Below, one piece after another: positions 1-64,000 of a DNA stretch of 64,000 nucleotides. This DNA is from Pseudomonadota bacterium (GTDB lineage Bacteria > Pseudomonadota > Gammaproteobacteria > UBA9214), in contig JBDLIH010000005.1 in assembly GCA_039714975.1 (NCBI GenBank), forward strand, positions 12,857-76,856, in the 5' to 3' direction. The position numbers were made by a program, and so were the translations under genes. The notes below the pieces were generated by a model. That model had not been told where the DNA came from. It did no database searches and saw only the letters and a list, made by a program, of their open reading frames with translations. Numbering within the stretch: position 1 is the stretch's first letter; each line of letters opens with the position of its first letter.

Positions 1-171
1 CAAAGTCACCCGATCGACCGGACGTTCACAAAAGCAGAAATCGAGCGGCAATGTGCGGTGTATGAATTGCTGGCGCAGCATTTTCAGCGTTGCGGCATGC
101 GGGTCTTTGTGCGCACCGATTTTGAAGGCATGCCCCGGACGATTATTGATACGGAAGATTCCCGAGTTTGA
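1..171 (+). CDS. 3' end of an unidentified ORF entering from upstream of the window (last 56 codons)
   Basis: Frame 1 is open from the window edge to TGA at 169-171 (...CAVYELLAQHFQRCGMRVFVRTDFEGMPRTIIDTEDSRV*). No family recognised. Confidence 0.3.
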   Translation, partial: QSHPIDRTFTKAEIERQCAVYELLAQHFQRCGMRVFVRTDFEGMPRTIIDTEDSRV

Positions 172-176
172 AGTAG

Positions 177-209
177 CCCGGGTGCAGGCCCGTAGGGCCG
201 GAACCCGGG
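177..209. terminator. GC-rich nested hairpin between convergent genes (possible bidirectional terminator)
   Basis: CCCGGG (177-182) pairs with CCCGGG (204-209). Inner stem is GGCCC (187-191) / GGGCC (195-199). No clear T-run. Confidence 0.3.
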
Positions 210-236
210 AAAGTCCATATCCATCCCCGGATTCCG

Positions 237-1730
237 CTACGCTCCATCCGGGCTACAGGCCTGCTCATTCAGCCACGTGGTGAGTGTCTCAACCGGGTAG
301 ATTTGCGGCACCATCTTGCCTTCAATACCGATGAAAATTCCGACACGATCGGATCGTGAGCTGATGACGACATGGTGTTGATTAATCTGCCCGACATTCA
401 GCCACAGCGTCTCATCGATTGAGCAGGGGTGGTGGCCGACGATAAACGGAGTATCACCGCCAACTTCCAGACCCTTGCGGAACTGACGGACATCGTTACG
501 GGTATAACCGGCGGGGAAGGCCGTCGTCCTGACTCTGCTCCAGGTCATGTCATGGACAATGTCGGGGAACTGGTGTGCGTCGACCAGGCTTTGTCGTGAG
601 ACCTTTTTGCGCGGAGGACCTGCATGACAGGCAATAAAATCTTTTGAGAGCACCAGTAAGGGGGACTGCTGGTAAAAGAGTTCCAGCCCGGTTTTGTACT
701 CTTCGCCTCTTGACGACAGCACCTGTTTTTCCCAGAGCAGTCCCTGGGGGACCCCCTGCTTCATGATCTCATGCAGAAAGCTGTCGTGGTTACCAACGAT
801 ATAGAAAACCTTGTCAGGAAATTGCAGCTTCAGCCTGAAAATCAGGTCCATCATCAATAGAGAACTTTCCATGTCCCCAAGTTTTCCAGGTTCCTCAGGG
901 TGTACGGCATCCCCGAGGATGATCAGTGCAGCAGTACCTTTCTCCAGACTCTCAAGAACGGCATTCTCACTGAGTATCGTGAGCAGATTGTCCAGCTGCG
1001 CATGCAGGTCACCGACGAGTATTGGCGTGACATTGTCCGGCAACTCGAGGATGCCGCCGGGATTGCCAAGGGCATCCTTGCGATGGCCAATTTCGTTCAT
1101 GAGGAGGGTGTTGACCTGTTTCAGGGTTGCGGTTGCCTCGGGTGGAGACAGGGGCTCAAGTGGTCCTCCAAAGATTTCCAGGACCCGTTTTAAGGCGGCC
1201 CGGCGCTGAAGCACCCGGTCAGGGATTTCTTCCGGGTCGCCACTAAGCGAAATATAGGTGCCGAGTTCGGATATCGGGTCCTTGAAAATCAGGCTGTCAC
1301 CGTTGTGGGTGACAGAAAAATGGCGACGGAATGCGTCACGTGGCGAGCTGAATACATGTTCCTGGTACTTAACCTTGCTGTCTATTGCAAGCTTGCTTCC
1401 GGGGGACAGTCTTTGAAAATGAGAGACTCCGTTACTATAGCGCTCCGGGTCGAACAGAATAAAATCACAAGGCGATTCGTTGTCAGAAGCGGTGATGCCA
1501 GGGTCCGGCGACAGGATGAGAGTTTGCTTGCCCATCTCGATCCTGTATTCCTGATACCCCTTGATCGGGATGCGCAGTTCCTTGCCCGAGAGTCGAAGCT
1601 TTTGTGAAGGATCGGGAATAACGGTTTCCAGTTGAGGCTGGAAATAACCCCGAATATTTTGCCAGATCGATGGTTTCGTCATGCTGGAGTGAACCGGGTT
1701 CTCGCGATGGTTGTGTTTGTCTTCAGGCAT
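237..1730 (-). CDS. Calcineurin-like metallophosphoesterase (Ser/Thr-phosphatase-type) with FHA-like N-terminal region
   Basis: Motifs VGDLHAQLDNL, ILGDAVHPE and VGNHD. The N-terminal ~190 aa carries an FHA-like stretch (...SLIFKDPISELGTYISL). Confidence 0.75.
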   Translation of the reverse strand: MPEDKHNHRENPVHSSMTKPSIWQNIRGYFQPQLETVIPDPSQKLRLSGKELRIPIKGYQEYRIEMGKQTLILSPDPGITASDNESPCDFILFDPERYSNGVSHFQRLSPGSKLAIDSKVKYQEHVFSSPRDAFRRHFSVTHNGDSLIFKDPISELGTYISLSGDPEEIPDRVLQRRAALKRVLEIFGGPLEPLSPPEATATLKQVNTLLMNEIGHRKDALGNPGGILELPDNVTPILVGDLHAQLDNLLTILSENAVLESLEKGTAALIILGDAVHPEEPGKLGDMESSLLMMDLIFRLKLQFPDKVFYIVGNHDSFLHEIMKQGVPQGLLWEKQVLSSRGEEYKTGLELFYQQSPLLVLSKDFIACHAGPPRKKVSRQSLVDAHQFPDIVHDMTWSRVRTTAFPAGYTRNDVRQFRKGLEVGGDTPFIVGHHPCSIDETLWLNVGQINQHHVVISSRSDRVGIFIGIEGKMVPQIYPVETLTTWLNEQACSPDGA

Positions 1731-1937
1731 GGAGAAATGAAAGTGTAGCAGATGACCAACAGGTTTATCTCTATGCCCTGATTCGACCGGATAATATTGT
1801 CAACGTCATCGCTGGCATTATGGTGCCAGTGATTGTTACACTCCCGTCCTGTGATATTCCTGTCGTGTGTTGTTCTTACCTTGCAAGGAGAACCTGGCTG
1901 AAGTGTATCTGACAAACTGCAGTAAGAGACGGACCCG

Positions 1938-2348
1938 ATGGCTGTAAAGGCGGGGTATTTTCATCGACAGTCCGGGGTTATCCCTTACCGGGTGCGCAAG
2001 GGGGAGCTTGAGATCCTCCTCATTACCTCACGAAAAAAACGCCGCTGGATTATTCCCAAGGGCATCATCGAACCCGATTTCACTGCGCGCCACTCGGCCG
2101 CCAAAGAGGCGTTTGAAGAAGCCGGTGCCATGGGCGATGTGCACGACAAGCTACTTGGCCGCTATCAGCACAGGAAGCTGGGCAGGGACTGTACCGTCAA
2201 GGTATATCCGATGCGTGTTACCCGGACTTACAAGGTATGGGAAGAAGCCGATCGGGACCGCGAATGGGTGTCGCTGAAGAAAGCACTCAAACGAATCAGT
2301 AATGGCGGATTAAAGCGGGTATTGAGGAAGTTACCGCAAACGGTCTGA
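1938..2348 (+). CDS. Nudix hydrolase, DIPP/Aps1-like subgroup
   Basis: Nudix box region PKGIIEPDFTARHSAAKEAFEEAGA. Paralogous to the C-terminal half of the ORF at 20217-21176. Confidence 0.8.
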   Translation: MAVKAGYFHRQSGVIPYRVRKGELEILLITSRKKRRWIIPKGIIEPDFTARHSAAKEAFEEAGAMGDVHDKLLGRYQHRKLGRDCTVKVYPMRVTRTYKVWEEADRDREWVSLKKALKRISNGGLKRVLRKLPQTV

Positions 2349-2434
2349 CCGGACAGGAAATAATCAATTCACATGTAGCCTGTGTGCATCCCTGCAGCAG
2401 CATGCTGCATGCGGGATTCAGCGTCTGATTATCA

Positions 2435-3739
2435 TTATAAAATCACCCGTTCGGGCGGGAAGTGGCAGGTAAAGGTGCTGCCGCCTCCCACCGTGCTGAT
2501 GATTTCCAGTTCTGCCTCGTGACGCTCAAGTACGTGTTTGACGATGGCCAGTCCGAGGCCGGTTCCCCCGGTATCCCGCGAATGGCTGGCATCGACACGG
2601 TACAGCCGTTCAGTCAGTCGGGGGATGTGGCGGGGGGCAATGCCTTCGCCGGTATCCGTCACACTGAGGCGGGCACCCGCATGATCCACTTGCCAGCGGA
2701 CACTGACTTCCGCCTGGTTCGGGGTGTGTCTGATGGCATTGTTAACCAGATTTGAAAAAGCGGTACGGAGTTCCTTTGCGTTGCCGTGTAATCCGCCGGG
2801 TGAACGGATGTCCAGATGCAGTACATGCTGCGCTGCACCACTCAGGGTGCGTGCTTCCTCAATAATCGTTGTGAGCAGCTCCGCTATCGGAACGTGTTCG
2901 TCAGATGTGGATTTCTGTTGTATCTCCAGTCGAGACAATGTCAGCAGGTCGGACACCAGTTCACTCATGCGTCTTGCCTGTTGAACTATCAGTTCGGTTG
3001 ACCGTGACAGTATGGCCGGATCAGGTTTGTCTGTGTTCAACTGTTCAGCAAGTCCGGATATGACGGTCAGTGGGGTGCGCAGTTCATGCGACACATTGGC
3101 GACGAAGTCACGCCGTGCCGTATCGAGGTAATACTGGCGGGTAATGTCTCGCGCCACCAACATTAGCCGGTCGGCTTCATGTTTCAGCTGGGTGATAAAA
3201 ACCGAGAGGATCTTTGCCCGGTTTGCCGGAGAGGTAATGACCAGCGGCATGGCAAAATCACCGTTTGCCAGATATTCCCCGAGTACCGGGTCCGGTACAA
3301 GAGCGGTCAGTAAATCACCCTGTGAATCCGGCCATACGATATTTAGCAGGTTTCCGGCGGCGGGGTTGGACCAGTCGACCCGGCCTGACGGGTCCAGGAT
3401 GACCACGGCATCCGGTAGTGTGTTGACTGTGTCCCGAAAACGGCCAAGTTGCGAGGAGAGATCACGACTGCGAGTGTGGTTACTGAGATGCAGGCCCTGT
3501 ATTTCCCTGGCGATACCTTTCCACAGCCCCCTTGAATACGGCCCGTCTTGACCCTCATCCCCAAGCAGGTGCGGCAGACGGGCCAGTTGATACAAATGCC
3601 AGCCGAGATAAACCAGCAGACCGAGCATCAGGCAGGGCAGCAATTGTCCCGTTAGCGTACCTGCCAGGCCTGCTGCGAGCATTATCCCGAGGAACAGCCG
3701 GAGTTCTTCTTGCCAGTGGTTGGGCATGGAGAACATCAT
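2435..3739 (-). CDS. phoR: Phosphate regulon sensor histidine kinase PhoR
   Basis: Hydrophobic N-terminus, PAS-like region, H-box FVANVSHELRTPLTVI, and ATPase domain DTGEGI...GGTGLGLAIVKH. Lies directly downstream of phoB. The track start (TTG 3895) reads through the 90-bp repeat at 3771-3859. The first ATGs after it are 3739/3736/3727, so the start is uncertain. Confidence 0.85.
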   Translation of the reverse strand: MMFSMPNHWQEELRLFLGIMLAAGLAGTLTGQLLPCLMLGLLVYLGWHLYQLARLPHLLGDEGQDGPYSRGLWKGIAREIQGLHLSNHTRSRDLSSQLGRFRDTVNTLPDAVVILDPSGRVDWSNPAAGNLLNIVWPDSQGDLLTALVPDPVLGEYLANGDFAMPLVITSPANRAKILSVFITQLKHEADRLMLVARDITRQYYLDTARRDFVANVSHELRTPLTVISGLAEQLNTDKPDPAILSRSTELIVQQARRMSELVSDLLTLSRLEIQQKSTSDEHVPIAELLTTIIEEARTLSGAAQHVLHLDIRSPGGLHGNAKELRTAFSNLVNNAIRHTPNQAEVSVRWQVDHAGARLSVTDTGEGIAPRHIPRLTERLYRVDASHSRDTGGTGLGLAIVKHVLERHEAELEIISTVGGGSTFTCHFPPERVIL

Positions 3740-3770
3740 ACAAGGTAGAGTCGATCCAGAAACAATAATT

Positions 3771-3859
3771 CTCGCCAAGGCGCAAAGACGCAAAGAAAAA
3801 TATAATACACTTGCGAACTGTACGATTTTAACTTTGCGAGCTTTGCGTCTTGGCGAGAG
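3771..3859. repeat. ~90-bp intergenic element with ~22-bp terminal inverted repeats (copy 1)
   Basis: Left arm ctcgccaaggcgcaaagacgc, AT-rich centre, right arm gcgagctttgcgtcttggcgagag. Same architecture as 5431-5520. No coding capacity. Confidence 0.85.
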
Positions 3860-3891
3860 AGAATTACGGTGTTTAGGGAGTGATTCCGTGT

Positions 3892-4578
3892 TCAATCGTG
3901 TGTGGAAAACCGGTAGCCGCTACCGCGAACGGTCTGAACCAGCTGATCGTGTCCTGACGGCTCCAGCGTCTTGCGCAGGCGGCGTATGTGAACATCAACG
4001 GTGCGTTCCTCGACCCAGGCGCTGGTTCCCCAGACCTGGTCGATTAATTGCTGACGGCTGTAAACTCGTTCCGGATGTGTCATGAAGAACTGCAGTAACT
4101 GAAATTCCATAGGCGCCAGTTCCAGCGAGCTATTATTGATGCTGACCCGGTGAGTCGCCGGGTCCAGCCGCAGTGTCCCGGTTTCCAGAATTTCCCCGCC
4201 GCTGTCCCGGTGGGTGCGGCGCAGCACCGCCTTGATGCGTGCCAGCAGTTCGGAGACCGAGAAGGGTTTGGCGACATAATCATCTGCGCCGGCCTCCAGC
4301 GCGGCCACCTTGTCTTCCTCTTCAGCCCGCGCCGTTAACATGATGACGGGTATTTGTTTATGGACGGAATCCCGCTGCAGTGCACGGGCAAACTCGTATC
4401 CGGATTGACCGGGGAGCATCCAGTCGAGCAGGACCAGGTCAGGTGCCTGGTTGGCAATTGTTTGCCGGGCATCCAGTGTGTTGCCGGCCTCCTGTACCTC
4501 ATAGCCGCCACTCATCAGCGCCAGCTTGATCATCTCGCGAATAGCGGGATCGTCTTCAACGACAAGGATTGTCGGCAT
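3892..4578 (-). CDS. phoB: Phosphate regulon response regulator PhoB
   Basis: Receiver domain ILVVEDDPAIREMI...DLVLLDWMLPG plus OmpR/PhoB winged helix ...VQTVRGSGYRFS. Start moved to ATG 4578 (MPTILVVEDD), 13 nt after the pstB stop. Confidence 0.9.
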   Translation of the reverse strand: MPTILVVEDDPAIREMIKLALMSGGYEVQEAGNTLDARQTIANQAPDLVLLDWMLPGQSGYEFARALQRDSVHKQIPVIMLTARAEEEDKVAALEAGADDYVAKPFSVSELLARIKAVLRRTHRDSGGEILETGTLRLDPATHRVSINNSSLELAPMEFQLLQFFMTHPERVYSRQQLIDQVWGTSAWVEERTVDVHIRRLRKTLEPSGHDQLVQTVRGSGYRFSTHD

Positions 4579-4591
4579 TGATTCTGGATTG

Positions 4592-5395
4592 CTATCCGTA
4601 GCGGCCCTCGATGTAGTCCGCCGTTTCCTGTTTCTGTGGCGTGACGAACATGTCATCGGTGGCGGTGTGTTCCACGACCTTGCCCATCAACATGAAGATG
4701 CACTCTTCACTGGCACGGCGTGCCTGGGCCATGTTGTGGGTTACGATCAGAATGGTGTACTTGCCGCGCAGTTCCCAGATCAGCTCTTCCACGGCCTCGG
4801 TGCCTTTGGGATCGAGGGCGGAGCAGGGCTCATCCATCAGCAACAGGCCGGGCTTGACGGGCAGCAGACGGGCGATACACAGCTTTTGCTGCTCCTCCAG
4901 TGATAGCTCGGTGGCCTTGCTGTCCAGCCGGTCCTTGACCTTGTCCCATAACAGGACCTGGCGCAGGGCGCTTTCGGCAATCTCGTCCTGTTCACTGCGC
5001 GGTGCACGTTTGCCTTCCGCATGCAGGTTATAGCCAAACAGTACGTTGTCACGGATGGAGATCGGCAGGGGGTTCGGGCGCTGGAAAACCATGCCGATCT
5101 GTTTTCTGACCTGCACGAGTTCCACGGCCGGATCATAGATGTTGTTTCCGAAGACGTCGATCGTGCCATCGATACGAACATAGCCCAGCCGTTCGTTGAT
5201 GCGGTTGACGCTACGCAGGAAAGTGGACTTGCCGCAACCGGAAGGTCCTATGAGGGAGGTGATGATGCCTTGTTTGATACCGAGATCGATATCGAACAGC
5301 GCCTGAAACGTCCCGTACCAGAGATTCAACTGTTCTGTCCGGATGGCATAGTCCATCGGGTTATCAATGACTGCCTGGCTATTTGTATTCATCAT
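4592..5395 (-). CDS. pstB: Phosphate ABC transporter ATP-binding protein PstB (degenerate signature motif)
   Basis: Walker A GPSGCGKST, Q-loop MVFQRPNP, Walker B LLLMDEPCSALD, H-loop VTHNM. The signature reads LSLEEQ instead of LSGGQ. The track start is TTG 5404 and the first ATG is 5395. Confidence 0.9.
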   Translation of the reverse strand: MMNTNSQAVIDNPMDYAIRTEQLNLWYGTFQALFDIDLGIKQGIITSLIGPSGCGKSTFLRSVNRINERLGYVRIDGTIDVFGNNIYDPAVELVQVRKQIGMVFQRPNPLPISIRDNVLFGYNLHAEGKRAPRSEQDEIAESALRQVLLWDKVKDRLDSKATELSLEEQQKLCIARLLPVKPGLLLMDEPCSALDPKGTEAVEELIWELRGKYTILIVTHNMAQARRASEECIFMLMGKVVEHTATDDMFVTPQKQETADYIEGRYG

Positions 5396-5430
5396 AACAT
5401 CCAAGGATTTTCATAAATGCTGCAATTTTT

Positions 5431-5520
5431 CTTGCCAAGGTGCAAAGATGCCAAAAAAGAAATATTAATATTTTTATAGCAATAGTTTATAACTTTGCGA
5501 TCTTTGCGCCTTGGCGAGAG
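5431..5520. repeat. ~90-bp intergenic element with terminal inverted repeats (copy 2)
   Basis: Left arm cttgccaaggtgcaaagatgcc, AT-rich centre, right arm gcgatctttgcgccttggcgagag. Sits between the two pstB paralogs. Confidence 0.85.
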
Positions 5521-5537
5521 TTTTTCTTTTTGTCTGG

Positions 5538-6341
5538 TCACCCGAACCGTCCCTCGACATAATCCCGGGTGCGGGGATCCTTGACCTCGCCGGTAAACAG
5601 GTCCTCGGTTTTGCCAATTTCCACACACTCGCCATTGAGGAAAAAAGCGGTACGGCTGGCGAGTCGTCGTGCCTGCTGTACCAGGTTCGTCACCAGGATG
5701 ATGGTCATTTCCTGTTTCAGTTCCTTGAGGACATCTTCAATACGCATGGTTGTCACCGGGTCGACGGCAATGGAAAACTCGTCGAGCATCAGTACTTCCG
5801 GTTCCTGGGAGAGTGCCCGGGCAATCGTCAGACGCTGCTGCTGGCCTCCGGAAAGCAGGCTGCCGAGGGAATTCAGCCGGTCCTTGACCTCGTCCCAGAG
5901 TGCGGCGCGGGTCAGGCAACGCTCGACGATGACGTCGAGGTCAGCCTTGTTTTTCAATCCCGAGAGGCGTGGGGAGAGGGCTACATTGTCATAAATGGTC
6001 ATCGGCAGACCGACCGGCAGGGGGAACACCACGCCGATACGGGAACGCAATGCGTAGACATTTCTCAGACGACGGATATCAAGACCGTTGAACTGGATTT
6101 CACCTTCGACATGCATGTTGGAATCGAACATGTCCATGCGATTCAGTGTCTTTAGGAACGAGGTTTTACCGGCGTTGGCCGGGCCGATGATGCCGAAGAT
6201 TTCGTGTTCGCGTATGGCCAGGCTGACATTACTGAGTGCCGGTGTATTGCCATAGCGAATGGACAGGTCGCGCACTTCCAGCTTGACGGGTACCTGTTCT
6301 GTTACCGTTTCGTGTACGGCTGTCTGTGTACTGGCTACCAT
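5538..6341 (-). CDS. PstB-like ABC ATPase paralog with degenerate Q-loop and H-loop
   Basis: Walker A GPANAGKTS, intact signature LSGGQQQRL, Walker B VLMLDEFSIAVD. The Q-loop Gln is replaced (VVFPLP) and the H-loop His is replaced (VTNLVQQ). Confidence 0.85.
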   Translation of the reverse strand: MVASTQTAVHETVTEQVPVKLEVRDLSIRYGNTPALSNVSLAIREHEIFGIIGPANAGKTSFLKTLNRMDMFDSNMHVEGEIQFNGLDIRRLRNVYALRSRIGVVFPLPVGLPMTIYDNVALSPRLSGLKNKADLDVIVERCLTRAALWDEVKDRLNSLGSLLSGGQQQRLTIARALSQEPEVLMLDEFSIAVDPVTTMRIEDVLKELKQEMTIILVTNLVQQARRLASRTAFFLNGECVEIGKTEDLFTGEVKDPRTRDYVEGRFG

Positions 6342-7204
6342 TTCTTTTTACCCCGCAACCAGGTACGGAAGGCGATGGAGAGGCTGTTCATCAACAACAC
6401 CATGGCGATGAGCACCAGGGCAACACCATAAGGCAGGTTCTCGGGTACACCGGGCACCTGCGTCGATACCACGAACAGGTGCAGGGACATGGCCATGGTC
6501 TGGTCAAAGATACCCTGCGGCAGGAACGGGGTGAAGAATACCGCGCCGGTAAACATGATGGGAGCGGTCTCGCCGGAGGTGCGCGACACCTCGAGAATGA
6601 CACCGGTGAGGATGCCGGAGACGGCATTGGGCAGTACCACGCGGCGGATCGTCTGCCAGCGGGTGGCGCCCATGTTCCAGCAGGCCTCGCGAAATGCATG
6701 CGGGACTGCCTGCAGGGACTCGCGGGTTGCAACAATCACCACTGGCAGGGTCATGATGGCCAGCGTCAGACTGGCTGCGAGAATGCTGGTGCCAAAGCCG
6801 AAAAACAGCACAAAGGCGCCGACGCCAAACAGGGCATGCACGATCGACGGGACACCGGCCAGGTTGATGATGGCCAGGTTGATGATGCGGGTAAACCAGT
6901 TCTCGCCGGCGTATTCACTGAGATAGATGGCGGCTGCAATTCCCAGCGGTACGGAAATGAGTAACGCCACCGCGACCAGCCACATGGTACCCAGCAGGGC
7001 AGGGAAGATGCCGCCTGCGGTCATGCCGTCGGTCGGGGCGGTGAACAGGAAATCGATGGAGATGACCGAGCCGCCCTTTACAATCAAGGTTCCGAGGATG
7101 AGCAGTACTGGTAGAATCAGCAGCACAGTCATCAGCAGGAACAGGATATTGAAGAGTCGCTGGACCCGCTGGTTCCTGATGTTGAGTGCAGATGTCTCAA
7201 ACAT
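6335..7204 (-). CDS. pstA: Phosphate ABC transporter permease PstA
   Basis: Polytopic permease with ...ESLQAVPHAFREACWNMGATRWQTIRRVVLP. ATG 7204 lies just after the pstC stop (7209-7211). The track start is TTG 7234. Confidence 0.9.
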   Translation of the reverse strand: MFETSALNIRNQRVQRLFNILFLLMTVLLILPVLLILGTLIVKGGSVISIDFLFTAPTDGMTAGGIFPALLGTMWLVAVALLISVPLGIAAAIYLSEYAGENWFTRIINLAIINLAGVPSIVHALFGVGAFVLFFGFGTSILAASLTLAIMTLPVVIVATRESLQAVPHAFREACWNMGATRWQTIRRVVLPNAVSGILTGVILEVSRTSGETAPIMFTGAVFFTPFLPQGIFDQTMAMSLHLFVVSTQVPGVPENLPYGVALVLIAMVLLMNSLSIAFRTWLRGKKKW

Positions 7205-7208
7205 GGTC

Positions 7209-8141
7209 TTAGCCTTTGCGTACGCCGCGTACAATCAGATCGGCGGTGAGGTTAATAATGAAGGTGATCAGGAACAGGAAGATGCCGATGGTGAACAGTA
7301 CCTGGTAGTGATCGGAACCCACGGCAGTCTCACCCAGTTCGGCGGCAATCGTGGCCGTCAGGGCGCGCACCGAGTCGAAGATGCTGCCCGGGATGTTGAT
7401 CGAGTGACCTGTCGCCATCAGCACAGCCATGGTTTCACCGAAACCCCGGCCGACACCGAGCAGTACCGCACCCAGCAGGCCGTTTTTTGCAGCCGGCAAT
7501 ACCGTTTTGTAGATGACCTGCCAGCGGGTGGCGCCCATAGCTTCAGCCGCTTCACGGTAGCGGTCAGGCACTGCCTTGAGTGCATCCTCGGCGATGGAGG
7601 TCATGATAGGTGCGGCCATCAATCCGAGGATGATGCCGGCGTTCAGTACGTTCAGTCCCACCGGGACATCAAAGAGTTCAATAATCAGCGGGTTCATGAT
7701 GCTGAGACCTATGAAGCCCCAGACTACCGAGGGGATGGCGGCCAGCAGTTCCACCAGTATCTTGAGGATTTCCCGGGTCTTGCCGGTGGCAAACTCGGCA
7801 ATGTAGACCGCCGCACCCAGTGAAAACGGAATGGCCACCAGCATTGCCAGTCCGGTGACACTGGCCGTGCCCGCGATCAGTGCCAGGATGCCATATTCCG
7901 GATCTTCCTCCTCGGCAGGGTACCAGTAGGGTGAGGTGAAGAATTCCTGGAAATCAAAACGGTCGAGAATAAAACCGAAGCCTTCCTTGGTGACAAAGGC
8001 AAAGATACCAACGACGAAGATGATGGCCGAGATGCCGCCGATGAAGACCAGCAGCTGGACCAGCTTGTCGATATACCAGTCGGCGTTGCGGCGATCGAAG
8101 TCAGCCGCATGGCGACTGCTTGTCGAGGGTTGAGTGGTCAT
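7209..8141 (-). CDS. pstC: Phosphate ABC transporter permease PstC
   Basis: ...AEDALKAVPDRYREAAEAMGATRWQVIYKTVLPAAKNG. ATG 8141 lies 1 nt after the upstream stop (8143-8145). The track start is GTG 8159. Confidence 0.9.
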   Translation of the reverse strand: MTTQPSTSSRHAADFDRRNADWYIDKLVQLLVFIGGISAIIFVVGIFAFVTKEGFGFILDRFDFQEFFTSPYWYPAEEEDPEYGILALIAGTASVTGLAMLVAIPFSLGAAVYIAEFATGKTREILKILVELLAAIPSVVWGFIGLSIMNPLIIELFDVPVGLNVLNAGIILGLMAAPIMTSIAEDALKAVPDRYREAAEAMGATRWQVIYKTVLPAAKNGLLGAVLLGVGRGFGETMAVLMATGHSINIPGSIFDSVRALTATIAAELGETAVGSDHYQVLFTIGIFLFLITFIINLTADLIVRGVRKG

Positions 8142-8142
8142 G

Positions 8143-9228
8143 CTAGGTGGCGCCTTCACCGCGCAGGGCTTCCATCAGGTCACGGACCTGGACAGCCGTA
8201 TCGCGGTAAATCTCTTCCAGCCGGCTGATGCCAGCTTCATCGCTATTTTCCGGGGCGGGGCCGACATCCCACTCCAGGGGAGTTGTGTGGAAGGGGACCT
8301 GGTCGAAGTAGGATTTGACCGGGCCCTGCAGGCTGACGATGACATGTTGCGCGGTCAGTTCCAGTGCGGTCATGTCAAGCGGTCCGGGTTTGGCAGTGTC
8401 AGCAAGGCTTACGCCATGGCTGTCAAGAAATTCCACCATGGCCGGATTCAGTTCGTTGGCAGGCTGTCGCCCGGCGCTGGTGTAGTTGCCGCTTTCGGGA
8501 AAATGCTTGCGGGCAATGGCCTCGGCGATCTGGCTTTGACAACTGTTGTCCTCGTCAATAAACAGGATGTTGTATACCTTGGGTGCCTTGGTGTCCCCGG
8601 TAGAGGCGAATACCGCTTCTTCGCAGAGGTTCTTGGCCTGGTCTGCGACCCGTTTCAACTGGTTGAAAACGGCGAACATTGCCAGCAGGTTCTTGACTGC
8701 GTCCCGGTCGTCATTGGCCATCAATTCGGAATAAATGATATCCAGATCATTCTCCATCTGCTCTTCCAGGATCATGGTGGCTTTTGCCATCTCGGGGTTA
8801 AGCTCGTTAAAGGCCTTGATGGACTGGCCCAGCATGAGTTGCGTCTCGTTGCCGACACGTTCGAGTTCACTGGACATCGGCCCTGACGGAGGTGACGACA
8901 GCTGTATTGCCTCGCGGGCGATGGTGGCTGCGTAATCGCCGATCCGCTCCAGTTCGATGTTTGCCCGGATCACGGAAGACAGCAGCCGCAGATGGCCGGC
9001 ACTCGGCAGATGCAAGGCAATGAATTTATGACACAACTGATCGATCCGCCGCATGGCGCGGTTGATCGGGTGGTCTGCAATTACGGTAGCGGATGCGAGT
9101 TTGCCGTTGCCGGTTTGCAGTGCATGCATGGCATTCCTGACCGCTGTTTCCACCAGCCCGGCCATGTCTGCTACCTGCTCGCGGATAACGATCAGGTCTT
9201 TTTCCAGACGTTCTTCATAGTGACTCAT
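8143..9228 (-). CDS. PhoU-domain protein fused to a catalytically degenerate LMW-PTP/ArsC-like domain
   Basis: The N-terminal ~220 aa is a PhoU duplication (...ANIELERIGDYAATIAREA..., ...VFNQLKRVADQAKNLCEEAV). The C-terminal ~130 aa aligns to the LMW-PTP/ArsC fold (NILFIDEDNSCQSQIAEA...YTSAG...NP). Its P-loop is D-x5-Q instead of C-x5-R. Confidence 0.8.
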   Translation of the reverse strand: MSHYEERLEKDLIVIREQVADMAGLVETAVRNAMHALQTGNGKLASATVIADHPINRAMRRIDQLCHKFIALHLPSAGHLRLLSSVIRANIELERIGDYAATIAREAIQLSSPPSGPMSSELERVGNETQLMLGQSIKAFNELNPEMAKATMILEEQMENDLDIIYSELMANDDRDAVKNLLAMFAVFNQLKRVADQAKNLCEEAVFASTGDTKAPKVYNILFIDEDNSCQSQIAEAIARKHFPESGNYTSAGRQPANELNPAMVEFLDSHGVSLADTAKPGPLDMTALELTAQHVIVSLQGPVKSYFDQVPFHTTPLEWDVGPAPENSDEAGISRLEEIYRDTAVQVRDLMEALRGEGAT

Positions 9229-9302
9229 TGTCTAGCGTCCCGTTGTGTCAAGTCGGGTTAGGCCGCAAGGCCATAACCCGGCAGGGTGTAAGAAATTGCG
9301 GC

Positions 9303-10175
9303 TCAATCGCACTTCACGGCGTGTATCGGGGCATAGCCTTTCTTCACCAATATGCATTGACCGGCATCGCTATGAATCCAGTCCATGTAGCTCTTGATCG
9401 CACCCCGGGGTTCGCCGTTGGTATACATGAACAATGGACGGGCAATCGGGTAGCTGCGGTCACTGGCTGTTGCCACGCTCGGGCTTACACAGGCATCCGC
9501 ACCGTCTGTGGCGATGCAGACCGACTTGAGGTGGTCCGTTGCGTAAGCCAGACCACTGTAGCCGATGGCGCAGGGTGTCTTCTCGACCAGGTCAACGACA
9601 TCCTTGGAGCCATGCATGTCCAGAGTGCCCTGGCGATACTTGCCTTTCTTGCCCAGCACGGTCTCTTTGAAATAGGCGTAAGTGCCGGAATTGTTCTGCC
9701 GGCTGACGACCACAATTTCATCCTTGCAGCCGGGTACGGTGATACCCATGTCCGACCACTTTTTGACCTTGGGGTCACGGCCATAGATATCCTTCAACTG
9801 TGCCAGCGACATGGACTTGACCGGGTTATTCTTGTGAATAAATACGGCCAGCGCATCGAAACCGACAACATGTTCGACCGGTGACTGGCCATTTTTCTTG
9901 GCCAGGTCCATTTCCTTGCCCTTCATTTTGCGGCTGGCGTTGGCGATATCCACGGTGCCGTTGATCATGGCGGCAATGCCGGTACCGGAACCACCGCCGG
10001 AAACCGCAACAGCAACATCGGGGTTAACCGTGGGATAGGCTTCTGCCCAGGCCTGGGCCACATTAACGAGAGTGTCGGAACCCTTGTTCTGAATCAGGGT
10101 GCGTGCCTGCGGGGCCATTGCGGTGAGCAGGGCAGACATCAGCAGCGTGGTGGAAAAAACAAGTTTCAGCTTCAT
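9303..10175 (-). CDS. pstS: Phosphate-binding protein PstS
   Basis: Signal peptide, then GSDTLVNVAQAWAEAY...VSGGGSGTGIAAMINGTVDIANASR. Start set to ATG 10175, 9 nt after AGGAG. The track start at 10184 abuts the SD. Confidence 0.85.
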   Translation of the reverse strand: MKLKLVFSTTLLMSALLTAMAPQARTLIQNKGSDTLVNVAQAWAEAYPTVNPDVAVAVSGGGSGTGIAAMINGTVDIANASRKMKGKEMDLAKKNGQSPVEHVVGFDALAVFIHKNNPVKSMSLAQLKDIYGRDPKVKKWSDMGITVPGCKDEIVVVSRQNNSGTYAYFKETVLGKKGKYRQGTLDMHGSKDVVDLVEKTPCAIGYSGLAYATDHLKSVCIATDGADACVSPSVATASDRSYPIARPLFMYTNGEPRGAIKSYMDWIHSDAGQCILVKKGYAPIHAVKCD

Positions 10176-10241
10176 GGGTAACATCTCCTGTTTAGATTAA
10201 TATTAGAAAAATATTAAATCTGTGTTAGCAATGAGCAGCTG

Positions 10242-10275
10242 ACTATAACAGCGGGATGTTACCGTTTTGTTACAA
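10242..10275 (-). promoter_or_regulatory. Candidate Pho box plus -10 hexamer upstream of pstS
   Basis: The minus strand reads TTGTAACAAAACGGTAAC (two half-sites 11 bp apart with an A-rich spacer, roughly 12-14/18 to CTGTCATAWAWCTGTMAY). A 10-nt spacer and TATAGT follow. This is the same geometry as E. coli Pho promoters. Confidence 0.5.
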
Positions 10276-10361
10276 TACTGATTGCCTCAGGACGTCTCCA
10301 CCTTGTTACTTTGAATGTATAGGCAATATATAGGCCGTTGACGCCGGCTTGCCCTGCACGG

Positions 10362-10712
10362 CTACTTTTTGCCTTTCTTTTTTCCCTTGCCCTTTTTCTT
10401 GTCCTTGTCTTTTCCCTTGCCTTTGTTCTTTTTCTTTTTTTCCTTTTTGTCTTTCTTGCCTTTGACAGCAACCTTGCTCTGTTTCACTGACGCCCCTTTG
10501 TCTGTGTCTGGCCGGGTTGTTCCTGATTCGGCAAGCAGTTCGGTGGCAGCGGCAATGACCCGGGCTGCACGTGCTTCACTGAAGCCGGGAATGGCAGTGA
10601 TTTGTTCGATTGATGCCTTGGAAAGGCTGACAAGGCCTTTGATGCGATGTTCGGCCAGTGTTTCTGCTGCTGCCGGTCCGATGCCCGGAATATCGATAAT
10701 GGCTGGTTTCAT
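10362..10712 (-). CDS. Helix-hairpin-helix (HhH) DNA-binding protein with histone-H1-like poly-Lys tail
   Basis: HhH motifs IPGIGPAAAETL and IPGFSEARAARV. The C-terminal ~40 aa reads KGKKDKKEKKKKNKGKGKDKDKKKGKGKKKGKK. Confidence 0.7.
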   Translation of the reverse strand: MKPAIIDIPGIGPAAAETLAEHRIKGLVSLSKASIEQITAIPGFSEARAARVIAAATELLAESGTTRPDTDKGASVKQSKVAVKGKKDKKEKKKKNKGKGKDKDKKKGKGKKKGKK

Positions 10713-10926
10713 GTTATGCCCCCATTCGTTTTTGACGCCTTACCCATTCGTTGTTGATGCTTTAATTTAGATGAACTTGTAATACTGGCATTTGCCTGAA
10801 TTAGTGGCAATTTTATAGACTGATTATATGATGGAAATTTGATCTGGATCAAATATTACGGCCTGTTGATCCGGGCTCGCAGGGTGCGGGTCTGTCGTCG
10901 CCCGGGGTATTCCGGGATATGAGCAC

Positions 10927-11679
10927 CTATTCCCAGCAAGATATGCGTTGCTTGACATCCTCCCACAGGGCTTCGTAGCAATGGGCCGTGCGACCATTGG
11001 GTGCGAAGTCACCCAGCGGGGTGCGACAGGTCCCCATGCGTTCCACTTGACTGTCGTAGGGTATGGCCGTTTGCAGGAGATTTTTCATGTAGTCCGGCGG
11101 GGTGTCCACGATAGAACTGTGCATTTTTTTGCGGCGATCGACCATGGAGAAGAATGGCAGGATCTTGACGGTATCAAGATCGTGCTGCCGGAAAAACTTT
11201 TGTATCTGCTTGTAGGTACGCAATGACAGGGTGGTGGGTATGGTGGGCACCAGCACGGTGTCGGTTGCCTCGAAGATGTTTTCCGATACCAGGGAAATGC
11301 TCGGCGGACAGTCAAGAAAGACATAGTAATATTCGCTCTTGAAGGGTTTGAGCAGTTTGCGCAACTGGCTTATCGGGTTTTTCGTATGTTCCAGATAGAG
11401 GTCCATCTTGCGGTAGGAAAAATCCGCCGGCAACAGGTCGAGCAGTTCATAATCAGTGCCGCGGATAAAATCTTCCAGGTCACGTTTGCCCTGGACCAGG
11501 CGTTTGCCGCCGCCCTTGATCTTCGGTTTGATACGGAAGTAATAGCTCGCGGCACCCTGGGGATCAAGGTCCCAGACAAGTGTGGGTGCACCCTCGCGGG
11601 CAGCAAGCCAGGCAAGATTGACGGCAGTGGCGGTTTTCCCAACGCCCCCCTTGATATTGTATGTGGCGATTACTTTCAA
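10927..11679 (-). CDS. Orphan ParA/MinD-family ATPase
   Basis: Deviant Walker A KGGVGKTATAVNLA and DLDPQG. Start moved to TTG 11679 (M)KVIATYNIKGG, 10 nt after GGAG and 14 nt below the CHAD gene stop. No parB-like gene is adjacent. Confidence 0.85.
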   Translation of the reverse strand: MKVIATYNIKGGVGKTATAVNLAWLAAREGAPTLVWDLDPQGAASYYFRIKPKIKGGGKRLVQGKRDLEDFIRGTDYELLDLLPADFSYRKMDLYLEHTKNPISQLRKLLKPFKSEYYYVFLDCPPSISLVSENIFEATDTVLVPTIPTTLSLRTYKQIQKFFRQHDLDTVKILPFFSMVDRRKKMHSSIVDTPPDYMKNLLQTAIPYDSQVERMGTCRTPLGDFAPNGRTAHCYEALWEDVKQRISCWE

Positions 11680-11695
11680 GCTTGCGTTTCTCCGG

Positions 11696-13249
11696 CTAAT
11701 GGCTGGATGAGAAAAGTTTTCGGAATCGGTCCTGGTTGTCCTGGCGTGAGAAGCCGGCGTAGCGGCCGGAAAATTCCTCACGTGCCTGGCGCTGGCGCCG
11801 TTCCAGACCATCGATCAGCATACCCATGGCGAGCAGCGTGTCAGGAGGGACTGCGCCTTCGGCAACCATCTGGTGGCTGAATGTTTTCAGGGTGGTGACC
11901 TGTACCTCATAATCCTGAAAGTTACCCAGGTTGTCCTGCAATGTCTTGAGTGTGCGGATTAATTCCTTGATATTGCCGGCCGGGTACAGGCTCAGGAAGA
12001 ACTCCATGAGATAACGCAGTTTCTTGCAGGTCTTGCGCAGTTCATGGAGATCATCCGCGGGCGATTCAGGGGTGATGGCATCGCCTTCCCGGATGACGCG
12101 CCGGAAGATACGCCAGATACGCTCGCTGGCTACCTCAACGACGGGCCGGCCTGCATTTTTCAGCGTCGAGCGTTCGTTGACCGATTCCTCAAGAAAACTG
12201 CGCCAGTTCCTGATCAGACGGCTGTAGCGTGCCGAATTCAGTGCCTTGACCAGGCTTTTGTTTTCAGCTTTCTGGTGTTTGATGAGGAACGTACGCAGTG
12301 GCTCGATATCGGTCTGCACGGCGGCAGGGAGGCTGTTACGGTATTCGTCAAAGTTCAGTAAATAGACATCCAGGTCACGGCTGGGACTGGTTATTTGCCC
12401 GAGCCAGGCAAATTCGGCTTTATATCGGTCAACAATGCGTTTCGGGAACACTGCCTTGATCTGGGAAAGGGCGGAACGGGTACGGCGAATAGCGACCCGA
12501 AAATCATGCAGGAACTCGGTGTCCGTACCGGTGCGTGTGCCGGCCTCGTTTTGCAGCATGATATCAAGTAGCCGATGCAAGATGAGCTTGCTTGCCTCAT
12601 CTGCCCGCATGGCGGGATCCAGTTCCAGGTTCAGTTTGGACGAGTAGTTACCCGGTGTTTCACCGATAGTGGACAGGACCGCCAGCAAGAGATCATCCTC
12701 TGCCGGGCTCAAACCCTGCTGCTGCAGAATTTTTGCTACTGCCTTGCCGGGTTTCGGGAAACCCCTGACCGGAATGATGACTGCCCGATTATCAAGTTTT
12801 CCGGAACGGACTCCTTTCTGTCGAGGCAGGGTGTTTTCCTCGACCACCAGCCAGGCCACCGTTTTTTCGTCCTTGTTCAGGATGCGCAGGGTGTTGGTCC
12901 TGGTGCGAATTCTGAATTTCGGGACCAGTTCGCGCATTTCAAGCACCGGTTCAAGCTGCTTGCGGAGCGGTCCTTGTGGCAGGTCCCAGGCAAATCGGGG
13001 CGCTTTATTCAGCTTCAGGCGGGGACAGCGTTGTTCACCTTTCAGGGTTCGCCATACCAGTGTGTGGCTGTTGCCGTCACGGGTGTCTTCAAGTAGTGAA
13101 TCATCCAGATACAGACGCCAGTCAAAACTGTCATAGTACGTCCGGTAGATCGTCCGTGACGGTTCTGTGAGTAATCGTGTGTTTTCCTGAAGAGTTGACT
13201 GCAAGTCTTCGAAGCACAGGTTCTCGGGAATAATATAATCTATACGCAT
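11696..13249 (-). CDS. CYTH-like (degenerate) / CHAD domain protein
   Basis: CHAD helices EFLHDFRVAIRRTRSAL and DDLHELRKTCKKLRYLMEFF. The N-terminal ~200 aa is CYTH-like (YYDSFDWRL) but lacks ExExK. Start moved to ATG 13249 (MRIDYII...); the longer ORF would overlap the divergent gene. Confidence 0.8.
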   Translation of the reverse strand: MRIDYIIPENLCFEDLQSTLQENTRLLTEPSRTIYRTYYDSFDWRLYLDDSLLEDTRDGNSHTLVWRTLKGEQRCPRLKLNKAPRFAWDLPQGPLRKQLEPVLEMRELVPKFRIRTRTNTLRILNKDEKTVAWLVVEENTLPRQKGVRSGKLDNRAVIIPVRGFPKPGKAVAKILQQQGLSPAEDDLLLAVLSTIGETPGNYSSKLNLELDPAMRADEASKLILHRLLDIMLQNEAGTRTGTDTEFLHDFRVAIRRTRSALSQIKAVFPKRIVDRYKAEFAWLGQITSPSRDLDVYLLNFDEYRNSLPAAVQTDIEPLRTFLIKHQKAENKSLVKALNSARYSRLIRNWRSFLEESVNERSTLKNAGRPVVEVASERIWRIFRRVIREGDAITPESPADDLHELRKTCKKLRYLMEFFLSLYPAGNIKELIRTLKTLQDNLGNFQDYEVQVTTLKTFSHQMVAEGAVPPDTLLAMGMLIDGLERRQRQAREEFSGRYAGFSRQDNQDRFRKLFSSSH

Positions 13250-13337
13250 TTGCTGTCGTGCCCGGATTGCTTTCCGGTAATGAATATATCTGCCCCACGC
13301 TGATAATCCGGTAACCGTATTTTTTATACAGCCCATT

Positions 13338-13372
13338 CTGTCACTAAAACTGCCATTCATGCAATGATAAGT
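13338..13372 (+). promoter_or_regulatory. Pho-box-like direct repeat plus -10-like hexamer upstream of the CNNM gene
   Basis: CTGTCAC-TAAAA-CTGCCAT, then 10 nt, then ATAAGT. The half-site period is 12 bp rather than the canonical 11 bp. Confidence 0.3.
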
Positions 13373-13412
13373 GTATGTTTTGGCAGATCTGGCTGGATTC
13401 TGGTATGAATAT

Positions 13413-14672
13413 ATGATGGAAATTGTTGCTCTGCTGGTGTTGCTGGTTTTTTCCGGAATTTTCTCCGGCTCGGAGACGGCCCTGGTTGCGCTGTCCATGG
13501 CGCGGGTGGGAGCCCTTGTCACGGAAGAGAGAGCGGGTGCGAAGGCGCTCTACCAGCTCAAGAAAGACCCTTCGCGGATGCTGACGACCATCCTGATCGG
13601 TAACAATCTGGTCAATATTGCAGCCTCGGCACTGGCGACGGTTGTTGCAACGCGGGAGTTTGGCAGTGCCGGGCCGGGTATTGCCGTTGGTGTGCTGACC
13701 CTGTTTATTCTGGTGTTTGGTGAAATTACACCCAAGAGCCTGGCGACGCGTTTTTCCGAGCGCATTTCACTGTTTATCGCCTTTCCGTTACTGACATTCA
13801 TGCGCCTGATTTATCCCCTGGTGTGGTTCTTTGGCAATTTCACCAACTGGGTACACCGCCTGACAGGCGGCAAGGGGGATCCAACGGTGACCGAACTGGA
13901 ACTGATCGGGATGCTGGGATACGGTGTTGAGGAAGGCGCCATCGAGCATAATGAGCAGAAAATTATCGAGCGGGTATTTGCCTTCAATGACCTGAAGGTT
14001 CGGGATGTCATGACGCCCAAGGGTAAAATGTTTACCCTGGACAGTGCGCTTTCAGTAGCCGCAGCCATCCCGGTAGTATCGCAGGAGCGCTATTCGCGGA
14101 TTCCCCTGTTTGAAGGACAAAACGATAACATAACGAAGGTGCTATACCTGCGGGACCTGCTCAGGGCTTCTGCCAGCGGGCAGATGGAAGAATCACTGGG
14201 CAGTATTGCCCATGAGCCGCTGTTCGTGTCGCAGTATCAGGCGATCGATGACCTGTTTGCCACCTTGAGACAGCGTAACCGGCTTTTCTCTATCGTGGTG
14301 GATGAATACGGAGATGTACGGGGAATTGTGACGCTCGAAGACCTGCTGGAGGAACTGGTCGGTGAAATCTACGATGAAAGCGATGTTGCGCCACTTGATG
14401 TCGACAGTCTTTCCATGAATGAAATCAGTGTGCCGGGATCTGCTGAACTGCGTGTGGTAGAGGAATTCTTCAATCTGGAACTGCCGGGAAAACCAACCGA
14501 TACGGTCAGTCTGTGGATCTTGAGCCACACGGAATATATTCCCCGCGAGAGTGAAACATTCACAATCGACAATCTGGAAGTCAGGATTGTCAGGGCATCG
14601 GACCGCAGTATCGACCAGGTCAATATACGTTACCCTGCCGGTGTTCCGGACAGTGTTGAAGATGATCAATAA
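13413..14672 (+). CDS. CNNM/CorC-HlyC family transporter (DUF21 + CBS pair + CorC_HlyC)
   Basis: FSGIFSGSETALVAL (DUF21), a CBS pair, and a C-terminal transporter-associated domain. The track start is GTG 13371 and the first ATG pair is at 13413/13416. Confidence 0.85.
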   Translation: MMEIVALLVLLVFSGIFSGSETALVALSMARVGALVTEERAGAKALYQLKKDPSRMLTTILIGNNLVNIAASALATVVATREFGSAGPGIAVGVLTLFILVFGEITPKSLATRFSERISLFIAFPLLTFMRLIYPLVWFFGNFTNWVHRLTGGKGDPTVTELELIGMLGYGVEEGAIEHNEQKIIERVFAFNDLKVRDVMTPKGKMFTLDSALSVAAAIPVVSQERYSRIPLFEGQNDNITKVLYLRDLLRASASGQMEESLGSIAHEPLFVSQYQAIDDLFATLRQRNRLFSIVVDEYGDVRGIVTLEDLLEELVGEIYDESDVAPLDVDSLSMNEISVPGSAELRVVEEFFNLELPGKPTDTVSLWILSHTEYIPRESETFTIDNLEVRIVRASDRSIDQVNIRYPAGVPDSVEDDQ

Positions 14673-14681
14673 TGAGATCCC

Positions 14682-14755
14682 GTCATTCCCGCGAAGGCGG
14701 GAATCCAGTAAACCGAGCTGGATTCCAAATGGATCCCCGCTTTCGCGGGGATGAC
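14682..14755. repeat. GC-rich double-hairpin palindromic intergenic repeat (copy A)
   Basis: gtcattcccgcgaaggcgggaatcc...ggatccccgctttcgcggggatgac. Lies between convergent genes. Belongs to the same family as 40443-40509, with compensatory stem changes. Confidence 0.85.
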
Positions 14756-14763
14756 GTGGAGGG

Positions 14764-15966
14764 TTAAGTCAGAGACAGCAAGGCTGCAGCCAGCAGTTCA
14801 GCATCATAATAAGGTGCACTTTGCTTGCTGATCAGACGGGTATCGATGATCCGGATACCCAGTTCCTGCATGAGCGGGGCTGACAGTGATGACGGGTAGT
14901 TACCCCGCTTGCTGTCCATAAGCACAAAATTAAGCAGTTTCCCGTTGGGACACTTGTCGGTGTTATCGGCACGCAGGTAGTCGAGCAGGGTCAGTACGGA
15001 ACTGTCCAGGGTCATACCGATTTGTTCCGGGTCCTGTCCAAGGTTGGGAATGTAGACTTTCGGGCAATCCGTCGCGGCGATGGATGAACCGACGCCTGCC
15101 GGCAACAGGTTGGCCACCAGGCTTGAATAGAAACTACCGGGCGGGTAGCAGATGAGTTCCGACTGCTGGATCAGTCGGCAGTACTTTTTGCGCATTTCTG
15201 CCTTCGCAGCGATGGGTTTGTCGCGATGACTGGACAGGAACAGGCGGCTGACGGGTGACTTCAATGGTGCAGCTTCCTTGCCGGTCAGTCGATGCTGACC
15301 GGTCACGCAACTGCCGTCCTCCAGTTCTGCCGCCAGGTGCAGGTCGTTATTGACCACGGCGAGTACCGTGCCCAGTACATTGACCAGTTTGGAGAACAGG
15401 AAAATGATCGGGTCCAGGTGTTTGTGGTTATTCAGGTAACCGCCGGCAAGAATCAGATTGCCTGTACTGGCGCCACGCAGATCGAAATCATCCGGCATGG
15501 CCTCACGGAAGTAGCCCAGCTGGTTGCGGATCAGCCGGCGCATGGGGTTGGAGATGGCTGCCACCAGTGGTTCCTTGCCCCTGATCATCAGGTCGAGCCT
15601 GGCCAGCAGTTCGTCGGCGGGTTCATCAACGGGAAAACGATAGGTAAATAGCTGGTAAACCTCCGGGTGCCCGGTAATATTTTCATCGGCGAGAGCGACC
15701 AGTCGGCTGCGGAGGTCGCCAATCGACGGCATGGAGAAGGCCTGGCGCAGCTTTGCCGAGCTGCCGCCGGAATCAAAGGGCGTAACCAGGTGGATGGAGT
15801 TGTGCGTGTAGCGTTTTATTACACGGCTCGTGGCGGTGAGGGCAGTCCCGCCGCTGAAAAACAAAATGCGAGGCCCCAGTTCGGGTGCCTTCAGGTAGCG
15901 ACTGAGTCGCACCCGGTCGGGTATTTTTACGGTGCGGGTGATTCTGACAGATTTGTGTTCAGACAC
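14764..15966 (-). CDS. CofD/YvcK-like protein (GAK-system CofD-related type)
   Basis: N-terminal ILFFSGGTALTATSR...LVTPFDSGGSSAKLR is typical of the CofD/UPF0052 fold. Divergent from the ATP-grasp/kinase operon. Confidence 0.75.
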   Translation of the reverse strand: MSEHKSVRITRTVKIPDRVRLSRYLKAPELGPRILFFSGGTALTATSRVIKRYTHNSIHLVTPFDSGGSSAKLRQAFSMPSIGDLRSRLVALADENITGHPEVYQLFTYRFPVDEPADELLARLDLMIRGKEPLVAAISNPMRRLIRNQLGYFREAMPDDFDLRGASTGNLILAGGYLNNHKHLDPIIFLFSKLVNVLGTVLAVVNNDLHLAAELEDGSCVTGQHRLTGKEAAPLKSPVSRLFLSSHRDKPIAAKAEMRKKYCRLIQQSELICYPPGSFYSSLVANLLPAGVGSSIAATDCPKVYIPNLGQDPEQIGMTLDSSVLTLLDYLRADNTDKCPNGKLLNFVLMDSKRGNYPSSLSAPLMQELGIRIIDTRLISKQSAPYYDAELLAAALLSLT

Positions 15967-16115
15967 TATTCAGGTCCGTGAGTGGTTCAGGGGGCATGTC
16001 CACATCTCAGTCGCAGGTCTCCGGGCTCATCTGGTACATAAGGTTTGTATTATTAACCTCGACGTTTGACTGCTATGATTAAATACTACAATACAATAAC
16101 CGCTATGGCAGGCCT

Positions 16116-16589
16116 ATGGAATCGATAGTTGCTCCGATACGCAATGCTGCCCGCGCACTGATCAGGCAGGACAATAATATTCTGCTGTTGCGCAAGGAGG
16201 GGTATGAAGACGGTGAGCGCTTTGCCCTTCCCGGGGGAGGGCAGGATTTGGGGGAGACACTGGAACAGGCGTTGCACCGTGAATGTTTGGAGGAAATCGG
16301 TACCCGGGTGGAAATCCATGATCTGGTCCATGTGGCGGACTGTTTCAAGCCGCGGGATACATTGCCCCGCAGCACGCGTCACCTGACCGAATTTCTGTTC
16401 GCGTGTACCGTTCCTGGTGACTATGTACCCGGGAACGGTCACCACCCGGACAAGCACCAGGTAGAGGTGGTCTGGGTCAGGCTGGAGGAGCTGGCGGACA
16501 TGCCGCTTTACCCGAGGGCGCTGGCCCCGTATCTGGTGACATCCAGGGAGAGTGACGGCACCGTTTATCTGGGCACTATCGACTGGTAA
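16116..16589 (+). CDS. Nudix hydrolase (canonical Nudix box)
   Basis: GGGQDLGETLEQALHRECLEEIG matches Gx5Ex7REUxEExGU. Confidence 0.85.
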   Translation: MESIVAPIRNAARALIRQDNNILLLRKEGYEDGERFALPGGGQDLGETLEQALHRECLEEIGTRVEIHDLVHVADCFKPRDTLPRSTRHLTEFLFACTVPGDYVPGNGHHPDKHQVEVVWVRLEELADMPLYPRALAPYLVTSRESDGTVYLGTIDW

Positions 16590-18229
16590 TGAAACTTTCG
16601 AAGCAAATACGCAACAATCTCCGCTTCCTGGTAGCCGAGGTTGGATCCCAGGTCACCAATCTGCAGGCCTATCTTGACACCCCCTCGGCAACCGTCGCAC
16701 GGCGTATTCTTGATCGCAGCGGCTATGCCTATAATCTTATGCTGCGGATACACGACAGTTGCCACAGTCAGGTCATCAAGGCCGGTGAATCCGGTACAGA
16801 GACTGCGTCACTGCGGACCATTGAGTCCATTGCGACTGACCTGGAACATATCACCGGCTTGTGTCGCGAATGCATCCAGCAACTGGACCAGATGCAAAAG
16901 AGGTGTTGTCCCGGTGCCGGCACCTGCAGGTACATGCTTGGCAGTATCATTCAGGGACTGGACCGGATTGAAGATGCGATCCGTCAAAACGATACCCGGC
17001 TGGCTCTCAAGATCGGCCGCATCAAACCGCGCCTGGACAAGGCCAGTCAGAAACTGCTGAGAAAATACACGGCAGGGTTGAAGCACAAGAAACATACGGA
17101 AGACCTGGTGGCAGGGTTGTTCGTGGTTCATGGCATTGAGCAGATGGGCGATGCCATGCTCAATATCAGCGAAGCCATTATATCTGCCAATCTGGGGCAA
17201 CCCATCAATATTGAACGCTACAACTCCCTGCGTGCTTCAATGGAAGAGCTGGATACGGCAAGTAACCATTCAGAACTGGTGGCGGAGACGATTGCAGAAA
17301 CCCGTTCGGGCAGCGGTATTTCCGGTATCAGCTCAACGGGGCAGGAAGATGCCGGCTATGTGGCTATCTACAAGGATGGCAAGAAGCGCAAGTTGCGGGA
17401 GGAGCGCAGGGGCCTTGCAAGCTGGCAGGAAATATACCCGGGGCTGGCGCCGAGGATTCTTTCCTACAAAAAGCGCGGACAATCAGCCTCCTTATTGATT
17501 GAACATCTGGCCGGAATGACATTCGAGCAGATATTGCTGCATGAGCCAGGCCGCTTGCTCAGACAGACCCGGAAGCAACTCAATCGCACTCTGGGAAAGA
17601 TCTGGCGCGAGACGCGTACCGGCAAGCCGGTTTCCGCCGCTTACATGACGCAACTCTCAAAACGCCTGGAGGAGGTGTATACCATTCACCCGGAATTTCG
17701 GACGGATGACTGCCGTATCTGTGGCAAGGCCGTGCCGTCGTTTGGTGCCTTGCTGAAACAGGCACATAAACGCGAAGCCGGGATCAGGGCGCCGTTTTCC
17801 GTGTATATCCATGGCGATTTCAATGTGGACAATATCATCTACGATCCGCTGGAGAAGAAAATCAATTTCATTGACCTGCACCGTTCGCGCTACATGGACT
17901 ACGTACAGGATGTCTCTGTTTTCATGGTATCCAATTACCGCTTGCAGATTTTTGATGCACCACTACGCCGGCGTATCATGTTGCTGACACGGGATTTCTA
18001 CCGTTTTGCAGCGGCCTTTGCCAGGAAATCCGGCGACACAACATTTGAGCTGCGCCTGGCCCTGGGGCTGGCGCGCTCGTTTGCCACATCCACACGGTTC
18101 ATCCTGGACAAGTCACTGGCACGCGCCATGTTCCTGCGTGCGCAGTACCTGCTCGAGCAGGTACTGGCTGCAGACCTGAAAGACCCGGCAGCGTTCCGTG
18201 TGCCGGTTAAGGAGATCTTCATTGGCTGA
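16589..18229 (+). CDS. PhoU-like domain fused to an APH/choline-kinase-fold kinase
   Basis: The N-terminal ~200 aa has two PhoU-like helical repeats (...IESIATDLEHITGLCREC..., ...HGIEQMGDAMLNISEAI). The C-terminus has the kinase catalytic loop YIHGDFNVDNIIYD and NFIDL. There is a TAATG junction with the upstream gene. Confidence 0.65.
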   Translation: MKLSKQIRNNLRFLVAEVGSQVTNLQAYLDTPSATVARRILDRSGYAYNLMLRIHDSCHSQVIKAGESGTETASLRTIESIATDLEHITGLCRECIQQLDQMQKRCCPGAGTCRYMLGSIIQGLDRIEDAIRQNDTRLALKIGRIKPRLDKASQKLLRKYTAGLKHKKHTEDLVAGLFVVHGIEQMGDAMLNISEAIISANLGQPINIERYNSLRASMEELDTASNHSELVAETIAETRSGSGISGISSTGQEDAGYVAIYKDGKKRKLREERRGLASWQEIYPGLAPRILSYKKRGQSASLLIEHLAGMTFEQILLHEPGRLLRQTRKQLNRTLGKIWRETRTGKPVSAAYMTQLSKRLEEVYTIHPEFRTDDCRICGKAVPSFGALLKQAHKREAGIRAPFSVYIHGDFNVDNIIYDPLEKKINFIDLHRSRYMDYVQDVSVFMVSNYRLQIFDAPLRRRIMLLTRDFYRFAAAFARKSGDTTFELRLALGLARSFATSTRFILDKSLARAMFLRAQYLLEQVLAADLKDPAAFRVPVKEIFIG

Positions 18230-19112
18230 ATACAAAATTGGTGTTATCGGTATACCGGGCAAGTGGTCCACGGAAACCCTGGCCGATGCCGTTGAGGAAA
18301 GGACCGGTTACCGGCGGGTAATCGATATGGGTGAGGTGAGCCTTGACCTGGAACGACAGCGCCTGCTGTTCCAGGATCAGGACCTGTGTCAGCTGGATGC
18401 GCTGATCGTCAAGAAGATCAGTGCCAGCTACAACCCCAATACCCTGGATCGCCTGGAACTGCTACGTGTTGCCGAGCAGGCCGGGGTTCGGGTCTTCAGC
18501 CGGGCGGAGAACATCCTGCGCCTGATCGACCGCCTGAGTTGCACCGTTACCCTGCGCAATGCCGGCATCCCCATGCCGGCGACCCGTGTCACCGAGGATA
18601 TCGGGGCGGCAATTACGGCCGTAGAGGATTTTGGCAGCGCCGTCTTCAAACCCCTGTATTCCACCAAGGCGCGCGGCATGTGCGTGATCGATGCTGAACT
18701 TGACCACAGTGAGATTGAACGTGAAATTCAAGCCTTTCAGGCGGAGAATCCCATGATGTATATCCAGCAGAAAATCGAGTTGCCGGGCCGCGACCTGGGC
18801 ATGGTGTTCCTGGCGGGTGATTATCTTGGCAGCTATGCCCGGGTGTCCAGGGACGATGCCTGGAACACGACCATACACAGTGGCGGCAAGTATGCCGCAC
18901 ATACACCACCGGATGCTGTAATAGAGCTTGCACAGCGCTCCCAGGCGCTGTTTGATATGGACTTCACCACGGTCGATGTCGCCGAAACAAAGGAGGGTCC
19001 GATTGTGTTCGAAGTATCGGCATTCGGTGGCTTTCGTGGTGCGCTGGAGGGTATTGGCATCGATGCTGCCGGTTTGTATGTTGAACATGTACTGCGCCAA
19101 CTGACAGTATGA
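18222..19112 (+). CDS. RimK-like ATP-grasp enzyme (GAK-system type)
   Basis: VFKPLYSTKARGMCVI, YIQQKIELPGRDLGMVF and FTTVDVAETKEGPIVFEVSAFGGFRG. Start moved to TTG 18222, 7 nt after AAGGAG (18209-18214). The track start is GTG 18198. Confidence 0.8.
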   Translation: MAEYKIGVIGIPGKWSTETLADAVEERTGYRRVIDMGEVSLDLERQRLLFQDQDLCQLDALIVKKISASYNPNTLDRLELLRVAEQAGVRVFSRAENILRLIDRLSCTVTLRNAGIPMPATRVTEDIGAAITAVEDFGSAVFKPLYSTKARGMCVIDAELDHSEIEREIQAFQAENPMMYIQQKIELPGRDLGMVFLAGDYLGSYARVSRDDAWNTTIHSGGKYAAHTPPDAVIELAQRSQALFDMDFTTVDVAETKEGPIVFEVSAFGGFRGALEGIGIDAAGLYVEHVLRQLTV

Positions 19113-19131
19113 ACAAGAGGGGGGAACGACG

Positions 19132-20220
19132 ATGGGCTACACAGAAGAATCTGCCGTGAGTGCTTTACAGGCTGAAGCACCTTTGTGTGCTGATGAACTG
19201 TATCTTGCACTCAGTGGCTGTACGCTGAGACTGCGCTCCAACTCCACGGAACTGGTGGCCGTGCTGGCCGATTATTTCTCGCATGTCGCAAGCGAATCAG
19301 TGACGCCTGACGTCGACATCATTGCCATTGAACGCGATGCGCCGGAACTGGATATCAACTTTATTGACTGGGAACGCGAGCCGGGCAAGACCGGACGCAA
19401 GGATTCCTATGCGGACCTGCCGGGTGGACGTCTGGTACGCAAGGTGCGCACCGGCATGGTGTTTCTGCAAAGTGTGCATCACCGTATCGCGGCCGGGCCG
19501 TGCCTGAAATACGACAATCAGGTGATCAACTTTATCAACTCCCAGTACATGAACTGGTTGCAGAACCGGGGCTGGTTGATCTGCCATGCTGCGGGGCTGG
19601 TCTTCCGGGGCAAGGGTCTTGGAATTGCCGGGTTCTCCGGTGGCGGCAAGTCGACCCTGATGCTGCATTTACTGGACAATGATGAGGTATCGTACCTGAC
19701 CAACGATCGTTTGTTCATTCATGCCGGTTCCGGCCAGGTGCAGGCACGTGGCATACCGAAATTGCCACGCATCAATCCCGGTACCATCGTTCACAATCAA
19801 AAACTGCACAGCCTCATTCCTGCACAACAGCGCGAGGCTCTGCTGCAGTTGCCGGCAGCAGAGCTCTGGGAACTCGAGGAAAAATACGACGTGCATATCG
19901 ACAGGGTCTACGGACCCGGCAGGATCACACCGGAGGCCCCCCTGTCAGCATTCCTGATTCTTGACTGGCAACGTGACAGTGACAGCGAACTGCAGGTAGA
20001 GCGGATCGATCTGGCAACACAACGTGATCTGCTGGGTGCCTTGATGAAATCTCCCGGTCCGTTCTACCAGTATCCGGATGGCAGCTTCCAGGAGGATACG
20101 ACCGCCTTTGATGCTTCGGCCTACCTGGATGCACTGGAAAATGTGCCTGTCTATGTTGCCAGGGGGCGGGTTGATTTTTCCACCCTGTCAGACCGCTGTC
20201 TGCAGGAGGTACTGGCATGA
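19132..20220 (+). CDS. HprK-related P-loop kinase
   Basis: GLGIAGFSGGGKSTLMLHLL...LTNDRLFI parallels the HprK/P motif G-SG-GKS...DD. Confidence 0.7.
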   Translation: MGYTEESAVSALQAEAPLCADELYLALSGCTLRLRSNSTELVAVLADYFSHVASESVTPDVDIIAIERDAPELDINFIDWEREPGKTGRKDSYADLPGGRLVRKVRTGMVFLQSVHHRIAAGPCLKYDNQVINFINSQYMNWLQNRGWLICHAAGLVFRGKGLGIAGFSGGGKSTLMLHLLDNDEVSYLTNDRLFIHAGSGQVQARGIPKLPRINPGTIVHNQKLHSLIPAQQREALLQLPAAELWELEEKYDVHIDRVYGPGRITPEAPLSAFLILDWQRDSDSELQVERIDLATQRDLLGALMKSPGPFYQYPDGSFQEDTTAFDASAYLDALENVPVYVARGRVDFSTLSDRCLQEVLA

Positions 20221-21176
20221 ACCGCGAACTGCTGCTGCTGCGCCATGGCAAGTCCGACTGGAGTACCGGTCTCGATGATTTTCATCGCCCGCTGACGGAC
20301 CGAGGCAAGCGGGGTGCCCAGCGTATCGGGGTATGGCTTGCGCAGCAGAAAATGGTACCTGATTTTATTGTCACCTCACCGGCGGAACGTGCACTGGTCA
20401 CTGCCCAAAAGGCCTGCAAGGCCATGGGGAACGGTGACGAGGGGATACAGCGGGACAGACGCCTGTATGCAGCCGGTATAGATGAATTAGTGGCTGTGCT
20501 TGGTGATTGTCCGCCGGACGCAGGTCGGGTCATGCTGGTAGGACATAACCCGGGACTGGAGGAGCTGCTGGTATGGCTGGCGAGTGATACGGTAACGGTG
20601 CCGGATGATGGCAAACTCCTGCCGACAGCGACGCTGGCCAGATTATACATGCCGGCTGACTGGCAAGCCCTGATAGCCGGGTGTGCACAACTGGATGCCA
20701 TTACACGGCCGGCAATGCTGCCGAAGAAATTTCCTTATCCTGCACCCGACGGCAAGGAACAGCGTGACCGGCCCGCGTACTACTATACCCAGTCATCCGT
20801 GATCCCGTACCGTGTGCGTGACGGGAAAATGGAAATACTGGTTATAGCGTCCAGCAAGAAGCATCACCTCGTAGTCCCGAAAGGCATCAAGGATCCCGGG
20901 CTGTCTCCCCGGGCATCAGCCGCGAAGGAGGCACTGGAGGAGGCCGGCATCGAGGGAGACATTGCGGAAACCGCGCTCGGTAGTTATACCTGTGAAAAGT
21001 GGGGCGCTACCTGTACCGTCGCGGTATATCCCATGAAAGTAACCCGTGTCATACCGGAGGAAGAGTGGGAGGAACGCCACCGGGGGCGCGAGTGGGTTGC
21101 CCCGGACGTGGCAGCAAGCCGGCTGAAACAGGAGGAACTGCGGCCCCTGGTCAGGAAGCTGGAAGCGCTGCTCTGA
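20217..21176 (+). CDS. SixA-type histidine phosphatase fused to a DIPP-like Nudix domain
   Basis: N-terminus: LLLLRHGKSDW, SPAERALVTA, LVGHNPGLEEL. C-terminus: VIPYRVRDGKMEILVI...PKGIKDPGLSPRASAAKEALEEAGI. There is an ATGA overlap with the upstream gene. Confidence 0.8.
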   Translation: MNRELLLLRHGKSDWSTGLDDFHRPLTDRGKRGAQRIGVWLAQQKMVPDFIVTSPAERALVTAQKACKAMGNGDEGIQRDRRLYAAGIDELVAVLGDCPPDAGRVMLVGHNPGLEELLVWLASDTVTVPDDGKLLPTATLARLYMPADWQALIAGCAQLDAITRPAMLPKKFPYPAPDGKEQRDRPAYYYTQSSVIPYRVRDGKMEILVIASSKKHHLVVPKGIKDPGLSPRASAAKEALEEAGIEGDIAETALGSYTCEKWGATCTVAVYPMKVTRVIPEEEWEERHRGREWVAPDVAASRLKQEELRPLVRKLEALL

Positions 21177-21179
21177 ACA

Positions 21180-21881
21180 ATGGCCAGATTGATTGCGGCG
21201 CTGATTCGACACGGCGACTATCATCAGTCACCGGACACCCCCAGTGCCCATCAACCCTGGCCGCTCAACAGCGAAGGGGAAGCCCAGGCGCAGGAAGGTG
21301 CGCAACTGCTGCATGACATGATTATCCGGAGTGGCTGGACCCTGGTTCCGTCAATTGATTCATCCCGCTTGCTGCGTGCATGGCAGACGGCGGCGATATT
21401 TGCAGACAGGCTTGCCGAGCGGGCTTCATCCCCGCTGCATATCGAGAGTTATGACGAGTTGGCTGAAAGGGGCGTCGGCTGCCTGGCCAACCTGAGCATC
21501 GCACAGATCGAGGACGTCCTGCGCCAGGACCCGCGTGTTTCCGATCCACCTGCCGACTGGAAGGCGGACAGCCATTACCGCTTGCCGTTACAGGGTGCCG
21601 AATCCCTTTTGCAGGCCGGTGAACGGGTAGCCAATCACCTGTCGCAATCCATGGCGGCATTACCGCCCGACGATAATGACCGGGTAAAGGTTTTTGTCGG
21701 TCACGGCGCTGCCTTCCGCCATGCTGCCTACCATCTCGGGGTGCTGGAGTTCAGGCAACTCAGGCAACTCAGTATGTTTCACTGCCAGCCGGTCATGCTT
21801 GAGTATATACCCGACGGGAGCTGGCACCATGTCGAGGGAGACTGGAAAGTGCGTACCCTGCAGAGCAGCTTCACCGACTAA
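21180..21881 (+). CDS. Histidine phosphatase (PGAM-like) family protein
   Basis: ALIRHGDY, SSRLLRAWQTA and FVGHGAAFRH. Confidence 0.8.
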   Translation: MARLIAALIRHGDYHQSPDTPSAHQPWPLNSEGEAQAQEGAQLLHDMIIRSGWTLVPSIDSSRLLRAWQTAAIFADRLAERASSPLHIESYDELAERGVGCLANLSIAQIEDVLRQDPRVSDPPADWKADSHYRLPLQGAESLLQAGERVANHLSQSMAALPPDDNDRVKVFVGHGAAFRHAAYHLGVLEFRQLRQLSMFHCQPVMLEYIPDGSWHHVEGDWKVRTLQSSFTD

Positions 21882-21895
21882 TCGGGAATCCAGCC

Positions 21896-23230
21896 ATGCA
21901 ATTGAAGAATTCATGCAAATACCTCCCGCGTTACAAGGGGACATCCTGGATCAAGGCCAGCCTGCCGGGGCAGGGGCAGGTCTGGATGCTGGGTAAACAG
22001 CTTTCCGTTAAAAAAGACAAATACCACAGTGCTGCCTATGCGCAGGAAATGCACAAGGCAATCGGGCAGGAACCGTGGAAATGGCCGAAACGGACCCTGT
22101 ATTTTATTTCCGATATGCATGCCGATGCCGATGCCTTCATGGCCTCCCTGGTTGCCTCGGGCGGTGTAAAAAAAACCGGGCCGCGGGACAAGGATTTCAA
22201 GCTCACCAGGGCAGGGCGGAAGTCGCGTTTTCTTATCGGCGGCGACAGTTTTGACAAGGGGCCGAGTACGCTGCGGTTGCTGGATGTTATCCGTCTGCTG
22301 ATCGATCGTGGCGGGGATGTGCAACTACTGGCCGGTAATCATGATATCCGCATGATGCTTGGAATAAGGGCGGCCGGGATGGAGCCTGACCCGAGAATCG
22401 ATCATTTTTTTATCCGCATGGGGCCCAAGATGGTTCCGTTCCTGACCGAGATCCGTGACCGCTATCTGCAAGAGAAAGACGCTTTGCACGGTGTGCCGGA
22501 TAGTCGTGAATGCAGGCGCCGGCTCTACCCCCCGAAAAGCTGGTTCCAGGAATTTCCGCAACTGGCCGTCTGGGCAATGCCGGAAACGACCATTGAGCGT
22601 GAGGTGAACAAATTACGCAAGAAGGTGAGAATCTTTGAAGCGGATTGCGAGAAGGCAGGACTGTCCCTGCGCATGGTGTACGCGGCTGCAAGGAAATGGC
22701 AGGAGTTATTCATGCATTCAAAGGGCGAATACGCGTGGTTTTATAAACGTATGAAACTCGGTTACCGTGAAGGTTCTTTTATTTTTGTCCATGCCGGTAT
22801 CGATGACCGAATGGCCAGATTGATCAGCGAAAAGGGTATGAAGCATATCAACCGGAAATTCCGCAAGCTGATGTACAGTGATCCGTTTGATTTCTACTAT
22901 GGCCCCATGGCCAATATTATTCGCACCAAGTATCGTCCGGTAGACATGCCCCTGACCCGGTATGGTGTCAAACTGCTCAGAAACAAGAGTGGTGTGCATG
23001 CCATTGTTCACGGCCATCGCAACCTGCTGCATGGACAACGGGTGATGTTGAGAAAAGGGATGGTCAATTTTGAGTGTGATACCACGCTGGATCGCAACTC
23101 AAGAAAAAAAGAGGGGCTGGAGGGGCCGGGAGCGGCGGTCACCATCTTCAGGCCGGAAGGGCTGGTGATGGGCGTCAGTACCGACTACCCTTATATCAAG
23201 GTATTTGAACCGGCATCTGCAAATCACTAA
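21896..23230 (+). CDS. Metallophosphoesterase
   Basis: FISDMHADADAF, LIGGDSFDKGP and LLAGNHD. Confidence 0.75.
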   Translation: MQLKNSCKYLPRYKGTSWIKASLPGQGQVWMLGKQLSVKKDKYHSAAYAQEMHKAIGQEPWKWPKRTLYFISDMHADADAFMASLVASGGVKKTGPRDKDFKLTRAGRKSRFLIGGDSFDKGPSTLRLLDVIRLLIDRGGDVQLLAGNHDIRMMLGIRAAGMEPDPRIDHFFIRMGPKMVPFLTEIRDRYLQEKDALHGVPDSRECRRRLYPPKSWFQEFPQLAVWAMPETTIEREVNKLRKKVRIFEADCEKAGLSLRMVYAAARKWQELFMHSKGEYAWFYKRMKLGYREGSFIFVHAGIDDRMARLISEKGMKHINRKFRKLMYSDPFDFYYGPMANIIRTKYRPVDMPLTRYGVKLLRNKSGVHAIVHGHRNLLHGQRVMLRKGMVNFECDTTLDRNSRKKEGLEGPGAAVTIFRPEGLVMGVSTDYPYIKVFEPASANH

Positions 23231-23286
23231 CACCATTCCCGGACATAACCCGGTTACCGGGGAATACCGACAACGGATTTGTAAAA

Positions 23287-23556
23287 ATGAGAAACAGAAA
23301 AAAAAGTTTCCGTCACCAGTCACTGCAGGATGAGAAATCCATTCAGGATATTCTGAAAGCCATTACCGGCGGCATCGCCAGGGGGAAAATCACCTTCAGC
23401 GATGAAGACGAAAAAATCGTCATGCGGCCCGAGGGTCTGCTGGAACTCAAGGTTACCGCTAACCAGGAAGATAATCGCAACCGCTTCAATATCCGGATAA
23501 GCTGGCAGGTGGAGGATGACCATGAGAAGAAAAAGAAATCGTTGTCCGTGAAGTGA
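23287..23556 (+). CDS. Small charged protein, amphi-Trp-domain-like
   Basis: 89 aa with an amphipathic N-terminal helix (SIQDILKAITGGIARGKI) and a C-terminal ...RISWQVEDDHEKKKK. Assignment rests on context and my recollection of the amphi-Trp definition only. Confidence 0.5.
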   Translation: MRNRKKSFRHQSLQDEKSIQDILKAITGGIARGKITFSDEDEKIVMRPEGLLELKVTANQEDNRNRFNIRISWQVEDDHEKKKKSLSVK

Positions 23557-23727
23557 GGTCGACGACACAAATGCAGCATGGGTGCCTGCGACCGGGGAGG
23601 GTGCTTCATGGTTAAACTGCAGACAAGATCTGGAGGATATCTGACTTTCAGTACGCAGAGACGTTAACTTAAGTGACATTGTTGAAAGATCTTTTACATT
23701 GCAGTCATAACTTGTTATCTTTCAGTC

Positions 23728-24390
23728 ATGCGCGCGATTATTACCAGGCACTACAAGACCATAATCAATGCGTCGGAACAGATTCTGGGTTGGGGGGATT
23801 CTCCGCGAGACAGCGGCTGGAGGGCCGATGTCGAGTTTGTCAGTGTCCGGCTGCAGGAAAACGGGATCAACTTCGATGCCGTCTATTCAAGCGATCTGGA
23901 ACGCTCCCGGCAGACTGCAATGTTTCATGCCCGGCGCCTGGGTATCCATCTCATACACGACACGCCGGCACTGAATGAAGTCAACTACGGGAAGCTGTAC
24001 AAAAAGAAAAAGAAGTGGGTGGCCGAACACTACCCGCAACACAAGAAGGATCCGGATTTAGTCTATCCGGAAGGCGAGAGTTTTCGCCAGATGCAACAGC
24101 GCAGCGTCAACTATCTTTCATCCCTGGCACAGATACATCCACTACAGACTGTTCTTATCGTCGCTCATGCCGGAGTGATAAGGGGGCTTGTCAGCCATTT
24201 CCTCAGTCTGGACTATGCGGACAATCTCAACCATAAAATATCACACCGCTATATCGGTGATTTCCTGTTTGATGGTAAGCACTGTGTGCGTTATGACGAA
24301 CTGGGTAAGCCATCCGGATTTGTGCGTGAAAGTGTCATCAAGATACCCTTTTCCTGTTCTGTCACAGATAGTCTGGTGAATACTGCATAG
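23728..24390 (+). CDS. Histidine phosphatase (PGAM-like) family protein
   Basis: IITRHYKT, SSDLERSRQTA and VAHAGVIRG. Confidence 0.75.
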   Translation: MRAIITRHYKTIINASEQILGWGDSPRDSGWRADVEFVSVRLQENGINFDAVYSSDLERSRQTAMFHARRLGIHLIHDTPALNEVNYGKLYKKKKKWVAEHYPQHKKDPDLVYPEGESFRQMQQRSVNYLSSLAQIHPLQTVLIVAHAGVIRGLVSHFLSLDYADNLNHKISHRYIGDFLFDGKHCVRYDELGKPSGFVRESVIKIPFSCSVTDSLVNTA

Positions 24391-24543
24391 TTCCGACCCG
24401 TGCTGAAAATTTCCACCCGATCAGCCGGGAACACCTGGGTTTTCTGAGCTATCCTGCTGACACGGCCGGCCAGGCGTATTGGCAAGGCACATGGATCATG
24501 TCAGCGCCTTGTAGCTGCCCGCCATCTAAAAACAGGCAGATAG

Positions 24544-26376
24544 TTATACCGCATGTTCAAGTACTTCCTCAGGCAGGACAGTCTTGGCCATGCGCTTGGA
24601 GAAATAATAGATCCGCTTCAGTTTCTCGATTAAATCCATTTCGATTGTGTAGGCCTCCAGCCGGTTTGGTTCGTCTGCAACCAGTCGTTTGGCCTGGTGC
24701 ATGGTGGCTGAATCAATCAGACGGGCGATGTCATCTTTCATGGCAATCACTTCCTGCGCGGCCTGCTGGTCAGCTTTCATGACAGCATCCATGGACAGCT
24801 CCGCTGTTGTTGAAACGATGCCATGCAGCTTGTTGAGGACCTCCTGGGTCATATCACTGATGGATACCTCTTTATCGATACGCTGATTACCGAGGTAGAC
24901 CATCTCCTTTTCGATGACATCACCGATATTTTCCAGGTCATTGATGGCCTCCATCAGGTCGACGAGTTCACGGGTCTGCTTTTCCGAGAGCTGATTGCGG
25001 CTGATGCGGCCGAGATATTCGATGATGTGCTTGTAGAGAATGTCGACCTCGTCATCGATTTTGGCAATCTCCTTAAGGGTGGTACGATTACCCGACATAA
25101 TGGCCGGCATGATCTTTTCCAGCATTTTGTTGACGCGCTCTCCCATATGGCCTGCCTCCAGTCGTACCCGGTCCAGCGCCAGCGAGGGGGTTTCAAGGAG
25201 TTCATCGTCAAGATACTTTGGTCTTGCAATCATTTTTTCTGCCATCGGCCTGTCTGGCACCAGCCACTCCACCAGTCGTGCAAACTGGCCGGCAAGTCCG
25301 ATAAAGATGAAAGTATTGGCGACATTGAATACGGTATGGGCATTGGCGATCTGGCGCGGCGCCTCGGCACCCAGCCGGTCGACCCCCGCCAGTTCCGGGT
25401 GGGCGGGTGACAGCCAGGTGACGAATTGTGCCAGGTAGGGGATAAAACCGACCCACAGCAGTACGCCGAAGACATTGAACATGACGTGCACTACCGCAGC
25501 ACGAACGGCTTCCCGGGGTTTGCCGATGGCCGCCAGCATGGCGGTCACGCAGGTACCGATATTGGCACCCAAGGCAAGCGCAATACCGGCCTGCAGGGTA
25601 ATGAAGCCCTGGGTCGCCATTACGATCACGATACCCGTGGTTGCCGAGGATGACTGGACCAGTCCGGTGAAGGCTGCAGCGACCAGAATCCCGACAAACG
25701 GATTTTCCATGCTGGTCATCAGATCCAGGAACGGCTGATAGCTGCGCAATGGCTTCATGGCCTCGCTCATGACGCTCATGCCGAAAAAGACCATACCAAG
25801 CCCCATCAGCATGCCGCCATAGTTTTTTATCTTTTCCTGTTTCGAGAAAAACAGCATGCCGAAACCCACTGCAATCATGAGCAGTGCCGCCTTGGTGACC
25901 TTGAAGGCGACGATCTGGGCGGTGATGGTGGTGCCGATATTGGCCCCCATGATGACACCGATAGACTGGGACATGGACATCAGGCCGGCCGTGATAAAGC
26001 CGACCACCAGTACAGTAGTCACCGACGAGGACTGGATGATAGCGGTTACGAAGGCACCGGTCGCGGCCCCCATGAAGCGGTTGGTCGTCAGTTTCGCGAG
26101 GATGACTTTCATGCGTTCGCCGGCAACCGCCTTGAGTGCGTCGGCCATTTGCTCCATACCGAACAGGAACAGTGCCAGCCCGCCCAGCAGCTTCATGCCC
26201 ATATTCCACCATTCCATTTCACCCGGAGCGCCGCTGGCGGCCAGTGCCAGTGCCGGTGCAGCCATTAGCCCGGCCATTGCCGCACAAATCATTAACAGTG
26301 AAACGGGAATACTCTCCAGCAGACTGATGGCTTTGAAACGATGTCGCATGTTGCTCTCCTCAAGGAGTGTTTTCAT
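24544..26376 (-). CDS. Na/Pi cotransporter family protein with C-terminal PhoU-like domain
   Basis: Duplicated QSSSVTTVLVVGF / QSSSATTGIVIVMA motifs. The C-terminal ~230 aa is helical and PhoU-like. Confidence 0.85.
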   Translation of the reverse strand: MKTLLEESNMRHRFKAISLLESIPVSLLMICAAMAGLMAAPALALAASGAPGEMEWWNMGMKLLGGLALFLFGMEQMADALKAVAGERMKVILAKLTTNRFMGAATGAFVTAIIQSSSVTTVLVVGFITAGLMSMSQSIGVIMGANIGTTITAQIVAFKVTKAALLMIAVGFGMLFFSKQEKIKNYGGMLMGLGMVFFGMSVMSEAMKPLRSYQPFLDLMTSMENPFVGILVAAAFTGLVQSSSATTGIVIVMATQGFITLQAGIALALGANIGTCVTAMLAAIGKPREAVRAAVVHVMFNVFGVLLWVGFIPYLAQFVTWLSPAHPELAGVDRLGAEAPRQIANAHTVFNVANTFIFIGLAGQFARLVEWLVPDRPMAEKMIARPKYLDDELLETPSLALDRVRLEAGHMGERVNKMLEKIMPAIMSGNRTTLKEIAKIDDEVDILYKHIIEYLGRISRNQLSEKQTRELVDLMEAINDLENIGDVIEKEMVYLGNQRIDKEVSISDMTQEVLNKLHGIVSTTAELSMDAVMKADQQAAQEVIAMKDDIARLIDSATMHQAKRLVADEPNRLEAYTIEMDLIEKLKRIYYFSKRMAKTVLPEEVLEHAV

Positions 26377-26478
26377 TCTTGATGTACAGTGACGGACCCG
26401 GGACAGGTGGAATACCTGTGATCGGTCCCGGAGTTCTGGTGCCAGGGGGCAGCAAGGCCACCCGGATCCTGCAGGCTC

Positions 26479-26949
26479 CTACGAATTATCCTTTATGATC
26501 ATGACCGGAATCGGTGCCAGGCGGACCACCTGTTCCGCCTTGGATCCCAGCAGTACATGGGATATTCCGGTACGCCCCATACTGCCCATGATGATCATGC
26601 GTGCATTGAGTTTGCTTGCCGTTTCCAGGATCCGGGTTACCGGCAGCCCAACGGCCTGGATCGCCTGTGCATCTTTCAGGGTCTGTCGTTCGGGATATTT
26701 CTCCCTTATCTCCCGCATGAAGTTTTCCAGCATCTCGGTGGCAACATCTTCCATCCGGGCCATATGCTTCTTCCTGCCTTTGACTGCATAGTAGCCCGGT
26801 GCCTGGGCCAGATCATGGACAACGTGCAGGACAACGAGTGGCAGGTTCAGCACTTCGGCCATTTCGGCTGCGCACACCAGGGCTGCCTCTGAATGGGGTG
26901 AAAAATCGATGGGGACCAGAATCGTCTGGTTCTTTGTTTTTGAGGCCAT
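26479..26949 (-). CDS. Universal stress protein (UspA family)
   Basis: ILVPIDFSPHSEAAL, LVVLHVV and IIMGSMGRTGISHVLLGSKAEQV. Confidence 0.85.
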   Translation of the reverse strand: MASKTKNQTILVPIDFSPHSEAALVCAAEMAEVLNLPLVVLHVVHDLAQAPGYYAVKGRKKHMARMEDVATEMLENFMREIREKYPERQTLKDAQAIQAVGLPVTRILETASKLNARMIIMGSMGRTGISHVLLGSKAEQVVRLAPIPVMIIKDNS

Positions 26950-27095
26950 TATTTTATCCTGCGTTTTTAAAGCGGGTGTTTTATTGGATGCCAGTGCCTT
27001 AGCCTAATACTTGTTATGGAATAAATAAAGCATAACTCACGCATCCCGAAAGAATCTAACAGCAGGACAGCTGCTATCGGGCAAGGAAGTCGCCT

Positions 27096-27113
27096 CTGTC
27101 ACAAAACCGTCAA
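27096..27113 (+). promoter_or_regulatory. Pho-box-like direct repeat upstream of the PitR-like/PiT pair
   Basis: CTGTCAC-AAAA-CCGTCAA, with half-site cores 11 bp apart. No convincing -10 hexamer at the expected 10-nt distance. Confidence 0.35.
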
Positions 27114-27288
27114 TGTATCCACAAGCCTGCAGGCAATATGGAATAACCCCTTCAATCAACAGGTGTATGTATCTATACTTCGTATTTCAGATAGATGTGT
27201 TCCTGGTGCTGACTGCGAGTATTTACTGGCAAACACTGACCGGAGCATTATGGGGAAATCAGCAACACTAACAAGAGAGGTGATGGTA

Positions 27289-27969
27289 ATGCCCGCCACA
27301 ATCAACTTCAGCAAGCTTTTCGGGAAGTCTCCCTTCAAGCCCATGAAGAAGCACATGAGCATCGCCAACGAGTGCGCGATGCATATGCCAAGCGCCATGG
27401 AAGCCTTCTTCAAACGCGACAAGGAGACACTCAAGGATATCAAGCACAGCATTTCCCAGCTTGAGGGGGATGCCGACAAGATCCTGGAAGAACTGCAGAG
27501 CCGCTTGCCCAAGACCATGTTCATGCCGGTGGATCGCCGGGACCTGCTGGACGTGATGGAAATGCAGGAGGCCATTGCTGACCGTACCCAGGACATCATT
27601 GGCCTCATGCTTGACTTGCCCATGGATGTGCCCGAGGAAATGCACAAGCCCATTATGCGGCTTGTCAATAGTGTCACCGATGCAGTTAACGGTGCCTACA
27701 ACATCGTCAAGGCTTTCGAAGACCTTGTCGAGACCGGTTTCAAGGGCCCGCATGTGGAAAAGACACAGAGGTTGATTCACAACGTGGTTGGCATGGAAAC
27801 CGATGCCGATACCATTGGCACCGATATCACTCACACATTGTTCGCCCATGCCAAGGAAATGGATCCGGTTTCGGTTGTGTTCCTCTACCGCCTGATCGGA
27901 TGGATTGACGATCTGGCCGACTATTCTGAAGAACTTGCCATGCGCGCACGCCTGATGCTGGCGCGTTAA
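27289..27969 (+). CDS. DUF47/TIGR00153-type PhoU-like phosphate transport regulator (PitR-like)
   Basis: FSKLFGKSPFKPMKKH...ISQLEGDADKI. Start set to ATG 27289, 8 nt after GAGAGG. The track start is GTG 27163. Confidence 0.85.
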   Translation: MPATINFSKLFGKSPFKPMKKHMSIANECAMHMPSAMEAFFKRDKETLKDIKHSISQLEGDADKILEELQSRLPKTMFMPVDRRDLLDVMEMQEAIADRTQDIIGLMLDLPMDVPEEMHKPIMRLVNSVTDAVNGAYNIVKAFEDLVETGFKGPHVEKTQRLIHNVVGMETDADTIGTDITHTLFAHAKEMDPVSVVFLYRLIGWIDDLADYSEELAMRARLMLAR

Positions 27970-27998
27970 TACTCAATAAATTACAAGGGGGAGGAGCC

Positions 27999-29285
27999 AT
28001 GGGGATCATTGCCGAATACGGCACGGTTTTCATGATACTGGCCATCGTATTTGGCCTCTACCTGACATGGGGTATCGGGGCCAACGATGTCGCCAATGCC
28101 ATGGGCACCTCGGTCGGTTCGGGTGCCATCACCGTCAAGCAGGCGATCATCATCGCCGCAATTTTTGAATTTGCCGGTGCCTTCATTGCCGGTGGTTCAG
28201 TCACCAAGACTATCCGCAAGGGGATCATCAATCCCGAAGCCATTACCGGTACGCCGGAGATCCTGCTGTTCGGCATGCTGGCTGCCATGCTGGCTGCAGG
28301 CGTCTGGTTGATGATTGCCTCCTGGCGGGGATGGCCGGTCTCGACGACCCATACAATCATCGGTGGACTGGTCGGTTTTGCCGTGGTGGCCATCGGCATA
28401 AGCGCTGTCAACTGGGGCAAGATCGGTCAGATAGTCGCCAGCTGGCTGATATCCCCCCTGCTTGGCGGGGCTCTTGCCTATGGTTTGATGATCAGTATCC
28501 AGCGACTGATATTGAGGACCGACAAACCGTTCGAGAATGCGAAGAAATGGGGGCCGATGTATGTCTTCCTGGTCGGCTGGATCGTCAGTCTGGTGACCAT
28601 GTTCAAGGGTCTGAAACATCTGCATCTGGAAATCGGTCCTGTGACCACTTTCGTGCTCGCGGTGTTATTCGGTCTGGTGCTTGCTTACATCGGCAAGCGT
28701 ATGATCAATCGCATCCAGGTCGATGAGGCGGCCGATGAGGAATTTCACTTTGCCAGTGTCGAAAAGGCATTCGCACCCATGATGATATTTACCTCCTGTG
28801 CCATGGCCTTTGCACACGGTTCCAATGATGTTGCCAATGGTATCGGCCCGCTGGCGGCGGTGGTCAGCCTGGTCAAATCTGGCGGTGAAGTGGCGCAGAG
28901 CGCGGATATGCCCTTGTGGATTCTGGTGCTTGGCGGTATCGGCATCGTGGTCGGCCTGACCACGCTGGGTTACCGGGTGATGCGCACCATCGGTAGCGAG
29001 ATCACTCACCTCACGCCCACACGCGGCTATTGTGCGACCCTGGCGGCGGCTACCACCGTGGTGCTGGCCTCCAAGACGGGCTTGCCGGTATCGACAACCC
29101 ACATTGCGGTCGGTGCGGTCATGGGTGTGGGTATGACCAGTGGCGTGGCGGCCGTGGATCTGCGGGTCATCAGGGACATCGTCGCATCATGGGTGATTAC
29201 CCTCCCCGCAGGTGCAGTAATGGCGATAGTGTTCTTTTTCATGCTGAAGGGGATTTTTGGCATAAGCTGTCCCCCCTGTTCCTGA
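27999..29285 (+). CDS. Inorganic phosphate transporter, PiT family
   Basis: PHO4 signatures GANDVANAMGTSVGSGA and GSNDVANGIGPLA. Polytopic. Confidence 0.9.
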   Translation: MGIIAEYGTVFMILAIVFGLYLTWGIGANDVANAMGTSVGSGAITVKQAIIIAAIFEFAGAFIAGGSVTKTIRKGIINPEAITGTPEILLFGMLAAMLAAGVWLMIASWRGWPVSTTHTIIGGLVGFAVVAIGISAVNWGKIGQIVASWLISPLLGGALAYGLMISIQRLILRTDKPFENAKKWGPMYVFLVGWIVSLVTMFKGLKHLHLEIGPVTTFVLAVLFGLVLAYIGKRMINRIQVDEAADEEFHFASVEKAFAPMMIFTSCAMAFAHGSNDVANGIGPLAAVVSLVKSGGEVAQSADMPLWILVLGGIGIVVGLTTLGYRVMRTIGSEITHLTPTRGYCATLAAATTVVLASKTGLPVSTTHIAVGAVMGVGMTSGVAAVDLRVIRDIVASWVITLPAGAVMAIVFFFMLKGIFGISCPPCS

Positions 29286-29301
29286 CAGGCAGTGCGACAA
29301 C

Positions 29302-31593
29302 TTATTCTTTATGTTTCAGTCGGTTGTGGAAATGGTTCAGGAGTTTCTTGCGTAACTTGGCCTGCTGGTGTTTCGATGCAGCAGCCATGCGTTTCTGTGC
29401 CAGCTGGATGAAGGTCTCCTGTGAACTGAGTGATTTTTTGCCGCTGGTATCCTTGCGTTCGATATAGCTGCCGTCCGCCTGCATCTCCCAGACATGCTTG
29501 CGGCTGGATAGCTGGACATCGATGATCAGGCGCAGTTCCTGCCGCAGTTTTGCGTCTTCGACAGGGGTAACGACTTCCACACGGCTTTCCAGGTTGCGTT
29601 TCATGAGATCGGCAGAGCCTATGAAGTATTCCTCATCGCCGTTGTTGTGGAAATAATAGATCCGCGCATGTTCCAGAAAACGCCCGATGACACCGATGAC
29701 CTGGGTGCTTTCGGTCAGACCGGGAAGCCCCGGTCGCAGGCGGCAGGTGTCACGTACGATGAGGTCTACCTTGACACCCGCCCGGGCGGCACGATACAGG
29801 GCCCGGGTGATGTCCACATCTTCCAGTGCATTCATCTTGAACTGAATCAGACCCGGAGTCGCCGGCGAATGGTTCTTGATCTCCCGGTCGATTTTTTCAA
29901 TCAGGGTCTTTTTCAGGGTGTACGGGGAGGTCAGTATCTTGCGATACCTCGGTGGAGGTGAATAGCCGGTCAGGTAGTTGAACAGTTCGGTCAGGTCCTT
30001 GGCGATGGCTTCGTCGCAGGTCAGCATGCCGAGATCGCAGTACAGGTGTGCGGTGCCGGCGTGGTAATTGCCGGTTCCGATGTGGGCATAGCGGCGCAGG
30101 CCATTGTAATCCTTGCGAACCACGAGGATGACCTTGCTGTGCGTCTTGAGTCCGACGACACCATAGGTGACATGGATGCCGGCCTGTTCCATGCGCCGTG
30201 CCCAGCGTATGTTCGCCGCCTCGTCGAAACGCGCCTTGAGTTCAACGAGTACAGCGACCTGTTTGCCGTTGCGCGATGCATTGACAAGTGAGTCGACAAT
30301 TTCGCTGTCTTCCGATGTGCGGTACAGCGTCATCTTGATGGCCAGTACCTTGGGATCTTCACTTGCAGTGCGCAGGAAGCGTTCCACACTGGTACTGAAA
30401 GATTCATAGGGGTGCTGCAGCAACAAGGCGCCACGTTCCCGGATGATGTGAAAGATATTGCGGGAGTCATGGACCAGCCGGGTATGCTCTACCGGTTTGT
30501 GGGGTGCATCATGCAACTCGGGGAAGTCCAGGCCGGCGATCGTGAACAGATCGCGCATGGCCATCATCGATTCAACCCCGAACACATCGGCTGCCTCATC
30601 GAGCCCCAGTTCGGCGGCCAGCATGCCCCGGTGGGTCGGGTTCATGTCCTGTTCGACCTGCAGGCGGACGATGGGTGCAAAGTGACGGTCGCGCAACTCG
30701 GTTTCGATCATTGCCAGCAGGTCATCCGCCTCTTCTTCCTCTATTTCCACGACGGCATTGCGGGTAACCCGGAAAAGTTCACAGGAGGTGATCTCCATTC
30801 CCGGAAATAACAGGTCCAGGTTGTTGCTGACAACGTCCTCGAGTTTCACATAGATGTTGCTGTCATCAACATGCAAAAACCGTGGTGCAATCCCTTTCAC
30901 CATGGGCACCTTGACACGGGCATAGTGGGAGGCGCTGCCGCCCGGGTAGCGCAGTGAAACCAGCAGATTCAGGGCGAGATTGGAGATAAAGGGAAATGGA
31001 TGTCCGGGGTCCATGGCCAGGGGTGTCAGCAGCGGGAAGATGTTGGTGATAAATTTGTCCCGCAGCAGTTTCCGCTCACCCGGCTTCAGTTCGGTATAAC
31101 GGCTGAGCCGTATGCCCTGTGCATCCAGTAACTCGTGCAGTTGCCGGTAAATCCGGTTCTGCTCCTGGTGAGTATCCCGCACGACCACCTGGCTTTCCCG
31201 GAGTTGTTCCATCGGTGTCCGGCCATCAACCGATGGTGTGCGAATACCGGCAGCGATCTGCTGTTTCAGCCCGCCAACACGTTTCATGAAAAATTCATCG
31301 AGATTGGCGCTGACGATTGCAAGGAACTTGACGCGTTCCAGCAGGGGGGTGGCATCATCCGCAGCCATGTGCAGTACGCGGCGATTGAACTCCAGCCAGG
31401 TCAATTCCCGGTTCAGGTAGAGTGACGGATCATCCAGGTTGATCCTGGGCGTCTGTGTAGTGCGTGTTGCAGTCGTGTTTTTGCCTGTGGGTCGGGTACG
31501 TTTTGTAGCCGCTTTTTTGCGGGTCCCGGGACGGGCTGTGCTGCTTAGAGTTGATGATGCGGGTCGACCCTTTCTGGTTACGGGTTTATCCAT
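29302..31593 (-). CDS. ppk1: Polyphosphate kinase 1 with basic N-terminal extension
   Basis: YLNRELTWLEFNRRVL, and the autophosphorylation region ...DRHFAPIVRL. Two PLD-like C domains (HSKVILVVR). ~55 extra N-terminal residues are rich in R/K/T. Confidence 0.95.
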   Translation of the reverse strand: MDKPVTRKGRPASSTLSSTARPGTRKKAATKRTRPTGKNTTATRTTQTPRINLDDPSLYLNRELTWLEFNRRVLHMAADDATPLLERVKFLAIVSANLDEFFMKRVGGLKQQIAAGIRTPSVDGRTPMEQLRESQVVVRDTHQEQNRIYRQLHELLDAQGIRLSRYTELKPGERKLLRDKFITNIFPLLTPLAMDPGHPFPFISNLALNLLVSLRYPGGSASHYARVKVPMVKGIAPRFLHVDDSNIYVKLEDVVSNNLDLLFPGMEITSCELFRVTRNAVVEIEEEEADDLLAMIETELRDRHFAPIVRLQVEQDMNPTHRGMLAAELGLDEAADVFGVESMMAMRDLFTIAGLDFPELHDAPHKPVEHTRLVHDSRNIFHIIRERGALLLQHPYESFSTSVERFLRTASEDPKVLAIKMTLYRTSEDSEIVDSLVNASRNGKQVAVLVELKARFDEAANIRWARRMEQAGIHVTYGVVGLKTHSKVILVVRKDYNGLRRYAHIGTGNYHAGTAHLYCDLGMLTCDEAIAKDLTELFNYLTGYSPPPRYRKILTSPYTLKKTLIEKIDREIKNHSPATPGLIQFKMNALEDVDITRALYRAARAGVKVDLIVRDTCRLRPGLPGLTESTQVIGVIGRFLEHARIYYFHNNGDEEYFIGSADLMKRNLESRVEVVTPVEDAKLRQELRLIIDVQLSSRKHVWEMQADGSYIERKDTSGKKSLSSQETFIQLAQKRMAAASKHQQAKLRKKLLNHFHNRLKHKE

Positions 31594-31801
31594 TTTTTCT
31601 ATTGTCTCTCATGGGCTGGCCACCGAATCTATCAGTTTAAAATGACAGGTTAATTGATCCGCATCAAATATATGGAGGTTTCCTGCTGATAATGTAACCT
31701 ATTGGTCCTCGTTTGTTTAGCGATTCGGGATGCATGTATGGCTGCTGCCTGTGCGGACAGGTGGCACAGGGGAGCGCTGGGGCTATCCGGGTATAAGTCA
31801 A

Positions 31802-33349
31802 ATGGAAAGTATAATTCAGGAAATAATTCAGCAATGGGGTGCCATTAAGGCGTTTTTTGACTTTGATACCGCGCGCCTGGCAGAACCCGATATGATCTTT
31901 CGCCTGGGTATCCAGGTGATGTTGCTGTGTGGTTCTGCCTTCTTTTCCGGCTCGGAAACCGCTCTGTTCTCCCTGTCCCGTCTGGACCTGCAGAAACTTC
32001 GCCGGGAGCGTAACCGCCATACCGAGACCCTGCATGCCTTGCTGGATCAGCCGCGGCGGCTGATTATCTCCATTCTCTGTGGCAATGAACTGGTCAACAT
32101 TGCGGCGGCTGCCAATATGACGGGGATACTGGTGGTCCTTTATGGTGTGGAGCGTGCGGGCTGGATCAGTGTCCTGGTCATGGTTCCCCTGTTGTTGCTG
32201 TTTGGCGAGGTGACGCCGAAGACCATTTCGGTATCGAATCCTGTGCGAGTCAGCACCGGGATAGTGGCCACACCCATGAGTGTGTGGGTCAGGCTGATTG
32301 CGCCACTGGTGTGGGCGATTCGCAGTGTTGCCGACCGCATTACCACTCTGATCGTCGGCGAGGAAAAAGCCGCCGAGAATATTCTGCAACTGGACGAATT
32401 CCGCACGCTGGTGGAGGAGGTCGCCAAGGAAGGGGAACTCAATGCAACCGAGCGTGCCCTGATTTACAACCTGCTGGAAGCGGGGGATACGGAAGTCGTC
32501 GAGATCATGACCCCGCGGACGCGCACGGCCTTTCTTAATGCGGAGATGACAGTACCTGAAATGGTCGAGCGGTTCCGCACTTTCCGTCATCCGCGGGTCC
32601 CGGTTTTCAGGGAACACCGTGATAACCTGGTTGGCTTTGTCCATGCCGAGGATATCCTGCGGCTGGTACTTGATGAAACCAACCTGATGTCACTGGGGCT
32701 GGATGACATTATGCATTCACCGGTGGTGGTTCCCCTTACCAAGAAAGTCGATGAGATGTTTGACTTTTTTACAGTAAACAATGCCCGTGCCGCGGCAGTG
32801 CTGAACGAGTTCGGCGGGGTCGAGGGCTTCGTTACTATGAAAGATGTTCTGACCTTTATCTTTGGTCAGATTTCCGGTGATGTCGAGGGGCAGGAGTTGT
32901 ATCACGAACGTGACGAGGACGCCTATGAGGTGGACGGTGATATGAAGCTGACAGACTTCAATAACCTGAGTAACTTCGGGATTGAGGACCCCCGCATGAC
33001 GACCATCGGCGGTGTCGCATTCCGGCACCTGGACCGCCTGCCCAGGGTTGGCGACAGCATCAGTATTGAAGATATCAGTATCACCGTCCTGGCAATGGAT
33101 GAACACCGGATTGCACGCGTCAGGGTGAGCCGTGGCAACCGGGACGATGAGGTGTTTGCCGCAGAAGCACTGGCTGACTCCATTGATACAGAAGCAGCGT
33201 CAGATGGATATCACAATGACGGGATGCCTGATTCGGATGGCGATGAAGACGTCACTGCTGACAATCAATTAATCAATGATGATACCCCACCCGGGTCTGC
33301 CGGCACGGGTGGTGCAGACAACGACCCTGACCACAAGGTGATTCACTGA
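31802..33349 (+). CDS. CNNM/CorC-HlyC family transporter with acidic C-terminal tail
   Basis: LLCGSAFFSGSETALFSL, a CBS pair and CorC_HlyC. The tail reads ...DSDGDEDVTADNQLINDDTPPGSAGTGGADNDPD. The start is uncertain (31730, 31802 or a later ATG). Confidence 0.8.
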   Translation: MESIIQEIIQQWGAIKAFFDFDTARLAEPDMIFRLGIQVMLLCGSAFFSGSETALFSLSRLDLQKLRRERNRHTETLHALLDQPRRLIISILCGNELVNIAAAANMTGILVVLYGVERAGWISVLVMVPLLLLFGEVTPKTISVSNPVRVSTGIVATPMSVWVRLIAPLVWAIRSVADRITTLIVGEEKAAENILQLDEFRTLVEEVAKEGELNATERALIYNLLEAGDTEVVEIMTPRTRTAFLNAEMTVPEMVERFRTFRHPRVPVFREHRDNLVGFVHAEDILRLVLDETNLMSLGLDDIMHSPVVVPLTKKVDEMFDFFTVNNARAAAVLNEFGGVEGFVTMKDVLTFIFGQISGDVEGQELYHERDEDAYEVDGDMKLTDFNNLSNFGIEDPRMTTIGGVAFRHLDRLPRVGDSISIEDISITVLAMDEHRIARVRVSRGNRDDEVFAAEALADSIDTEAASDGYHNDGMPDSDGDEDVTADNQLINDDTPPGSAGTGGADNDPDHKVIH

Positions 33350-33366
33350 GGTCTGGAGAAGCGCTT

Positions 33367-34626
33367 ATGGATTTTCTGATTATATTACTGGTGATGGTGT
33401 TGCTCCTGCTGCTGAAGGGGTTTTTCTCGGGCTCGGAAATCGCCCTTGTTAACTCGGACAAGTTCAAGATGCACCACAAGGCGAATCAGGGAAACCGCGG
33501 TGCCAGGTTGGTGCTCAAGTTGTTCGAGACGCCGGATGTATTGCTGGGCACTACACTGGTCGGGACCAATATAGCGACCATTATTCTGACGACGCTCGGG
33601 ACCATGCTGATGATTCGCTCGTTCGGCCAATTGGGCGACCTGTACGCCGTGCTGTTGTTTACGCCCCTGTTCCTGGTGCTGGGCGAGATTGTGCCCAAGA
33701 GTGTGTTTCAGCAGAAATCCAACGAGATTGCACCGATGATGGTGTATCCCTTGCGGGTGTTTTCCATACTGTTCTATCCCATTGTGTTTGTCTTTTCACG
33801 CATCGCACGTCTGGTCGCGCGTCTCGTGGGCGGCGGCAAGACCGAGCAGACTGTCTTTATTACCCGGGAACAGATGCGCATGGTGGTGGACATGGCCGAA
33901 CGCGGGGCCAATGTAGACGTCTTTGACCGTGTACGCATCAAGCGTGTCATTCGTTTCGCGGAAACCTCGGTAGGCGAGGCCATGATACCGGTAGCCGAGA
34001 TGACGGCGATCAACCGCAACCGGGACACCCGCAGTGCCATTACCCTGGTACGTCGGCGTGGCTATAACCGGCTCCCGGTATATAGCCGGAATATCAGCAA
34101 TATCGTGGGTATTGTTACACTGACAACCTGGGATCTGATGGACCAGGAACTGCCGGATCGTCCCCTGGAGGAACTCATCAAGCCGGCCCACTATGTTTCT
34201 CCTTACCAGACGATCGATCAGTTGCTGCCCATTTTGCGTAACCGCGATGATCACATGGCCATTGTGGTGAATGAATTCGGTTCGGCGATCGGCATGATCA
34301 CCATGGAAGATATCCTGGAAGAGGTGGTTGGTGAAATAGATGTCGGGTATGACTTCGAGGAATACCTGCCACGTCGGAAACGTATTTTCGAAATGCTGGA
34401 TGAAGAGACTTACCTGATGGATGCGCGCCTGCCCATTTCTGAAGTCAACGAATTGCTTGGCACCAGTCTGCCGGCCGTGGAATCACATACTATTGGTGGT
34501 CTGATGATGGCTCGGTTACGCCATATTCCCGATGAAGGGGAGTCCATTGTGGAATCGGGATTTAAATTTACGGTAACTGAGGCAACCGACCGGGCTGTTG
34601 TGAAGTTGCGGGTTGAACCGGCGTAG
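33367..34626 (+). CDS. CNNM/CorC-HlyC family transporter
   Basis: LLLLKGFFSGSEIALV, a CBS pair and a CorC_HlyC C-terminus. Lies 18 nt after the preceding paralog. Confidence 0.85.
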   Translation: MDFLIILLVMVLLLLLKGFFSGSEIALVNSDKFKMHHKANQGNRGARLVLKLFETPDVLLGTTLVGTNIATIILTTLGTMLMIRSFGQLGDLYAVLLFTPLFLVLGEIVPKSVFQQKSNEIAPMMVYPLRVFSILFYPIVFVFSRIARLVARLVGGGKTEQTVFITREQMRMVVDMAERGANVDVFDRVRIKRVIRFAETSVGEAMIPVAEMTAINRNRDTRSAITLVRRRGYNRLPVYSRNISNIVGIVTLTTWDLMDQELPDRPLEELIKPAHYVSPYQTIDQLLPILRNRDDHMAIVVNEFGSAIGMITMEDILEEVVGEIDVGYDFEEYLPRRKRIFEMLDEETYLMDARLPISEVNELLGTSLPAVESHTIGGLMMARLRHIPDEGESIVESGFKFTVTEATDRAVVKLRVEPA

Positions 34627-34642
34627 GAAAAGGGGGGAGAAC

Positions 34643-34921
34643 ATGGCTGAACCATCTGATGAAGATGGCGTCATTCTGGCGCTCATCGAGAGATTCGAAA
34701 AACAGAGACTTCCAAGGCTCAAGGCACTCAAAGAGAAGGTTGACAGAGGCGAAGTGCTGGGCGAAGGGGATGTTAAATTCCTGGAAACGGTGATAGACGA
34801 TGCCCAGCAGAGCAAACAGTTAATAGACCGGCATCCGGAATGGCAGTCATTTTGCTCGTATGTAGTACACCTCTATGAAACGATCACTGAAAAGGCACTG
34901 GAAAACGAAAAGACGCCATAG
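34643..34921 (+). CDS. Hypothetical 92-aa helical acidic protein
   Basis: ATG 34643 is preceded by AAGGGGGGAGA. Lies directly after the CNNM pair. No family recognised. Confidence 0.5.
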   Translation: MAEPSDEDGVILALIERFEKQRLPRLKALKEKVDRGEVLGEGDVKFLETVIDDAQQSKQLIDRHPEWQSFCSYVVHLYETITEKALENEKTP

Positions 34922-34963
34922 GGCGCAGGCCTTCTGCTGGAAGTGGAACGCCATGCCGGTATG

Positions 34964-35992
34964 CTAGCTGAGTGAAAACACTGTCCTGTCAAGCAGTTCT
35001 CTTTTAGGGAACATTGCCAGTGTGACCACACGGGGCAGGTCATTGCCAAAAGTTACTTCGGTCAGGTTGAGTTCGTTGACTGCCTGTGCTGAATCGTCGC
35101 TGATCTTGACGCCCATCTTGTTGAGCCTGAGTGGAAAATTCCTGACACTGACAAAATCTTCCGGCTTGCTGAACACGTCCATTACCTGCTCCAGCATTAC
35201 TTGTGGGGTCAGCAGTGGATTATTCATCATTTGTTTCTCGGCCTTTCCCAGTTCCAGGCTGGTCTCTTCAATGCTGTATGCAAGTTTGACGGCAGTTGGG
35301 GTGCCTTGTCCCGCTTCACCTGCTTTTTGATTGTAGTGTCTGAGCCTCGCGTGCAGCATCTGATGCCTGCTTTGCAGTTGGTCGCTTGCAAACCGCAGTT
35401 GCACGATTTGCTCGAGCGCTTTTGTCACCAGGCCCTGGAACAGGCAGTTCTTGAGTCCTTCCCGTGTTTCAGGCTCACTCGGGGCGGGTGAATAAACCCT
35501 GTGATCCGAGAAGCTGACTGCAGTCTGCAAGACATCCTTTTTCAGCATATTGCCTGACAGTTCCATTCCCATGACGGTTTTCTCTGAGCGACGCATGCAT
35601 AACAGGGCGCAGCAACGGGTATCACTGTCATGGCAGGATTCCATATAATCCTGTACTTCGGAGCTGTGACTGAAAATCGATTGCAAATCCGTGACATTCG
35701 TGAAAAAGGCATTCACATAGGGGTCGGAGACAAAAGTACTGCTGCTGACTTCAATGGCTGCAGGCATCTGGTTGACGAGATCATCAGCAAGTTCGAGCGA
35801 GCCTCGAATATAATTCTGCAGTTTCTTTTTATAGCCGGGTACCAGCCGGATCTTGCTGTCCGTACCATCCACCACGTTTTCCACGGTGTTGAGGACATCA
35901 GCGGCACTGCTGCGTCCAGGTGTTTTCCCCTGGCCGTTACGCTGGAAGGTATCCCGCAGTGCGGAAAATTTGTTGTCCATAAAATGCCACAT
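34964..35992 (-). CDS. Hypothetical protein (342 aa)
   Basis: A long ORF with ordinary composition and the only minus-strand gene in this stretch. No family recognised. Confidence 0.5.
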   Translation of the reverse strand: MWHFMDNKFSALRDTFQRNGQGKTPGRSSAADVLNTVENVVDGTDSKIRLVPGYKKKLQNYIRGSLELADDLVNQMPAAIEVSSSTFVSDPYVNAFFTNVTDLQSIFSHSSEVQDYMESCHDSDTRCCALLCMRRSEKTVMGMELSGNMLKKDVLQTAVSFSDHRVYSPAPSEPETREGLKNCLFQGLVTKALEQIVQLRFASDQLQSRHQMLHARLRHYNQKAGEAGQGTPTAVKLAYSIEETSLELGKAEKQMMNNPLLTPQVMLEQVMDVFSKPEDFVSVRNFPLRLNKMGVKISDDSAQAVNELNLTEVTFGNDLPRVVTLAMFPKRELLDRTVFSLS

Positions 35993-36068
35993 AACGATGG
36001 CCCCCTGTTTTTATTACTAAAGTATAGGATGCCCCGATCCATTTGTCATTGTGTCATAATAGTCTGCC

Positions 36069-36923
36069 ATGAGTGCAATGAAAGCAAAGGCTGGAAAAAT
36101 CAAGAACCAGCAGCGCCGCAAGAAGAAATCCATGGCTGAAAGGGCAGACCGGCATGTCCTGTATGAAAAATCGGTGCAAAATGTTGCATTTGAATACAAA
36201 TTCGTAAGCAAGACCTTCCGGAAATTACGTGGTCGGCGTCCCCGGCATGTACGAGAGGACTTCTGCGGTACTGCCAGTATGTGCTGTGAATGGGTCAGGC
36301 GTGACAAGGGGAATACCGCCATTGGCGTGGATCTCGATCCGGAAGTGCTGTCATGGGGACGTAAACATAACCTGTCCCGTCTGAAACCGGACGAGCGCCT
36401 GCGGGTCAGCCTGATTGAGAAAAATGTATGCGAGCTGAAAACAGCAAAGCCGCTTGATGTGGTGCTGGCCATGAATTTCAGTTACCAGTTGCTTATGACA
36501 CGCAAGAAGCTGGGTGGCTATTTCCGCAATGTGCACAAGGCGCTGGCCAAAGACGGTATTTTATTTATGGATGCCTTCGGGGGGTCAGATGCCTATCGGG
36601 AACTCAAGGACAAGCGCAAGTACAAGGGCTTCAAGTACATCTGGGAGCATGCTCGCTATAATCCTGTTGACGGACACATGGTCTGTCATATCCATTTCGG
36701 ATTCCCTGACGGGTCAAAGTTGAGGAAGGCGTTTAGCTATGAGTGGCGTCTGTGGAGTTTGCCTGAGCTGCGTGAACTTCTTGATGAGGCAGGTTTTTCA
36801 AAGGTTACGGTGTACTGGGAGGGGACTGACCCGGAGACCGGAGAGGGGACCAATGTCTATTCACCGGCTACCGTGGGCGATGCAGATCCAGGGTGGATTT
36901 GTTTTCTTGTCGCAGAAAAATAG
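36069..36923 (+). CDS. Class I SAM-dependent methyltransferase (probable)
   Basis: Motif I-like EDFCGTASM...AIGVDLD and post-I/II VVLAMNFSYQ. Confidence 0.65.
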   Translation: MSAMKAKAGKIKNQQRRKKKSMAERADRHVLYEKSVQNVAFEYKFVSKTFRKLRGRRPRHVREDFCGTASMCCEWVRRDKGNTAIGVDLDPEVLSWGRKHNLSRLKPDERLRVSLIEKNVCELKTAKPLDVVLAMNFSYQLLMTRKKLGGYFRNVHKALAKDGILFMDAFGGSDAYRELKDKRKYKGFKYIWEHARYNPVDGHMVCHIHFGFPDGSKLRKAFSYEWRLWSLPELRELLDEAGFSKVTVYWEGTDPETGEGTNVYSPATVGDADPGWICFLVAEK

Positions 36924-36968
36924 ACGGAGTACTTCTTCAGCCCGATCCCGGTTGATTATGTTGTAATC

Positions 36969-38159
36969 ATGTCAAAGTTAATTGTCATCAAGGAGTCCGA
37001 AGGTGACCGCACCCCTTTTCTGCGCGGGATCCTGGTGCGGTCTCTGGTCAAGACCGGGCTTGCATTTGAAGATGCCTATGAACTGGCACAGGCCGTACGC
37101 AATGAGCTGCAGGAAGGACGGGAGATTACAAGTACTGAACTGAAGGGCAGGGTGGCCGTGCTGCTGGAAGAACGACACGGCAGCCAAAAGCGCGAGCTCT
37201 ATGAAGCCGAGCCCCACGGTGATTCCGGTATCATCGTGCACGCACCCACACGCAGCGTCCCCTTTTCTGTAGGCATACTGGCGCATTCACTGGAAACCTG
37301 TGCCATAACACCGGAGATGGCCATGCAGGGCGCGCGCAAGGTTCTGGCCAATTTGAGAAAAACAGGTCACCGGGAAATTGACCACAAGGCCCTGCGGCGG
37401 GTTATACACAGATGCCTGCATGAGCACTGTTCCCCGGAAGCGGCTGACCGCTATCTGTCATGGCGCCGCTTTGAGAACAGCGGCATGGCCCTGATTATCC
37501 TGATTGGCGGTATTACCGGTAGTGGCAAGAGCACGGTATCATCCGAACTCGCTTATCGACTGGATATTTCACGTCACCAGTCCACGGACATGATGCGAGA
37601 GATCATCCGCTCCTACCTGTCACCGCAGATGGTGCCTACCCTGAAGTATTCAAGCTTCGAGGCCTGGCGTGGTCTGCCGGGTAATGCGGACGGGAGCGGG
37701 TCGGCCACTGAAGGTCAGGTCATTGCCGGTTTTCTTTCACAGTTTTCCGCCATGAAACTGGCACTGGAATCAACCATTGACCGCGCCATCGAGGAAAGAC
37801 AGCATCTGATTCTGGAAGGTGTCCACGTGGTACCCACAGAATTGGGTCTTCAGGCCAGGCAGGACGAGGCTGTTGTTATCCCGATCAAGCTTGCCTGCAT
37901 GAAAAAGGAATTGTTGCGGAAACAGCTTGAACGACATGGCCGTAAAAAAAACAAGCAGCTTGCCGCGCACTACCTGGAGAATCTGGATGATATCTGGAAT
38001 CTGCAATCATGGTTGCTGGATGAAGCAGACAAGGCAGAGATAACCATCATAGAAAACTGGTATATCGAAGATACAGTACGTGCGGCACTGGATCTTGTTA
38101 TCGGGGAATTAATGAAGCGGTTTCCGCCAGAACCGGATGATGAGCAGTACCTGAACTGA
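36969..38159 (+). CDS. ATP-cone domain fused to a P-loop kinase (2-phosphoglycerate-kinase-like)
   Basis: N-terminal ATP-cone-like IVIKESEGDRTPFLRGILVRSL...ELAQAVRNEL. P-loop ILIGGITGSGKSTVSSELA, followed by STDMMREIIR. Confidence 0.65.
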   Translation: MSKLIVIKESEGDRTPFLRGILVRSLVKTGLAFEDAYELAQAVRNELQEGREITSTELKGRVAVLLEERHGSQKRELYEAEPHGDSGIIVHAPTRSVPFSVGILAHSLETCAITPEMAMQGARKVLANLRKTGHREIDHKALRRVIHRCLHEHCSPEAADRYLSWRRFENSGMALIILIGGITGSGKSTVSSELAYRLDISRHQSTDMMREIIRSYLSPQMVPTLKYSSFEAWRGLPGNADGSGSATEGQVIAGFLSQFSAMKLALESTIDRAIEERQHLILEGVHVVPTELGLQARQDEAVVIPIKLACMKKELLRKQLERHGRKKNKQLAAHYLENLDDIWNLQSWLLDEADKAEITIIENWYIEDTVRAALDLVIGELMKRFPPEPDDEQYLN

Positions 38160-38626
38160 TGCCCCGGGAGATTGAAAGAAAATATCGGGTCAGGGGTGTC
38201 GGCTGGCGCACGCAGGGGACAGGGGTTCCTTACCGGCAGGGTTATCTCTCCACGGTAGCAGAACGTACTGTCCGTGTAAGGGTAATCCGGGATAAAGGCT
38301 ATCTCACTATCAAGGGCATCACTGTCGGCGCCACGCGCGCCGAGTACGAATATGAAATCCCGGCCGATGAGGCTGGCGAGATGCTGGATAATCTCTGTGA
38401 ACGTCCCTTGATAGAAAAAACACGTTACCGGATTGAACACCAGGGCCTGACCTGGGAGGTTGATGAGTTCGACGGCGACAATGCGGGTCTGATCATTGCC
38501 GAGGTGGAACTTGACGCGGAAGAGCAGGCTATCGTGTTACCTGACTGGGTTGGAGAAGAAGTGACAGACGACCCGCGCTACTACAATGCAAACCTGATTG
38601 CACACCCTTATTCAACATGGCCGTGA
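38159..38626 (+). CDS. CYTH (triphosphate tunnel metalloenzyme) domain protein
   Basis: Canonical N-terminal ExExK (MPREIERKYRV) and ...IIAEVELD acidic strand. There is a TGATG junction with the upstream gene. Confidence 0.85.
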   Translation: MPREIERKYRVRGVGWRTQGTGVPYRQGYLSTVAERTVRVRVIRDKGYLTIKGITVGATRAEYEYEIPADEAGEMLDNLCERPLIEKTRYRIEHQGLTWEVDEFDGDNAGLIIAEVELDAEEQAIVLPDWVGEEVTDDPRYYNANLIAHPYSTWP

Positions 38627-38646
38627 TCTGGCAGCCGTTGCATGAT

Positions 38647-39933
38647 CTAGGGTACCTTGCTGTTAATCGTTATTTGAATTTCTTCTTTCGTCTGCGTGGC
38701 TACAGGTGAAACGGTACCTTGCAGGTCACCGCTCTGTGGCATCGCGCCGCCTGACTTTGAAACCCGGGCGCCGACGGTGACCTGATCAAACTTTGACAGC
38801 ACCATTTGCGGCGTCATTGCCATTGAGTCATTCAGTGTCACGGTAACGGGCAGGTCTTTTACCTGCTTGCGAACGATGGCCAGCGGCATGCGTGGCCCTT
38901 GCGCTGCGCGGGCAAAGATAAACACGGTGTCTTCAGCAGCGGCCGCTGCAGCAAGGTCCGGGTCCAGGGCGACGTGCACGCTCAGTGTTGCGCTACTGGC
39001 ACTGTCCACGGCTGCGGTGGTGGCTGACTCCGCCATTACTGTGGCGGGGGCAGTTTCTGTGTCAATACCGAGTTGACCCTGAAGCCTGTTGATCTGTTGA
39101 GCGATCACGGCGGCATCTTCACTGCCGGCCGGCAGCTTCGCGGCTGCCTGCTGCCAGTACTCAAGTGCCTCTGTATACGCACCCGACTGATTCTTCCAAT
39201 GCCCGGCGAGCCACAGGCCCTTGACGTTGCCCGGGTCGAGTTCCAGCGCCCGTATCAGCAGTGCACCGGAATCATCAGTGAAGGTGCCGCCGCTGGCCAT
39301 GACCATGGCATCGGCATAATCGGTCAGCAGGGCGGCATTCTCACCACCCAGGCGCAGCACGTTTTCATAGGCGGTCACGGCTTCGTTGTAGCGTTTCATG
39401 ATGCTGTAGCTGCGGGCCAGCATCACCCAGCCTTTCAGGTCGTCCGGTTGTTGCTGCAGGCGTGCAGCAAGCTTGGCCACCATTTCCTCTATCGAGGCTG
39501 CCTGCTGTGACTGTGCTGCTTGTGGCTGTGCTGCTTGTGACGGTGAAGATCGTGCCTGCTGCAACCGGTCAATTAGCTCCGCAGAGCCCATGAGTTGATA
39601 AAACAGTACCGCACACAGGGGGATGGCGGGAATTAACAGCAGCGTAAGCCAGCGGCCATTGCGTTCGGGTGTTATCGTCCGCTCGCTTTCGGTGGAGCCA
39701 AGATCATAGAGCAGCTCTCGCTCAATATCCTGGCGAGCCGCATCATACTGGGTCTTGTCAAGTTTGCCGGCAGTCAGGTCGGCCTCCAGTTCAGCAAGCT
39801 GTTCCTTGATGACCGTTGTGTTGAGATCGTCCCGGGTAACGACGGACACTGTGCGCTTGCGCATCAGCGGTGGCAATACAAACAGTAGTGCCACCATCAC
39901 CATGACGGTGGCGAGACTCCAGAAGACGGTCAT
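38647..39933 (-). CDS. ccmI: Cytochrome c maturation protein CcmI (TPR)
   Basis: N-terminal TM segments and TPR-like repeats (...YSIMKRYNEAVTAYENVLRL...). Last gene of the ccm operon, with an ATGA overlap with ccmH. Confidence 0.8.
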   Translation of the reverse strand: MTVFWSLATVMVMVALLFVLPPLMRKRTVSVVTRDDLNTTVIKEQLAELEADLTAGKLDKTQYDAARQDIERELLYDLGSTESERTITPERNGRWLTLLLIPAIPLCAVLFYQLMGSAELIDRLQQARSSPSQAAQPQAAQSQQAASIEEMVAKLAARLQQQPDDLKGWVMLARSYSIMKRYNEAVTAYENVLRLGGENAALLTDYADAMVMASGGTFTDDSGALLIRALELDPGNVKGLWLAGHWKNQSGAYTEALEYWQQAAAKLPAGSEDAAVIAQQINRLQGQLGIDTETAPATVMAESATTAAVDSASSATLSVHVALDPDLAAAAAAEDTVFIFARAAQGPRMPLAIVRKQVKDLPVTVTLNDSMAMTPQMVLSKFDQVTVGARVSKSGGAMPQSGDLQGTVSPVATQTKEEIQITINSKVP

Positions 39934-40457
39934 TGGTCTTTGTCCTGGCTGGTTGTTGTATTGCCGAGGATGGTATTCAGTCGTTCACGTTCCTCGGCCG
40001 AAATTTCGGCAGCCGGCACTTTTTGCTGTCTGCGTATACTGCGCAGCAACAACAGGCCGGCAATGAGCAACAGCACGAAAGGGCCAAACCAGATCAGGTA
40101 AGTGGACGGTTTTATCGGCGGATTATAGAGCACGAAGTCACCGTAGCGGGCGACAAGAAATTCGACAATCTCCTGGTCATTCTTGCCAGCCTGAACCATG
40201 TCATAGACTTCGGCGCGCAGGTCATGGGCCAGTTCGGCATCAGAGTCCACCAGTGACTGATTCTGGCACACAAGGCAACGAAGTTCTTCAATAAGGTCCT
40301 TGAAGTGCTGTTCTTCAGCCTTGCTGTCAAACTTGAAGGACTCCAGAGTGACGCCGGCCTGTGCCAGGCTGGCGCCTAGCAGCAGGCATAGCGTCAGAAC
40401 AGCAACCAGTGTTTTCAGGATGCCCTGAGTAATTATTTTATCGTCATCCCGGCGCAT
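39930..40457 (-). CDS. ccmH: Cytochrome c heme lyase subunit CcmH
   Basis: LRCLVCQNQSLVDSD (CXXC) and a C-terminal TM. Start set to ATG 40457, giving the signal peptide MRRDDDKIITQGILKTLVAVLTLCLLLGASLAQA. This ATG lies inside the palindromic repeat. The track start at 40535 adds 26 repeat-encoded residues. Confidence 0.8.
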   Translation of the reverse strand: MRRDDDKIITQGILKTLVAVLTLCLLLGASLAQAGVTLESFKFDSKAEEQHFKDLIEELRCLVCQNQSLVDSDAELAHDLRAEVYDMVQAGKNDQEIVEFLVARYGDFVLYNPPIKPSTYLIWFGPFVLLLIAGLLLLRSIRRQQKVPAAEISAEERERLNTILGNTTTSQDKDQ

Positions 40458-40509
40458 GCCGGGATCCAGGGTTTTCAATGCACTGGATGCCGGCATGCGC
40501 CGGCATGAT
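40443..40509. repeat. GC-rich double-hairpin palindromic intergenic repeat (copy B)
   Basis: gtcatcccggcgcatgccgggatcc...ggatgccggcatgcgccggcatgat. Same architecture as 14682-14755. Lies at the ccmG/ccmH junction. Confidence 0.85.
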
Positions 40510-40531
40510 GAATTAATCAGCGTTTCACTTT

Positions 40532-41071
40532 TCATGGGGTGGATTGCAGCTCTGCGATTAGTGGCAATATTTCATTGTTCAGGGCGTCGACTGTAAGCGG
40601 GCCAATATGCTTGTGGCGGATGATCCCCTGTTTATCCATGATGAAGGTCTCCGGTGCGCCGTAAACACCCCAGTCAATGCCGGTGCGGCCATCGGCATCG
40701 AAGGCATTTGCTGCGTAGGGGTCACCGAGTTGCAGCAGCCACTGTTGTGCCTTGGGACGTTCATCCTTGTAATTCAGGCCATAGATATCGACCTTGCCGG
40801 TCTTTGCCAGCAACAATAACACTTCGTGTTCTGCGCGACAGGAGACGCACCAGGTCGCCCAGATATTCAGAATGGAGACTTTGCCCTTGAGGTCGGTGTC
40901 GCTAATGGTGGCAGCGGGGTCCTGTAAACGCGGTAACACAAATGCCGGCATCGGTTTGCCGACCAGCGGGGACGGCACCCGCTTGGGATCGAGACTCAGT
41001 CCCCGGTAAAGAAAGGCAACCAGAATAAAAAAGATTGCCAGTGGTACCAGGTAGCGCAGGTAGCGTGTCAT
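40532..41071 (-). CDS. ccmG: Thiol:disulfide interchange protein DsbE/CcmG
   Basis: Thioredoxin-fold WATWCVSCRAEH and an N-terminal membrane anchor. Confidence 0.9.
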   Translation of the reverse strand: MTRYLRYLVPLAIFFILVAFLYRGLSLDPKRVPSPLVGKPMPAFVLPRLQDPAATISDTDLKGKVSILNIWATWCVSCRAEHEVLLLLAKTGKVDIYGLNYKDERPKAQQWLLQLGDPYAANAFDADGRTGIDWGVYGAPETFIMDKQGIIRHKHIGPLTVDALNNEILPLIAELQSTP

Positions 41072-43077
41072 CAGACGCGGCCCTCCGTTGCCAGCCGTTT
41101 GGAGGCGACCGGTTCCGCGACGGTCTTGCGCAGGGCCGCCATACGATAGCGCCGGTCGGTGGCAGCGAGCAGGCCGCCCAGACCCATGAGGATGCAGCCG
41201 AGCCAGATCCAGCGTACAAAGGGTTTGTAATACAGGCGCAGACTCCAGTCACCGTTGCCCAGTGTTTCTCCCAGCGAGACATAGATGTCGCGGGTGAAAC
41301 CGGGGTCGATACCGGCTTCCGTCATTGGTTTGGTCTGTACCAGGTAGGTGCGTTTTTCAGGATTCAGCACGGCGACTTCCTGACCACTGCTGTTGAATAC
41401 CCGAATCGTGCCCCGGTCGGCGCGGTAGTTGGGGCCCTGTACGGCCTCGGCGCCATCGAAGCGGAAGGTGTGTCCTGCCAGTTCGACCGTCTGTCCGGGT
41501 GACATGCGGATGTCCTGTTCCACATCAAACTGGGTGACAAAGGTGACCCCGATAATAAAGACGGCGATGCCGAAGTGCGCAATGATCATGCCGTAGTAGC
41601 TGCCACTGCCGCGTGCGCCGAAATCCCGCAGTAGGCCGGCCAGTCCCTTGCGGTATTTGAAACGCTGCCGCAGGCTGAGCACCAGTGACGAGACCACCCA
41701 CAGTGACAGCATCACGGCGAGACCGATCCAGATATTGCCTTCATGGAATAGCGGTAATGCCAGCAGGATACCGCCGCCAACACTCACCAGCAGTGCAAGA
41801 CGCAGTTGCCGGGCGAGGGCGCCGGGGTCCTGCTTTTTCCAGCGGGCCAGGGGGCCGATTCCCATGAGCATGACCAGAAACGGCGTAAAGATGACAAACA
41901 TGGTGGTGAACCAGGGGAACCCGACCGAGATCTTTCCCCAGCCCATGGCGTCGTAAATCAGCGGTGCCAGTGTCCCCAGCAGAATAAAGGCGGTGATCAC
42001 TACCAGCAGTACGTTATTCCCCAGCAACAGGGTCTCGCGGCAGAACAGGTCAAAACGTCCGCCGCTGGTGACTTCAGGCGCCCGCCAGGCGTACAACAGC
42101 AGCGAACCGCCAATGACAATGCACAGAAAGATCAGGATGAACAGTCCGCGTGCCGGGTCGGCGGCAAAGGAGTGCACCGAGGTGAGTACGCCGGAGCGCA
42201 CCAGGAAGGTGCCCAGCAGGCTCAAGGAGAAGGCCGTCAGCGCCAGCAGCACCGTCCAGCGTTTGAAGGCGCCGCGTTTTTCGGTCACCGCCAGTGAATG
42301 GATCAGGGCCGTGGCCACCAGCCAGGGCATGAACGAGGCATTCTCGACCGGGTCCCAGAACCACCAGCCGCCCCAGCCCAGTTCATAGTAGGCCCACCAG
42401 CTGCCCAGGCCGATGCCAAGGGTCAGAAACACCCAGGCGATCAGGGTCCAGGGCCTGGACCAGCGCGCCCAGGCCGCATCCAGTTTGCCGCCAATCAGCG
42501 CCGCGATGGCAAAACTGAAGGCCACGGACAGGCCGACGTAGCCCATGTAGAGCATGGGGGGGTGTATCGCCAGACCAAAGTCCTGCAGCAGCGGGTTCAG
42601 GTCGCCGCCTTCCAGCGGCACCGGGAAGATGCGTTCAAACGGGTTGGAGGTAAACAGCAGGAATGATATGAAGCCGATACTGACCATGCCCATCACCGAC
42701 AGCACCCGCGCCAGCACCTCGGCCGGCAGCTTGCGACTGAACAGCGAGACGGCCACGGTCCAGGTGCCCAGGGTCAGGGCCCACAGCAGCAGTGATCCCT
42801 CGTGGGCGCCCCAGACGGCGGAGATCTTGTAGATGTCCGGCAGCTGGGAGTTGCCATTTTGGGCGACATAGAGCACGGAAAAGTCATTGGTCAGGAAGGC
42901 ATTGACAAGGCAACCAAAGGAAATCATCAGAAAGGTGAACTGTCCCAAAGCCGCCGGGCGTGCCAGCGCGACCCAGCCGGGTGTGTTGTTGAGGCTGCCG
43001 ATCATGGGAACGGTCGCCAGCACCAGCGACATGCACAGCGCCAGGATCAGGGCAAATTGACCAAGTTCCGGGATCAT
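41071..43077 (-). CDS. ccmF: Cytochrome c heme lyase subunit CcmF
   Basis: 668-aa polytopic protein with WWD motif WGGWWFWDPVENASFMPW. Confidence 0.95.
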   Translation of the reverse strand: MIPELGQFALILALCMSLVLATVPMIGSLNNTPGWVALARPAALGQFTFLMISFGCLVNAFLTNDFSVLYVAQNGNSQLPDIYKISAVWGAHEGSLLLWALTLGTWTVAVSLFSRKLPAEVLARVLSVMGMVSIGFISFLLFTSNPFERIFPVPLEGGDLNPLLQDFGLAIHPPMLYMGYVGLSVAFSFAIAALIGGKLDAAWARWSRPWTLIAWVFLTLGIGLGSWWAYYELGWGGWWFWDPVENASFMPWLVATALIHSLAVTEKRGAFKRWTVLLALTAFSLSLLGTFLVRSGVLTSVHSFAADPARGLFILIFLCIVIGGSLLLYAWRAPEVTSGGRFDLFCRETLLLGNNVLLVVITAFILLGTLAPLIYDAMGWGKISVGFPWFTTMFVIFTPFLVMLMGIGPLARWKKQDPGALARQLRLALLVSVGGGILLALPLFHEGNIWIGLAVMLSLWVVSSLVLSLRQRFKYRKGLAGLLRDFGARGSGSYYGMIIAHFGIAVFIIGVTFVTQFDVEQDIRMSPGQTVELAGHTFRFDGAEAVQGPNYRADRGTIRVFNSSGQEVAVLNPEKRTYLVQTKPMTEAGIDPGFTRDIYVSLGETLGNGDWSLRLYYKPFVRWIWLGCILMGLGGLLAATDRRYRMAALRKTVAEPVASKRLATEGRV

Positions 43078-43541
43078 GGATCGGTTCCGTTGGTGTTTGT
43101 GTCAGCGGTACCTGCCTCATGGGTGGCTTTCAGGGCATCGGCCACTTCCGGTGGCATGTAGTTTTCGTCATGCTTGGCCAGCACTTCGCTGGCGACGAAC
43201 ATCCGGTCCTTGCCAAGCTCTCCCAGCGCCACGATACCCTGACCCTCGCGGAACAGATCCGGCAGGATACCGGTGTACCGGATGGTGGTCGTTTCGGCGT
43301 TGTCGGTGATGTCAAAGTGTACGGTCAGTCCGTCTTCCTGGCGTTTCACGCTGCCGGTGGTGACCAGTCCGCCGACGCGGATGGGATGATCGACCGGTGC
43401 CTCACCGGCGACGATGTCGGACGGTGTATAGAAGAACATCAGGTTTTCGTTGAAGGCCTTGAGCGCAAAGCCGGCCGCGATAGCGATGCCTGCGACCATG
43501 AGCACTATCAGGATCATGCGTTTCTTGCGTTTGGGTGTCAT
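43074..43541 (-). CDS. ccmE: Heme chaperone CcmE
   Basis: LAKHDENYMPPEV (heme-binding His). Start moved to ATG 43541 (MTPKRKKRM...), which overlaps the ccmD stop (ATGA). Confidence 0.9.
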   Translation of the reverse strand: MTPKRKKRMILIVLMVAGIAIAAGFALKAFNENLMFFYTPSDIVAGEAPVDHPIRVGGLVTTGSVKRQEDGLTVHFDITDNAETTTIRYTGILPDLFREGQGIVALGELGKDRMFVASEVLAKHDENYMPPEVADALKATHEAGTADTNTNGTDP

Positions 43542-43711
43542 GTGGTGTTTCTCCGTGCCCGTCTTGCTGCACGGGCAATGTCGCCCAGCAGCTTCTTGCG
43601 CTGCCGCAGCGGCAGGATCACATTGGCCAGCAGGACGATCAGGGCCAGACCGTAGGATGTCCACACGTAGAACGCGTAACCACCCATGTGGAAGAATTCA
43701 TTCAGATTCAT
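43538..43711 (-). CDS. ccmD: Heme exporter protein CcmD (57 aa; not in the ORF track)
   Basis: My own translation is MNLNEFFHMGGYAFYVWTSYGLALIVLLANVILPLRQRKKLLGDIARAARRARRNTT*. The NEFFxMGGYAFxVW core matches CcmD. There are ATGA overlaps with ccmC (43708-43711) and ccmE (43538-43541). Confidence 0.85.
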   Translation of the reverse strand: MNLNEFFHMGGYAFYVWTSYGLALIVLLANVILPLRQRKKLLGDIARAARRARRNTT

Positions 43712-44448
43712 TTTGTCTCCGCAAGTTCCCTGACCCAGCCGGTATTACGCTCGCGCTCCAGCACCTCGCAGCGTGCACGCATCAGCACCACGAAAGCGTA
43801 GTAGAACTTGAAGGCAAACGCCATCAGCAGCAGGGGTATCAGCATACTGAGATGGATAGAGGGTTTGTCGAACTTGGTAACGGTCGGGCCCTGGTGCAGG
43901 GTATTCCACCATTCGACCGAATAGTGAATGATGGGGATATTCACGACGCCGACCAGAGCAAGGATAGCCACGGCACGCGCTGCAGTGCGCTTGTCGTCGA
44001 TTGCATTGTACAGCGCGATCACACCCAGGTAGAGAAACAGCAGGATCAGTTCGGACGTCAGGCGTGCATCCCAGACCCACCAGGTGCCCCACATCGGCTT
44101 GCCCCAGATCGAACCGGTAACCAGCGCCAGAAACGTAAACGAGGCACCGACGCCCGCACTGCTGATGGCCATCACCTCGGCCAGCTTGATATGCCAGATC
44201 AGGCCGATGGCCCCGGCAGCGGCCATTACCACATAGATGAACATCGACATCCAGGCGGCCGGCACATGAATGAACATGATGCGGTAACTATCACCCTGCT
44301 GGTAATCCGGCGGCGCCTTGTACAGGCCGTAGTACAGGCCGGCCAGGAACAGCAGAACGCAGCCCGTCGCGAGCCACGGGATAAGGCGCCCGGAAATACT
44401 GTAGAAGTATTTTGGTGACGCCATCTTGTGAAAGAAGTTATTGAACAT
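43708..44448 (-). CDS. ccmC: Heme exporter protein CcmC
   Basis: WWD motif WGKPMWGTWWVWDARLTS. Confidence 0.95.
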   Translation of the reverse strand: MFNNFFHKMASPKYFYSISGRLIPWLATGCVLLFLAGLYYGLYKAPPDYQQGDSYRIMFIHVPAAWMSMFIYVVMAAAGAIGLIWHIKLAEVMAISSAGVGASFTFLALVTGSIWGKPMWGTWWVWDARLTSELILLFLYLGVIALYNAIDDKRTAARAVAILALVGVVNIPIIHYSVEWWNTLHQGPTVTKFDKPSIHLSMLIPLLLMAFAFKFYYAFVVLMRARCEVLERERNTGWVRELAETK

Positions 44449-44449
44449 A

Positions 44450-45133
44450 TCAACTCAAACTTATACGCAGGGCCGCAGCGGTTGCCAGTGGCGACAGGCT
44501 CAGGGACAACACCAGTAACGCGCTGATCAGCGATAAATGGGCAGTAACCGGAAGGCCTGCAGCAGCCGTATCCACTGCATTGGCCGCAAATATCAACAAC
44601 GGAATGTATAATGGTAACACGAGCAGGGACAGTATCATCCCCCCCTTGCGCAGTCCCACCGTGAGTGCCACGCCCACGGCACCGATCAGGCTCAGCACCG
44701 GCGTGCCCAGCGCCAGGGTAACCAGCAGGATCATAATGGCATCGCCGGGCAGCCCCAGCAGCACGCCCAGCAGCGGTGAAATCACCAGCAAGGGCAGGCC
44801 GGTGATCAGCCAGTGGGCCAGTACCTTGGCAAGCACCAGCACCGATACCGGGTGCGAACTCAGCAGGAACTGTTCCAGTGTGCCGTCCTCGAAATCGGAG
44901 CGGAAGATGCCTTCCAGCGACAGCAGGGCGGCGAGCAGCGCTGCCACCCAGATTACACCCGGGCCCACTGCCTGCAGCAGTTTCGGGTCGGCGCCGATGC
45001 CAAGCGGGAACAGGCTGGTGACCAGCACGAAGAACAGCAGCGGGTTGATCATTTCCGCCCGGTGCCGGATTGCCAGCGTCAGGTCACGCTTCAGCAGCAG
45101 GGTAAAGGCACGGAGCAGGGAATCGGAGGTCAT
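44450..45133 (-). CDS. ccmB: Heme exporter permease CcmB
   Basis: 227-aa six-TM protein between ccmA and ccmC. Confidence 0.9.
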   Translation of the reverse strand: MTSDSLLRAFTLLLKRDLTLAIRHRAEMINPLLFFVLVTSLFPLGIGADPKLLQAVGPGVIWVAALLAALLSLEGIFRSDFEDGTLEQFLLSSHPVSVLVLAKVLAHWLITGLPLLVISPLLGVLLGLPGDAIMILLVTLALGTPVLSLIGAVGVALTVGLRKGGMILSLLVLPLYIPLLIFAANAVDTAAAGLPVTAHLSLISALLVLSLSLSPLATAAALRISLS

Positions 45134-45774
45134 GCGGCCAGTTCGGACAGGTTGATGCGCTGGATAGTGGTGCTGGCAAGGTTGACGGCGTGGTGTGAAG
45201 TCACCGCCAGCATACCGCCGCGGGACGTGTGCTGGTCCAGCAGTTCCTCAATGACCTGGATGCCATGCACATCGAGTGAGGTAAACGGCTCGTCCAGAAT
45301 CCACAGGACGGTGTCGGTGACCAGCAGGCGCGCCAGCGCCAGGCGCCGCTGCTGGCCGGCTGACAGGTTGCGCGTCAGCACATCCTCAAACCCGTACAGG
45401 TCAACCTTCTCCAGGGCCTCCTCAAGCGTGGTGTCATTGGGTTTGCCCAGCGCCCGGGCCATGGCGAGGTTCTCCAATGGCGTCAGGTCGAGCTTGATAC
45501 CGTCCCGGTGGCCCACGTAGGCCGTATGTTCATGATAGTCCGCACCCAGCCGGTTGATCTCTTCACCGCACCAGTTGATACGGCCGGCGTCCGGCAGCCG
45601 GATGCCGCACAGGATGCGCAACAGCGAAGTCTTGCCGCTGCCGTTACGGCCTTCCAGTACCAGTGCCTGTCCACGTTCGAGCCTGAAGCTCAAGTCACTG
45701 AACAGGGTGCGGTCATCGCGAATGCATTCCAGTCCATGGGCTTCGAGTCTGGTATTGTTCTTGCTCTGGGTCAC
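45130..45774 (-). CDS. ccmA: Heme exporter ATP-binding protein CcmA
   Basis: Walker A GRNGSGKTS, signature LSAGQQRRLALARL, Walker B LWILDEP. Confidence 0.9.
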   Translation of the reverse strand: MTQSKNNTRLEAHGLECIRDDRTLFSDLSFRLERGQALVLEGRNGSGKTSLLRILCGIRLPDAGRINWCGEEINRLGADYHEHTAYVGHRDGIKLDLTPLENLAMARALGKPNDTTLEEALEKVDLYGFEDVLTRNLSAGQQRRLALARLLVTDTVLWILDEPFTSLDVHGIQVIEELLDQHTSRGGMLAVTSHHAVNLASTTIQRINLSELAA

Positions 45775-45884
45775 AGTCTTTAATTTGTATTAACGACAGG
45801 CAGTCGCACGGATTAGTGGATTAAAAATCGAATCATACCTGTTTCAGGCTGTTTAGCCCAAGACTGTACACAGGTAATATTGTT

Positions 45885-45914
45885 AAAAAAAAAAGGGCGG
45901 AATAATCCGCCCTT
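45885..45914 (-). terminator. Rho-independent terminator after the small Cys-peptide gene
   Basis: The minus strand reads AAGGGCGG-attatt-CCGCCCTT followed by T10. Confidence 0.8.
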
Positions 45915-45965
45915 GGGGATGGAACTGGAAAGTGGGGGGTTCCAGTCCCTGGAAACCGTGCTGTA

Positions 45966-46178
45966 CTAGTTAGCGATGCAAACCTTGTTTTTATTACCCC
46001 CAGGGTAAGTCGTTCGCGCATTGCAAGCCGTCTTGTCGAGGATTTCATCGCAGGTTACCGTGCTTTCACAATCCGAATCGACTGCGTGGCTGGTGCTAAC
46101 CAGCATCAGACTGCCAATGGCCAGCAACAGGCCGCCAACAAGTAACAGGGTTCCTGCAATGCCGTTTCTCATGACCAT
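45966..46178 (-). CDS. Small secreted Cys-rich peptide (70-aa precursor)
   Basis: Signal/anchor GTLLLVGGLLLAIGSLMLVSTSHA. The mature ~37 aa has 4 Cys. It has its own sigma-54 promoter and intrinsic terminator. The C-terminus is homologous to the C-terminus of the cytochrome at 49265-51907. Confidence 0.7.
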   Translation of the reverse strand: MVMRNGIAGTLLLVGGLLLAIGSLMLVSTSHAVDSDCESTVTCDEILDKTACNARTTYPGGNKNKVCIAN

Positions 46179-46217
46179 CTTTTCTGAATAGTGTTTTCCA
46201 TATAATTAGTGAACAAG

Positions 46218-46232
46218 GCAAGCTTCATGCCA
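46218..46232 (-). promoter_or_regulatory. Sigma-54 (-24/-12) promoter of the small Cys-peptide gene
   Basis: The minus strand reads CTGGCATGAAGCTTGCC (TGGCAT-N5-TTGC). The -12 element lies 40 nt upstream of ATG 46178. Confidence 0.75.
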
Positions 46233-46308
46233 GGCACGGGTAAATCAGGAACTTTCTGGCAGAATAGGACGTTAGCTTACACATTCCTCCTGGTCCAGAT
46301 TAGAAGCA

Positions 46309-46356
46309 TGACAAATTTGTCAGGTATGTCACATACAGTCTGTCAGACAAATGACA
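46309..46356. promoter_or_regulatory. TGTCA/TGACA array (candidate enhancer/UAS), site A
   Basis: Five pentamers in 48 bp, including the perfect 14-bp palindrome TGACAAATTTGTCA (46309-46322) and TGTCAGACAAATGACA (46341-46356). Lies 75-125 bp upstream of the -24 box. Confidence 0.6.
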
Positions 46357-46578
46357 TTATTGGCAAAAAAAACCTGTATCAAGAAAGAAAACCTGCCAAG
46401 GGTACACATACACAGGGTTGTTTAATGAGGCAGCTGTAATTACGGGATGATTCATCGCGCCGGGGAGGGCGCTCTCACAGGTTGGTGAAATAATGCATGG
46501 TAGAAATGTTTGCCAGGCTGGTGTTGATCTGGAGAATAGGGTGTTCGGTCGTTATCACGCTTCACCCATGGACTAAAC

Positions 46579-47373
46579 ATGTTTCTGCGACTACCGAAAT
46601 TCATCTGTGCATTGTTCCTCGCCTGCATGGCCGGCTGTGCGCCCGACTCGGGCCAGCAACCGCAACTCATGGTGTTTGCCGCGGCAAGTCTGCGCGATGT
46701 CATGAGTGAAGTGGGTACGCGTTTTGAGCAGGAACACGGCATCCACGTCAACTACAACTTCGCCGGCAGTAATGTGCTTGCCCAGCAACTCCTTGCTGCC
46801 CCCAAGGCCGACCTCTTTCTCAGTGCCAACAAAGCCTGGATGCGGCGTCTGGGACAGGCTGAGCGGATCGTGCCCGGCTCGCACCAGGCGGTTCTGGGCA
46901 ACCGGCTCGTGGTCATCGCCAATCATGCCAGTATCCTGAAGGCTAATCCCCGGGAACTGTTCTGCACGCCCGGCTTTGAATACCTTTCCATTGGCAATCC
47001 GGAGGCAGTGCCCGCTGGAATCTATGCCAGGGAGTGGCTGGAAAAACTTCCCTGCGACGAGGGCAGCGCCTGGGACGCGGTTGCCGGCCGCATTGCGCCG
47101 GCGCCTGACGTGCGCGCGGCCCTGGGTCTGGTGGAAGCCGATCGGGATATTCCGGGAATTGTCTATGCCACCGATGCGGCCATGTCGGACAAGGTGCGCG
47201 TCATTCAGGAGGTGAGCGGTAACGATGCGCCCGTCATCCTCTATTACGCGGCCCTGGTGGACAACGAATCCAGCCATGAGCAGGCCAGGCTGTTTCTTCG
47301 TTTCCTGACCGGCGAGCAGGCCGCCGAAGTGTTCCGTCGTTACGGTTTTACCGGTCCGCAGAACCATGAATGA
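46579..47373 (+). CDS. modA: Molybdate ABC transporter substrate-binding lipoprotein ModA
   Basis: Lipobox [15 protein letters not shown], and the overall ModA pattern. Followed by modB and modC. Confidence 0.85.
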
Positions 47374-48046
47374 GGCCTCGCTGACGGCGCTGCTGTTGAC
47401 GCTGCAATATGCCTCGCTGGCCACGGCCATCGTCTTTGTACCCGGCATGCTCATTGCCTATGTGCTGGCACGTTTTTCCTTTCCCGGCAAGGTCTTCGTC
47501 AGTGCCCTGACGAGCCTGCCCCTGGTCCTGCCGCCCACTGCGGTGGGTTATCTGTTGCTGCAGATGCTCGCCACTGACGGGATTCTCGGCAGGGAGATTC
47601 TGGGTGTCGACCTGGACATTCTGTTGACCGGAAAAGCGGTCGTCGTGGCATGCGCGGTGATGTCGGTGCCGCTGATTATCCGGACTGCCCGGATCGCCTT
47701 CGAGGGGGTGAATGACCGCTACGAGGCTATGGCGCGCACTCTGGGTTATGGACCTGTAGAAACCTTTCTGCGTTTCACCTTTCCACTGGCGGCACGCGGC
47801 CTGCTGGCGGCGATGATCCTGGGTTTCACCCGCGCCATGGGCGAGTTTGGTGTGACCGTCACGATTGCCGGCAACATCCCCGGCCGCACCCAGACCCTGG
47901 CCTCTGCCATCTTCAGTGCCCAGCAGGTCGGCAACGATCACGAGGCCAATTTCCTGGTTCTCGTTGCCCTGGCGACCGGCTTTTGTGCGATCCTGGCGGC
48001 CGAGTTCCTTTCGCTACGGGGCGCGCGTAGACGCAAATCCCCTTGA
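47366..48046 (+). CDS. modB: Molybdate ABC transporter permease ModB
   Basis: Five/six-TM permease with the conserved loop ...[24 protein letters not shown]. Confidence 0.85.
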
Positions 48047-49146
48047 GCAACGGCCATGAAATTCGGGCTAAGCTGAATCTGCCCCTCGATCGATTCACCC
48101 TGTCAGTGGATCTCAAGCTGCGCCGGCATGTGACGGGTATCTTTGGGGCTTCGGGTTCCGGAAAGACCAGCCTGCTGGAGACTGTTGCCGGACTCCGCCG
48201 CAGTGCGCAGGGCATGCTCCGTCTGGGTGACCAGCTGTGGCAGGACTCTTACCGGGGCGCCTTCATGCCGCCTGAACGCCGCAATATCGGTTATGTGCCC
48301 CAGGATGCCCTGCTGTTTCCACACCGGAATGTGCGTGCGAACCTGCTTATTGGCCAGCGCCGGGCGCGGTGCCAGGGTCAGGATGTCGAGGCCCTGCAGC
48401 AGGAAGTGATCGCCTTGCTGGAACTGGATGCCCTGCTGGAGCGCAACGTCGACACTCTCTCGGGAGGGGAGCGCCAGCGGGTGGCCTTGGGTCGGGCTCT
48501 GTGTTCCGGACCGCGGCTGCTGCTGATGGATGAGCCACTGGCTTCCCTCGACCTGGGTATGCGGCGCAAGTTGTTGCCCTTTCTGCGCACGATCCGCCAA
48601 TCCTTCGACATCCCCATGCTATTGGTCTCACACGACCCAATTGAGGTTCAGGCCCTGTGTGATGAGTTGGTGGTCCTGCAGGATGGTCAGGTCATTGCCC
48701 AGGGTGAACCCCGGGTTACCCTGATGCAGGCGTCCCGTGATGCGGCGGAATTTGCGCATTTGGTCGAAAATGTACTGCCTTGCCGCTTTGAGCGTCATGA
48801 GGGCGAGGCAACTCTGGTCCGTATCGGGCTTGAGGGCGATGGCCCGCTGCTGACACTGCCCCGGGTGAGCGGGGCGGGTGCAAGCGCGCAGATGATTGCC
48901 GTGCGCAGCCGGGACATTATCGTATCCAATACCCGGCCATACGGTCTCTCGGCCCGCAATGTCCTGCCCGGTGTGGTGCGGCGGGTGGCAGCGGCCGGCA
49001 AGAAATACCTGGTCTTTTGCGCAGTAGACCGGAGCGCGGTGGAACTGGCCGTGGAAGTCACGCTGGCCTCGCTGCAGGAACTGGATCTCAAGCCGGAAAC
49101 CCCGGTGTTTCTTATTATCAAGGCAACTACCCTGGAACTCTGCTGA
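48043..49146 (+). CDS. modC: Molybdate ABC transporter ATP-binding protein ModC
   Basis: Walker [37 protein letters not shown], and a C-terminal Mop/TOBE-like ~130 aa. Confidence 0.85.
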
Positions 49147-49205
49147 ACCGCATCAGCACGCTGAGTCATGCAGGCATCAACTTGATGCGAACTGATAAAT
49201 GCAAA

Positions 49206-49239
49206 GGCCCGGGAGAAGTTCGCCCGGGCCGTTGATTTT
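49206..49239. terminator. Bidirectional hairpin terminator between modC and the cytochrome gene
   Basis: GGCCCGGG (49206-49213) pairs with CCCGGGCC (49223-49230). It is followed by gttgatttt on the plus strand and by tttgcattt on the minus strand. Confidence 0.55.
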
Positions 49240-49264
49240 CTACTTCAAGGTTAACCAGGTCCGG

Positions 49265-51907
49265 CTAGATCGGGCTACAGACCTTGTTCTTGTTGCTATA
49301 GCTGCAGGTGGCCTGCGCGTTGCAGGAGGTCTTGTCGCCGTTGTACTGCGAGCAGTCGACCTGCTCGCAGACAGGATCTCCGCCGCAGTTGTCGATGTCA
49401 TCACAGTCGACCAGTCCGTTGCAGTCGTTGTCAACACCGTCATCACAGGTCAGCTCCGTCGGCCCTTCCGGTGTACAGACGTTCGACACACACTGGCCGT
49501 TCTTTGGGCTGCCCTGCCAGTCACAGACAGGATCATTATTGCAGCTACCCTTGTCTTCGTGTATGGAGCAACCCTGGCCTGTTAGGCAGTCGGTATCCGA
49601 CGCATCGGTAAAACCATCACAGTCGTTGTCGACACCGTCAGTGCAGAAAGTTTCCTGTGTTTCCTGGCCGGGGGTCGGATTGCAGACCGGCGGGGTACCC
49701 CATTCGACCGAGTACATGACCACCGGCGGCACCATCTTGTAGTCGCCGTTGATCATCTGCACGCCGGTGATTGGCGCGCCGGTACTCTGGACAACGTCGG
49801 CATTGAGCCAGGCATCCATCATGGCGTCACCCTGATTGCCGAGGAACGCGTTCTCCCCGGTGTTGGCCATCTGCAGGAACTGTATGTATTCCCAGCTGGT
49901 GCCCTGATAGAGCAGGTCGATGGTGGCATGGACAGCACCGATTGGCGGGTTGAGCAATACATCGTCCGCGTGCTCGTAGGTATCGCCTGTCCTGGTATAA
50001 CGGGTTTCCGGCACCGGCAGTGCGTTGCGCTTCTTGGCTTCGGTGTAGCTCATCTGATACGGCGGAATGCGGTTGTCCTTGGATACGTAGTTGTTGAGCG
50101 CAAAATGGAAGGTCTCATGGTAGTCGCCCGAGCAATCAGGATACTGGACGGGATCGTCGAGCAGGAACTGACTGACAGTACAGTCTGGCAGACCCGTTAA
50201 GCGGTCATAGCTGAGCGCGAAGTCCGGGTCTTGCACGGCCTGCACGATAACAGCCCATTCCCTGGTGATGGCGTAGTGCGCTTCGTAGATCTCGGTGTTG
50301 GTGCCATCCAGCTTGAGGATGGTTTCCACGGCATCGGCCTGACCGTCACCGTCGAGGTCCATGTCGGTCTGCAGGCTGCCGTACGCGCCATCTTCTCCAA
50401 CCAGGGCGCCTTCACTGTCATACCACTTGATGTTCAGCCACATGCGGCGTCCTTCAGGGTAGCCGGTGATCAGCTTGTGGCCGGTCAGGTTGGTGACCGT
50501 GACGGTGTTGCCCGTTACCGACAGGGCACCCGCTTCACGCAGATGCTTGGTGGCGCGTTCCTGGCCGAGGTCCATTGCCAGCAGCTGGGTGCTGTTCAGA
50601 CCACCGCCTACACGCAGCGTACCGACGTCAGGCCGATCCTGGTACTGTGCCATGCTGGCGAACCAGTAGTTGCCGCCGGTGTGGTCATGGCGCGGCAGGT
50701 CGGACCGTGTCTTGACGTTCTTGTTGCAACCTTTGCCGGTAGTCGGGCGCATATGGCAGCTCTGGCAGCTGAATTTACGCGGTGTACCGTCAGCATAGTC
50801 ACCTTCGATTATGCTTGAGTCATTTGGGTCACCCGGATCTGCCGCGATGGCGGCCTGGTAGGTGACTTCAAGAGAACCGCCCGCCACCTGCAGGTCGAGC
50901 GGGAGATCTTCATTGAATCGGCCAACGCGCATGTTTGAAAGCGGGCTGGACTTGTATTCGCTGAAGGTACGTTCGACGATGCCGTAGGCATACGGCGGGT
51001 TGTTGAACGCGGCCTTGTTGACGATGGCGCCGCCCAGGCAGCCGCCGCCGACTGCGGACAGGTCGCCGCCCTCGGGAAACGGCAGGATGGTGTTGCCATT
51101 GTCATCGACACAGTCGAAATCACGACTTGAAATAACTGTTGCGTCTGTAGGCGCCAGACTCTGGGTGCCATGGTTGCCGGCGAGGTCACCCACCGCTGAG
51201 TTGGACACGTCGTGGCAGCTTCCGCAGAAATCCGGGTCGCGGTGCCATGCTGACTGTCTGAACTGGTGGCGTGCTTCGGCATCATCCTCAGCGTATGGTC
51301 CCAGTTTTACATTGACGTCAGGCCACAGCGAGAGCATGCCGCTGCCGTAGAAGCCTTCGCCAGCCGAGCCGGTCTTCGTACATTTGTCAGGGACGTTTGG
51401 ATCGGGCTCACAGTTGGCGATAAACGGCGAGTTCATCATGCCCTGCAGTATGGGGTCGGAATTGTTCGGGTTGGTCGCGGCATGGCAGGTATCGCAGTCG
51501 ATGCCGTTATCATCGCTCGCTGCCAGGCCGGAACCGTCGGTCGGTGTGGAGCGGCCATCATACCAACCCTTGGCGCTGTGGCAGCGGATGCAGAGATCGC
51601 CCGCGCCGTCGAAGTCCTGCTCGGCAATGGCCAGCGTGGCCCAGAACACCGGGTCACGTCCGGCGTTACCCATGGCGGCGCCGCGCCAGCCCGTGGCAGG
51701 TTCGGCGCCCGGGTCGTCGAGGTTGTATCCGGCGTGGCAGTTGTCGCACTTGTCCGGTGACTCGAAATTCCCGACTTCACCCGGCTGGGTGCCGGGCATC
51801 TTGATTTCGTTAGGCACAACACCAGCTGCTTGCGCAGTGATTGCGAATATTAGTGTCAGGCAGGCGAGTAGTGCACCTATAGGCAGGTCTTTGGTGAGGC
51901 TTGTCAT
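49265..51907 (-). CDS. Secreted five-heme c-type cytochrome with C-terminal Cys/Asp-rich (MopE-like) repeats
   Basis: Signal peptide ...IFAITAQAAG. Five CXXCH motifs (CDNCH, CIRCH, CDTCH, CGSCH, CQSCH). The C-terminal ~125 aa contains CTDGVDNDCDGFTD and CDDGVDNDCNGLVD repeats. Confidence 0.85.
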   Translation of the reverse strand: MTSLTKDLPIGALLACLTLIFAITAQAAGVVPNEIKMPGTQPGEVGNFESPDKCDNCHAGYNLDDPGAEPATGWRGAAMGNAGRDPVFWATLAIAEQDFDGAGDLCIRCHSAKGWYDGRSTPTDGSGLAASDDNGIDCDTCHAATNPNNSDPILQGMMNSPFIANCEPDPNVPDKCTKTGSAGEGFYGSGMLSLWPDVNVKLGPYAEDDAEARHQFRQSAWHRDPDFCGSCHDVSNSAVGDLAGNHGTQSLAPTDATVISSRDFDCVDDNGNTILPFPEGGDLSAVGGGCLGGAIVNKAAFNNPPYAYGIVERTFSEYKSSPLSNMRVGRFNEDLPLDLQVAGGSLEVTYQAAIAADPGDPNDSSIIEGDYADGTPRKFSCQSCHMRPTTGKGCNKNVKTRSDLPRHDHTGGNYWFASMAQYQDRPDVGTLRVGGGLNSTQLLAMDLGQERATKHLREAGALSVTGNTVTVTNLTGHKLITGYPEGRRMWLNIKWYDSEGALVGEDGAYGSLQTDMDLDGDGQADAVETILKLDGTNTEIYEAHYAITREWAVIVQAVQDPDFALSYDRLTGLPDCTVSQFLLDDPVQYPDCSGDYHETFHFALNNYVSKDNRIPPYQMSYTEAKKRNALPVPETRYTRTGDTYEHADDVLLNPPIGAVHATIDLLYQGTSWEYIQFLQMANTGENAFLGNQGDAMMDAWLNADVVQSTGAPITGVQMINGDYKMVPPVVMYSVEWGTPPVCNPTPGQETQETFCTDGVDNDCDGFTDASDTDCLTGQGCSIHEDKGSCNNDPVCDWQGSPKNGQCVSNVCTPEGPTELTCDDGVDNDCNGLVDCDDIDNCGGDPVCEQVDCSQYNGDKTSCNAQATCSYSNKNKVCSPI

Positions 51908-51958
51908 TGTGGATCCCCTCGTACGTTTTTTGGAACTTCGATTTGATCTACGTACAAA

Positions 51959-51973
51959 GCAAGAACGGTGCCA
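51959..51973 (-). promoter_or_regulatory. Sigma-54 (-24/-12) promoter of the five-heme cytochrome gene
   Basis: The minus strand reads CTGGCACCGTTCTTGCTT, a full match to TGGCAC-N5-TTGC. The -12 element lies 52 nt upstream of ATG 51907. Confidence 0.85.
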
Positions 51974-52062
51974 GATCTATAATAGATCTAAAATAGTAAA
52001 GAATATCTTAAGGTTATTCAGAAAAGATAAAATCCATGTTCAGCCTGACTTATGTTGATAGC

Positions 52063-52118
52063 TGTCAGAATTGGCAGAGAGGTGCCAATTCTGGTGTCAG
52101 TAGATGTCAGTAATGACA
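52063..52118. promoter_or_regulatory. TGTCA/TGACA array plus 11-bp perfect inverted repeat (candidate enhancer/UAS), site B
   Basis: TGTCA at 52063, 52095 and 52105; TGACA at 52114. CAGAATTGGCA-N6-TGCCAATTCTG spans 52066-52093. Lies 90-145 bp upstream of the -24 box. Confidence 0.6.
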
Positions 52119-52149
52119 GTACTGCGTGACTGGAGAAATACTGCAGGCG

Positions 52150-53007
52150 TCAGATTATGTCATGGCGTAACGCAAGACCAACGGCTTCTGTGCGGCTATG
52201 TACCCCCAGCTTCAGGAACATGTTCTTGAAATGGTTGCGTACGGTCTCGGCACTGATAAACAATTGTTTGGCAATTTGCGCGGTCTTCACTCCCTCTGAC
52301 GCCATGTTCAGCAATTGTTTTTCCCGGGGCGTCAGGCGACTGAAACATGTGTCGGGATGTGTATCGGTATTCTTCGTATTGGCCATCCGTTGCAGCAGTT
52401 GCCGGGTACTAATGTGCCGCAGGCTGAAAAAGACGCCAACGTTATCGGTATTCTGCTGTAATTCAGCCGGTGTGTAGTAAGCGCCCACATTGACCATAAT
52501 GGAATTACCGTTCTCGTGATCCACCATCATGTCGATATTCCCGGCCGCCGGCCTGCCGCTAGCCCTTTGGGAGAAGGGGCAATCGTGTCCACAAATGGCG
52601 TTTCCATGCAGGCCGACGCTGCACAGCACCCCGGCGCACGCGGTATTCAGGATATCTTCCCGGGTATGTCCCAGCAGATTTTCGCAACTGCTGTTCCAGA
52701 AGCGGATTCTTTTCTCACCATCAATGCCAAATACAGCATCTGTGCTCTGTTCAAAGACCTGGTACATGCCATTCATCATCTGGTTTCCCTTTAATGCATT
52801 ATCTGGAACCCATCCTTGTTGTTTATCAAACAGCCTTGTCCCGGTAACGATATATTCGGATGCACCAAACGTGCCAGAAATCTGTTTCGTATAAACAGAT
52901 GAATCTAAAGGTGTAAAATCACGGCTGCTCAGATCGTTCTGATCGAACATGACATAAATGACATATGTAAATGCCGATATGACGTTATTGGCATATTTTG
53001 GTGACAT
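52150..53007 (-). CDS. PAS-domain LuxR/FixJ-type (HTH) transcriptional regulator
   Basis: PAS core ...STDAVFGIDGEKRIRFWNSSCENLLGH... with a four-Cys cluster CAGVLCSVGLHGNAICGHDCP. The C-terminal HTH is LTPREKQLLNMASEGVKTAQIAKQLFISAETVRNHFKNMF. There is no receiver domain and the start is uncertain. Confidence 0.8.
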   Translation of the reverse strand: MSPKYANNVISAFTYVIYVMFDQNDLSSRDFTPLDSSVYTKQISGTFGASEYIVTGTRLFDKQQGWVPDNALKGNQMMNGMYQVFEQSTDAVFGIDGEKRIRFWNSSCENLLGHTREDILNTACAGVLCSVGLHGNAICGHDCPFSQRASGRPAAGNIDMMVDHENGNSIMVNVGAYYTPAELQQNTDNVGVFFSLRHISTRQLLQRMANTKNTDTHPDTCFSRLTPREKQLLNMASEGVKTAQIAKQLFISAETVRNHFKNMFLKLGVHSRTEAVGLALRHDII

Positions 53008-53237
53008 TAACTGACCAGGGAGGGAGGTTTTCCTCGTACGGTTTTGCCTGGTGCACTTTATCGAATATGACCCATGTGACGAGATTTATGACTCAAACGG
53101 GTCATTCATTCCGTATGGAGTAACCGCCAGAATCATTACCCATGACCAGTTGCCTGTGACGCCAGTGGTGTCGCAGGGTACGTGGTCCGGATAACGATAG
53201 TTCAACTAATTTTGGTCCGGTGACAGGAGGACAGGGG

Positions 53238-56030
53238 ATGGGCATTAAACGGCGTGTATTTCTGAAGATGCTGGCCGGGACGACGGTCACGGCGGCCTCC
53301 ATCAAGGCTTTTGGACTGGCTGGTGATAGCCTGAAGGTTGTTAGCGATCCCTATGCCTATCCACCGCAATACCGGGGCTGGGAGGATCTGTACCGTGACG
53401 AATGGACCTGGGACAGTGTGGCGCGCAGCACCCACGGCGTAAACTGCACCGGGTCGTGTTCGTGGAAAGTCTATGTCAAGGACGGCATGATCATGCGCGA
53501 GGAGCAGGCCGCCGACTTCCCCGTGATTGATCCGGCACTGCCCGACCTTAACCCGCGCGGTTGTAACAAGGGCGCCTGTTATACCGCCGAGTATGTCAAT
53601 GGCGACCGGCGCATCAAGTACCCGCTGCGTCGTACCGGCCCGCGTGGCTCCGGGCAATGGGAACGGATTTCCTGGGACACGGCGCTGACCGATATTGCCG
53701 ACCAGGTTATTGCAAATATCCAGGACAGTGGCCCGGATTCGCTTACCTTCTTCTCGCCCATCCCGGCCATGAGCCCGGTCTCCTTTTCGGCAGGTATCCG
53801 TCTGGCACACTTGCTTGGCGGCGTGGCCTGCAGTTTCTATGACTGGTACTGCGACCTGCCTCCCGGTTCGCCCATTACCCTGGGCGAGCAGACCGACGTG
53901 GCCGAGTCCACCGACTGGGTGAATTCCAAATACATGATCCTGTGGGGTTCGAACCCGGTGCAGACGCGCATCCCGGATGCCCACTTTGTTACCGAGGCAA
54001 AATACAACGGGTGCAAGGTACTGGCTATCTATCCTGATTTTGCCTCCAGTTCTATCCGTGCTGATCGCTGGCTGTCCGTTGAACCGGGCACCGATGCGGC
54101 CCTGGCGCTGGCCATCTGCCAGCACCTGATCGCAAGCGGCCAGTACGACGTGGGTTACCTGCAGGAGCAGACCGACATGCCGTTCCTGGTGGACACCGTC
54201 ACCGGCAAGTATCTGCGTGAGGCCGATGTGGTCACCGGTGGTGCTGAAGATCGGTTCTACGTCTGGTCCGGTGGTCAGCCTGAACTGGCACCTGATAGCG
54301 GTCTGGACCTGGGAAATCTCTCGCCAGTGCTCAACGGTGGTAGCTACGACGTCGACACTCTGAGCGGCTCGGTAACCGTAGAGACGGTATTTGACCGCCT
54401 CGCGACGCGCCTGCAAGCGAATGATCCATATGGACTGGTCTCGGCCGAGACCGGCGTAAGCGGCCAGGTTATCAGCGAGATCGCCGATGAAATCGGCGCC
54501 GCCGGTATCAGCAGTGGCGGCCAGGTGATGATTATGCACGGTGCCGGCACCAATCACTGGTACCACAACGACCTCAACAACCGTGCCATGCTGCTGATGC
54601 TGAGCCTGCTCGGTGCCATCGGCAAGAACGGCGGTGGTTTCAACCACTACGTGGGCCAGGAGAAGATCTGGCCGGGTGCTGGTCTAGGGAAGCTGTCATT
54701 CCCGCTGGGCACGGCATTTCAGCGTTTCCAGAACACCACCCTGTGGACCCATGTACATGCCGAACTTGATGATCAACCTGCCGCCGACATGAGTCAGACC
54801 ACCCGTGGTTATATGTTTGACTCGGTGGCCAATGGCTGGATGCCGCTTTACCCCGAAGGGGCGATGGGCAACGACAAGGCCAGCTTCGTAGCCAATGGGG
54901 TTCCGGTGAAGGACCCCAAGATGATGTTCATCTGGCGCGCCAACTGGTTCAACCAGGCCAAGGGCAATAACTACATAGAGGCCAGCCTGTATCCCAAGCT
55001 GAACATGATCGTTGACCTCAACTTCCAGATGGATACCACGGCTTTTTATGCCGACATCGTGCTGCCTTCAGCGAGCCACTACGAGAAGCACGACCTCAAT
55101 ACCACGGACATGCACAGTTTCTGCCATCCGTTCAATCCGGCGATCCCGCCCATGTTTGAATCCAAAACCGACTGGCAGATCTTCCAGGCGCTGGCGGCGA
55201 AGATCGAGGAGCGGGCGGGTGGTCTCACCTACGACGATTCGAAAGCGCCGGGCGGGGAACGTGACCTGTCGACCCTGGCAAGCGATTTTACCAATAATGG
55301 CGCCATTGCGGCGGATATCGATGCCGCCCAGTTGATTCTCGACAATGCCCCGGAGACCGTTGGCATGACCATGGCGGGCATTACGGCACAGCCGCAACGC
55401 TTCAACGCCACCACTAACTGGACCAGCAATATCGAAGAGGGACGGCCCTACACGGCCTTCCTGAAACACACCGAAGGCGATAAGGATCTATACCATACTC
55501 TCACCGGCCGTCAGCAATACCTGATTGAGCACGAGTGGTTCGTGGAGGCCGGTGAGGAACTGCCAACCTATAAACCGCCGGTGTTGGCAGCAGGGGAGGA
55601 GAGCTTCCCGCTGCTCTACAACACCCCGCACGGCCGCTGGGCCATCCATTCGACCTGGCGAAATGCCAAGCAGATGCTGCGCCTCAATCGCGGTGGCCCG
55701 ATCTGCTACATGCATCCCTCGGACATGGCCAGTCGCGGCCTGGTGGATGACGACTGGGTGAAGATGCACAACAACCACGGCCAGGTCATCGTCCGGGTCA
55801 AGGCAATGGAAAGCGAGAAGGCAGGCCGTGTCACCATGTTTCACAGCTGGGAGCGTTACGTCGGTGTGAAGGGGCAGATGGCCAACTTCAACAGCGTGAC
55901 GGGCATCCGTATCAAGCCCACCCAGCTTGCCGGGGGCTACGGTCAACTGAAATTCAAGCTCAACTACTGGGGGCCTACCGGCGTGCAGCGGGATACGCGG
56001 GTTGAAGTGGAGAAATACGTCGAACCCTGA
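53238..56030 (+). CDS. Type II DMSO-reductase-family molybdoenzyme, catalytic alpha subunit (Tat-exported, NarG/EbdA/SerA-like)
   Basis: AGGAGG lies 7 nt before ATG 53238. Tat signal MGIKRRVFLKML. FS0 motif HGVNCTGSCSWKVYVKDG. The NarG-like Mo-ligand region is SFYDWYCDLPPGSPITLGEQTDVAESTDW. Confidence 0.85.
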   Translation: MGIKRRVFLKMLAGTTVTAASIKAFGLAGDSLKVVSDPYAYPPQYRGWEDLYRDEWTWDSVARSTHGVNCTGSCSWKVYVKDGMIMREEQAADFPVIDPALPDLNPRGCNKGACYTAEYVNGDRRIKYPLRRTGPRGSGQWERISWDTALTDIADQVIANIQDSGPDSLTFFSPIPAMSPVSFSAGIRLAHLLGGVACSFYDWYCDLPPGSPITLGEQTDVAESTDWVNSKYMILWGSNPVQTRIPDAHFVTEAKYNGCKVLAIYPDFASSSIRADRWLSVEPGTDAALALAICQHLIASGQYDVGYLQEQTDMPFLVDTVTGKYLREADVVTGGAEDRFYVWSGGQPELAPDSGLDLGNLSPVLNGGSYDVDTLSGSVTVETVFDRLATRLQANDPYGLVSAETGVSGQVISEIADEIGAAGISSGGQVMIMHGAGTNHWYHNDLNNRAMLLMLSLLGAIGKNGGGFNHYVGQEKIWPGAGLGKLSFPLGTAFQRFQNTTLWTHVHAELDDQPAADMSQTTRGYMFDSVANGWMPLYPEGAMGNDKASFVANGVPVKDPKMMFIWRANWFNQAKGNNYIEASLYPKLNMIVDLNFQMDTTAFYADIVLPSASHYEKHDLNTTDMHSFCHPFNPAIPPMFESKTDWQIFQALAAKIEERAGGLTYDDSKAPGGERDLSTLASDFTNNGAIAADIDAAQLILDNAPETVGMTMAGITAQPQRFNATTNWTSNIEEGRPYTAFLKHTEGDKDLYHTLTGRQQYLIEHEWFVEAGEELPTYKPPVLAAGEESFPLLYNTPHGRWAIHSTWRNAKQMLRLNRGGPICYMHPSDMASRGLVDDDWVKMHNNHGQVIVRVKAMESEKAGRVTMFHSWERYVGVKGQMANFNSVTGIRIKPTQLAGGYGQLKFKLNYWGPTGVQRDTRVEVEKYVEP

Positions 56031-56132
56031 GCGGAGCACGTGAATTGAAGTGGAAAAATACAATGGTTAAGCAAATAAACAAGTTAACAGCGTTACCGGG
56101 TAACCGGGTAACCGAGACTGGAGGTACCTGCA

Positions 56133-57149
56133 ATGGCTAAAGGTGGAGGTGGTGGTGGCAATCAGATTGCGATGCTCATCAATCTTGATAAGTGTCTTGG
56201 CTGCCATACGTGTACGGTTGCTTGCAAGAACCTGTGGACCAACAAGGGTGGCCGCGAGTACATGTACTGGAACAACGTTGAATCGCGTCCCGGCGAGGGT
56301 TACCCGAGGAACTGGGAAGGTATGGGCGGTGGCTTCCAGGGCGGTCAACCTGACCCGGGTATCTTCCCGGCAAACAGCGACTACGGCCTGGGCGACCAGG
56401 GTCAGATCGTCGATTTCGATTATCCGACACGCCTGGGTCATGATCCGGACAACGTGACCCCGAATCCCGGTATCGTCGATGCCGACCCGCAACCGGAGTG
56501 GCTGTCCAACTGGGACGAGGAGCAGGGTGACGGTACGTTCCCGAACAGCTACTACTTCTATCTGCCGCGTATGTGCAATCATTGCGATCGGCCCGCGTGT
56601 CTGGAGTCCTGTCCGCGCAAGGCCATCTACAAGCGCGAGGAGGACGGCATCGTGCTGGTGGACCAGGATCGCTGCCGCGGCTACCGCCAGTGCGTGCGCA
56701 CCTGCCCCTACAAGAAAGTCTTCTTCAACAGCGAGACGCTGAAATCGGAGAAGTGCATCTTCTGCTACCCGCGTATCGAAGCTGGCGAGGCCACCGCCTG
56801 TGCGGTGCAATGCCCCGGCCGCGTCCGCCATGTGGGTTTCGTGAGCGACGCTTCCTCGGATGTCTACAGGCTGGCCAAGGACCTGAAGGTGGCCCTGCCG
56901 CTGCATCCGGAGTACGAGACCGGACCCAACGTCTACTATATACCGCCCTTCTCGGGGCCTTCACAGGTCGATTCGAACGGAAATCTGATAAACGTGGAAC
57001 GGATACCGGTGGCCTACCTGCGCTTCCTGTTTGGCGATGAAGTCGATGCGGCCATCGCCACCCTGCGAGACGCCAGGGCTAACGGCGACCCGGACGGCAT
57101 CCTTGCCATCCTGAATTCCAATAATCGTTACGACATACCGCAACCGTAG
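56133..57149 (+). CDS. Molybdoenzyme beta subunit (NarH/EbdB-like, four Fe-S clusters)
   Basis: CLGCHTCTVACK, CNHCDRPACLESCP, CRGYRQCVRTCPY and CIFCYPRIEAGEATACAVQCP. Confidence 0.9.
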   Translation: MAKGGGGGGNQIAMLINLDKCLGCHTCTVACKNLWTNKGGREYMYWNNVESRPGEGYPRNWEGMGGGFQGGQPDPGIFPANSDYGLGDQGQIVDFDYPTRLGHDPDNVTPNPGIVDADPQPEWLSNWDEEQGDGTFPNSYYFYLPRMCNHCDRPACLESCPRKAIYKREEDGIVLVDQDRCRGYRQCVRTCPYKKVFFNSETLKSEKCIFCYPRIEAGEATACAVQCPGRVRHVGFVSDASSDVYRLAKDLKVALPLHPEYETGPNVYYIPPFSGPSQVDSNGNLINVERIPVAYLRFLFGDEVDAAIATLRDARANGDPDGILAILNSNNRYDIPQP

Positions 57150-57159
57150 GGGGCTAGTC

Positions 57160-58392
57160 ATGAAAACGTCTATGATGAAACACAACTGGTTACGCCTCCT
57201 TTGCATCCTCGTGTGTCTCTCGTTCACCGCGGGCATGAGCGCCGGCGCCTTTGCGGCCCCTCCGGATCGAGACGGCGATGGTTACGATAAGCGATCCGAC
57301 TGCGACGACAATAATGCCGCCGTCAATCCGGGCGCAACAGAAGGCCCGTTTGGTGACGCGACCTGTTCCGATACCTGGGACAACGACTGCAATGGATTGA
57401 CCGATGGAGACGATCCGCAATGTCAGGGCGGTGTCACATGCACCGACAACGACCTGGATGGTTACGGCAGTCCGGGCGATCCCTCCTGTCCGAACGGCGG
57501 AGCCACGGACTGCGACGACAATAATGCTGCCGTCAACCCGGACGCGACGGAAGGCCCGTTTGGTGACCCAACCTGTACAGATACCTGGGACAACAACTGT
57601 AACGGATTGACCGACGTTGATGACCTGAGTTGCCAGCTTGTCGACGAGGTCTGCAATGATGGCTTCGACAACGACGGTGATGGCAATATTGACTGCGCCG
57701 ATTCGGACTGTGCCGGCGAATCTGCCTGCACCGCGGGCAATAAGCTGACGGTCAACCGAGTTACCGGCACCGTGCTGGGCATCGGGCCGGATGACGGTCT
57801 GTGGAACGCCACCGCAGCGACCAGCTACAACCTGGCCTGGCGCGACGATATCAATGATACCTGTCCGCCGGAGCAAAGCTGCAGTGGTAACCAGCCGAGC
57901 TTGACGGTCAAGGCCATCCACAACGGCACCGACATCGCCTTCCTGATGTCCTGGACCGATGTCGACCAGAGCAGCGAGGTCTATCAGCCGTCGGAATTCG
58001 GCGACCGCGCCGTGATCATGCTCAACGCCAACCGCATTTGCCAGATGGGCAGTCCGACCAATCCGACCAATATGTGGTTCTGGAATGCGGCGGACAAGAC
58101 CCAGGAGACCGAGGGATCATATGGCAGCGTGCAGAACCTGCTCGGGGGTGGGATCGGCACTATCACCCATACCGATGGCGACGACAACATCCAGGCAGTC
58201 AGCAGCTACGCGGGAGGCATGTGGCAGGTGGTAATGAGTCGTCCGCTGGCCGCGATTGATCCGCTTGATCAGTTCGAGTTTACTCTTGGTGTGACCACCG
58301 ATGTGTCCTATGCCGTGTATGATGGAGCGTTCAAGCAGCGCAACGGGTCCAAGTGGATCAGCGGCCGGGAAGCGATAAACATCGCACCTTGA
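57160..58392 (+). CDS. Molybdoenzyme gamma subunit (EbdC/DdhC/SerC-like heme-b domain) with N-terminal Cys/Asp-rich repeat extension
   Basis: Sec signal ...GMSAGAFAAPP. Residues ~35-200 hold three DxDxDG...CDDNNAAVNPxATEGPFGDxTCxDTWDNxCNGLTD-type repeats. The C-terminal ~210 aa is EB_dh-like (LTVKAIHNGTDIAFLMSWTD, FGDRAVIMLN, MWFWNA, GMWQVVMSRPL). Confidence 0.75.
   Translation: MKTSMMKHNWLRLLCILVCLSFTAGMSAGAFAAPPDRDGDGYDKRSDCDDNNAAVNPGATEGPFGDATCSDTWDNDCNGLTDGDDPQCQGGVTCTDNDLDGYGSPGDPSCPNGGATDCDDNNAAVNPDATEGPFGDPTCTDTWDNNCNGLTDVDDLSCQLVDEVCNDGFDNDGDGNIDCADSDCAGESACTAGNKLTVNRVTGTVLGIGPDDGLWNATAATSYNLAWRDDINDTCPPEQSCSGNQPSLTVKAIHNGTDIAFLMSWTDVDQSSEVYQPSEFGDRAVIMLNANRICQMGSPTNPTNMWFWNAADKTQETEGSYGSVQNLLGGGIGTITHTDGDDNIQAVSSYAGGMWQVVMSRPLAAIDPLDQFEFTLGVTTDVSYAVYDGAFKQRNGSKWISGREAINIAP
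57298..57414 (+). repeat. Intragenic direct repeat, copy 1 (~117 bp)
   Basis: gactgcgacgacaataatgccgccgtcaatccg...acctgggacaacgactgcaatggattgaccgat.... By eye it is highly similar to 57508-57624, offset by 210 bp (70 codons). Confidence 0.85.
57508..57624 (+). repeat. Intragenic direct repeat, copy 2 (~117 bp)
   Basis: gactgcgacgacaataatgctgccgtcaacccg...acctgggacaacaactgtaacggattgaccgac.... Confidence 0.85.
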
Positions 58393-58402
58393 TTGCCGGG
58401 CA

Positions 58403-59092
58403 ATGACTACAGAAGCAAAGGAGAACAACATGTCGGGACAAGCTGCACTGGAAATGACGAAGCTCACGGACGAGGATCTTGTCGATGTTAACCGCAGTCG
58501 GCTGTACAAGCTGCTTGCCCTGGGGTTCGGGTTTCCGTGCAAGGATTTGCATGATGCACAGGCCGAACTCCGGGAAATCGCGGCAGCGCTGTATCCCGAT
58601 CTGGAACTGAACCGGGAAGATGTGAACCTGCTGGCCCCGGAAATCGAGTCGTTGTACATCAATGTGCTCGATGGGCATAACCAGAAAAAGGCCTGCAGGC
58701 CCTACGAAACTGCCTGGCGAGAGGGCGAACGGTCCATGCAGCAGTGGGAAGTGAAGAAGTTATACCAGATATTCGGTCTGGAGCTGAACAAGGAAACCAA
58801 CGAGTTGCCGGACCATATCGTGAACGAACTGGAGTTCATGCATTTCCTCAGTCATCAGGCAGTGGAGGCCAGCAGGGGGCTGCTGGGTGATGGCGACAGC
58901 CGCAAGCAGTATGTGCATGCGCAGAAGGACTTTCTGGAGCGGCACCTCAGTCTGTGGGTGCCAAAATTCTGCAAGGCACTGCAGGAAAAGATTGACGAAC
59001 CGTTCTACATGAATCTCGCAGCCCTCACGGAACAGTTTGTCACGGATGACCTCGAGTGGGTGCAGGAGCAGTACGAGGCCGAGAACGGCTAG
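58403..59092 (+). CDS. TorD/NarJ/EbdD-family molybdoenzyme maturation chaperone
   Basis: RSRLYKLLALGFGFP and ELPDHIVNELEFMHFL. Its position is directly after the structural genes. Confidence 0.8.
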   Translation: MTTEAKENNMSGQAALEMTKLTDEDLVDVNRSRLYKLLALGFGFPCKDLHDAQAELREIAAALYPDLELNREDVNLLAPEIESLYINVLDGHNQKKACRPYETAWREGERSMQQWEVKKLYQIFGLELNKETNELPDHIVNELEFMHFLSHQAVEASRGLLGDGDSRKQYVHAQKDFLERHLSLWVPKFCKALQEKIDEPFYMNLAALTEQFVTDDLEWVQEQYEAENG

Positions 59093-59113
59093 CCGCGACT
59101 TCCATTTACTGCC

Positions 59114-60109
59114 ATGCCTAACCTTGTTGATTCGTTCGGGCGCTGCATCGATTACCTGCGGATTTCAGTTACCGACCGTTGTAATTACCACTGCTTCTAC
59201 TGCCGGCCGGCCGGTGCGGTGGTCGATGGCAGCCATCATGACTTTCTCAGGCATGAGGAAATAGCTCGCCTGGTCCGCCTGTTTTCCGAACTGGGTGTGA
59301 GCAAGGTGCGGCTCACCGGTGGTGAACCGCTGCTGCGGCGCAATCTTGCAGGGTTGGCGACCATGATCACCGGCCTGCCGGGGATTGCCGATCTTTCCCT
59401 GTCCACCAACGGCCATTTGCTCGAACGTTTCGCGGCACCGCTGCAAGCGGCGGGGATAGGGCGCGTCAATATCTCCCTGGATTCCCTGGATCAGGATAAT
59501 TTCTCGGCCATTACCTGTGGTGGCGATCTCGACTGCGTCATCAAGGGAATCGAGGCCGCTCAGGCAGCCGGTATGACACCGATAAAGATCAACATGGTGG
59601 TCATGAAGGGGGTCAATGAACACGAGATCGATAGCATGCTGGACTTCGCGCTGGAGCGGGGTCTGGAGCTGCGTTTTATTGAAACCATGCCGGTGGGAAC
59701 GGCCGGTGCCGGTAACATGGTCCATTATTATCCGGCTGCCCGGATTCTCGAGCATATTCGCGCGCATTACGGTTCCCGGCTTGTTCCCGTGCAGGGACAA
59801 CGCGGGCCGGGACCCGCACGTTACTATCAGGCCGGCGACAGTGATGTAAAGGTCGGGGTGATATCCGCGGTATCCAGGCATTTCTGCGAGAGCTGTAATC
59901 GCGTGCGCCTGACAGCGCGCGGCGATCTGGTGCTTTGTCTGGGTCACGAGGACCGGGTTTCATTGCGCAGTGCGCTGCGTGACGGGCGTTCCGATGCCGG
60001 GATCAAGCAGGACATCCTGGCAGCCATCGCGAGAAAACCGGAACACCATGATTTCAGCAGTAAGGCTGACCAGCCGGTTACCGCTCAAATGGTCACCCTG
60101 GGTGGATGA
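59114..60109 (+). CDS. moaA: GTP 3',8-cyclase MoaA (molybdenum cofactor biosynthesis)
   Basis: Radical-SAM CNYHCFYC and LTGGEPLLR. The C-terminal cluster is CESCNRVRLTARGDLVLCL. Confidence 0.9.
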   Translation: MPNLVDSFGRCIDYLRISVTDRCNYHCFYCRPAGAVVDGSHHDFLRHEEIARLVRLFSELGVSKVRLTGGEPLLRRNLAGLATMITGLPGIADLSLSTNGHLLERFAAPLQAAGIGRVNISLDSLDQDNFSAITCGGDLDCVIKGIEAAQAAGMTPIKINMVVMKGVNEHEIDSMLDFALERGLELRFIETMPVGTAGAGNMVHYYPAARILEHIRAHYGSRLVPVQGQRGPGPARYYQAGDSDVKVGVISAVSRHFCESCNRVRLTARGDLVLCLGHEDRVSLRSALRDGRSDAGIKQDILAAIARKPEHHDFSSKADQPVTAQMVTLGG

Positions 60110-60174
60110 AGCCCGGGCGGCACGATGACAACGGGTTCGAGCGTGAAGATAAAAAAGGCAGGAAACTGATTGGG

Positions 60175-60801
60175 ATGTCAGAGCACGGTGAGACAGGCAG
60201 GGTTCAGCCACTGACAGCAGCGCTGTTCAGTCTCATATTCGTGTGCGCATGCGTTCCTGTTTCCGCTGATGAATCGGTCGAGGCCGCCCGGGCGGCGGCT
60301 CACGCCGCCGAGGCAGCCAGAGAGGGAACCGGGATTCCTGCGCTTCCGGAGAAACAGATGGCTGCCTACCTGGATGGCCGGGCGATGTGGATGGCCAGTG
60401 TGGCAGAGCTGAATCATTATCCCGACCCGCGGCAGGTACTGGAACTCGCAGCGAAGCTTGAACTCTCCGCGGAACAGCAACAGGCCACCATGAAGCTTTA
60501 TGATGAAACACGCCCGGAGGCAATCCGTCTTGGCAAACAACTGGTAGAACAGGAGCAGAGACTTAACCGGGTCTTTGCATGGGGACAGGCATCAGGAAAA
60601 AATATCAGGCAAGTCGTGACTGACATCGGCGCACTTAAGGCAAAACTCAGATTAACGCATCTGCTGGCCCACATTAGTACAAGAGAACTGCTCACGGAAG
60701 ATCAGGTCAAGCGCTATGATGAACTTCAGGGCTATGGCGAAACAACCGGGGAGAGCGGTAACAGGATGGGCTGCAATGCCATGCATCATCACGGGCGCTG
60801 A
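60175..60801 (+). CDS. Periplasmic CpxP/Spy/ZraP-like protein with His-rich C-terminus
   Basis: Signal peptide ...LFSLIFVCACVPVSA. LTxxQ-type helices (LSAEQQQATMKLYDE, LTEDQVKRYDEL). The C-terminus is ...CNAMHHHGR. The start could instead be ATG 60106 (ATGA-coupled to moaA). Confidence 0.6.
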   Translation: MSEHGETGRVQPLTAALFSLIFVCACVPVSADESVEAARAAAHAAEAAREGTGIPALPEKQMAAYLDGRAMWMASVAELNHYPDPRQVLELAAKLELSAEQQQATMKLYDETRPEAIRLGKQLVEQEQRLNRVFAWGQASGKNIRQVVTDIGALKAKLRLTHLLAHISTRELLTEDQVKRYDELQGYGETTGESGNRMGCNAMHHHGR

Positions 60802-61622
60802 GAGGGTTTATTGTCCGAAGGTTGCTGCTCCAGCGCCTGTTTGATAGCACTATTGAACACGTTTACTGGTTGTGCACCAATAACGACCTTCCCGGTAATC
60901 TTCTTGCTGTCCGATTTCCCGATAATAAAGCTGGGTGTACCTGTCAATTTCACACCCCTGGCGTCTTGTGCATCCTTGTCGATTGCGTCGAGATGCCGGT
61001 CGCTGTTCAGGCAAGCATTGAAGGCTTCAACGTCCAGTGACAGCTCTTGGGCATAACCGGGCAGGTGTTGCACACCAATTGCTTTCGGGTTCTCGAACAG
61101 CGTTTCACGCATTTCCCAGAACTTGCCCTGGTCGCCCGCGCACAGCGCGCCCTGGGCTGCCTTGCGCGCGTCCTTGTGGAATGCCAGCGGCAGATTGAGG
61201 GCGACCCAGCGCACCTTGCCGGTATCGATGTAGTTTTTCTTTAAATGGGGGAACGTGGTCTTGCTGAAGCGCAGGCAAAACGGGCACTGGTAATCGGCGA
61301 ATTCCACCACGGTGACAGGGGCATCCGCGGAACCCATGGTTGGCCGACCCTCGATGTTCATCGTGGCGACCGTCGGTTTGGAAGGCCGCTTGGCGGTGCG
61401 TCCACCCTGTTTCTCAATCTTCTCCAGCACCTGTCTGATCGCCTTGAGTTCAAGCAGGATGGCATCCATCTTCACGTCGGGGTTAGTAGCCGAATCCACG
61501 GCTTCCTCCGTCATGGCTGCCGGTGACGTCAGCAGGGCAACAGCGGTCAGTGCCAGCGGAATACAGGTTTTAAACAACCGGGAAAGTCGATTGTTAGCGT
61601 TCGTGAAGTTTTGAATAGCCAT
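60789..61622 (-). CDS. DsbA-family thiol:disulfide oxidoreductase
   Basis: Signal peptide and thioredoxin-fold FADYQCPFCLRF. The 3' end overlaps the convergent gene by 13 nt. Confidence 0.8.
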   Translation of the reverse strand: MAIQNFTNANNRLSRLFKTCIPLALTAVALLTSPAAMTEEAVDSATNPDVKMDAILLELKAIRQVLEKIEKQGGRTAKRPSKPTVATMNIEGRPTMGSADAPVTVVEFADYQCPFCLRFSKTTFPHLKKNYIDTGKVRWVALNLPLAFHKDARKAAQGALCAGDQGKFWEMRETLFENPKAIGVQHLPGYAQELSLDVEAFNACLNSDRHLDAIDKDAQDARGVKLTGTPSFIIGKSDSKKITGKVVIGAQPVNVFNSAIKQALEQQPSDNKPSQRP

Positions 61623-61642
61623 GCTTAGTATCGTTATCTGTT

Positions 61643-61720
61643 ATGTCAATCATGTCAATCATGCCAATTATGTCATAAGTATAACCCGACATTATGTTAT
61701 ACTCACTGACAGTATTGACA
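61643..61720. promoter_or_regulatory. 9-bp-periodic ATGTCAATC iterons and TGACA pair upstream of the sigma-54 activator gene, site D
   Basis: ATGTCAATC ATGTCAATC ATGCCAATT ATGTCATAA (61643-61678), then TGACA at 61707 and 61716, again 9 bp apart. Confidence 0.6.
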
Positions 61721-61756
61721 GCAGACATGCAACACTACTGATTCCGTGGGGGCATC

Positions 61757-63163
61757 ATGAAAGATTCAATTTCCAATATCGTTAATTTGGTTGATCCGGT
61801 TACACCGGTCTCGGTTGAGTTGCAATCACTGGTTGACAGTCATGAACAACCGTTTGTCGTGATCGACAGGGATTACCGCATACTGGCAATCAACAGTGCC
61901 TACGAAAAGACCTTTGGCGTACGCTGTGACAAGGCCGTTGGATTGCCGTGTTACAAGGTCAGTCACGATAGCGAGGTACCTTGCCATGAATCCGGCGAAG
62001 ACTGCCCGCACGCCAATATGTTCGAAATAGGTAAATCTGATTCTTGCCTGCACGTCCACTTTGATTCAGACCACCGGATGTGTCAGGTCCGGGTAACTGC
62101 CTTTCCACTGCGTGGCAATAATGGCGAACTCTATATGGGTGAGCTGATTCAGCAGCTCTCGGGGCCTGAAGATCGCCGCGTCAATGGCCGGCGCATGGTT
62201 GGCCAGACACCCCCGTTTCTTGCCTGTATTGATCAGATGAAAATGATTGCAGCAGCATCGGCGCCGGTACTACTGCAGGGAGAAACCGGCACCGGCAAGG
62301 AGCTGGCGGCGCACTTTATTCATAGTCATTCCATGCGTCGTGAACAGCCGTTTCTTACCGTGGACTGTACGGTACTGACAGAACCCCTGTTCGAGGCCGA
62401 GGTCTTCGGGCATGCGCGCGGTGCCTATACCGGCAGTGTCGGTGACCGGACCGGTCTGTTCGAACAGGCCGATAGAGGCACCCTGTTTCTGGACGAGGTG
62501 GGTGAGTTGCCGCTGTCCCAGCAGGCCAAGCTGTTGCGAGTGCTGGAAACGGGGCAGTATCGCCGTGTCGGTGGTAAAGGGACTCGCAATGCAGACGTGC
62601 GCATTGTTTGTGCCACCAACCGGCACTTGTGGGAGTTGGTGAGTGCCGGTCGGTTCCGTGAGGATCTTTACTATCGGATCGCCTGTCTGTCTGTACGCTT
62701 GCCTGCACTGCGGGAACGGCTGGATGATATCGAGGTGCTGGCGCCTGATCTGCTGGGCCCGGTCAGCCATACCATGAATCAGAAGTTCAAACTGACCCAG
62801 GCGGCCATAGAGCGTCTCAAATTATATGATTACCCCGGTAATGTGCGTGAACTCCGCAACATCCTGTTTATTGCCGCCACACACTCCAGCGCTGGCGAGA
62901 TTGATGACACTATGATAGAAACCGTGCTGCAACAACTTGCCCATGGCAGGAATGACCGGAATCAGAAAGCGCCTGCGGAGGCCCAGCCGCTTGTGACAGA
63001 AGCATCACCCGGTAAGGCTGGCAAAGGATTGCATGAAGTGGAGGCAAAGCACATCGCTGAGTTGTTAGTGCAGCACCATGACAACCGCAGGCAGGTCGCG
63101 GCGGTACTCGGTGTCAGCGAACGCACCCTGTATCGGAAACTCAAGCGTTATAATCTGAACTGA
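61757..63163 (+). CDS. Sigma-54-dependent transcriptional activator (PAS - AAA+ - Fis HTH), no receiver domain
   Basis: PAS-like N-terminus with a four-Cys cluster ([29 protein letters not shown]). AAA+ [14 protein letters not shown], sigma-54 contact loop GAYTGS, and C-terminal [19 protein letters not shown]. Confidence 0.9.
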
Positions 63164-63301
63164 TCGAATCACTTTCAGCAGCCTGCCGGTAGAGAGGTCC
63201 TGTCGCCGCAGAATTTGTCAGCGCCGTTACCGGCGCGAGTTGTCACTGTAATCATCCACTGAAACCCGTTTGCATAAGTGTACAAACTGTCTTCGTTCGA
63301 A

Positions 63302-63365
63302 TGACAGCATTAACGGCGACCTCATGACAAACAAGACATGACAGCCCTGACGCGACTGTCATGAC
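63302..63365. promoter_or_regulatory. TGTCA/TGACA array (candidate enhancer/UAS), site C
   Basis: TGACA at 63302, 63325 and 63339. TGTCATGAC spans 63357-63365. Extra copies are at 63216 and 63241. Lies 75-140 bp upstream of the candidate -24 box. Confidence 0.55.
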
Positions 63366-63438
63366 GGTGTCGCATGTTATTGAATTAGTCTTGTTCCCGA
63401 TTCTATTTAAAACAATAGCTTGTGTTGCCAATAGAAAC

Positions 63439-63454
63439 TGGCATGGATTGTGCC
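63439..63454 (+). promoter_or_regulatory. Candidate sigma-54 (-24/-12) promoter of the downstream secreted-protein gene
   Basis: CTGGCATGGATTGTGCC. GG-N10-GC spacing is correct. The -12 reads GTGC rather than TTGC. Lies 110 nt upstream of ATG 63564. Confidence 0.5.
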
Positions 63455-63563
63455 TGCTTGTATGTCCAGTGTTCGCTTATCTGGAAACATATAAGCGGTC
63501 CGTTTGCCAGGGGGGCAATCCGTACACAGACGGAGCCGTAAACAATAACCGGGAGATATCCTA

Positions 63564-64000
63564 ATGTTTAGAACTTCATTTTCACGAATCGCACACAAGG
63601 CACTGGCACTGGTTGCCTGTACCGGCGCCATCCTGGCGTTGGCGGCGGGGCCGGTATCGGCGGCGCACAACACGACGCTGACGATTAGCAAGGCGTCCTG
63701 GAATGATAAAAAGAGCGAACTGACCATTGAGGGTCGGGCTGAAGCCGGTTTTGAAGTCTTCGCCTCCAATGCGGCGGACGTTAGCCAGTCTCTGGGCTCC
63801 GATATTCCGGGCAATAACCAGCGATACAAGATTGTGGTTGCCGGGCCGATCAGCCCCTTCCCTTGTGCCGTGCACGTCGAACAGTGGGACGGTGTCGAAC
63901 TCGGCATCGTCGAGGCACCGGTTGCCAATGCACCGCCGGAGTGTCAGGGCGGCCAGAATCTGCCACCGATCTGTACTATCAACACCCCGACAGGCGATAC
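63564..64000 (+). CDS. 5' part of a secreted protein of unknown function (runs off the window; not in the ORF track)
   Basis: GGGAGA lies 7 nt before the ATG. My own translation is MFRTSFSRIAHKALALVACTGAILALAAGPVSAAHNTTLTISKASWNDKKSELTIEGRAEAG...APPECQGGQNLPPICTINTPTGD, open to the window end. The signal peptide has an A-x-A site. Confidence 0.6.
   Translation, partial: MFRTSFSRIAHKALALVACTGAILALAAGPVSAAHNTTLTISKASWNDKKSELTIEGRAEAGFEVFASNAADVSQSLGSDIPGNNQRYKIVVAGPISPFPCAVHVEQWDGVELGIVEAPVANAPPECQGGQNLPPICTINTPTGD

Follow-up and report, generated by a model that had tools for sequence, protein, structure and literature searches.

The closest described systems and the pst-pho gene string

In the PstSCAB phosphate importer of E. 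coli (PDB 9k3x/9k3y/9k3s; PMC12976172), two identical PstB subunits, one docked on PstA and one on PstC, form two consensus ATP sites; ATP is held by Walker A/B of one PstB and the LSGGQ of the other, and E179 is catalytic (PMC12976172). A comparison of this system with the locus described here reveals the same core of pstS, pstC, pstA and pstB, whereas in the latter two diverged pstB genes are predicted to provide a consensus site and a non-canonical one, the phoU gene, placed between pstS and pstC, carries a fused domain that resembles a phosphatase but is dead, and phoBR is present in the same gene string.

Two adjacent pstB genes after pstA are likewise found in Firmicutes as PstB1/PstB2 (PstBA/PstBB), and the B. 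subtilis importer has been modelled as a PstBA-PstBB heterodimer. Both PstB1 and PstB2 of E. faecalis are canonical in their motifs (PMC12096839), as are both copies of the Bacillales tandem pairs (L024, L041, L046 and L052). The Firmicute copies group with canonical PstBs and contain no degenerate site, whereas the pair described here is degenerate, which rules out a Firmicute-type PstB1/PstB2 identity.

Degenerate sites have been described as frequent in ABC exporters (PMC3971661, PMC7756269), and loss of the catalytic Glu of Walker B is usual in the classical ones (PMC7544095, PMC7756269). In TM287/288, TAP1/TAP2, CFTR, MRP1 and Pdr5, the same reciprocity is observed as here, in that substitutions on the catalytic face of one nucleotide-binding domain (NBD), including the H-loop His, and a non-LSGGQ signature of the other affect one and the same composite site; the degenerate signature of Pdr5, LNVEQ, resembles the LSLEE of the distal PstB (PMC7756269). 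However, these proteins are exporters with NBDs fused to membrane domains, usually without the Walker B Glu, whereas the present system is an importer of type I that depends on a binding protein and has free NBDs, in which the Glu is kept and the Q-loop Gln is lost. The CUT2-type sugar and nucleoside importers RbsA and NupO are also ABC importers with one ATP site that is degenerate by sequence (PMC11466899), but they carry two NBDs in one polypeptide, belong to another importer class and family, and have lost the Walker A Lys. The sequence-only reading of this DNA had known of no such reciprocal pattern in Pst importers, and full-text searches on PstB and on degenerate ABC importers generally returned no published description of one.

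The window, which is the whole 64-kb stretch of DNA that was analysed, contains on its minus strand pstS, phoU-fusion, pstC, pstA, proximal pstB, hairpin, distal pstB, phoB, hairpin and phoR, in this order:

9303..10184, minus strand: pstS, periplasmic phosphate-binding protein (TIGR02136, 239.5 bits, above cut-off; PBP_like_2)
8143..9228, minus strand: phoU with a C-terminal LMWPTP/ArsC-like domain (PhoU, 136 bits; LMWPc, 29.7 bits)
7209..8159, minus strand: pstC permease (TIGR02138, 279 bits)
6335..7234, minus strand: pstA permease (TIGR00974, 261 bits)
5538..6341, minus strand: proximal pstB paralogue (267 aa; TIGR00972 best family match)
5430..5519, minus strand: palindromic repeat of ~90 nt, a long hairpin between the pstB genes (repeat comparison and folding)
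4592..5395, minus strand: distal pstB paralogue (267 aa; TIGR00972 best family match)
3892..4578, minus strand: phoB response regulator (from sequence; the L084 orthologue has Response_reg and Trans_reg_C)
3770..3858, minus strand: the palindromic repeat again, in the phoB-phoR interval (repeat comparison and folding)
2435..3739, minus strand: phoR histidine kinase (probable start ATG 3739; the L084 orthologue has PhoR/HisKA/HATPase_c)

The start codon of proximal pstB overlaps the stop codon of pstA, the two pstB genes are separated by a spacer of 142 nt with the hairpin inside, and 13 nt (4579-4591) lie between the stop codon of distal pstB and the start of phoB. In this pstS-containing operon, the two pstB genes follow directly on pstC-pstA, an order repeated in 19 other genomes, and no third pstB is present in the 64-kb window. 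The flanking genes are phosphate-related and encode a CHAD-domain protein, a calcineurin-like phosphoesterase and a CNNM/CorC-type protein. On exact-sequence look-up, no record was found for a window protein.

Motifs, conservation and spacer of the two pstB genes

The best match of both paralogues is TIGR00972 (PstB), which is covered over its full length (2-248 of 248) with scores of 281.5 bits (proximal) and 316.6 bits (distal), both below the cut-off of 343.2 for membership. The two proteins share 36% identity with each other, and both align over their full length with E. coli PstB at 44-46% identity. The PstB of the solved structures 9k3x/9k3s was used as the motif reference, and residues are given in E. 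coli numbering unless stated otherwise. The proximal PstB aligns to this reference without gaps; the motif positions are therefore unambiguous, and a misalignment of the motifs is ruled out.

In the proximal PstB, Walker A reads GPANAGKTS (S45A, G46N and T51S), the Q-loop VVFPLPVG (Q98P, N101V and P102G), Walker B with the D-loop LDEFSIAVD (P180F at Walker B+1 and S182I in the D-loop), and the H-loop VTNL (H210N and N211L), so that the degenerate face comprises A55, N56, P107, F189, I191, N219 and L220 in the protein's own numbering. The signature LSGGQQQR is intact (a perfect LSGGQQQRL), and K49, D178, E179 and the A-loop residue Tyr20 are kept, the first three being K59, D187 and E188 in the protein's own numbering. 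The distal PstB has a canonical Walker A (GPSGCGKST), Q-loop (MVFQRPNP), Walker B (MDEPCSALD) and H-loop (VTHN), and its signature, LSLEEQQK, contains LSLEE with G156L, G157E and R161K (L166, E167 and K171 in its own numbering). Neither polypeptide carries the full canonical set, since the proximal one is without the Q-loop Gln and H-loop His and the distal one without the signature GG. The sequence-only reading had described exactly this situation, namely a distal protein with consensus Walker A/B, VFQ and VTHN beside an LSLEEQ signature, and a proximal protein that keeps LSGGQQQR and has lost the Gln and His. The alignments confirm these residues, and comparison with a broad set of 66 canonical PstBs places the substitutions at the catalytic positions.

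A scan with one genome per species yielded 19 complete loci with a proximal orthologue (56-84% identity), and in 19 of 19 a distal orthologue (58-81% identity) lies immediately downstream, which bears out the co-occurrence of the two motif types. The carriers span at least seven phyla (Gammaproteobacteria, Planctomycetota, Acidobacteriota, Myxococcota, Poribacteria, Verrucomicrobiota and Binatia). They include Gammaproteobacteria and Chromatiaceae MAGs and, in addition, one carrier labelled Accumulibacter; Holophagales, Thermoanaerobaculia and Ca. Multivorans from the Acidobacteriota; and Polyangiaceae, Ca. Poribacteria, Limisphaera (Verrucomicrobiota), Ca. Binatia and Rhodothermia (a truncated contig). 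At least one carrier, Limisphaera sp. 4302-co, is apparently a named isolate and not a MAG.

P98, N210, F180 and I182 are invariant in 22 proximal-type sequences, and all of the 19 distal-type sequences have L156 and E157. In the 66 canonical PstBs from the same scan, Q98, H210, G156 and G157 are 100% conserved, so the motif substitutions, being invariant in the pair, are far beyond chance. The changes of the proximal paralogue at otherwise conserved positions are located on its own nucleotide-binding face (counted as Walker A, Q-loop, Walker B+1, D-loop and H-loop) or at a few scattered sites, and the conserved changes of the distal paralogue concentrate in the signature motif. The Walker A Lys, Walker B Asp, catalytic Glu and A-loop Tyr are invariant in the proximal-type sequences; loss of the Walker B Glu, a frequent hallmark of degenerate sites, is not observed in these proteins, with E179 kept in 22 of 22. 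The 120 closest database relatives of the proximal PstB (85-94% identity) show the same motifs wherever these are covered.

Both pstB genes exhibit dN/dS values of 0.05-0.10 in comparison with three relatives, as do pstA and pstC, and are thus under strong purifying selection; together with the invariant motifs, these values rule out a pseudogene or decay. In neighbour-joining trees (60 bootstrap replicates), the proximal clade and the distal clade are each recovered in 60/60. The asymmetry, found in at least seven phyla, is evolutionarily conserved and is not a product of decay. An origin of the two paralogues as sisters from one recent duplication is unsupported, as they are monophyletic together in 0/60 bootstraps, where long-branch effects are possible.

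Among the 50%-identity representatives, a second group of PstBs has A or S in place of Q98 and an H-loop that reads VTNN. Where the neighbouring PstB is readable, it has canonical catalytic motifs and a signature of LSAEQ (L081) or LPLEQ (L089), and in L211 an LSAEQ-type protein is preceded by a gene that ends with a VTNN H-loop. These two kinds of PstB form sister groups of the proximal and distal clades (51/60 and 52/60 bootstraps). The reciprocity is older and broader than the clade of the window, since the sister subclade repeats it, and its maintenance with different residues speaks for selection that acts on the state of the site, not on individual side chains.

The 90-bp repeat noted between the pstB genes in the sequence-only reading is real and corresponds to the hairpin at 5430-5519, an imperfect palindrome of ~90 nt (dG -31.5 kcal/mol, z -5.0); the copy at 3770-3858 is 77% identical, in the same orientation (dG -44, z -7.8). 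The repeat is absent from the orthologous pstB spacers of L001-L005 and from the closest relative, L084 (94% identity, with the same operon and flanks), in which the pstB genes overlap by 4 nt; this ATGA overlap is found in five loci, L084 included. A role as a conserved regulatory part of the pair is ruled out by these absences, and the spacers of the relatives, together with the overlapping genes of L084, identify the hairpin as a lineage-specific insertion that broke an ancestral translational coupling. The 23-nt arm pattern recurs across more than 120 metagenome contigs, frequently with several copies on one contig, and a recognisable opposite (3') arm is present in 59 of 137 matches; by our own estimate, which assumes a collection of ~1e12 bases, ~1-2 matches are expected by chance for 20 specified bases. 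As an imperfect palindrome that forms a long hairpin and occurs between genes in many copies, the element belongs to a dispersed, REP/MITE-like repeat family. No Rfam family was matched, and nothing in the window reaches a gathering score; the one sub-threshold hit, a plant miRNA precursor (34.5 vs 72 bits), is an artefact of the long hairpin. The insertion may affect the ratio of proximal to distal expression.

Proposed asymmetric heterodimer and its alternatives

In light of the motifs, the two PstBs are likely to form an obligate heterodimer with one consensus and one non-canonical ATP site. The system would be a variant PstSCAB phosphate importer, in which two different nucleotide-binding subunits work on PstC-PstA only as a heterodimer. 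Two features of heterodimeric ABC ATPases are observed: the two non-identical NBDs (36% identity) are encoded together, adjacent in 19 of 19 loci, and the clade-specific substitutions of the catalytic face and of the signature converge on a single composite site, which upholds the reciprocal degeneracy proposed from the sequence alone. Site 1, the predicted catalytic site, would be composed of the Walker A, Walker B, Q-loop and H-loop of the distal PstB and the LSGGQ of the proximal PstB. The earlier claim that this site is fully consensus stands for the distal face and the proximal LSGGQ, which are intact, but not for the proximal D-loop that contacts it (SALD to IAVD), and the site is for this reason not strictly canonical. 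Site 2 would combine the altered Walker A, Q-loop Pro and H-loop Asn of the proximal PstB with the distal LSLEE, which agrees with the earlier claim of a site degenerate on both faces (Q98P, H210N and the Walker A changes opposite LSLEE). Because the defects of the two ATPases complement each other, one normal and one crippled site are expected for the heterodimer, and in a homodimer of either paralogue both sites would be defective.

Binding of ATP-Mg at site 2 is probable in view of the invariant Walker A Lys and Ser/Thr, Walker B Asp and Glu and A-loop Tyr, and hydrolysis at this site is probably slow or nil. Some residual hydrolysis is possible, as the proximal Walker B catalytic Glu is retained, and H210N by itself is no proof of inactivity, since replacement of the H-loop His by Asn in NBD2 of MRP1 was tolerated and the mutant retained transport. 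One ATP would be consumed per cycle, with the second nucleotide serving as structural or regulatory glue in the manner of TM287/288, TAP1/2, CFTR and Pdr5. It is quite probable that the pair works like the asymmetric NBD dimers of the TM287/288, TAP or Pdr5 type, here in a type I importer.

The same invariant residues of the proximal paralogue, together with the tolerated Asn of MRP1, might also be expected if both sites of the heterodimer were competent and the substitutions retuned the kinetics or the coupling to the membrane subunits; since the Q-loop touches the coupling helix as well, PLPVG might be a docking adaptation. This explanation is unlikely, however, because the Q-loop Gln, the H-loop His and both signature Gly of one and the same site are replaced and frozen across phyla, the Glu that replaces the second signature Gly brings a negative charge into the immediate vicinity of the gamma-phosphate, and the sister subclade has changed at the same positions with different residues.

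The use of homodimers is disfavoured by the complementarity itself. A distal homodimer with LSLEE could power transport while the proximal PstB serves as a regulatory pseudo-ATPase outside transport, for example as a partner of PhoU or PhoR, an idea to which the co-occurrence of a special PhoU fusion with the pair lends some weight, as does the binding of E. coli PhoU to PstB and PhoR. Such a homodimer would nevertheless have two sites with a defective signature, whereas the invariant proximal LSGGQQQRL is purposeful only opposite a working Walker A/B site, and the overlap of the proximal start codon with the pstA stop codon is typical of a subunit of the complex; we consider this arrangement quite improbable. 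Least probable, and hardly to be expected, is a pair of homodimeric transporters that serve as alternatives with distinct roles, as suggested for pstB1/pstB2 of Enterococcus faecalis, adjacent genes with non-overlapping functions (PMC12096839), since here each homodimer would contain two defective sites and the defects are complementary. The obligate heterodimer is the reading preferred here.

The PhoU fusion and significance for Pst transport and signalling

In the LMWPTP/ArsC-like domain fused to PhoU, the CX5R P-loop reads DEDNSCQS, with loss of the nucleophilic Cys and the Arg. The catalytic Cys is replaced in all 15 aligned PhoU-fusion sequences, by Asp in 14 and by Ser in one. Of 20 degenerate-pair loci, 14 have the fusion and six lack it, two of the latter being truncated contigs; among canonical loci it occurs in 0 of 60 (Fisher p = 2.6e-11), in 43 of which an ordinary PhoU is visible. 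No paper on a PhoU/LMWPTP-like fusion was found in a literature search. This specific association with the degenerate-pair loci points to a single variant Pst module that comprises both the asymmetric ATPase pair and the special PhoU and may have a signalling function. That the degenerate site is a dedicated signalling site, which together with the PhoU pseudo-phosphatase fusion would form an asymmetric sensor reporting to PhoR, is a speculative extension of this reading, and it is equally doubtful that such a sensor would signal the occupancy of the transporter, or phosphate or ATP in the cytoplasm.

Both pstB genes are annotated merely as "phosphate ABC transporter ATP-binding protein", and these generic names, together with scores below the PstB equivalog cut-off, render the subfamily invisible in current annotation. 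The number of ATP molecules used per cycle by binding-protein-dependent ABC importers is an old unsettled question, as is the purpose of the second site, and most work on it to date has used homodimers engineered to be half-dead, such as those of HisP. A natural Pst importer with a non-canonical site that has been selected across many phyla would provide a direct test system. The variant is also relevant to phosphate sensing, in that Pho-regulon signalling is believed to sense the conformation of PstB by way of PhoU, and this variant comes with its own unusual PhoU. If the sensor reading is true, the locus would represent a version of the Pst-PhoU-PhoR relay in which the transport site and the sensing site are naturally separated.

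PhoU fusion accompanying the degenerate PstB pair

In the operon carrying the degenerate PstB pair (a proximal PstB that has lost the Q-loop Gln and H-loop His, and a distal PstB with the signature LSLEE), the following gene is found:

8143-9228, minus strand: phoU fused to a C-terminal LMWPTP/ArsC-like domain

This C-terminal domain, in which Asp or Ser occupies the position of the nucleophilic Cys, is a predicted pseudo-phosphatase. Orthologues of the fusion are present in the comparison loci L001-L004, L006, L008-L010, L013, L015-L017, L019, L028, and L084-L087. The fusion occurs in 14 of the 20 loci with the degenerate pair, whereas none of the 60 canonical loci (those with ordinary PstB motifs) contains it (p = 2.6e-11). 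Operons with the degenerate pair are its sole setting among the 20 + 60 loci compared. A literature search found no paper on a PhoU-LMWPTP/ArsC-like fusion.

Palindromic repeat and surroundings of the operon

Two copies of a palindromic hairpin repeat of approximately 90 nt lie within the pst operon:

5430-5519, minus strand: first copy
3770-3858, minus strand: other copy

The arms are composed of repeated CGC(A/C)AAG-like units. Metagenomes of many samples contain the arm pattern on more than 120 contigs (L091-L210), some of which carry it in tandem arrays (L104, L107, L119, and L135). No Rfam family matched the repeat, which may be a REP- or MITE-like element. Elsewhere in the window, a 129-nt direct repeat is present in two copies (57298-57426 and 57508-57636) with 83% identity and a spacing of 210 nt.

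The surroundings of the operon are phosphate-related (10927-13522, minus strand; 13371-14672, plus strand; 237-1730, minus strand; and 1938-2348, plus strand), and its neighbours encode a CHAD-domain protein, a ParA/CbiA-like ATPase, a CNNM/CorC-type protein, and a calcineurin-like phosphoesterase. In L084, a relative with 94% identity, a PPK2 polyphosphate kinase gene follows phoR. Two ORFs also lie here:

1938-2348, plus strand: ORF of 136 aa
10362-10712, minus strand: small ORF of 116 aa flanked by pstS and the ParA-like gene

The C-terminal tail of the 116-aa product is extremely Lys-rich (KKDKKEKKKKNKGKGKDKDKKKGKGKKKGKK).

Other degenerate or atypical PstB proteins

A second subclade of reciprocally degenerate PstB pairs, sister to that of the window, is found at loci L081, L089, and L211 (proteins P0150, P0211, P0132, P0171 and P0160, P0197). 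In one partner, the Q-loop Gln is replaced by Ala or Ser and the H-loop reads VTNN, while the signature of the other is LSAEQ, LPLEQ, or LTEEQ. PhoU at these loci is ordinary or missing, and the fusion is absent. Further atypical PstB copies are present at the following loci:

L054, 7422-8249 (Nostoc sp.): extra paralogue, Q-loop Gln replaced by Pro, His kept
L075, 4407-5171 (Clostridium sp.): extra paralogue without the Walker A Lys, Q-loop Gln, and Walker B Glu
L014, 8480-9280 (Ca. Poribacteria): third, divergent PstB copy adjoining an ordinary PhoU

The asymmetry of PstB may have more than one origin.

Follow-up and report, generated by a model that had tools for sequence, protein, structure and literature searches.

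A phosphate operon with an unusual phoU

The window analysed here, a stretch of 64,000 nucleotides from a gammaproteobacterial contig (JBDLIH010000005.1), carries on its minus strand a series of genes for phosphate uptake and its control. In the direction of transcription, the first of them is pstS (9303..10184), which codes for a phosphate-binding protein of the TIGR02136 type. It is followed by the gene discussed in this work, an atypical phoU that we denote phoU* (8143..9228, 361 amino acids plus stop), and then by pstC (7209..8159), pstA (6335..7234), two ATPase genes, pstB1 (5538..6341) and pstB2 (4592..5404), the response regulator gene phoB (3892..4656, with a probable true start at the ATG at 4578), and phoR (2435..3895), whose product is a histidine kinase with a PhoR N-terminal domain, HisKA and HATPase_c. 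The place of phoU* between pstS and pstC, which an initial annotation of this DNA had pointed out as uncommon, is confirmed by the gene calls in the window and by the conserved gene order of its relatives. Canonical phoU genes are also encoded in pst operons adjoining phoBR, but they are located after pstB. A tblastn search of the window for a second phoU or LMWP gene found none.

Several features around these genes are of regulatory interest. Upstream of pstS there is a candidate Pho box, TGTAACA-AAAC-GGTAACA (10257..10274, minus strand). The number of matches to the Pho-box pattern in the window alone is not above chance, and the candidate is supported instead by its recurrence, since a GTAACA-N5-GTAACA repeat is found upstream of pstS in eight close loci and in the more distant locus L023. 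The 74-nt spacer between pstS and phoU* contains a GC-rich hairpin (9254..9280, minus strand), and hairpins of differing sequence occur at this place in the relatives. At the other end of the gene, the likely start codon of pstC (ATG at 8141) lies one base past the phoU* stop codon (TAGcATG), and the two genes overlap in loci L016-L018, a spacing that suggests translational coupling. Metatranscriptome contigs of relatives span the whole operon, with a depth that serves as a rough guide only.

The protein encoded by phoU* consists of a PhoU followed by a dead arsenate reductase-like (ArsC-like) domain, as indicated by Pfam, NCBIfam, an AlphaFold2 model (pLDDT 96.4, pTM 0.89) and Foldseek. Its N-terminus, MSHYEERLEKDL, agrees with the family consensus, no break interrupts the reading frame, and the linker between the two parts (TGE-K--K-Y) is conserved in the family. 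Both parts are under purifying selection, including the dead one, with dN/dS values (at dS ~0.8) of 0.10 for the PhoU part and 0.155 for the C-terminal domain. We found no support for an artefact in which a frameshift, a misassembly or a wrong gene call merged phoU with a nearby arsC, and this explanation has practically no chance of being true, because different studies, with hundreds of independent contigs between them, give the same protein of about 361 amino acids, selection acts on both parts, the frame and the linker are preserved, and the two domains are modelled as a single unit. Proteins of this kind currently appear in databases as “PhoU”, “PhoU domain-containing protein” or “hypothetical protein”.

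A true PhoU followed by a catalytically dead ArsC domain

The N-terminal two-thirds of PhoU* (amino acids 1-214; 8587..9228, minus strand) is a true PhoU bundle with its first metal-site motif intact, and the initial annotation had read it as a normal PhoU. Pfam PhoU (PF01895) matches the protein in two stretches (E 6.9e-23), and the score of 136.3 bits against NCBIfam phoU_full (TIGR02135) passes the equivalog cut-off of 130.25; with 104.8 bits, the protein stays far below the 342 required by NF008332, the equivalog of the E. coli type. In the model, helices extend over amino acids 3-210, forming two PhoU repeats in a six-helix bundle, and Foldseek superposes this part on the PhoU of Pseudomonas aeruginosa (4q25) with a TM of 0.94 and an rmsd of 1.3 A. 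The two repeats in a six-helix bundle and the D/N...E...D metal motif are common to canonical PhoU proteins, such as those of E. coli, P. aeruginosa and Aquifex aeolicus (1t72). Among 318 full-length PhoU* relatives, D52, E94 and D98 of the first repeat are present in all, and N56 in 314. The second motif is, unlike that of canonical PhoU, partly degenerate: N200 is invariant (318/318) and D196 is kept in 271 of 318, whereas the position of the Glu is occupied by K192 in the window protein and by Lys (144) or Glu (117) in the family (n=318).

PhoU is known to bind PstB and PhoR and to limit transport by Pst, and A147 and R148 of the E. coli protein are the residues that contact PhoR (PMC4423584). 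PhoU* also differs from canonical PhoU in a set of conserved residues specific to the family, namely C202 (in NICEE) and H67, H73 and H79. In a tentative mapping, to which we give no weight as evidence, the two PhoR contacts would correspond to N141 and E142, both of them variable positions.

Another difference from canonical PhoU is an extension of about 145 residues at the C-terminus of PhoU*, folded as a domain (amino acids 219-356; 8161..8574, minus strand) that in the model shows four parallel strands with flanking helices. The initial annotation assigned this region to the low-molecular-weight phosphatase (LMW-PTP)/ArsC fold, and sequence and structure comparisons agree. Pfam LMWPc (PF01451) matches with 29.7 bits, above its gathering score of 23.2, and covers only amino acids 221-280, and matches over nearly the whole domain come from ArsC proteins: the domain alone finds ArsC1' of Corynebacterium glutamicum (3t38; E 2.5e-8, amino acids 218-355), and the family profile finds ArsC of Bacillus subtilis (1jl3; E 4.7e-11, profile positions 223-355). 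Foldseek aligns the domain with the ArsC of plasmid pI258 (1jf8) over ~136 columns, with a TM of 0.89 and an rmsd of 2.0 A, and within the top 50 every further match to this domain is again an ArsC or another structure with the LMW-PTP fold. The C-terminal third of PhoU* descends from a thioredoxin-type arsenate reductase. With the thioredoxin-coupled enzymes of Staphylococcus aureus pI258 and B. subtilis, it has in common the fold, sequence homology across the whole domain and the core motifs N-S-C-x-S-Q-x-A-E, S-A-G, N-P and P...W; it differs from them in being fused to PhoU and in lying outside any ars operon. The score against TIGR02691, the model for thioredoxin-type ArsC, is 27.8 bits, far from the equivalog cut-off of 174.3. 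The domain is nearly always fused to PhoU: of the 178 clusters at 50 % identity that match it at E <= 1e-10, the top 150 all represent fused proteins, either complete or as fragments.

The residues on which catalysis depends in ArsC are absent from this domain. Its P-loop, D225-E-D-N-S-C-Q231-S232 (8533..8556, minus strand), corresponds to C-T-G-N-S-C-R-S of ArsC, and the alignment with 1jl3 places D225 at the nucleophile Cys10 and Q231 at Arg16, which corroborates the change from C-x5-R to D-x5-Q described previously. None of the 318 relatives has Cys at the nucleophile position, where 315 have Asp or Glu (Glu in 19), and no fused relative with an intact C-x5-R was found among them. Arg16 is kept in 7 of the 318 and lost in 311, mostly in favour of Leu or Gln; the members that keep it belong to at least four sub-lineages, and one of them has an 89 %-identical neighbour with Gln. 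The loss extends beyond the P-loop, as the two redox cysteines and the general acid are missing too, a fact that the initial annotation had not recorded. Q301 aligns with Cys82 and F308 with Cys89, a position that is hydrophobic in PhoU*, so that the redox pair is gone. The motif WDVGP had been listed among the traits of the fold, and W320 indeed aligns with the Trp of ArsC, but the motif supplies no general acid, as the position of Asp105 is taken by G323 or P324 (in the family, Gly at 323 in 225 and Pro at 324 in 148 of the 318 members).

With the nucleophile Cys, the Arg, the redox pair and the general acid all replaced, neither ArsC nor LMW-PTP chemistry is possible. The proposal of a dead phosphatase that has been retained is thereby borne out, by the lost residues and by the low dN/dS of the domain, and its description as a pseudo-enzyme, with a homologous fold, missing catalytic residues and purifying selection, is well supported. 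Proteins of the STYX type are pseudophosphatases, with a phosphatase fold and no catalytic Cys, and many pseudophosphatases keep the Arg for binding phospho-ligands. Another protein with a phosphatase fold and no nucleophile, the LMWPc-domain protein mt-SAF26 from an assembly intermediate of the trypanosome mitoribosome (PDB 6sga and 7pua, chain FW), was among the matches to PhoU*. Like STYX-type proteins and mt-SAF26, the domain of PhoU* would belong to a larger assembly without having a catalytic role in it; unlike them, it is bacterial, derived from ArsC, fused to a transport regulator, and has lost the Arg as well. We found no description of a PhoU-LMWP/ArsC fusion in the literature.

The most conserved residues of the C-terminal domain (LF-D, A235, SAG, P312 and W320) are core residues of ordinary ArsC too, and for this reason there is no clear family-specific surface patch beyond the last helix and the tail that follows it. 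This tail (L351-M-E-A-L-R-G357-E-G-A-T; 8146..8178, minus strand; family consensus LMxxLRGExA) reaches the last residues of the protein in all relatives.

A conserved operon with two complementary ATPases

The PhoU* variant is present in many metagenome-assembled genomes (MAGs) of Gamma- and Deltaproteobacteria from marine sediments and cold seeps, where it forms more than 170 clusters at 50 % identity. In a sample of 15 close loci and 7 others at 45-57 % identity, taken from MAGs of both groups, the order pstS-phoU*-pstC-pstA-pstB1-pstB2 was found wherever the contig was long enough. One of the distant loci, L021, has an ordinary phoU after pstB2, and PhoU* is therefore an additional paralogue there. 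This coexistence of PhoU* and an ordinary PhoU in one operon is a further observation absent from the initial annotation.

The fusion belongs to a larger conserved system, also unremarked before, in which two PstB subunits are degenerate in a complementary manner. PstB1 has an intact signature (LSGGQQQR) and a Walker B with DEFS, and has lost the Gln of the Q-loop (to Pro) and the His of the H-loop (to Asn). PstB2 has canonical Walker A and B, Q-loop and H-loop, and its signature LSGGQ has become LSLEEQQK. The same losses are seen in five loci (the window, L018, L020, L021 and L023). They predict an obligate heterodimer of PstB1 and PstB2 in which one ATP site works and the other is degenerate. 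Adjacent pstB genes with non-equivalent roles also occur in a single pst operon in Firmicutes, as in Enterococcus faecalis, whose tandem pstB1/pstB2 paralogues are ~60 % identical (PMC12096839); the pair described here is only ~35 % identical and shows complementary motif losses.

Possible roles of the dead domain

The best explanation for these observations, which we favour with modest confidence, is that PhoU* is the dedicated regulatory subunit of a distinct Pst subtype, in which the dead domain serves for docking or allosteric control and not for catalysis. This domain may fix PhoU* onto the asymmetric PstB1/PstB2 pair, a link suggested by their co-occurrence, or else onto PhoR. PhoU* would then throttle transport, and perhaps signalling, once cytoplasmic phosphate is sufficient, a control that ordinary PhoU exerts through PstB and PhoR, and the coupling of phoU* to pstC suggests that the synthesis of PhoU* keeps pace with that of the membrane subunits. 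The acidic residue that has replaced the nucleophile most likely serves to occupy the vacant P-loop and make it rigid, and not to bind a ligand; alternatively, this near-universal Asp or Glu could mark a ligand or metal site.

A functional analogy can be drawn with ABC importers whose ATPases (MalK, MetN, ModC) bear C-terminal regulatory domains that mediate trans-inhibition. In both cases an extra cytoplasmic domain at the ATPase layer would close the importer once its substrate or a signal has become plentiful. The likeness goes no further, as the extra domain is here on the accessory protein PhoU and not on the ATPase, and its fold is unrelated.

More tentatively, the operon may encode an undescribed class of Pst importer, in which PstB1 and PstB2 would form an obligate heterodimer, one of its ATP sites being degenerate, and PhoU* would be a stoichiometric, built-in subunit. 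The part of PhoU* derived from ArsC would either clamp the two unlike ATPases or detect a signal in the cytoplasm (phosphate, arsenate or a cation, at the P-loop that bears the Asp).

The initial annotation had seen a sensor in the dead domain, whose P-loop would still bind an oxyanion (cytoplasmic phosphate, arsenate or polyphosphate) and tell PhoU* when to shut the transporter, again a form of trans-inhibition. Most of the anion binding by a P-loop is done by its backbone amides, and ArsC is unusual among proteins with the LMW-PTP fold in acting on a free oxyanion. The preserved length of the loop, the N-S-C-x-S residues kept in many members, the seven proteins that retain the Arg, and a genomic neighbourhood devoted entirely to phosphate and polyphosphate agree with such a function. 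However, the anion-clamping Arg has proved evolutionarily labile, a carboxylate in place of the thiolate should repel an anion, and the side chains of the loop differ widely among the clusters at 50 % identity. A loop so variable and mostly devoid of its Arg somewhat disfavours the sensor, which we consider rather unlikely.

Less likely still is a domain that only stabilises or oligomerises the protein, with PhoU* acting as an ordinary PhoU that receives no regulatory input from its C-terminus. The predominance of ArsC core residues among the conserved positions would fit this view, as would the dimers or oligomers formed by PhoU proteins (for example PMC11705898). Against it speak the strict association of the fusion with one operon layout and with PstB1 and PstB2, the presence of an ordinary phoU beside it in L021, and a tail that is conserved to the last residues.

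It is quite improbable that the domain remains an enzyme or a phospho-acceptor through Asp225, either as an Asp-based phosphatase or as a site that phosphate or a small donor would phosphorylate, on the model of HAD and receiver domains. This Asp does lie at the end of strand 1 in a Rossmann-like fold, as in those families, an acidic residue is almost invariant there, and D-E-D-N-S of the window protein resembles DxDx(T/V). Nevertheless, Glu replaces Asp in the 19 members mentioned above, and both the Arg and a general acid are lacking. As for the segment ILFIDEDN itself, we reject a HAD- or receiver-like reading on account of Pfam, with no match to HAD or Response_reg, of the absence of HAD and receiver structures from the top 50 Foldseek matches, and of a second Asp present in only 22 of 73 clusters.

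PhoU* offers a clear bacterial case of an arsenate reductase fold reused as a pseudo-enzyme. Should it be, as we favour, the dedicated subunit of its own Pst subtype, its significance would reach the question of how PhoU couples Pst to PhoR and brakes phosphate uptake. Given the extra folded domain, the mid-operon phoU* tightly coupled to pstC and the asymmetric ATPase pair, the complex may hold together better than that of E. coli and be more tractable, and a stable transporter-PhoU complex would open the long-unclear mode of action of PhoU to structural study.

The fused PhoU protein and its C-terminal domain

The open reading frame that the initial annotation had taken for a phoU fusion is present on the minus strand at 8143..9228 and encodes a product of 361 aa (hereafter, phoU* and PhoU*). 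PF01895 of Pfam matches the protein as two PhoU repeats (E 6.9e-23), and its score for TIGR02135, the full-length PhoU equivalog of NCBIfam, falls just above the cut-off (136.3 vs 130.25). A PDB sequence search aligned aa 3-211 with Pseudomonas aeruginosa PhoU (4q25, E 6e-25). In the remaining part (aa 219-356, the C-domain), PF01451 LMWPc gives 29.7 bits against a gathering score of 23.2, covering aa 221-280 only, and the thioredoxin-type ArsC model of NCBIfam is weak, far below its cut-off (27.8 vs 174.3). When the C-terminal 147 aa were searched alone, nearly the entire domain matched ArsC1′ of C. glutamicum (3t38, E 2.5e-8), and B. subtilis ArsC (1jl3) was also found. A profile of 73 diverse PhoU* family members matched 1jl3 with E 4.7e-11 (profile positions 223-355, 1jl3 residues 6-136), and ranked arsenate reductases above protein phosphatases.

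An AlphaFold2 model built on the 73-member alignment has very high confidence (mean pLDDT 96.4, pTM 0.89). Seven helices run up to residue 210, and a conserved short linker then leads to a series of strand-helix units (219-356). In Foldseek comparisons with the PDB, the N-terminal part superposes on 4q25 (TM 0.94, rmsd 1.3 Å) and the C-terminal part on pI258 ArsC (1jf8; TM 0.89, rmsd 2.0 Å, 136 columns), followed by other ArsC structures and then by LMW-PTP, Wzb and YwlE. The model and these matches bear out the LMW-PTP/ArsC fold originally proposed for this region.

Cys10, Arg16, Cys82, Cys89 and Asp105 of ArsC have established catalytic roles. In the alignment with 1jl3, which sets IYFLCTGNSCRSQMAE of PhoU* opposite ILFIDEDNSCQSQIAE of ArsC, these positions are occupied by D225, Q231, Q301, F308 and either G323 or P324, respectively. 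Within the WDVGP stretch of the initial annotation, W320 does fall on the ArsC Trp, but D321 is not the general acid, since the Asp105 position corresponds to G323 or P324. All the residues that ArsC or LMW-PTP chemistry requires are gone. Homologous to the LMW-PTP-fold ArsC, yet failing every catalytic criterion, the C-domain is accurately labelled a pseudo-enzyme of the ArsC/LMW-PTP fold, and not an arsenate reductase or a phosphatase.

Its fold, its HMM score, the first metal motif and the operon all place PhoU* in the PhoU family, and it would work as other members do. It differs from ordinary PhoU in a partly degenerate second metal motif, in a conserved C202 and H67/H73/H79 specific to its family, and in its gene position and extra domain. 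In the PhoU part (8587-9228, minus strand), C66, H67, H73, H79 and C202 are nearly invariant. Compared with P. aeruginosa PhoU in the alignment and with E. coli PhoU, several of them appear to depart from ordinary PhoU, HLP-SAGHLR standing for RQP-xAxDLR and NICEE for NIAE. They may together make up a metal or redox site.

Distribution and selection of the family

A search of the C-domain alone against 1.84 billion cluster representatives returned 335 matches at E ≤ 1e-3 and 178 at E ≤ 1e-10. The best 150 are either proteins of ~360 aa matching at ~215-360 or fragments retaining the PhoU end (ERVSDQAKNICEE), so that among them the degenerate domain is essentially confined to PhoU fusions. Across 318 full-length members, the Cys10 equivalent is Asp (296) or Glu (19) and never Cys; the Arg16 equivalent is most often Leu (143) or Gln (112), the Cys82 equivalent is mostly Gln or Glu, and that of Cys89 is hydrophobic. 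The seven members that keep Arg16 (e.g. D-E-D-N-A-C-R-S) are spread over at least four sub-lineages, and for one of them a neighbour 89 % identical carries Gln there; the Arg is therefore dispensable and was lost repeatedly, whereas the change from Cys to an acidic residue is near-universal in the family. The remaining P-loop side chains are highly variable from one 50 %-identity cluster to another.

Over the 91 pairs formed by the window sequence and 13 equally long close relatives (mean dS ~0.8), the PhoU part has a median dN/dS of 0.10 and the C-domain one of 0.155: the domain, though dead, is being kept and not left to decay. Named carriers are MAGs of Gammaproteobacteria, Ectothiorhodospiraceae, Pseudomonadales, Sedimenticola sp. 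and Deltaproteobacteria, and the window DNA is matched in marine, sediment and cold-seep metagenomes. Database entries call the relatives PhoU, PhoU domain-containing protein or hypothetical protein, and our full-text literature searches found no paper describing a PhoU-ArsC/LMW-PTP fusion.

A conserved Pst operon with two unlike ATPases

The minus strand carries, in order, pstS, phoU*, pstC, pstA, pstB1, pstB2, phoB and phoR. As first noticed, phoU* (9228-8143) lies between pstS (10184-9303) and pstC (8159 or 8141 to 7209), a single base separating its stop from the probable pstC ATG. As far as the contigs reach, the order pstS-phoU*-pstC-pstA-pstB-pstB recurs in 15/15 close loci and in seven loci with PhoU* 45-57 % identical (L016, L018, L019, L020, L021, L022 and L023). 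Locus L021 also encodes an ordinary PhoU of 234 aa after pstB2 (12790-13494, plus strand). Both forms can thus coexist in one operon, and PhoU* is a paralogue, not merely a displaced phoU; no second phoU was found within the 64-kb window.

The products of pstB1 (5538-6341, minus strand) and pstB2 (4592-5404, minus strand) are ~35 % identical, and neither reaches the 343 bits set as cut-off for the PstB equivalog (281 and 316). In PstB1 the signature LSGGQQQR is retained, the Q-loop Gln has become Pro and the H-loop His has become Asn, and Walker B reads DEFS; in PstB2 the Walker A, Walker B, Q-loop and H-loop motifs are canonical, but LSLEEQQK replaces LSGGQ. This pattern is letter-for-letter identical in L018, L020, L021 and L023. 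In ABC ATPases, complementary losses of this kind are read as one consensus and one degenerate site, and they therefore predict that PstB1 and PstB2 form an obligate heterodimer with such a pair of ATP sites. Firmicutes, too, have pstB genes in tandem, which have only lately come under study, but those are ~60 % identical (PMC12096839).

A Pho box consists of two 7-mers at 11 bp, a layout that fits the direct repeat TGTAACA-AAAC-GGTAACA upstream of pstS (10257-10274, minus strand). This candidate pattern shows no excess over chance in the window, but eight close loci have a same-strand GTAACA-N5-GTAACA upstream of pstS, and the Sedimenticola locus L023 has three tandem copies there. The pstS-phoU* spacer contains a GC-rich hairpin (9254-9280, minus strand), followed by a conserved CACGGGACGCTAGACA just before the phoU* ATG; in nearly all of the 15 close loci the spacer likewise holds at least one strong GC-rich hairpin, though the sequences are unrelated. 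In sediment metatranscriptomes, contigs of related organisms span the operon from end to end; their depth, a rough measure, is ~ten-fold higher in pstS than in downstream genes and near zero upstream of pstS, consistent with a transcript led by pstS that is attenuated, or differs in stability, beyond that gene.

The phoB frame as called mechanically (3892-4656, minus strand) overlaps the pstB2 end by 65 bases; its conserved receiver domain begins at M27 (MPTILVVEDD), so that translation probably starts at the ATG at 4578. Just beyond phoR lie the genes of a calcineurin-like metallophosphoesterase of 497 aa (237-1730, minus strand) and a small NUDIX hydrolase (1938-2348, plus strand), both perhaps also devoted to phosphate scavenging. 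This operon type further has as its neighbour a small protein with a helix-hairpin-helix and a long, Lys-rich tail (KGKKDKKEKKKKNKGKGK...), upstream of pstS in the window (10362-10712, minus strand) and just after pstB2 in L018 (13484-13879) and L020 (12542-12880); it might bind DNA or polyphosphate. Directly upstream of the cluster are a 608-aa protein with a CHAD domain, which is associated with polyphosphate (11696-13522, minus strand), and a ParA/MinD-like ATPase (10927-11811, minus strand). In the distant loci L018 and L022, PPK2, PPK1 and an ATP-cone/metalloenzyme protein adjoin the operon. Together these neighbours suggest a phosphate and polyphosphate island.

A proposed role for PhoU* in phosphate transport

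PhoU* is a PhoU joined to a folded, selected and catalytically dead ArsC-fold domain, and it is encoded in an operon of conserved type, together with an asymmetric pair of ATPases. The initial annotation saw in the C-domain a sensor of phosphate, arsenate or a phospho-ligand; a sensor binding phosphate, arsenate or polyphosphate in the P-loop is rather improbable, as the Arg is lost and labile, the cradle would hold a negative charge and the loop is variable. That the domain is a purely structural appendage of PhoU appears slightly less probable still, residual Asp-based chemistry at the former active site is very unlikely, and an artefactual fusion can practically be dismissed.

PhoU binds PstB and the PAS domain of PhoR, and is believed to hold back Pst transport at high internal phosphate (PMC4423584). 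The explanation towards which we lean is that PhoU* would perform this job for its own transporter subtype, with the C-domain as a module for docking to, or allosteric action on, the unlike PstB subunits (or PhoR), and the acidic residue at the former nucleophile position occupying the P-loop cradle.

Follow-up and report, generated by a model that had tools for sequence, protein, structure and literature searches.

A gene for a CHAD-domain protein and a gene for an orphan ParA-type ATPase form a deeply conserved, translationally coupled bicistronic operon. Judged from its sequences and genomic context, this operon, the core of the system described here, is a strong candidate for a polyphosphate (polyP)-granule spacing and inheritance machine.

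Layout of the locus

The operon lies in a 64-kb stretch of DNA, the whole of which was analysed and is called the window below. A first-pass annotation of the window had described three co-directional genes, encoding a CHAD protein, a ParA without parB and, 214 nt further on, a small HhH/poly-Lys protein (Table 1). All three are present on the minus strand, no parB-like gene adjoins ParA, and the 214-nt distance is exact. The 14-nt gap given between CHAD and ParA needs correction, as the CHAD stop and the ParA start are separated by 16 nt (ccggagaaacgcaagc), which include the GGAG ribosome-binding site. TTG 11679, previously proposed as the ParA start, is retained because the 120 homologues listed, out of more than 8000, are 72–92% identical, about 250 aa long and begin with MKVIATYNIKGG; a 294-aa ATG open reading frame was rejected as the ParA gene on the same length and start. 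For the CHAD gene, ATG 13249 is favoured over a longer GTG open reading frame since homologues measure 517–527 aa. Scanning the window for Rfam families and for tRNA genes gave no matches.

Table 1 Features of the CHAD-ParA locus, in window positions
Feature	Position	Strand	Basis or remark
Putative regulator site, conserved block TTAGTGACAGAAT	13335..13347		Divergent CNNM/CHAD promoter region; alignment of 9 relatives
TTM-CHAD gene	11696..13249	-	Open reading frame; 517 aa, N-terminal degenerate TTM/CYTH-fold and C-terminal "long" CHAD
Predicted TTM/CYTH-fold domain, aa ~1-200	12650..13249	-	AF2 and Foldseek; no Pfam CYTH match
CHAD domain, aa 202-513	11711..12646	-	Alignment to CtCHAD; conserved basic motifs
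CHAD/ParA intercistronic spacer, 16 nt, GGAG ribosome-binding site	11680..11695	-	Sequence
ParA/Soj-like ATPase gene, TTG start, 250 aa, no N-terminal extension	10927..11679	-	AAA_31 and CbiA
Deviant Walker A KGGVGKT, aa 10-16, signature lysine K10	11632..11652	-	Invariant in ParA alignment
FNR-type palindrome TTGAT-N4-ATCAA, perfect	10839..10852		HhH/poly-Lys promoter region; overlaps best sigma-70-like -35 hexamer
HhH/poly-Lys gene, 116 aa	10362..10712	-	HHH_5

Conservation of the CHAD-ParA operon

A species-level genome scan detected the ParA clade in at least 592 genomes, and we inspected the best 80 of these at least 592 loci. The co-occurrence anticipated by the first-pass annotation, of this ParA clade with both CHAD and Lys-tail genes, holds for the former and fails for the latter: among the 71 best loci whose sequence reaches far enough upstream, 57 have a TTM-CHAD gene directly before ParA, and the Lys-tail gene accompanies ParA in two lineages only. 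The pair occurs in Sedimenticola, Thiodiazotropha, Chromatiaceae, Methylococcales, Nitrosomonas, Trichloromonas and further Gammaproteobacteria, with 55–89% identity in ParA and only 36–81% in CHAD. The two reading frames overlap at 38 of 58 loci (by 4 nt at 30 and by 1 nt at 8), and gaps between the two genes never exceed 69 nt. Clustering of the flanking sequences gave at least 26 groups on the upstream side and at least 41 on the downstream side, a variety which indicates that the pair moves as a unit. Chance adjacency of CHAD and ParA is rejected, as the arrangement is kept across at least 26 genomic contexts. ParA relatives that lack CHAD, at 40–59% identity, include a Methylobacter/Crenothrix subclade and Halomonas, Pontibacter and Marinobacter replicons; because the CHAD-less loci are mostly that one nested Methylobacter/Crenothrix subclade, the pairing is ancestral. 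The neighbour families that at least two members match include no ParB family. A search of all loci for a universal small partner open reading frame, upstream of CHAD or downstream of ParA, left only the HhH/poly-Lys gene (about nine loci) and an RHH-like gene of Paracoccus as credible.

In Paracoccus, where ParA identity is 43%, the pair sits in a plasmid-borne operon with the order RHH-like, CHAD, ParA, CYTH, NUDIX and in some cases a second CYTH gene. The first gene encodes a small basic protein that is non-homologous to HhH/poly-Lys and has sub-threshold RHH/ParG-like matches. The added CYTH and NUDIX hydrolases hint that the role is metabolic and not purely spatial.

Phosphate and polyP genes around the pair

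Direct neighbours of the pair include PPK1 (four cases), PPK2 (two), PPX (two), H+-PPase (two), PstS (three), PhoX, CNNM (six) and MgtE, and the order ppk1, CHAD, parA recurs in a sample that was seeded with PPK1. In the window the pair sits within a phosphate/polyP island of about 35 kb, in which pstSCAB-phoU-phoBR adjoins the pair, ppk1 lies at 16 kb, and NUDIX, His_Phos-NUDIX and metallophosphatase genes are also found. The conserved block between the divergent CNNM and CHAD genes resembles a Pho-box half-site and is possibly a regulator site. The E. coli Pho-box consensus was tried and set aside, with 10 matches in the window against 6.2 expected (not significant) and none upstream of the operon; a lineage-specific Pho-like repeat occurs only upstream of pstS.

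The TTM-CHAD protein

The 517-aa protein matches the Pfam CHAD model (PF05235) at 2e-60, with 205 bits against a cut-off of 25.6, and its residues 202–513 match C. tepidum CHAD (CtCHAD; PDB 3E0S/6QV7) over 312 residues at 4e-49. FLHDFRVAIRR is identical between the two proteins, and the basic motifs FLHDFRVAIRRTR and LRKTCKKLRYL are near-invariant across 58 loci. By sequence, the C-terminal domain is a CHAD polyP-binding domain. CtCHAD binds polyP with nanomolar affinity and does not bind nucleic acids (PMC6537752).

The N-terminal domain had been called CYTH-like, a description that stands at the level of the fold and falls at the level of sequence. Residues 1–200 have no Pfam, NCBIfam or PDB sequence match, and CYTH (PF01928) was found nowhere in the 517-aa protein in Pfam at E ≤ 0.01, nor in NCBIfam. 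When an AF2 model of this domain (pLDDT 88) was submitted to Foldseek, the top 23 matches were all TTM proteins (probability 1.0, TM 0.41–0.64), E. coli YgiF (5A60, TMq 0.59) among them, and the modelled domain has the CYTH/TTM tunnel fold. The canonical ExExK motif was not found: strand 1 reads MRIDYIIPEN, and the N termini at the 58 loci likewise lack it. With ExExK absent, the degenerate TTM domain is probably non-catalytic, and since the domain is also poorly conserved across the family (58 loci), the ParA partner itself is probably no enzyme. A short basic ATPase-stimulating peptide was sought in the CHAD protein and none was found, the N and C termini being poorly conserved at the 58 loci.

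The ParA ATPase

The ATPase matches the Pfam families AAA_31 (4e-32) and CbiA (3e-12), and D37/D39 and D123 are invariant in the homologue alignment along with KGGVGKT; its sequence is that of a member of the ParA/MinD superfamily of deviant Walker A ATPases. The closest solved structures are the M. xanthus chromosomal ParA (8RAY, 7e-22) and T. thermophilus Soj (1WCV, 9e-15). Placed by PDB and NCBIfam scores, used instead of a formal phylogeny against McdA, ParC and PpfA, the protein is outside every curated partition, MinD and BcsQ family: it scores 73 bits for ParA_partition (cut-off 180), 35 for MinD (TIGR01968, cut-off 213) and 58 for BcsQ (TIGR03371, cut-off 158), and falls far under the cut-offs of the RepA, SopA and PrgP models. 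Both the score and the lack of a ParB/RHH neighbour at 58 loci, with Paracoccus and its sub-threshold RHH-like gene as the exception, argue against its being a partition ParA. Some sources name proteins of this ParA group BcsQ; no bcs genes occur in any pair neighbourhood inspected. McdA (6NOO/6NON) is matched only at 3e-7 over the N-terminal 154 residues, and no carboxysome genes lie near the window pair.

No C-terminal membrane helix is conserved in the alignment, in which the last ~8 residues are variable and share no motif. The ParA residue R183 falls opposite the Soj arginine reported to bind DNA, taken to be R189 (Hester & Lutkenhaus 2007); at the aligned position of the second Soj DNA-binding arginine, ParA has no counterpart. 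The pI of ParA is 9.0.

The HhH/poly-Lys protein and its promoter

The third gene product was correctly described as a 116-aa protein with two HhH motifs and a ~40-residue K/G/D tail. It matches Pfam HHH_5 at 3e-11 (44 bits, cut-off 27), with (HhH)2 at aa 5–56, and its final 40 residues comprise 24 K, 6 G and 3 D, a lysine content of 60% against a family mean of 58%. IPGIGPAAA and IPGFSEARA are invariant across 27 homologues, and the domain is predicted to be a non-specific DNA-binding (HhH)2 domain. There are 408 homologues of 105–140 aa. The gene adjoins ParA at loci L001–L007, L009 and L081, and at L067, a distant Chromatiales locus (ParA 59% identical) where CHAD, ParA and HhH/poly-Lys follow one another in other surroundings that lack pst genes. 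Most pair-carrying lineages, the close relatives L008, L010 and L011 among them, do not have the gene. The earlier proposal of the trio as a unit thus survives for the CHAD-ParA pair and not for the HhH/poly-Lys gene, which is restricted to the window clade and one Chromatiales genome. On this distribution the protein is a lineage-specific accessory.

The FNR-type box upstream of this gene is kept in nine of nine close relatives with diverged flanks, and the window holds two perfect sites of this type against 0.08 expected. A promoter-like site at 10852->10823 matches at 10 of 12 positions, and the gene appears to have its own promoter, separate from the pair. The second perfect box falls in the promoter region between the divergent ppk1 and CNNM genes. 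Co-regulation of HhH/poly-Lys and ppk1 through these boxes was considered and is retained only as a lead, the ppk1-side box being kept in only two of about nine close relatives; that box may serve the divergent CNNM gene instead.

A proposed mechanism and its alternatives

We lean, by a modest degree, towards ParA-driven positioning of polyP granules by the CHAD-ParA operon, which is the best-supported reading. From the evidence above we infer that granules are bound in vivo, that ParA contacts CHAD, that the nucleoid is bound and that positioning is affected. The TTM-CHAD protein would coat polyP granules through its CHAD domain, and ParA-ATP dimers would bind the nucleoid non-specifically, by analogy with ParABS and McdAB. 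Contact between granule-bound TTM-CHAD and ParA, perhaps through the degenerate TTM domain, would trigger ATP hydrolysis and deplete ParA locally around the granule. Granules would then climb the ParA gradient, becoming evenly spaced and shared between daughter cells. In the window lineage, the separately transcribed HhH/poly-Lys protein would probably add a static DNA-polyP bridge in an AlgP-like role. In a bolder variant, the basic ParA might itself bind the polyP surface, instead of or besides DNA. Conservation of the pair, the codon overlap, the polyP-gene neighbours, the likeness to CtCHAD, the intact deviant Walker A motif, R183, the lack of a membrane helix and the lack of a ParB family count for positioning. 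The CHAD-less ParA relatives, the missing second Soj arginine, the lack of a stimulating peptide, the CYTH and NUDIX genes of the Paracoccus operon and a sample limited to the 80 best loci among at least 592 count against it.

The same evidence can be read in other ways. We judge it unlikely that the pair serves instead as a module for polyP turnover or regulation, with ParA as an assembly factor or a nucleotide-dependent switch (compare BcsQ, FlhG and MipZ) that recruits or gates PPK, PPX, TTM and NUDIX enzymes at the granule via the CHAD protein. The hydrolases of the Paracoccus operons, PPK1, PPK2 or PPX as next neighbours of the pair in several lineages, the NUDIX, His_Phos-NUDIX and metallophosphatase genes of the window island, and a 2019 paper that gave the Acidithiobacillus CYTH-CHAD protein an enzymatic (adenylate cyclase) reading all fit such a module. 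A ParA-linked TTM domain that is poorly conserved and lacks ExExK does not, nor do hydrolase genes that are not conserved alongside the pair, and the nearest solved relatives of the ATPase are the DNA-binding chromosomal ParA/Soj proteins. Those relatives would suit an ordinary type Ib DNA-partition ATPase of a chromosome, chromid or plasmid, with CHAD merely co-transcribed or the polyP granule serving as a DNA-segregation hub, as would the plasmid-borne Paracoccus module, preceded by a small protein with sub-threshold matches to the RHH/ParG partner type of type Ib systems, and several Paracoccus plasmids with only one ParA-like place detected in each. We nevertheless hold this to be very improbable, given that no ParB or RHH gene lies beside the pair at 58 gamma-, beta- and deltaproteobacterial loci, that the gene after ParA varies and often lies on the other strand, that loci lie within chromosomal contigs as large as 5 Mb, that the ParA_partition score is well under its cut-off, and that the top plasmid matches are at most 49% identical.

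For the accessory gene the balance is closer. That HhH/poly-Lys works independently as a histone-like nucleoid protein, is controlled by an FNR-type regulator and owes its place beside ParA to lineage history alone falls just short of an even prospect: a promoter of its own whose perfect box is conserved, its absence from most pair lineages and its 408 homologues against more than 8000 for ParA are set against the same three-gene order at distant L067 in another context, the gain of a non-homologous small basic DNA-binder by the Paracoccus module, the other perfect box in the ppk1/CNNM region and the polyP binding by Lys-rich tails established for AlgP. Returning to positioning, we find its fullest form evenly poised: a dedicated ATP-driven polyP-granule ParA system in at least 592 Gamma-, Beta-, Alpha- and Deltaproteobacteria genomes, with a dead TTM-CHAD phosin as adaptor and small basic DNA-binding tethers added independently in different lineages (HhH/poly-Lys in the window clade, the RHH-like protein in Paracoccus).

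Relation to known systems

Like McdA/McdB, the window pair joins an orphan ParA-type ATPase without ParB to an adjacently encoded binder of a non-DNA cargo, and the proposed system would likewise use the nucleoid as its matrix and yield equidistant spacing and inheritance. The cargo here would be the polyP granule, ParA resembles McdA weakly (6NOO, 3e-7), and whereas McdB is small, disordered and encoded downstream, the window partner is a folded 517-aa TTM-CHAD protein encoded upstream. Chromosomal ParA/Soj (8RAY, 1WCV) shares KGGxGKT and the Soj DNA-binding Arg position with the window ParA, but the ParB/parS partner of ParABS is lacking here and ParA is mostly paired with CHAD rather than parB. 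The phosins E. coli YgiF, CtCHAD and R. eutropha PptA share the TTM plus CHAD architecture, and CHAD proteins decorate polyP granules in vivo; compared with YgiF and PptA, the window protein has lost ExExK, has a TTM domain that sequence models do not detect, and is coupled to ParA, which is not described for either.

AlgP of Pseudomonas aeruginosa is a histone H1-like polyP-granule spacing protein whose loss leads to fewer, larger granules, and it acts without a known ATPase. It and HhH/poly-Lys each have a long tail, rich in Lys and able to bind DNA and polyP, attached to a small structured domain; as described, their architectures differ, (HhH)2 with a K/G/D tail standing here in place of the coiled-coil N-domain and KPAA-type repeats of AlgP. 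A 2025 review lists only AlgP for polyP-granule spacing and asks whether energy is needed, and a 2026 cyanobacterial study calls the polyP positioning mechanism "yet-to-be discovered". The first-pass statement that no dedicated ParA system is described for polyP granules agrees with the literature searched, except that parA-CHAD adjacency itself had already been drawn, without a functional reading: a folD-ppk-parA-CHAD cluster is shown as genus-conserved in Acidithiobacillus (PMC6416229, PMC10892726), and its adjoining ppk1, parA and CYTH-CHAD genes, known to us from these published gene maps, resemble the window. In those papers parA figures as an ordinary partition gene, the discussion concerns cAMP or copper, and neither a positioning role nor a cross-phylum survey is offered.

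If the proposal is right, the only known specific polyP-binding domain would be coupled to a ParA ATPase, a mineral-like storage granule would join the cargos of ParA/MinD proteins, and phosins, whose deletion phenotypes have so far been unclear, would gain a function. Cultured Methylotuvimicrobium buryatense, Paracoccus, Sedimenticola, Nitrosomonas and Acidithiobacillus would offer a genetically testable candidate, with a bearing on sediment bacteria that cycle polyP and on biotechnology for phosphorus removal.

Gene structure of the CHAD–ParA locus

All three co-directional genes reported in the first-pass annotation are present on the minus strand and encode a CHAD protein, a ParA-family ATPase, and a small HhH/poly-Lys protein. 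The 214-nt gap given ahead of the third gene was recovered, as were the two HhH motifs and the Lys-rich tail of its product. Of the 40 tail residues, 24 are Lys, six are Gly, and three are Asp. The tight CHAD–ParA spacing and the TTG start of ParA also stand, but the CHAD stop lies 16 nt from the TTG, which is preceded by GGAG, and not 14 nt as previously stated. The best 120 of more than 8000 ParA homologs are ~250 aa long and begin with MKVIATYNIKGG, which confirms the TTG start and excludes a 294-aa ATG ORF. A longer GTG ORF for the CHAD protein (from 13522) runs into the divergent CNNM gene and is contradicted by the CHAD homologs, which span 517–527 aa and share the N-terminus MRxEFIIP.

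Features of the window and of related loci (L-numbers denote fetched relatives)
Feature	Coordinates	Strand	Remarks
Phosphate/polyP island	237-34626		~35 kb
PhoU–LMWPc fusion	8143-9228	-	PhoU with low-molecular-weight phosphatase/ArsC-like domain; unusual
Direct repeat GTAACAAAACGGTAACA	10257-10273		Upstream of pstS; probable PhoB site
Three co-directional genes	10362-13249	-	ORFs and Pfam
HhH/poly-Lys gene		-	116 aa; (HhH)2 domain, HHH_5 44 bits (cut-off 27)
FNR-type palindrome	10839-10852		Upstream of HhH/poly-Lys gene
ParA-family ATPase gene	TTG start 11679	-	250 aa; Walker A motif KGGVGKT
CHAD gene	13249->11696	-	517 aa; Pfam CHAD 2e-60, C-terminal 310 residues
CofD-like gene	14764-15966
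PhoU–APH fusion	16589-18229	+	PhoU with APH/EcKL-type kinase; unusual
RimK-like ATP-grasp gene	18198-19112
362-aa ORF	19132-20220	+	Within island; no Pfam match at 1e-5
Na/Pi cotransporter–PhoU fusion	24544-26376
PHO4/PitA	27999-29285
PPK1	29302-31593
FNR-type palindrome	31654-31667		ppk1/CNNM divergent promoter region
880-aa ORF	49265-51907	-	No Pfam match at 1e-5
Paracoccus plasmid operon, L084	4299-7651		Overlapping genes
Paracoccus plasmid operon, L170	2288-6249		Overlapping genes
HhH/poly-Lys ORF, L067	6856-7536		226 aa

The CHAD domain matches the Chlorobium tepidum CHAD (CtCHAD) structures 3E0S/6QV7 (4e-49). CtCHAD, the closest solved CHAD, is a nanomolar binder of polyphosphate (polyP) but not a binder of nucleic acids (PMC6537752). 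Residues 1–200, previously described as “CYTH-like”, have no match in Pfam, NCBIfam, or PDB sequences, but the description is supported at the level of fold. In a confident AlphaFold2 model built from 20 homologs (pLDDT 88), the best Foldseek matches to this region are all CYTH/TTM proteins, full-length E. coli YgiF among them (probability 1.0, TM 0.5–0.6), and the modeled domain is accordingly assigned a triphosphate-tunnel (CYTH/TTM) fold. Strand 1 reads MRIDYIIPEN, with the catalytic ExExK missing, and only a handful of residues in the domain are conserved across 58 related loci; the basic CHAD motifs FLHDFRVAIRR and LRKxxKKLRY are near-invariant across the same loci. The TTM domain is thus probably degenerate and non-catalytic, and as such would be free for another role.

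A distinct clade of Soj-like ATPases

The nearest solved relatives of the ATPase are chromosomal ParA/Soj proteins from M. xanthus (8RAY, 7e-22), T. thermophilus (9e-15), and H. pylori (3e-13), with much weaker matches to McdA (3e-7) and MinD (4e-6). The protein scores below all curated NCBIfam cut-offs, including those for ParA_partition (73 bits versus 180), BcsQ (58 versus 158), and MinD (35 versus 213). The first-pass annotation had noted no parB with this ParA, and no ParB family occurs among the neighbor families matched by at least two members. The protein thus belongs to a separate and highly conserved clade of small Soj-like ATPases, for which a polyP binder is the constant partner. 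Its catalytic motifs are invariant, and Arg183 aligns with the Soj arginine on which non-specific DNA binding depends. Variability of the extreme C-terminus makes a MinD-type membrane helix unlikely, and no conserved small ORF follows ParA across the loci.

Conservation of the CHAD–ParA pair

Co-occurrence with CHAD, a check suggested at the outset, was examined by scanning GTDB r232 (one genome per species) for a pair of peptide motifs diagnostic of this ParA, which recovered at least 592 loci of the clade. The best 80 (55–89% ParA identity) were fetched; 71 of them extend 1500 nt or more upstream, and in 57 of these 71 a TTM-CHAD gene lies immediately upstream on the same strand. Carriers include Sedimenticola, Candidatus Thiodiazotropha, Chromatiaceae, Nitrosomonas, Trichloromonas, and genomes assigned to Gammaproteobacteria, along with many Methylococcales, among them Methylotuvimicrobium buryatense 5G and Methylomonas lenta. 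The end of the CHAD gene and the start of parA share 4 nt in 30 of 58 loci and a single nucleotide in eight, and no gap is larger than 69 nt. Flanking genes make up at least 26 unrelated sequence clusters on the upstream side and at least 41 on the downstream side, so the pair has been held together through many rearrangements.

In a neighbor-joining tree, the CHAD-less loci form essentially one nested Methylobacter/Crenothrix subclade (L030, L031, L034, L035, L037, L041, L042, L049, L051, and others) plus two singletons, so the pairing is ancestral with one main uncoupling. ParA in this subclade adjoins genes for glycogen phosphorylase, the D-Tyr-tRNA deacylase Dtd, or an HDOD-GGDEF protein; CHAD may have relocated elsewhere, or the ATPase may have switched cargo, for example to glycogen. 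On Paracoccus plasmids, where ParA is 42–44% identical, CHAD again overlaps ParA, while ParA relatives on Halomonas, Pontibacter, and Marinobacter replicons (40–49% identical) have no paired CHAD. Five records with a proteobacterial-type locus (L010, L025, L060, L077, and P0056) carry labels that include Halobacteria archaeon, Rhabdothermincola, Actinomycetes, and Solirubrobacteraceae, and are likely mis-binned or mislabeled MAGs, or genuine transfers.

Polyphosphate genes surround the pair

Pfam searches of the immediate neighbors place PPK1 directly upstream of the pair on the same strand at four loci. Other upstream neighbors are H+-pyrophosphatase (2), His_Phos (4), PstS-like (1), PepN (7), and CNNM/CorC Mg transporters (6), and those downstream include PPK2 (2), PPX (2), PstS (2), PhoX (1), and MgtE (1). 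The order ppk1–CHAD–parA recurs at L098 and L113 in an independent sample seeded with the PPK1 of the window. Two papers draw folD-ppk-parA-CHAD as conserved in Acidithiobacillus, and both handle parA as a generic partition gene (PMC6416229, PMC10892726).

In the window, the pair sits inside a phosphate/polyP island ordered phoR, phoB, two pstB-like genes, pstA, pstC, the PhoU–LMWPc fusion, pstS, the HhH/poly-Lys gene, parA, CHAD, CNNM, CofD-like, NUDIX, the PhoU–APH fusion, RimK-like, His_Phos-NUDIX, His_Phos, a metallophosphatase, the Na/Pi–PhoU transporter, PHO4, ppk1, and two further CNNM genes. It holds three CNNM/CorC genes and two metallophosphatases in total. Both PhoU-domain fusions are kept in relatives (L081 and others). 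The direct repeat upstream of pstS shows strong conservation among relatives and agrees, in register, with 17 of 23 positions of the E. coli pstS Pho box; it is probably the PhoB site of this lineage.

A predicted accessory DNA-binding protein

The HhH/poly-Lys family has 408 detectable members, all of 105–140 aa. The motifs MKPxIxDIxGIGPAA and PGFSxxRA are invariant throughout, and the K/G/D tail varies in length. Within the clade of the window, the gene always lies between parA and pstS. It is missing from the close relatives L008, L010, and L011 and from all other lineages but one, a Chromatiales genome (L067, ParA 59% identical) with the order CHAD–ParA–HhH/poly-Lys in an unrelated context of sox-like genes upstream and hsdM downstream. 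The trio proposed in the first-pass annotation is therefore not the conserved unit, and the Lys-tail gene is absent from most pair-bearing lineages. The L067 ORF extends ~90 residues beyond the Lys tail into the hsdM start, probably because the stop codon was lost or the assembly carries a frameshift. In Paracoccus, a 62-aa basic protein with sub-threshold RHH/ParG-like matches overlaps the CHAD start. The two proteins differ in fold, indicating that small basic DNA-binders joined the module at least twice, a pattern that favors a genuine, if accessory, role.

The HhH/poly-Lys gene has its own promoter-like site. A perfect FNR-type palindrome (TTGAT-N4-ATCAA) upstream of it is kept in nine of nine close relatives, and a second, beside ppk1, in about two of nine; these are the sole perfect boxes of this type in 64 kb, versus 0.08 expected. 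They may hint at an oxygen or redox link in the control of polyP handling.

A candidate positioning system for polyP granules

We lean toward the reading that the module positions polyP granules in the manner of ParA systems. In this scheme, the TTM-CHAD protein would coat the granule and, as adaptor, stimulate hydrolysis by ATP-bound ParA on the nucleoid; the resulting ParA gradient would space and partition the granules. In some lineages, the HhH/poly-Lys protein would contribute a DNA–polyP bridge like that of AlgP, a histone H1-like granule protein. Gene structure, domain identity, co-conservation, and gene context are observed; all physical interactions and the phenotype are inferred. Support for the first-pass interpretation is partial, strong for the core duo and weak for the trio, with the mechanism a matter of inference.

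The main rival, a polyP-turnover or regulatory complex with the ATPase as a switch, draws on the Paracoccus operon, in which the small RHH/ParG-like basic protein, CHAD, and ParA are followed by CYTH and NUDIX genes and, in some cases, a second CYTH; we judge it improbable overall. This operon may join a polyP-binding ParA module to triphosphate/pyrophosphate hydrolases, or it may also serve the plasmid as its par locus. Outside Paracoccus, an ordinary DNA-partition ParA is very unlikely; the best plasmid matches of the ATPase are at most 49% identical.

In agreement with the first-pass annotation, full-text searches of open-access papers and bioRxiv turned up no account of a ParA system acting on polyP granules. 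A 2025 review lists AlgP alone and poses the energy requirement as a question, and a 2026 Synechococcus study calls the mechanism “yet-to-be discovered”. If true, the positioning mechanism would be a new variation on the ParA/MinD cargo-positioning theme, directly testable in cultured carriers.
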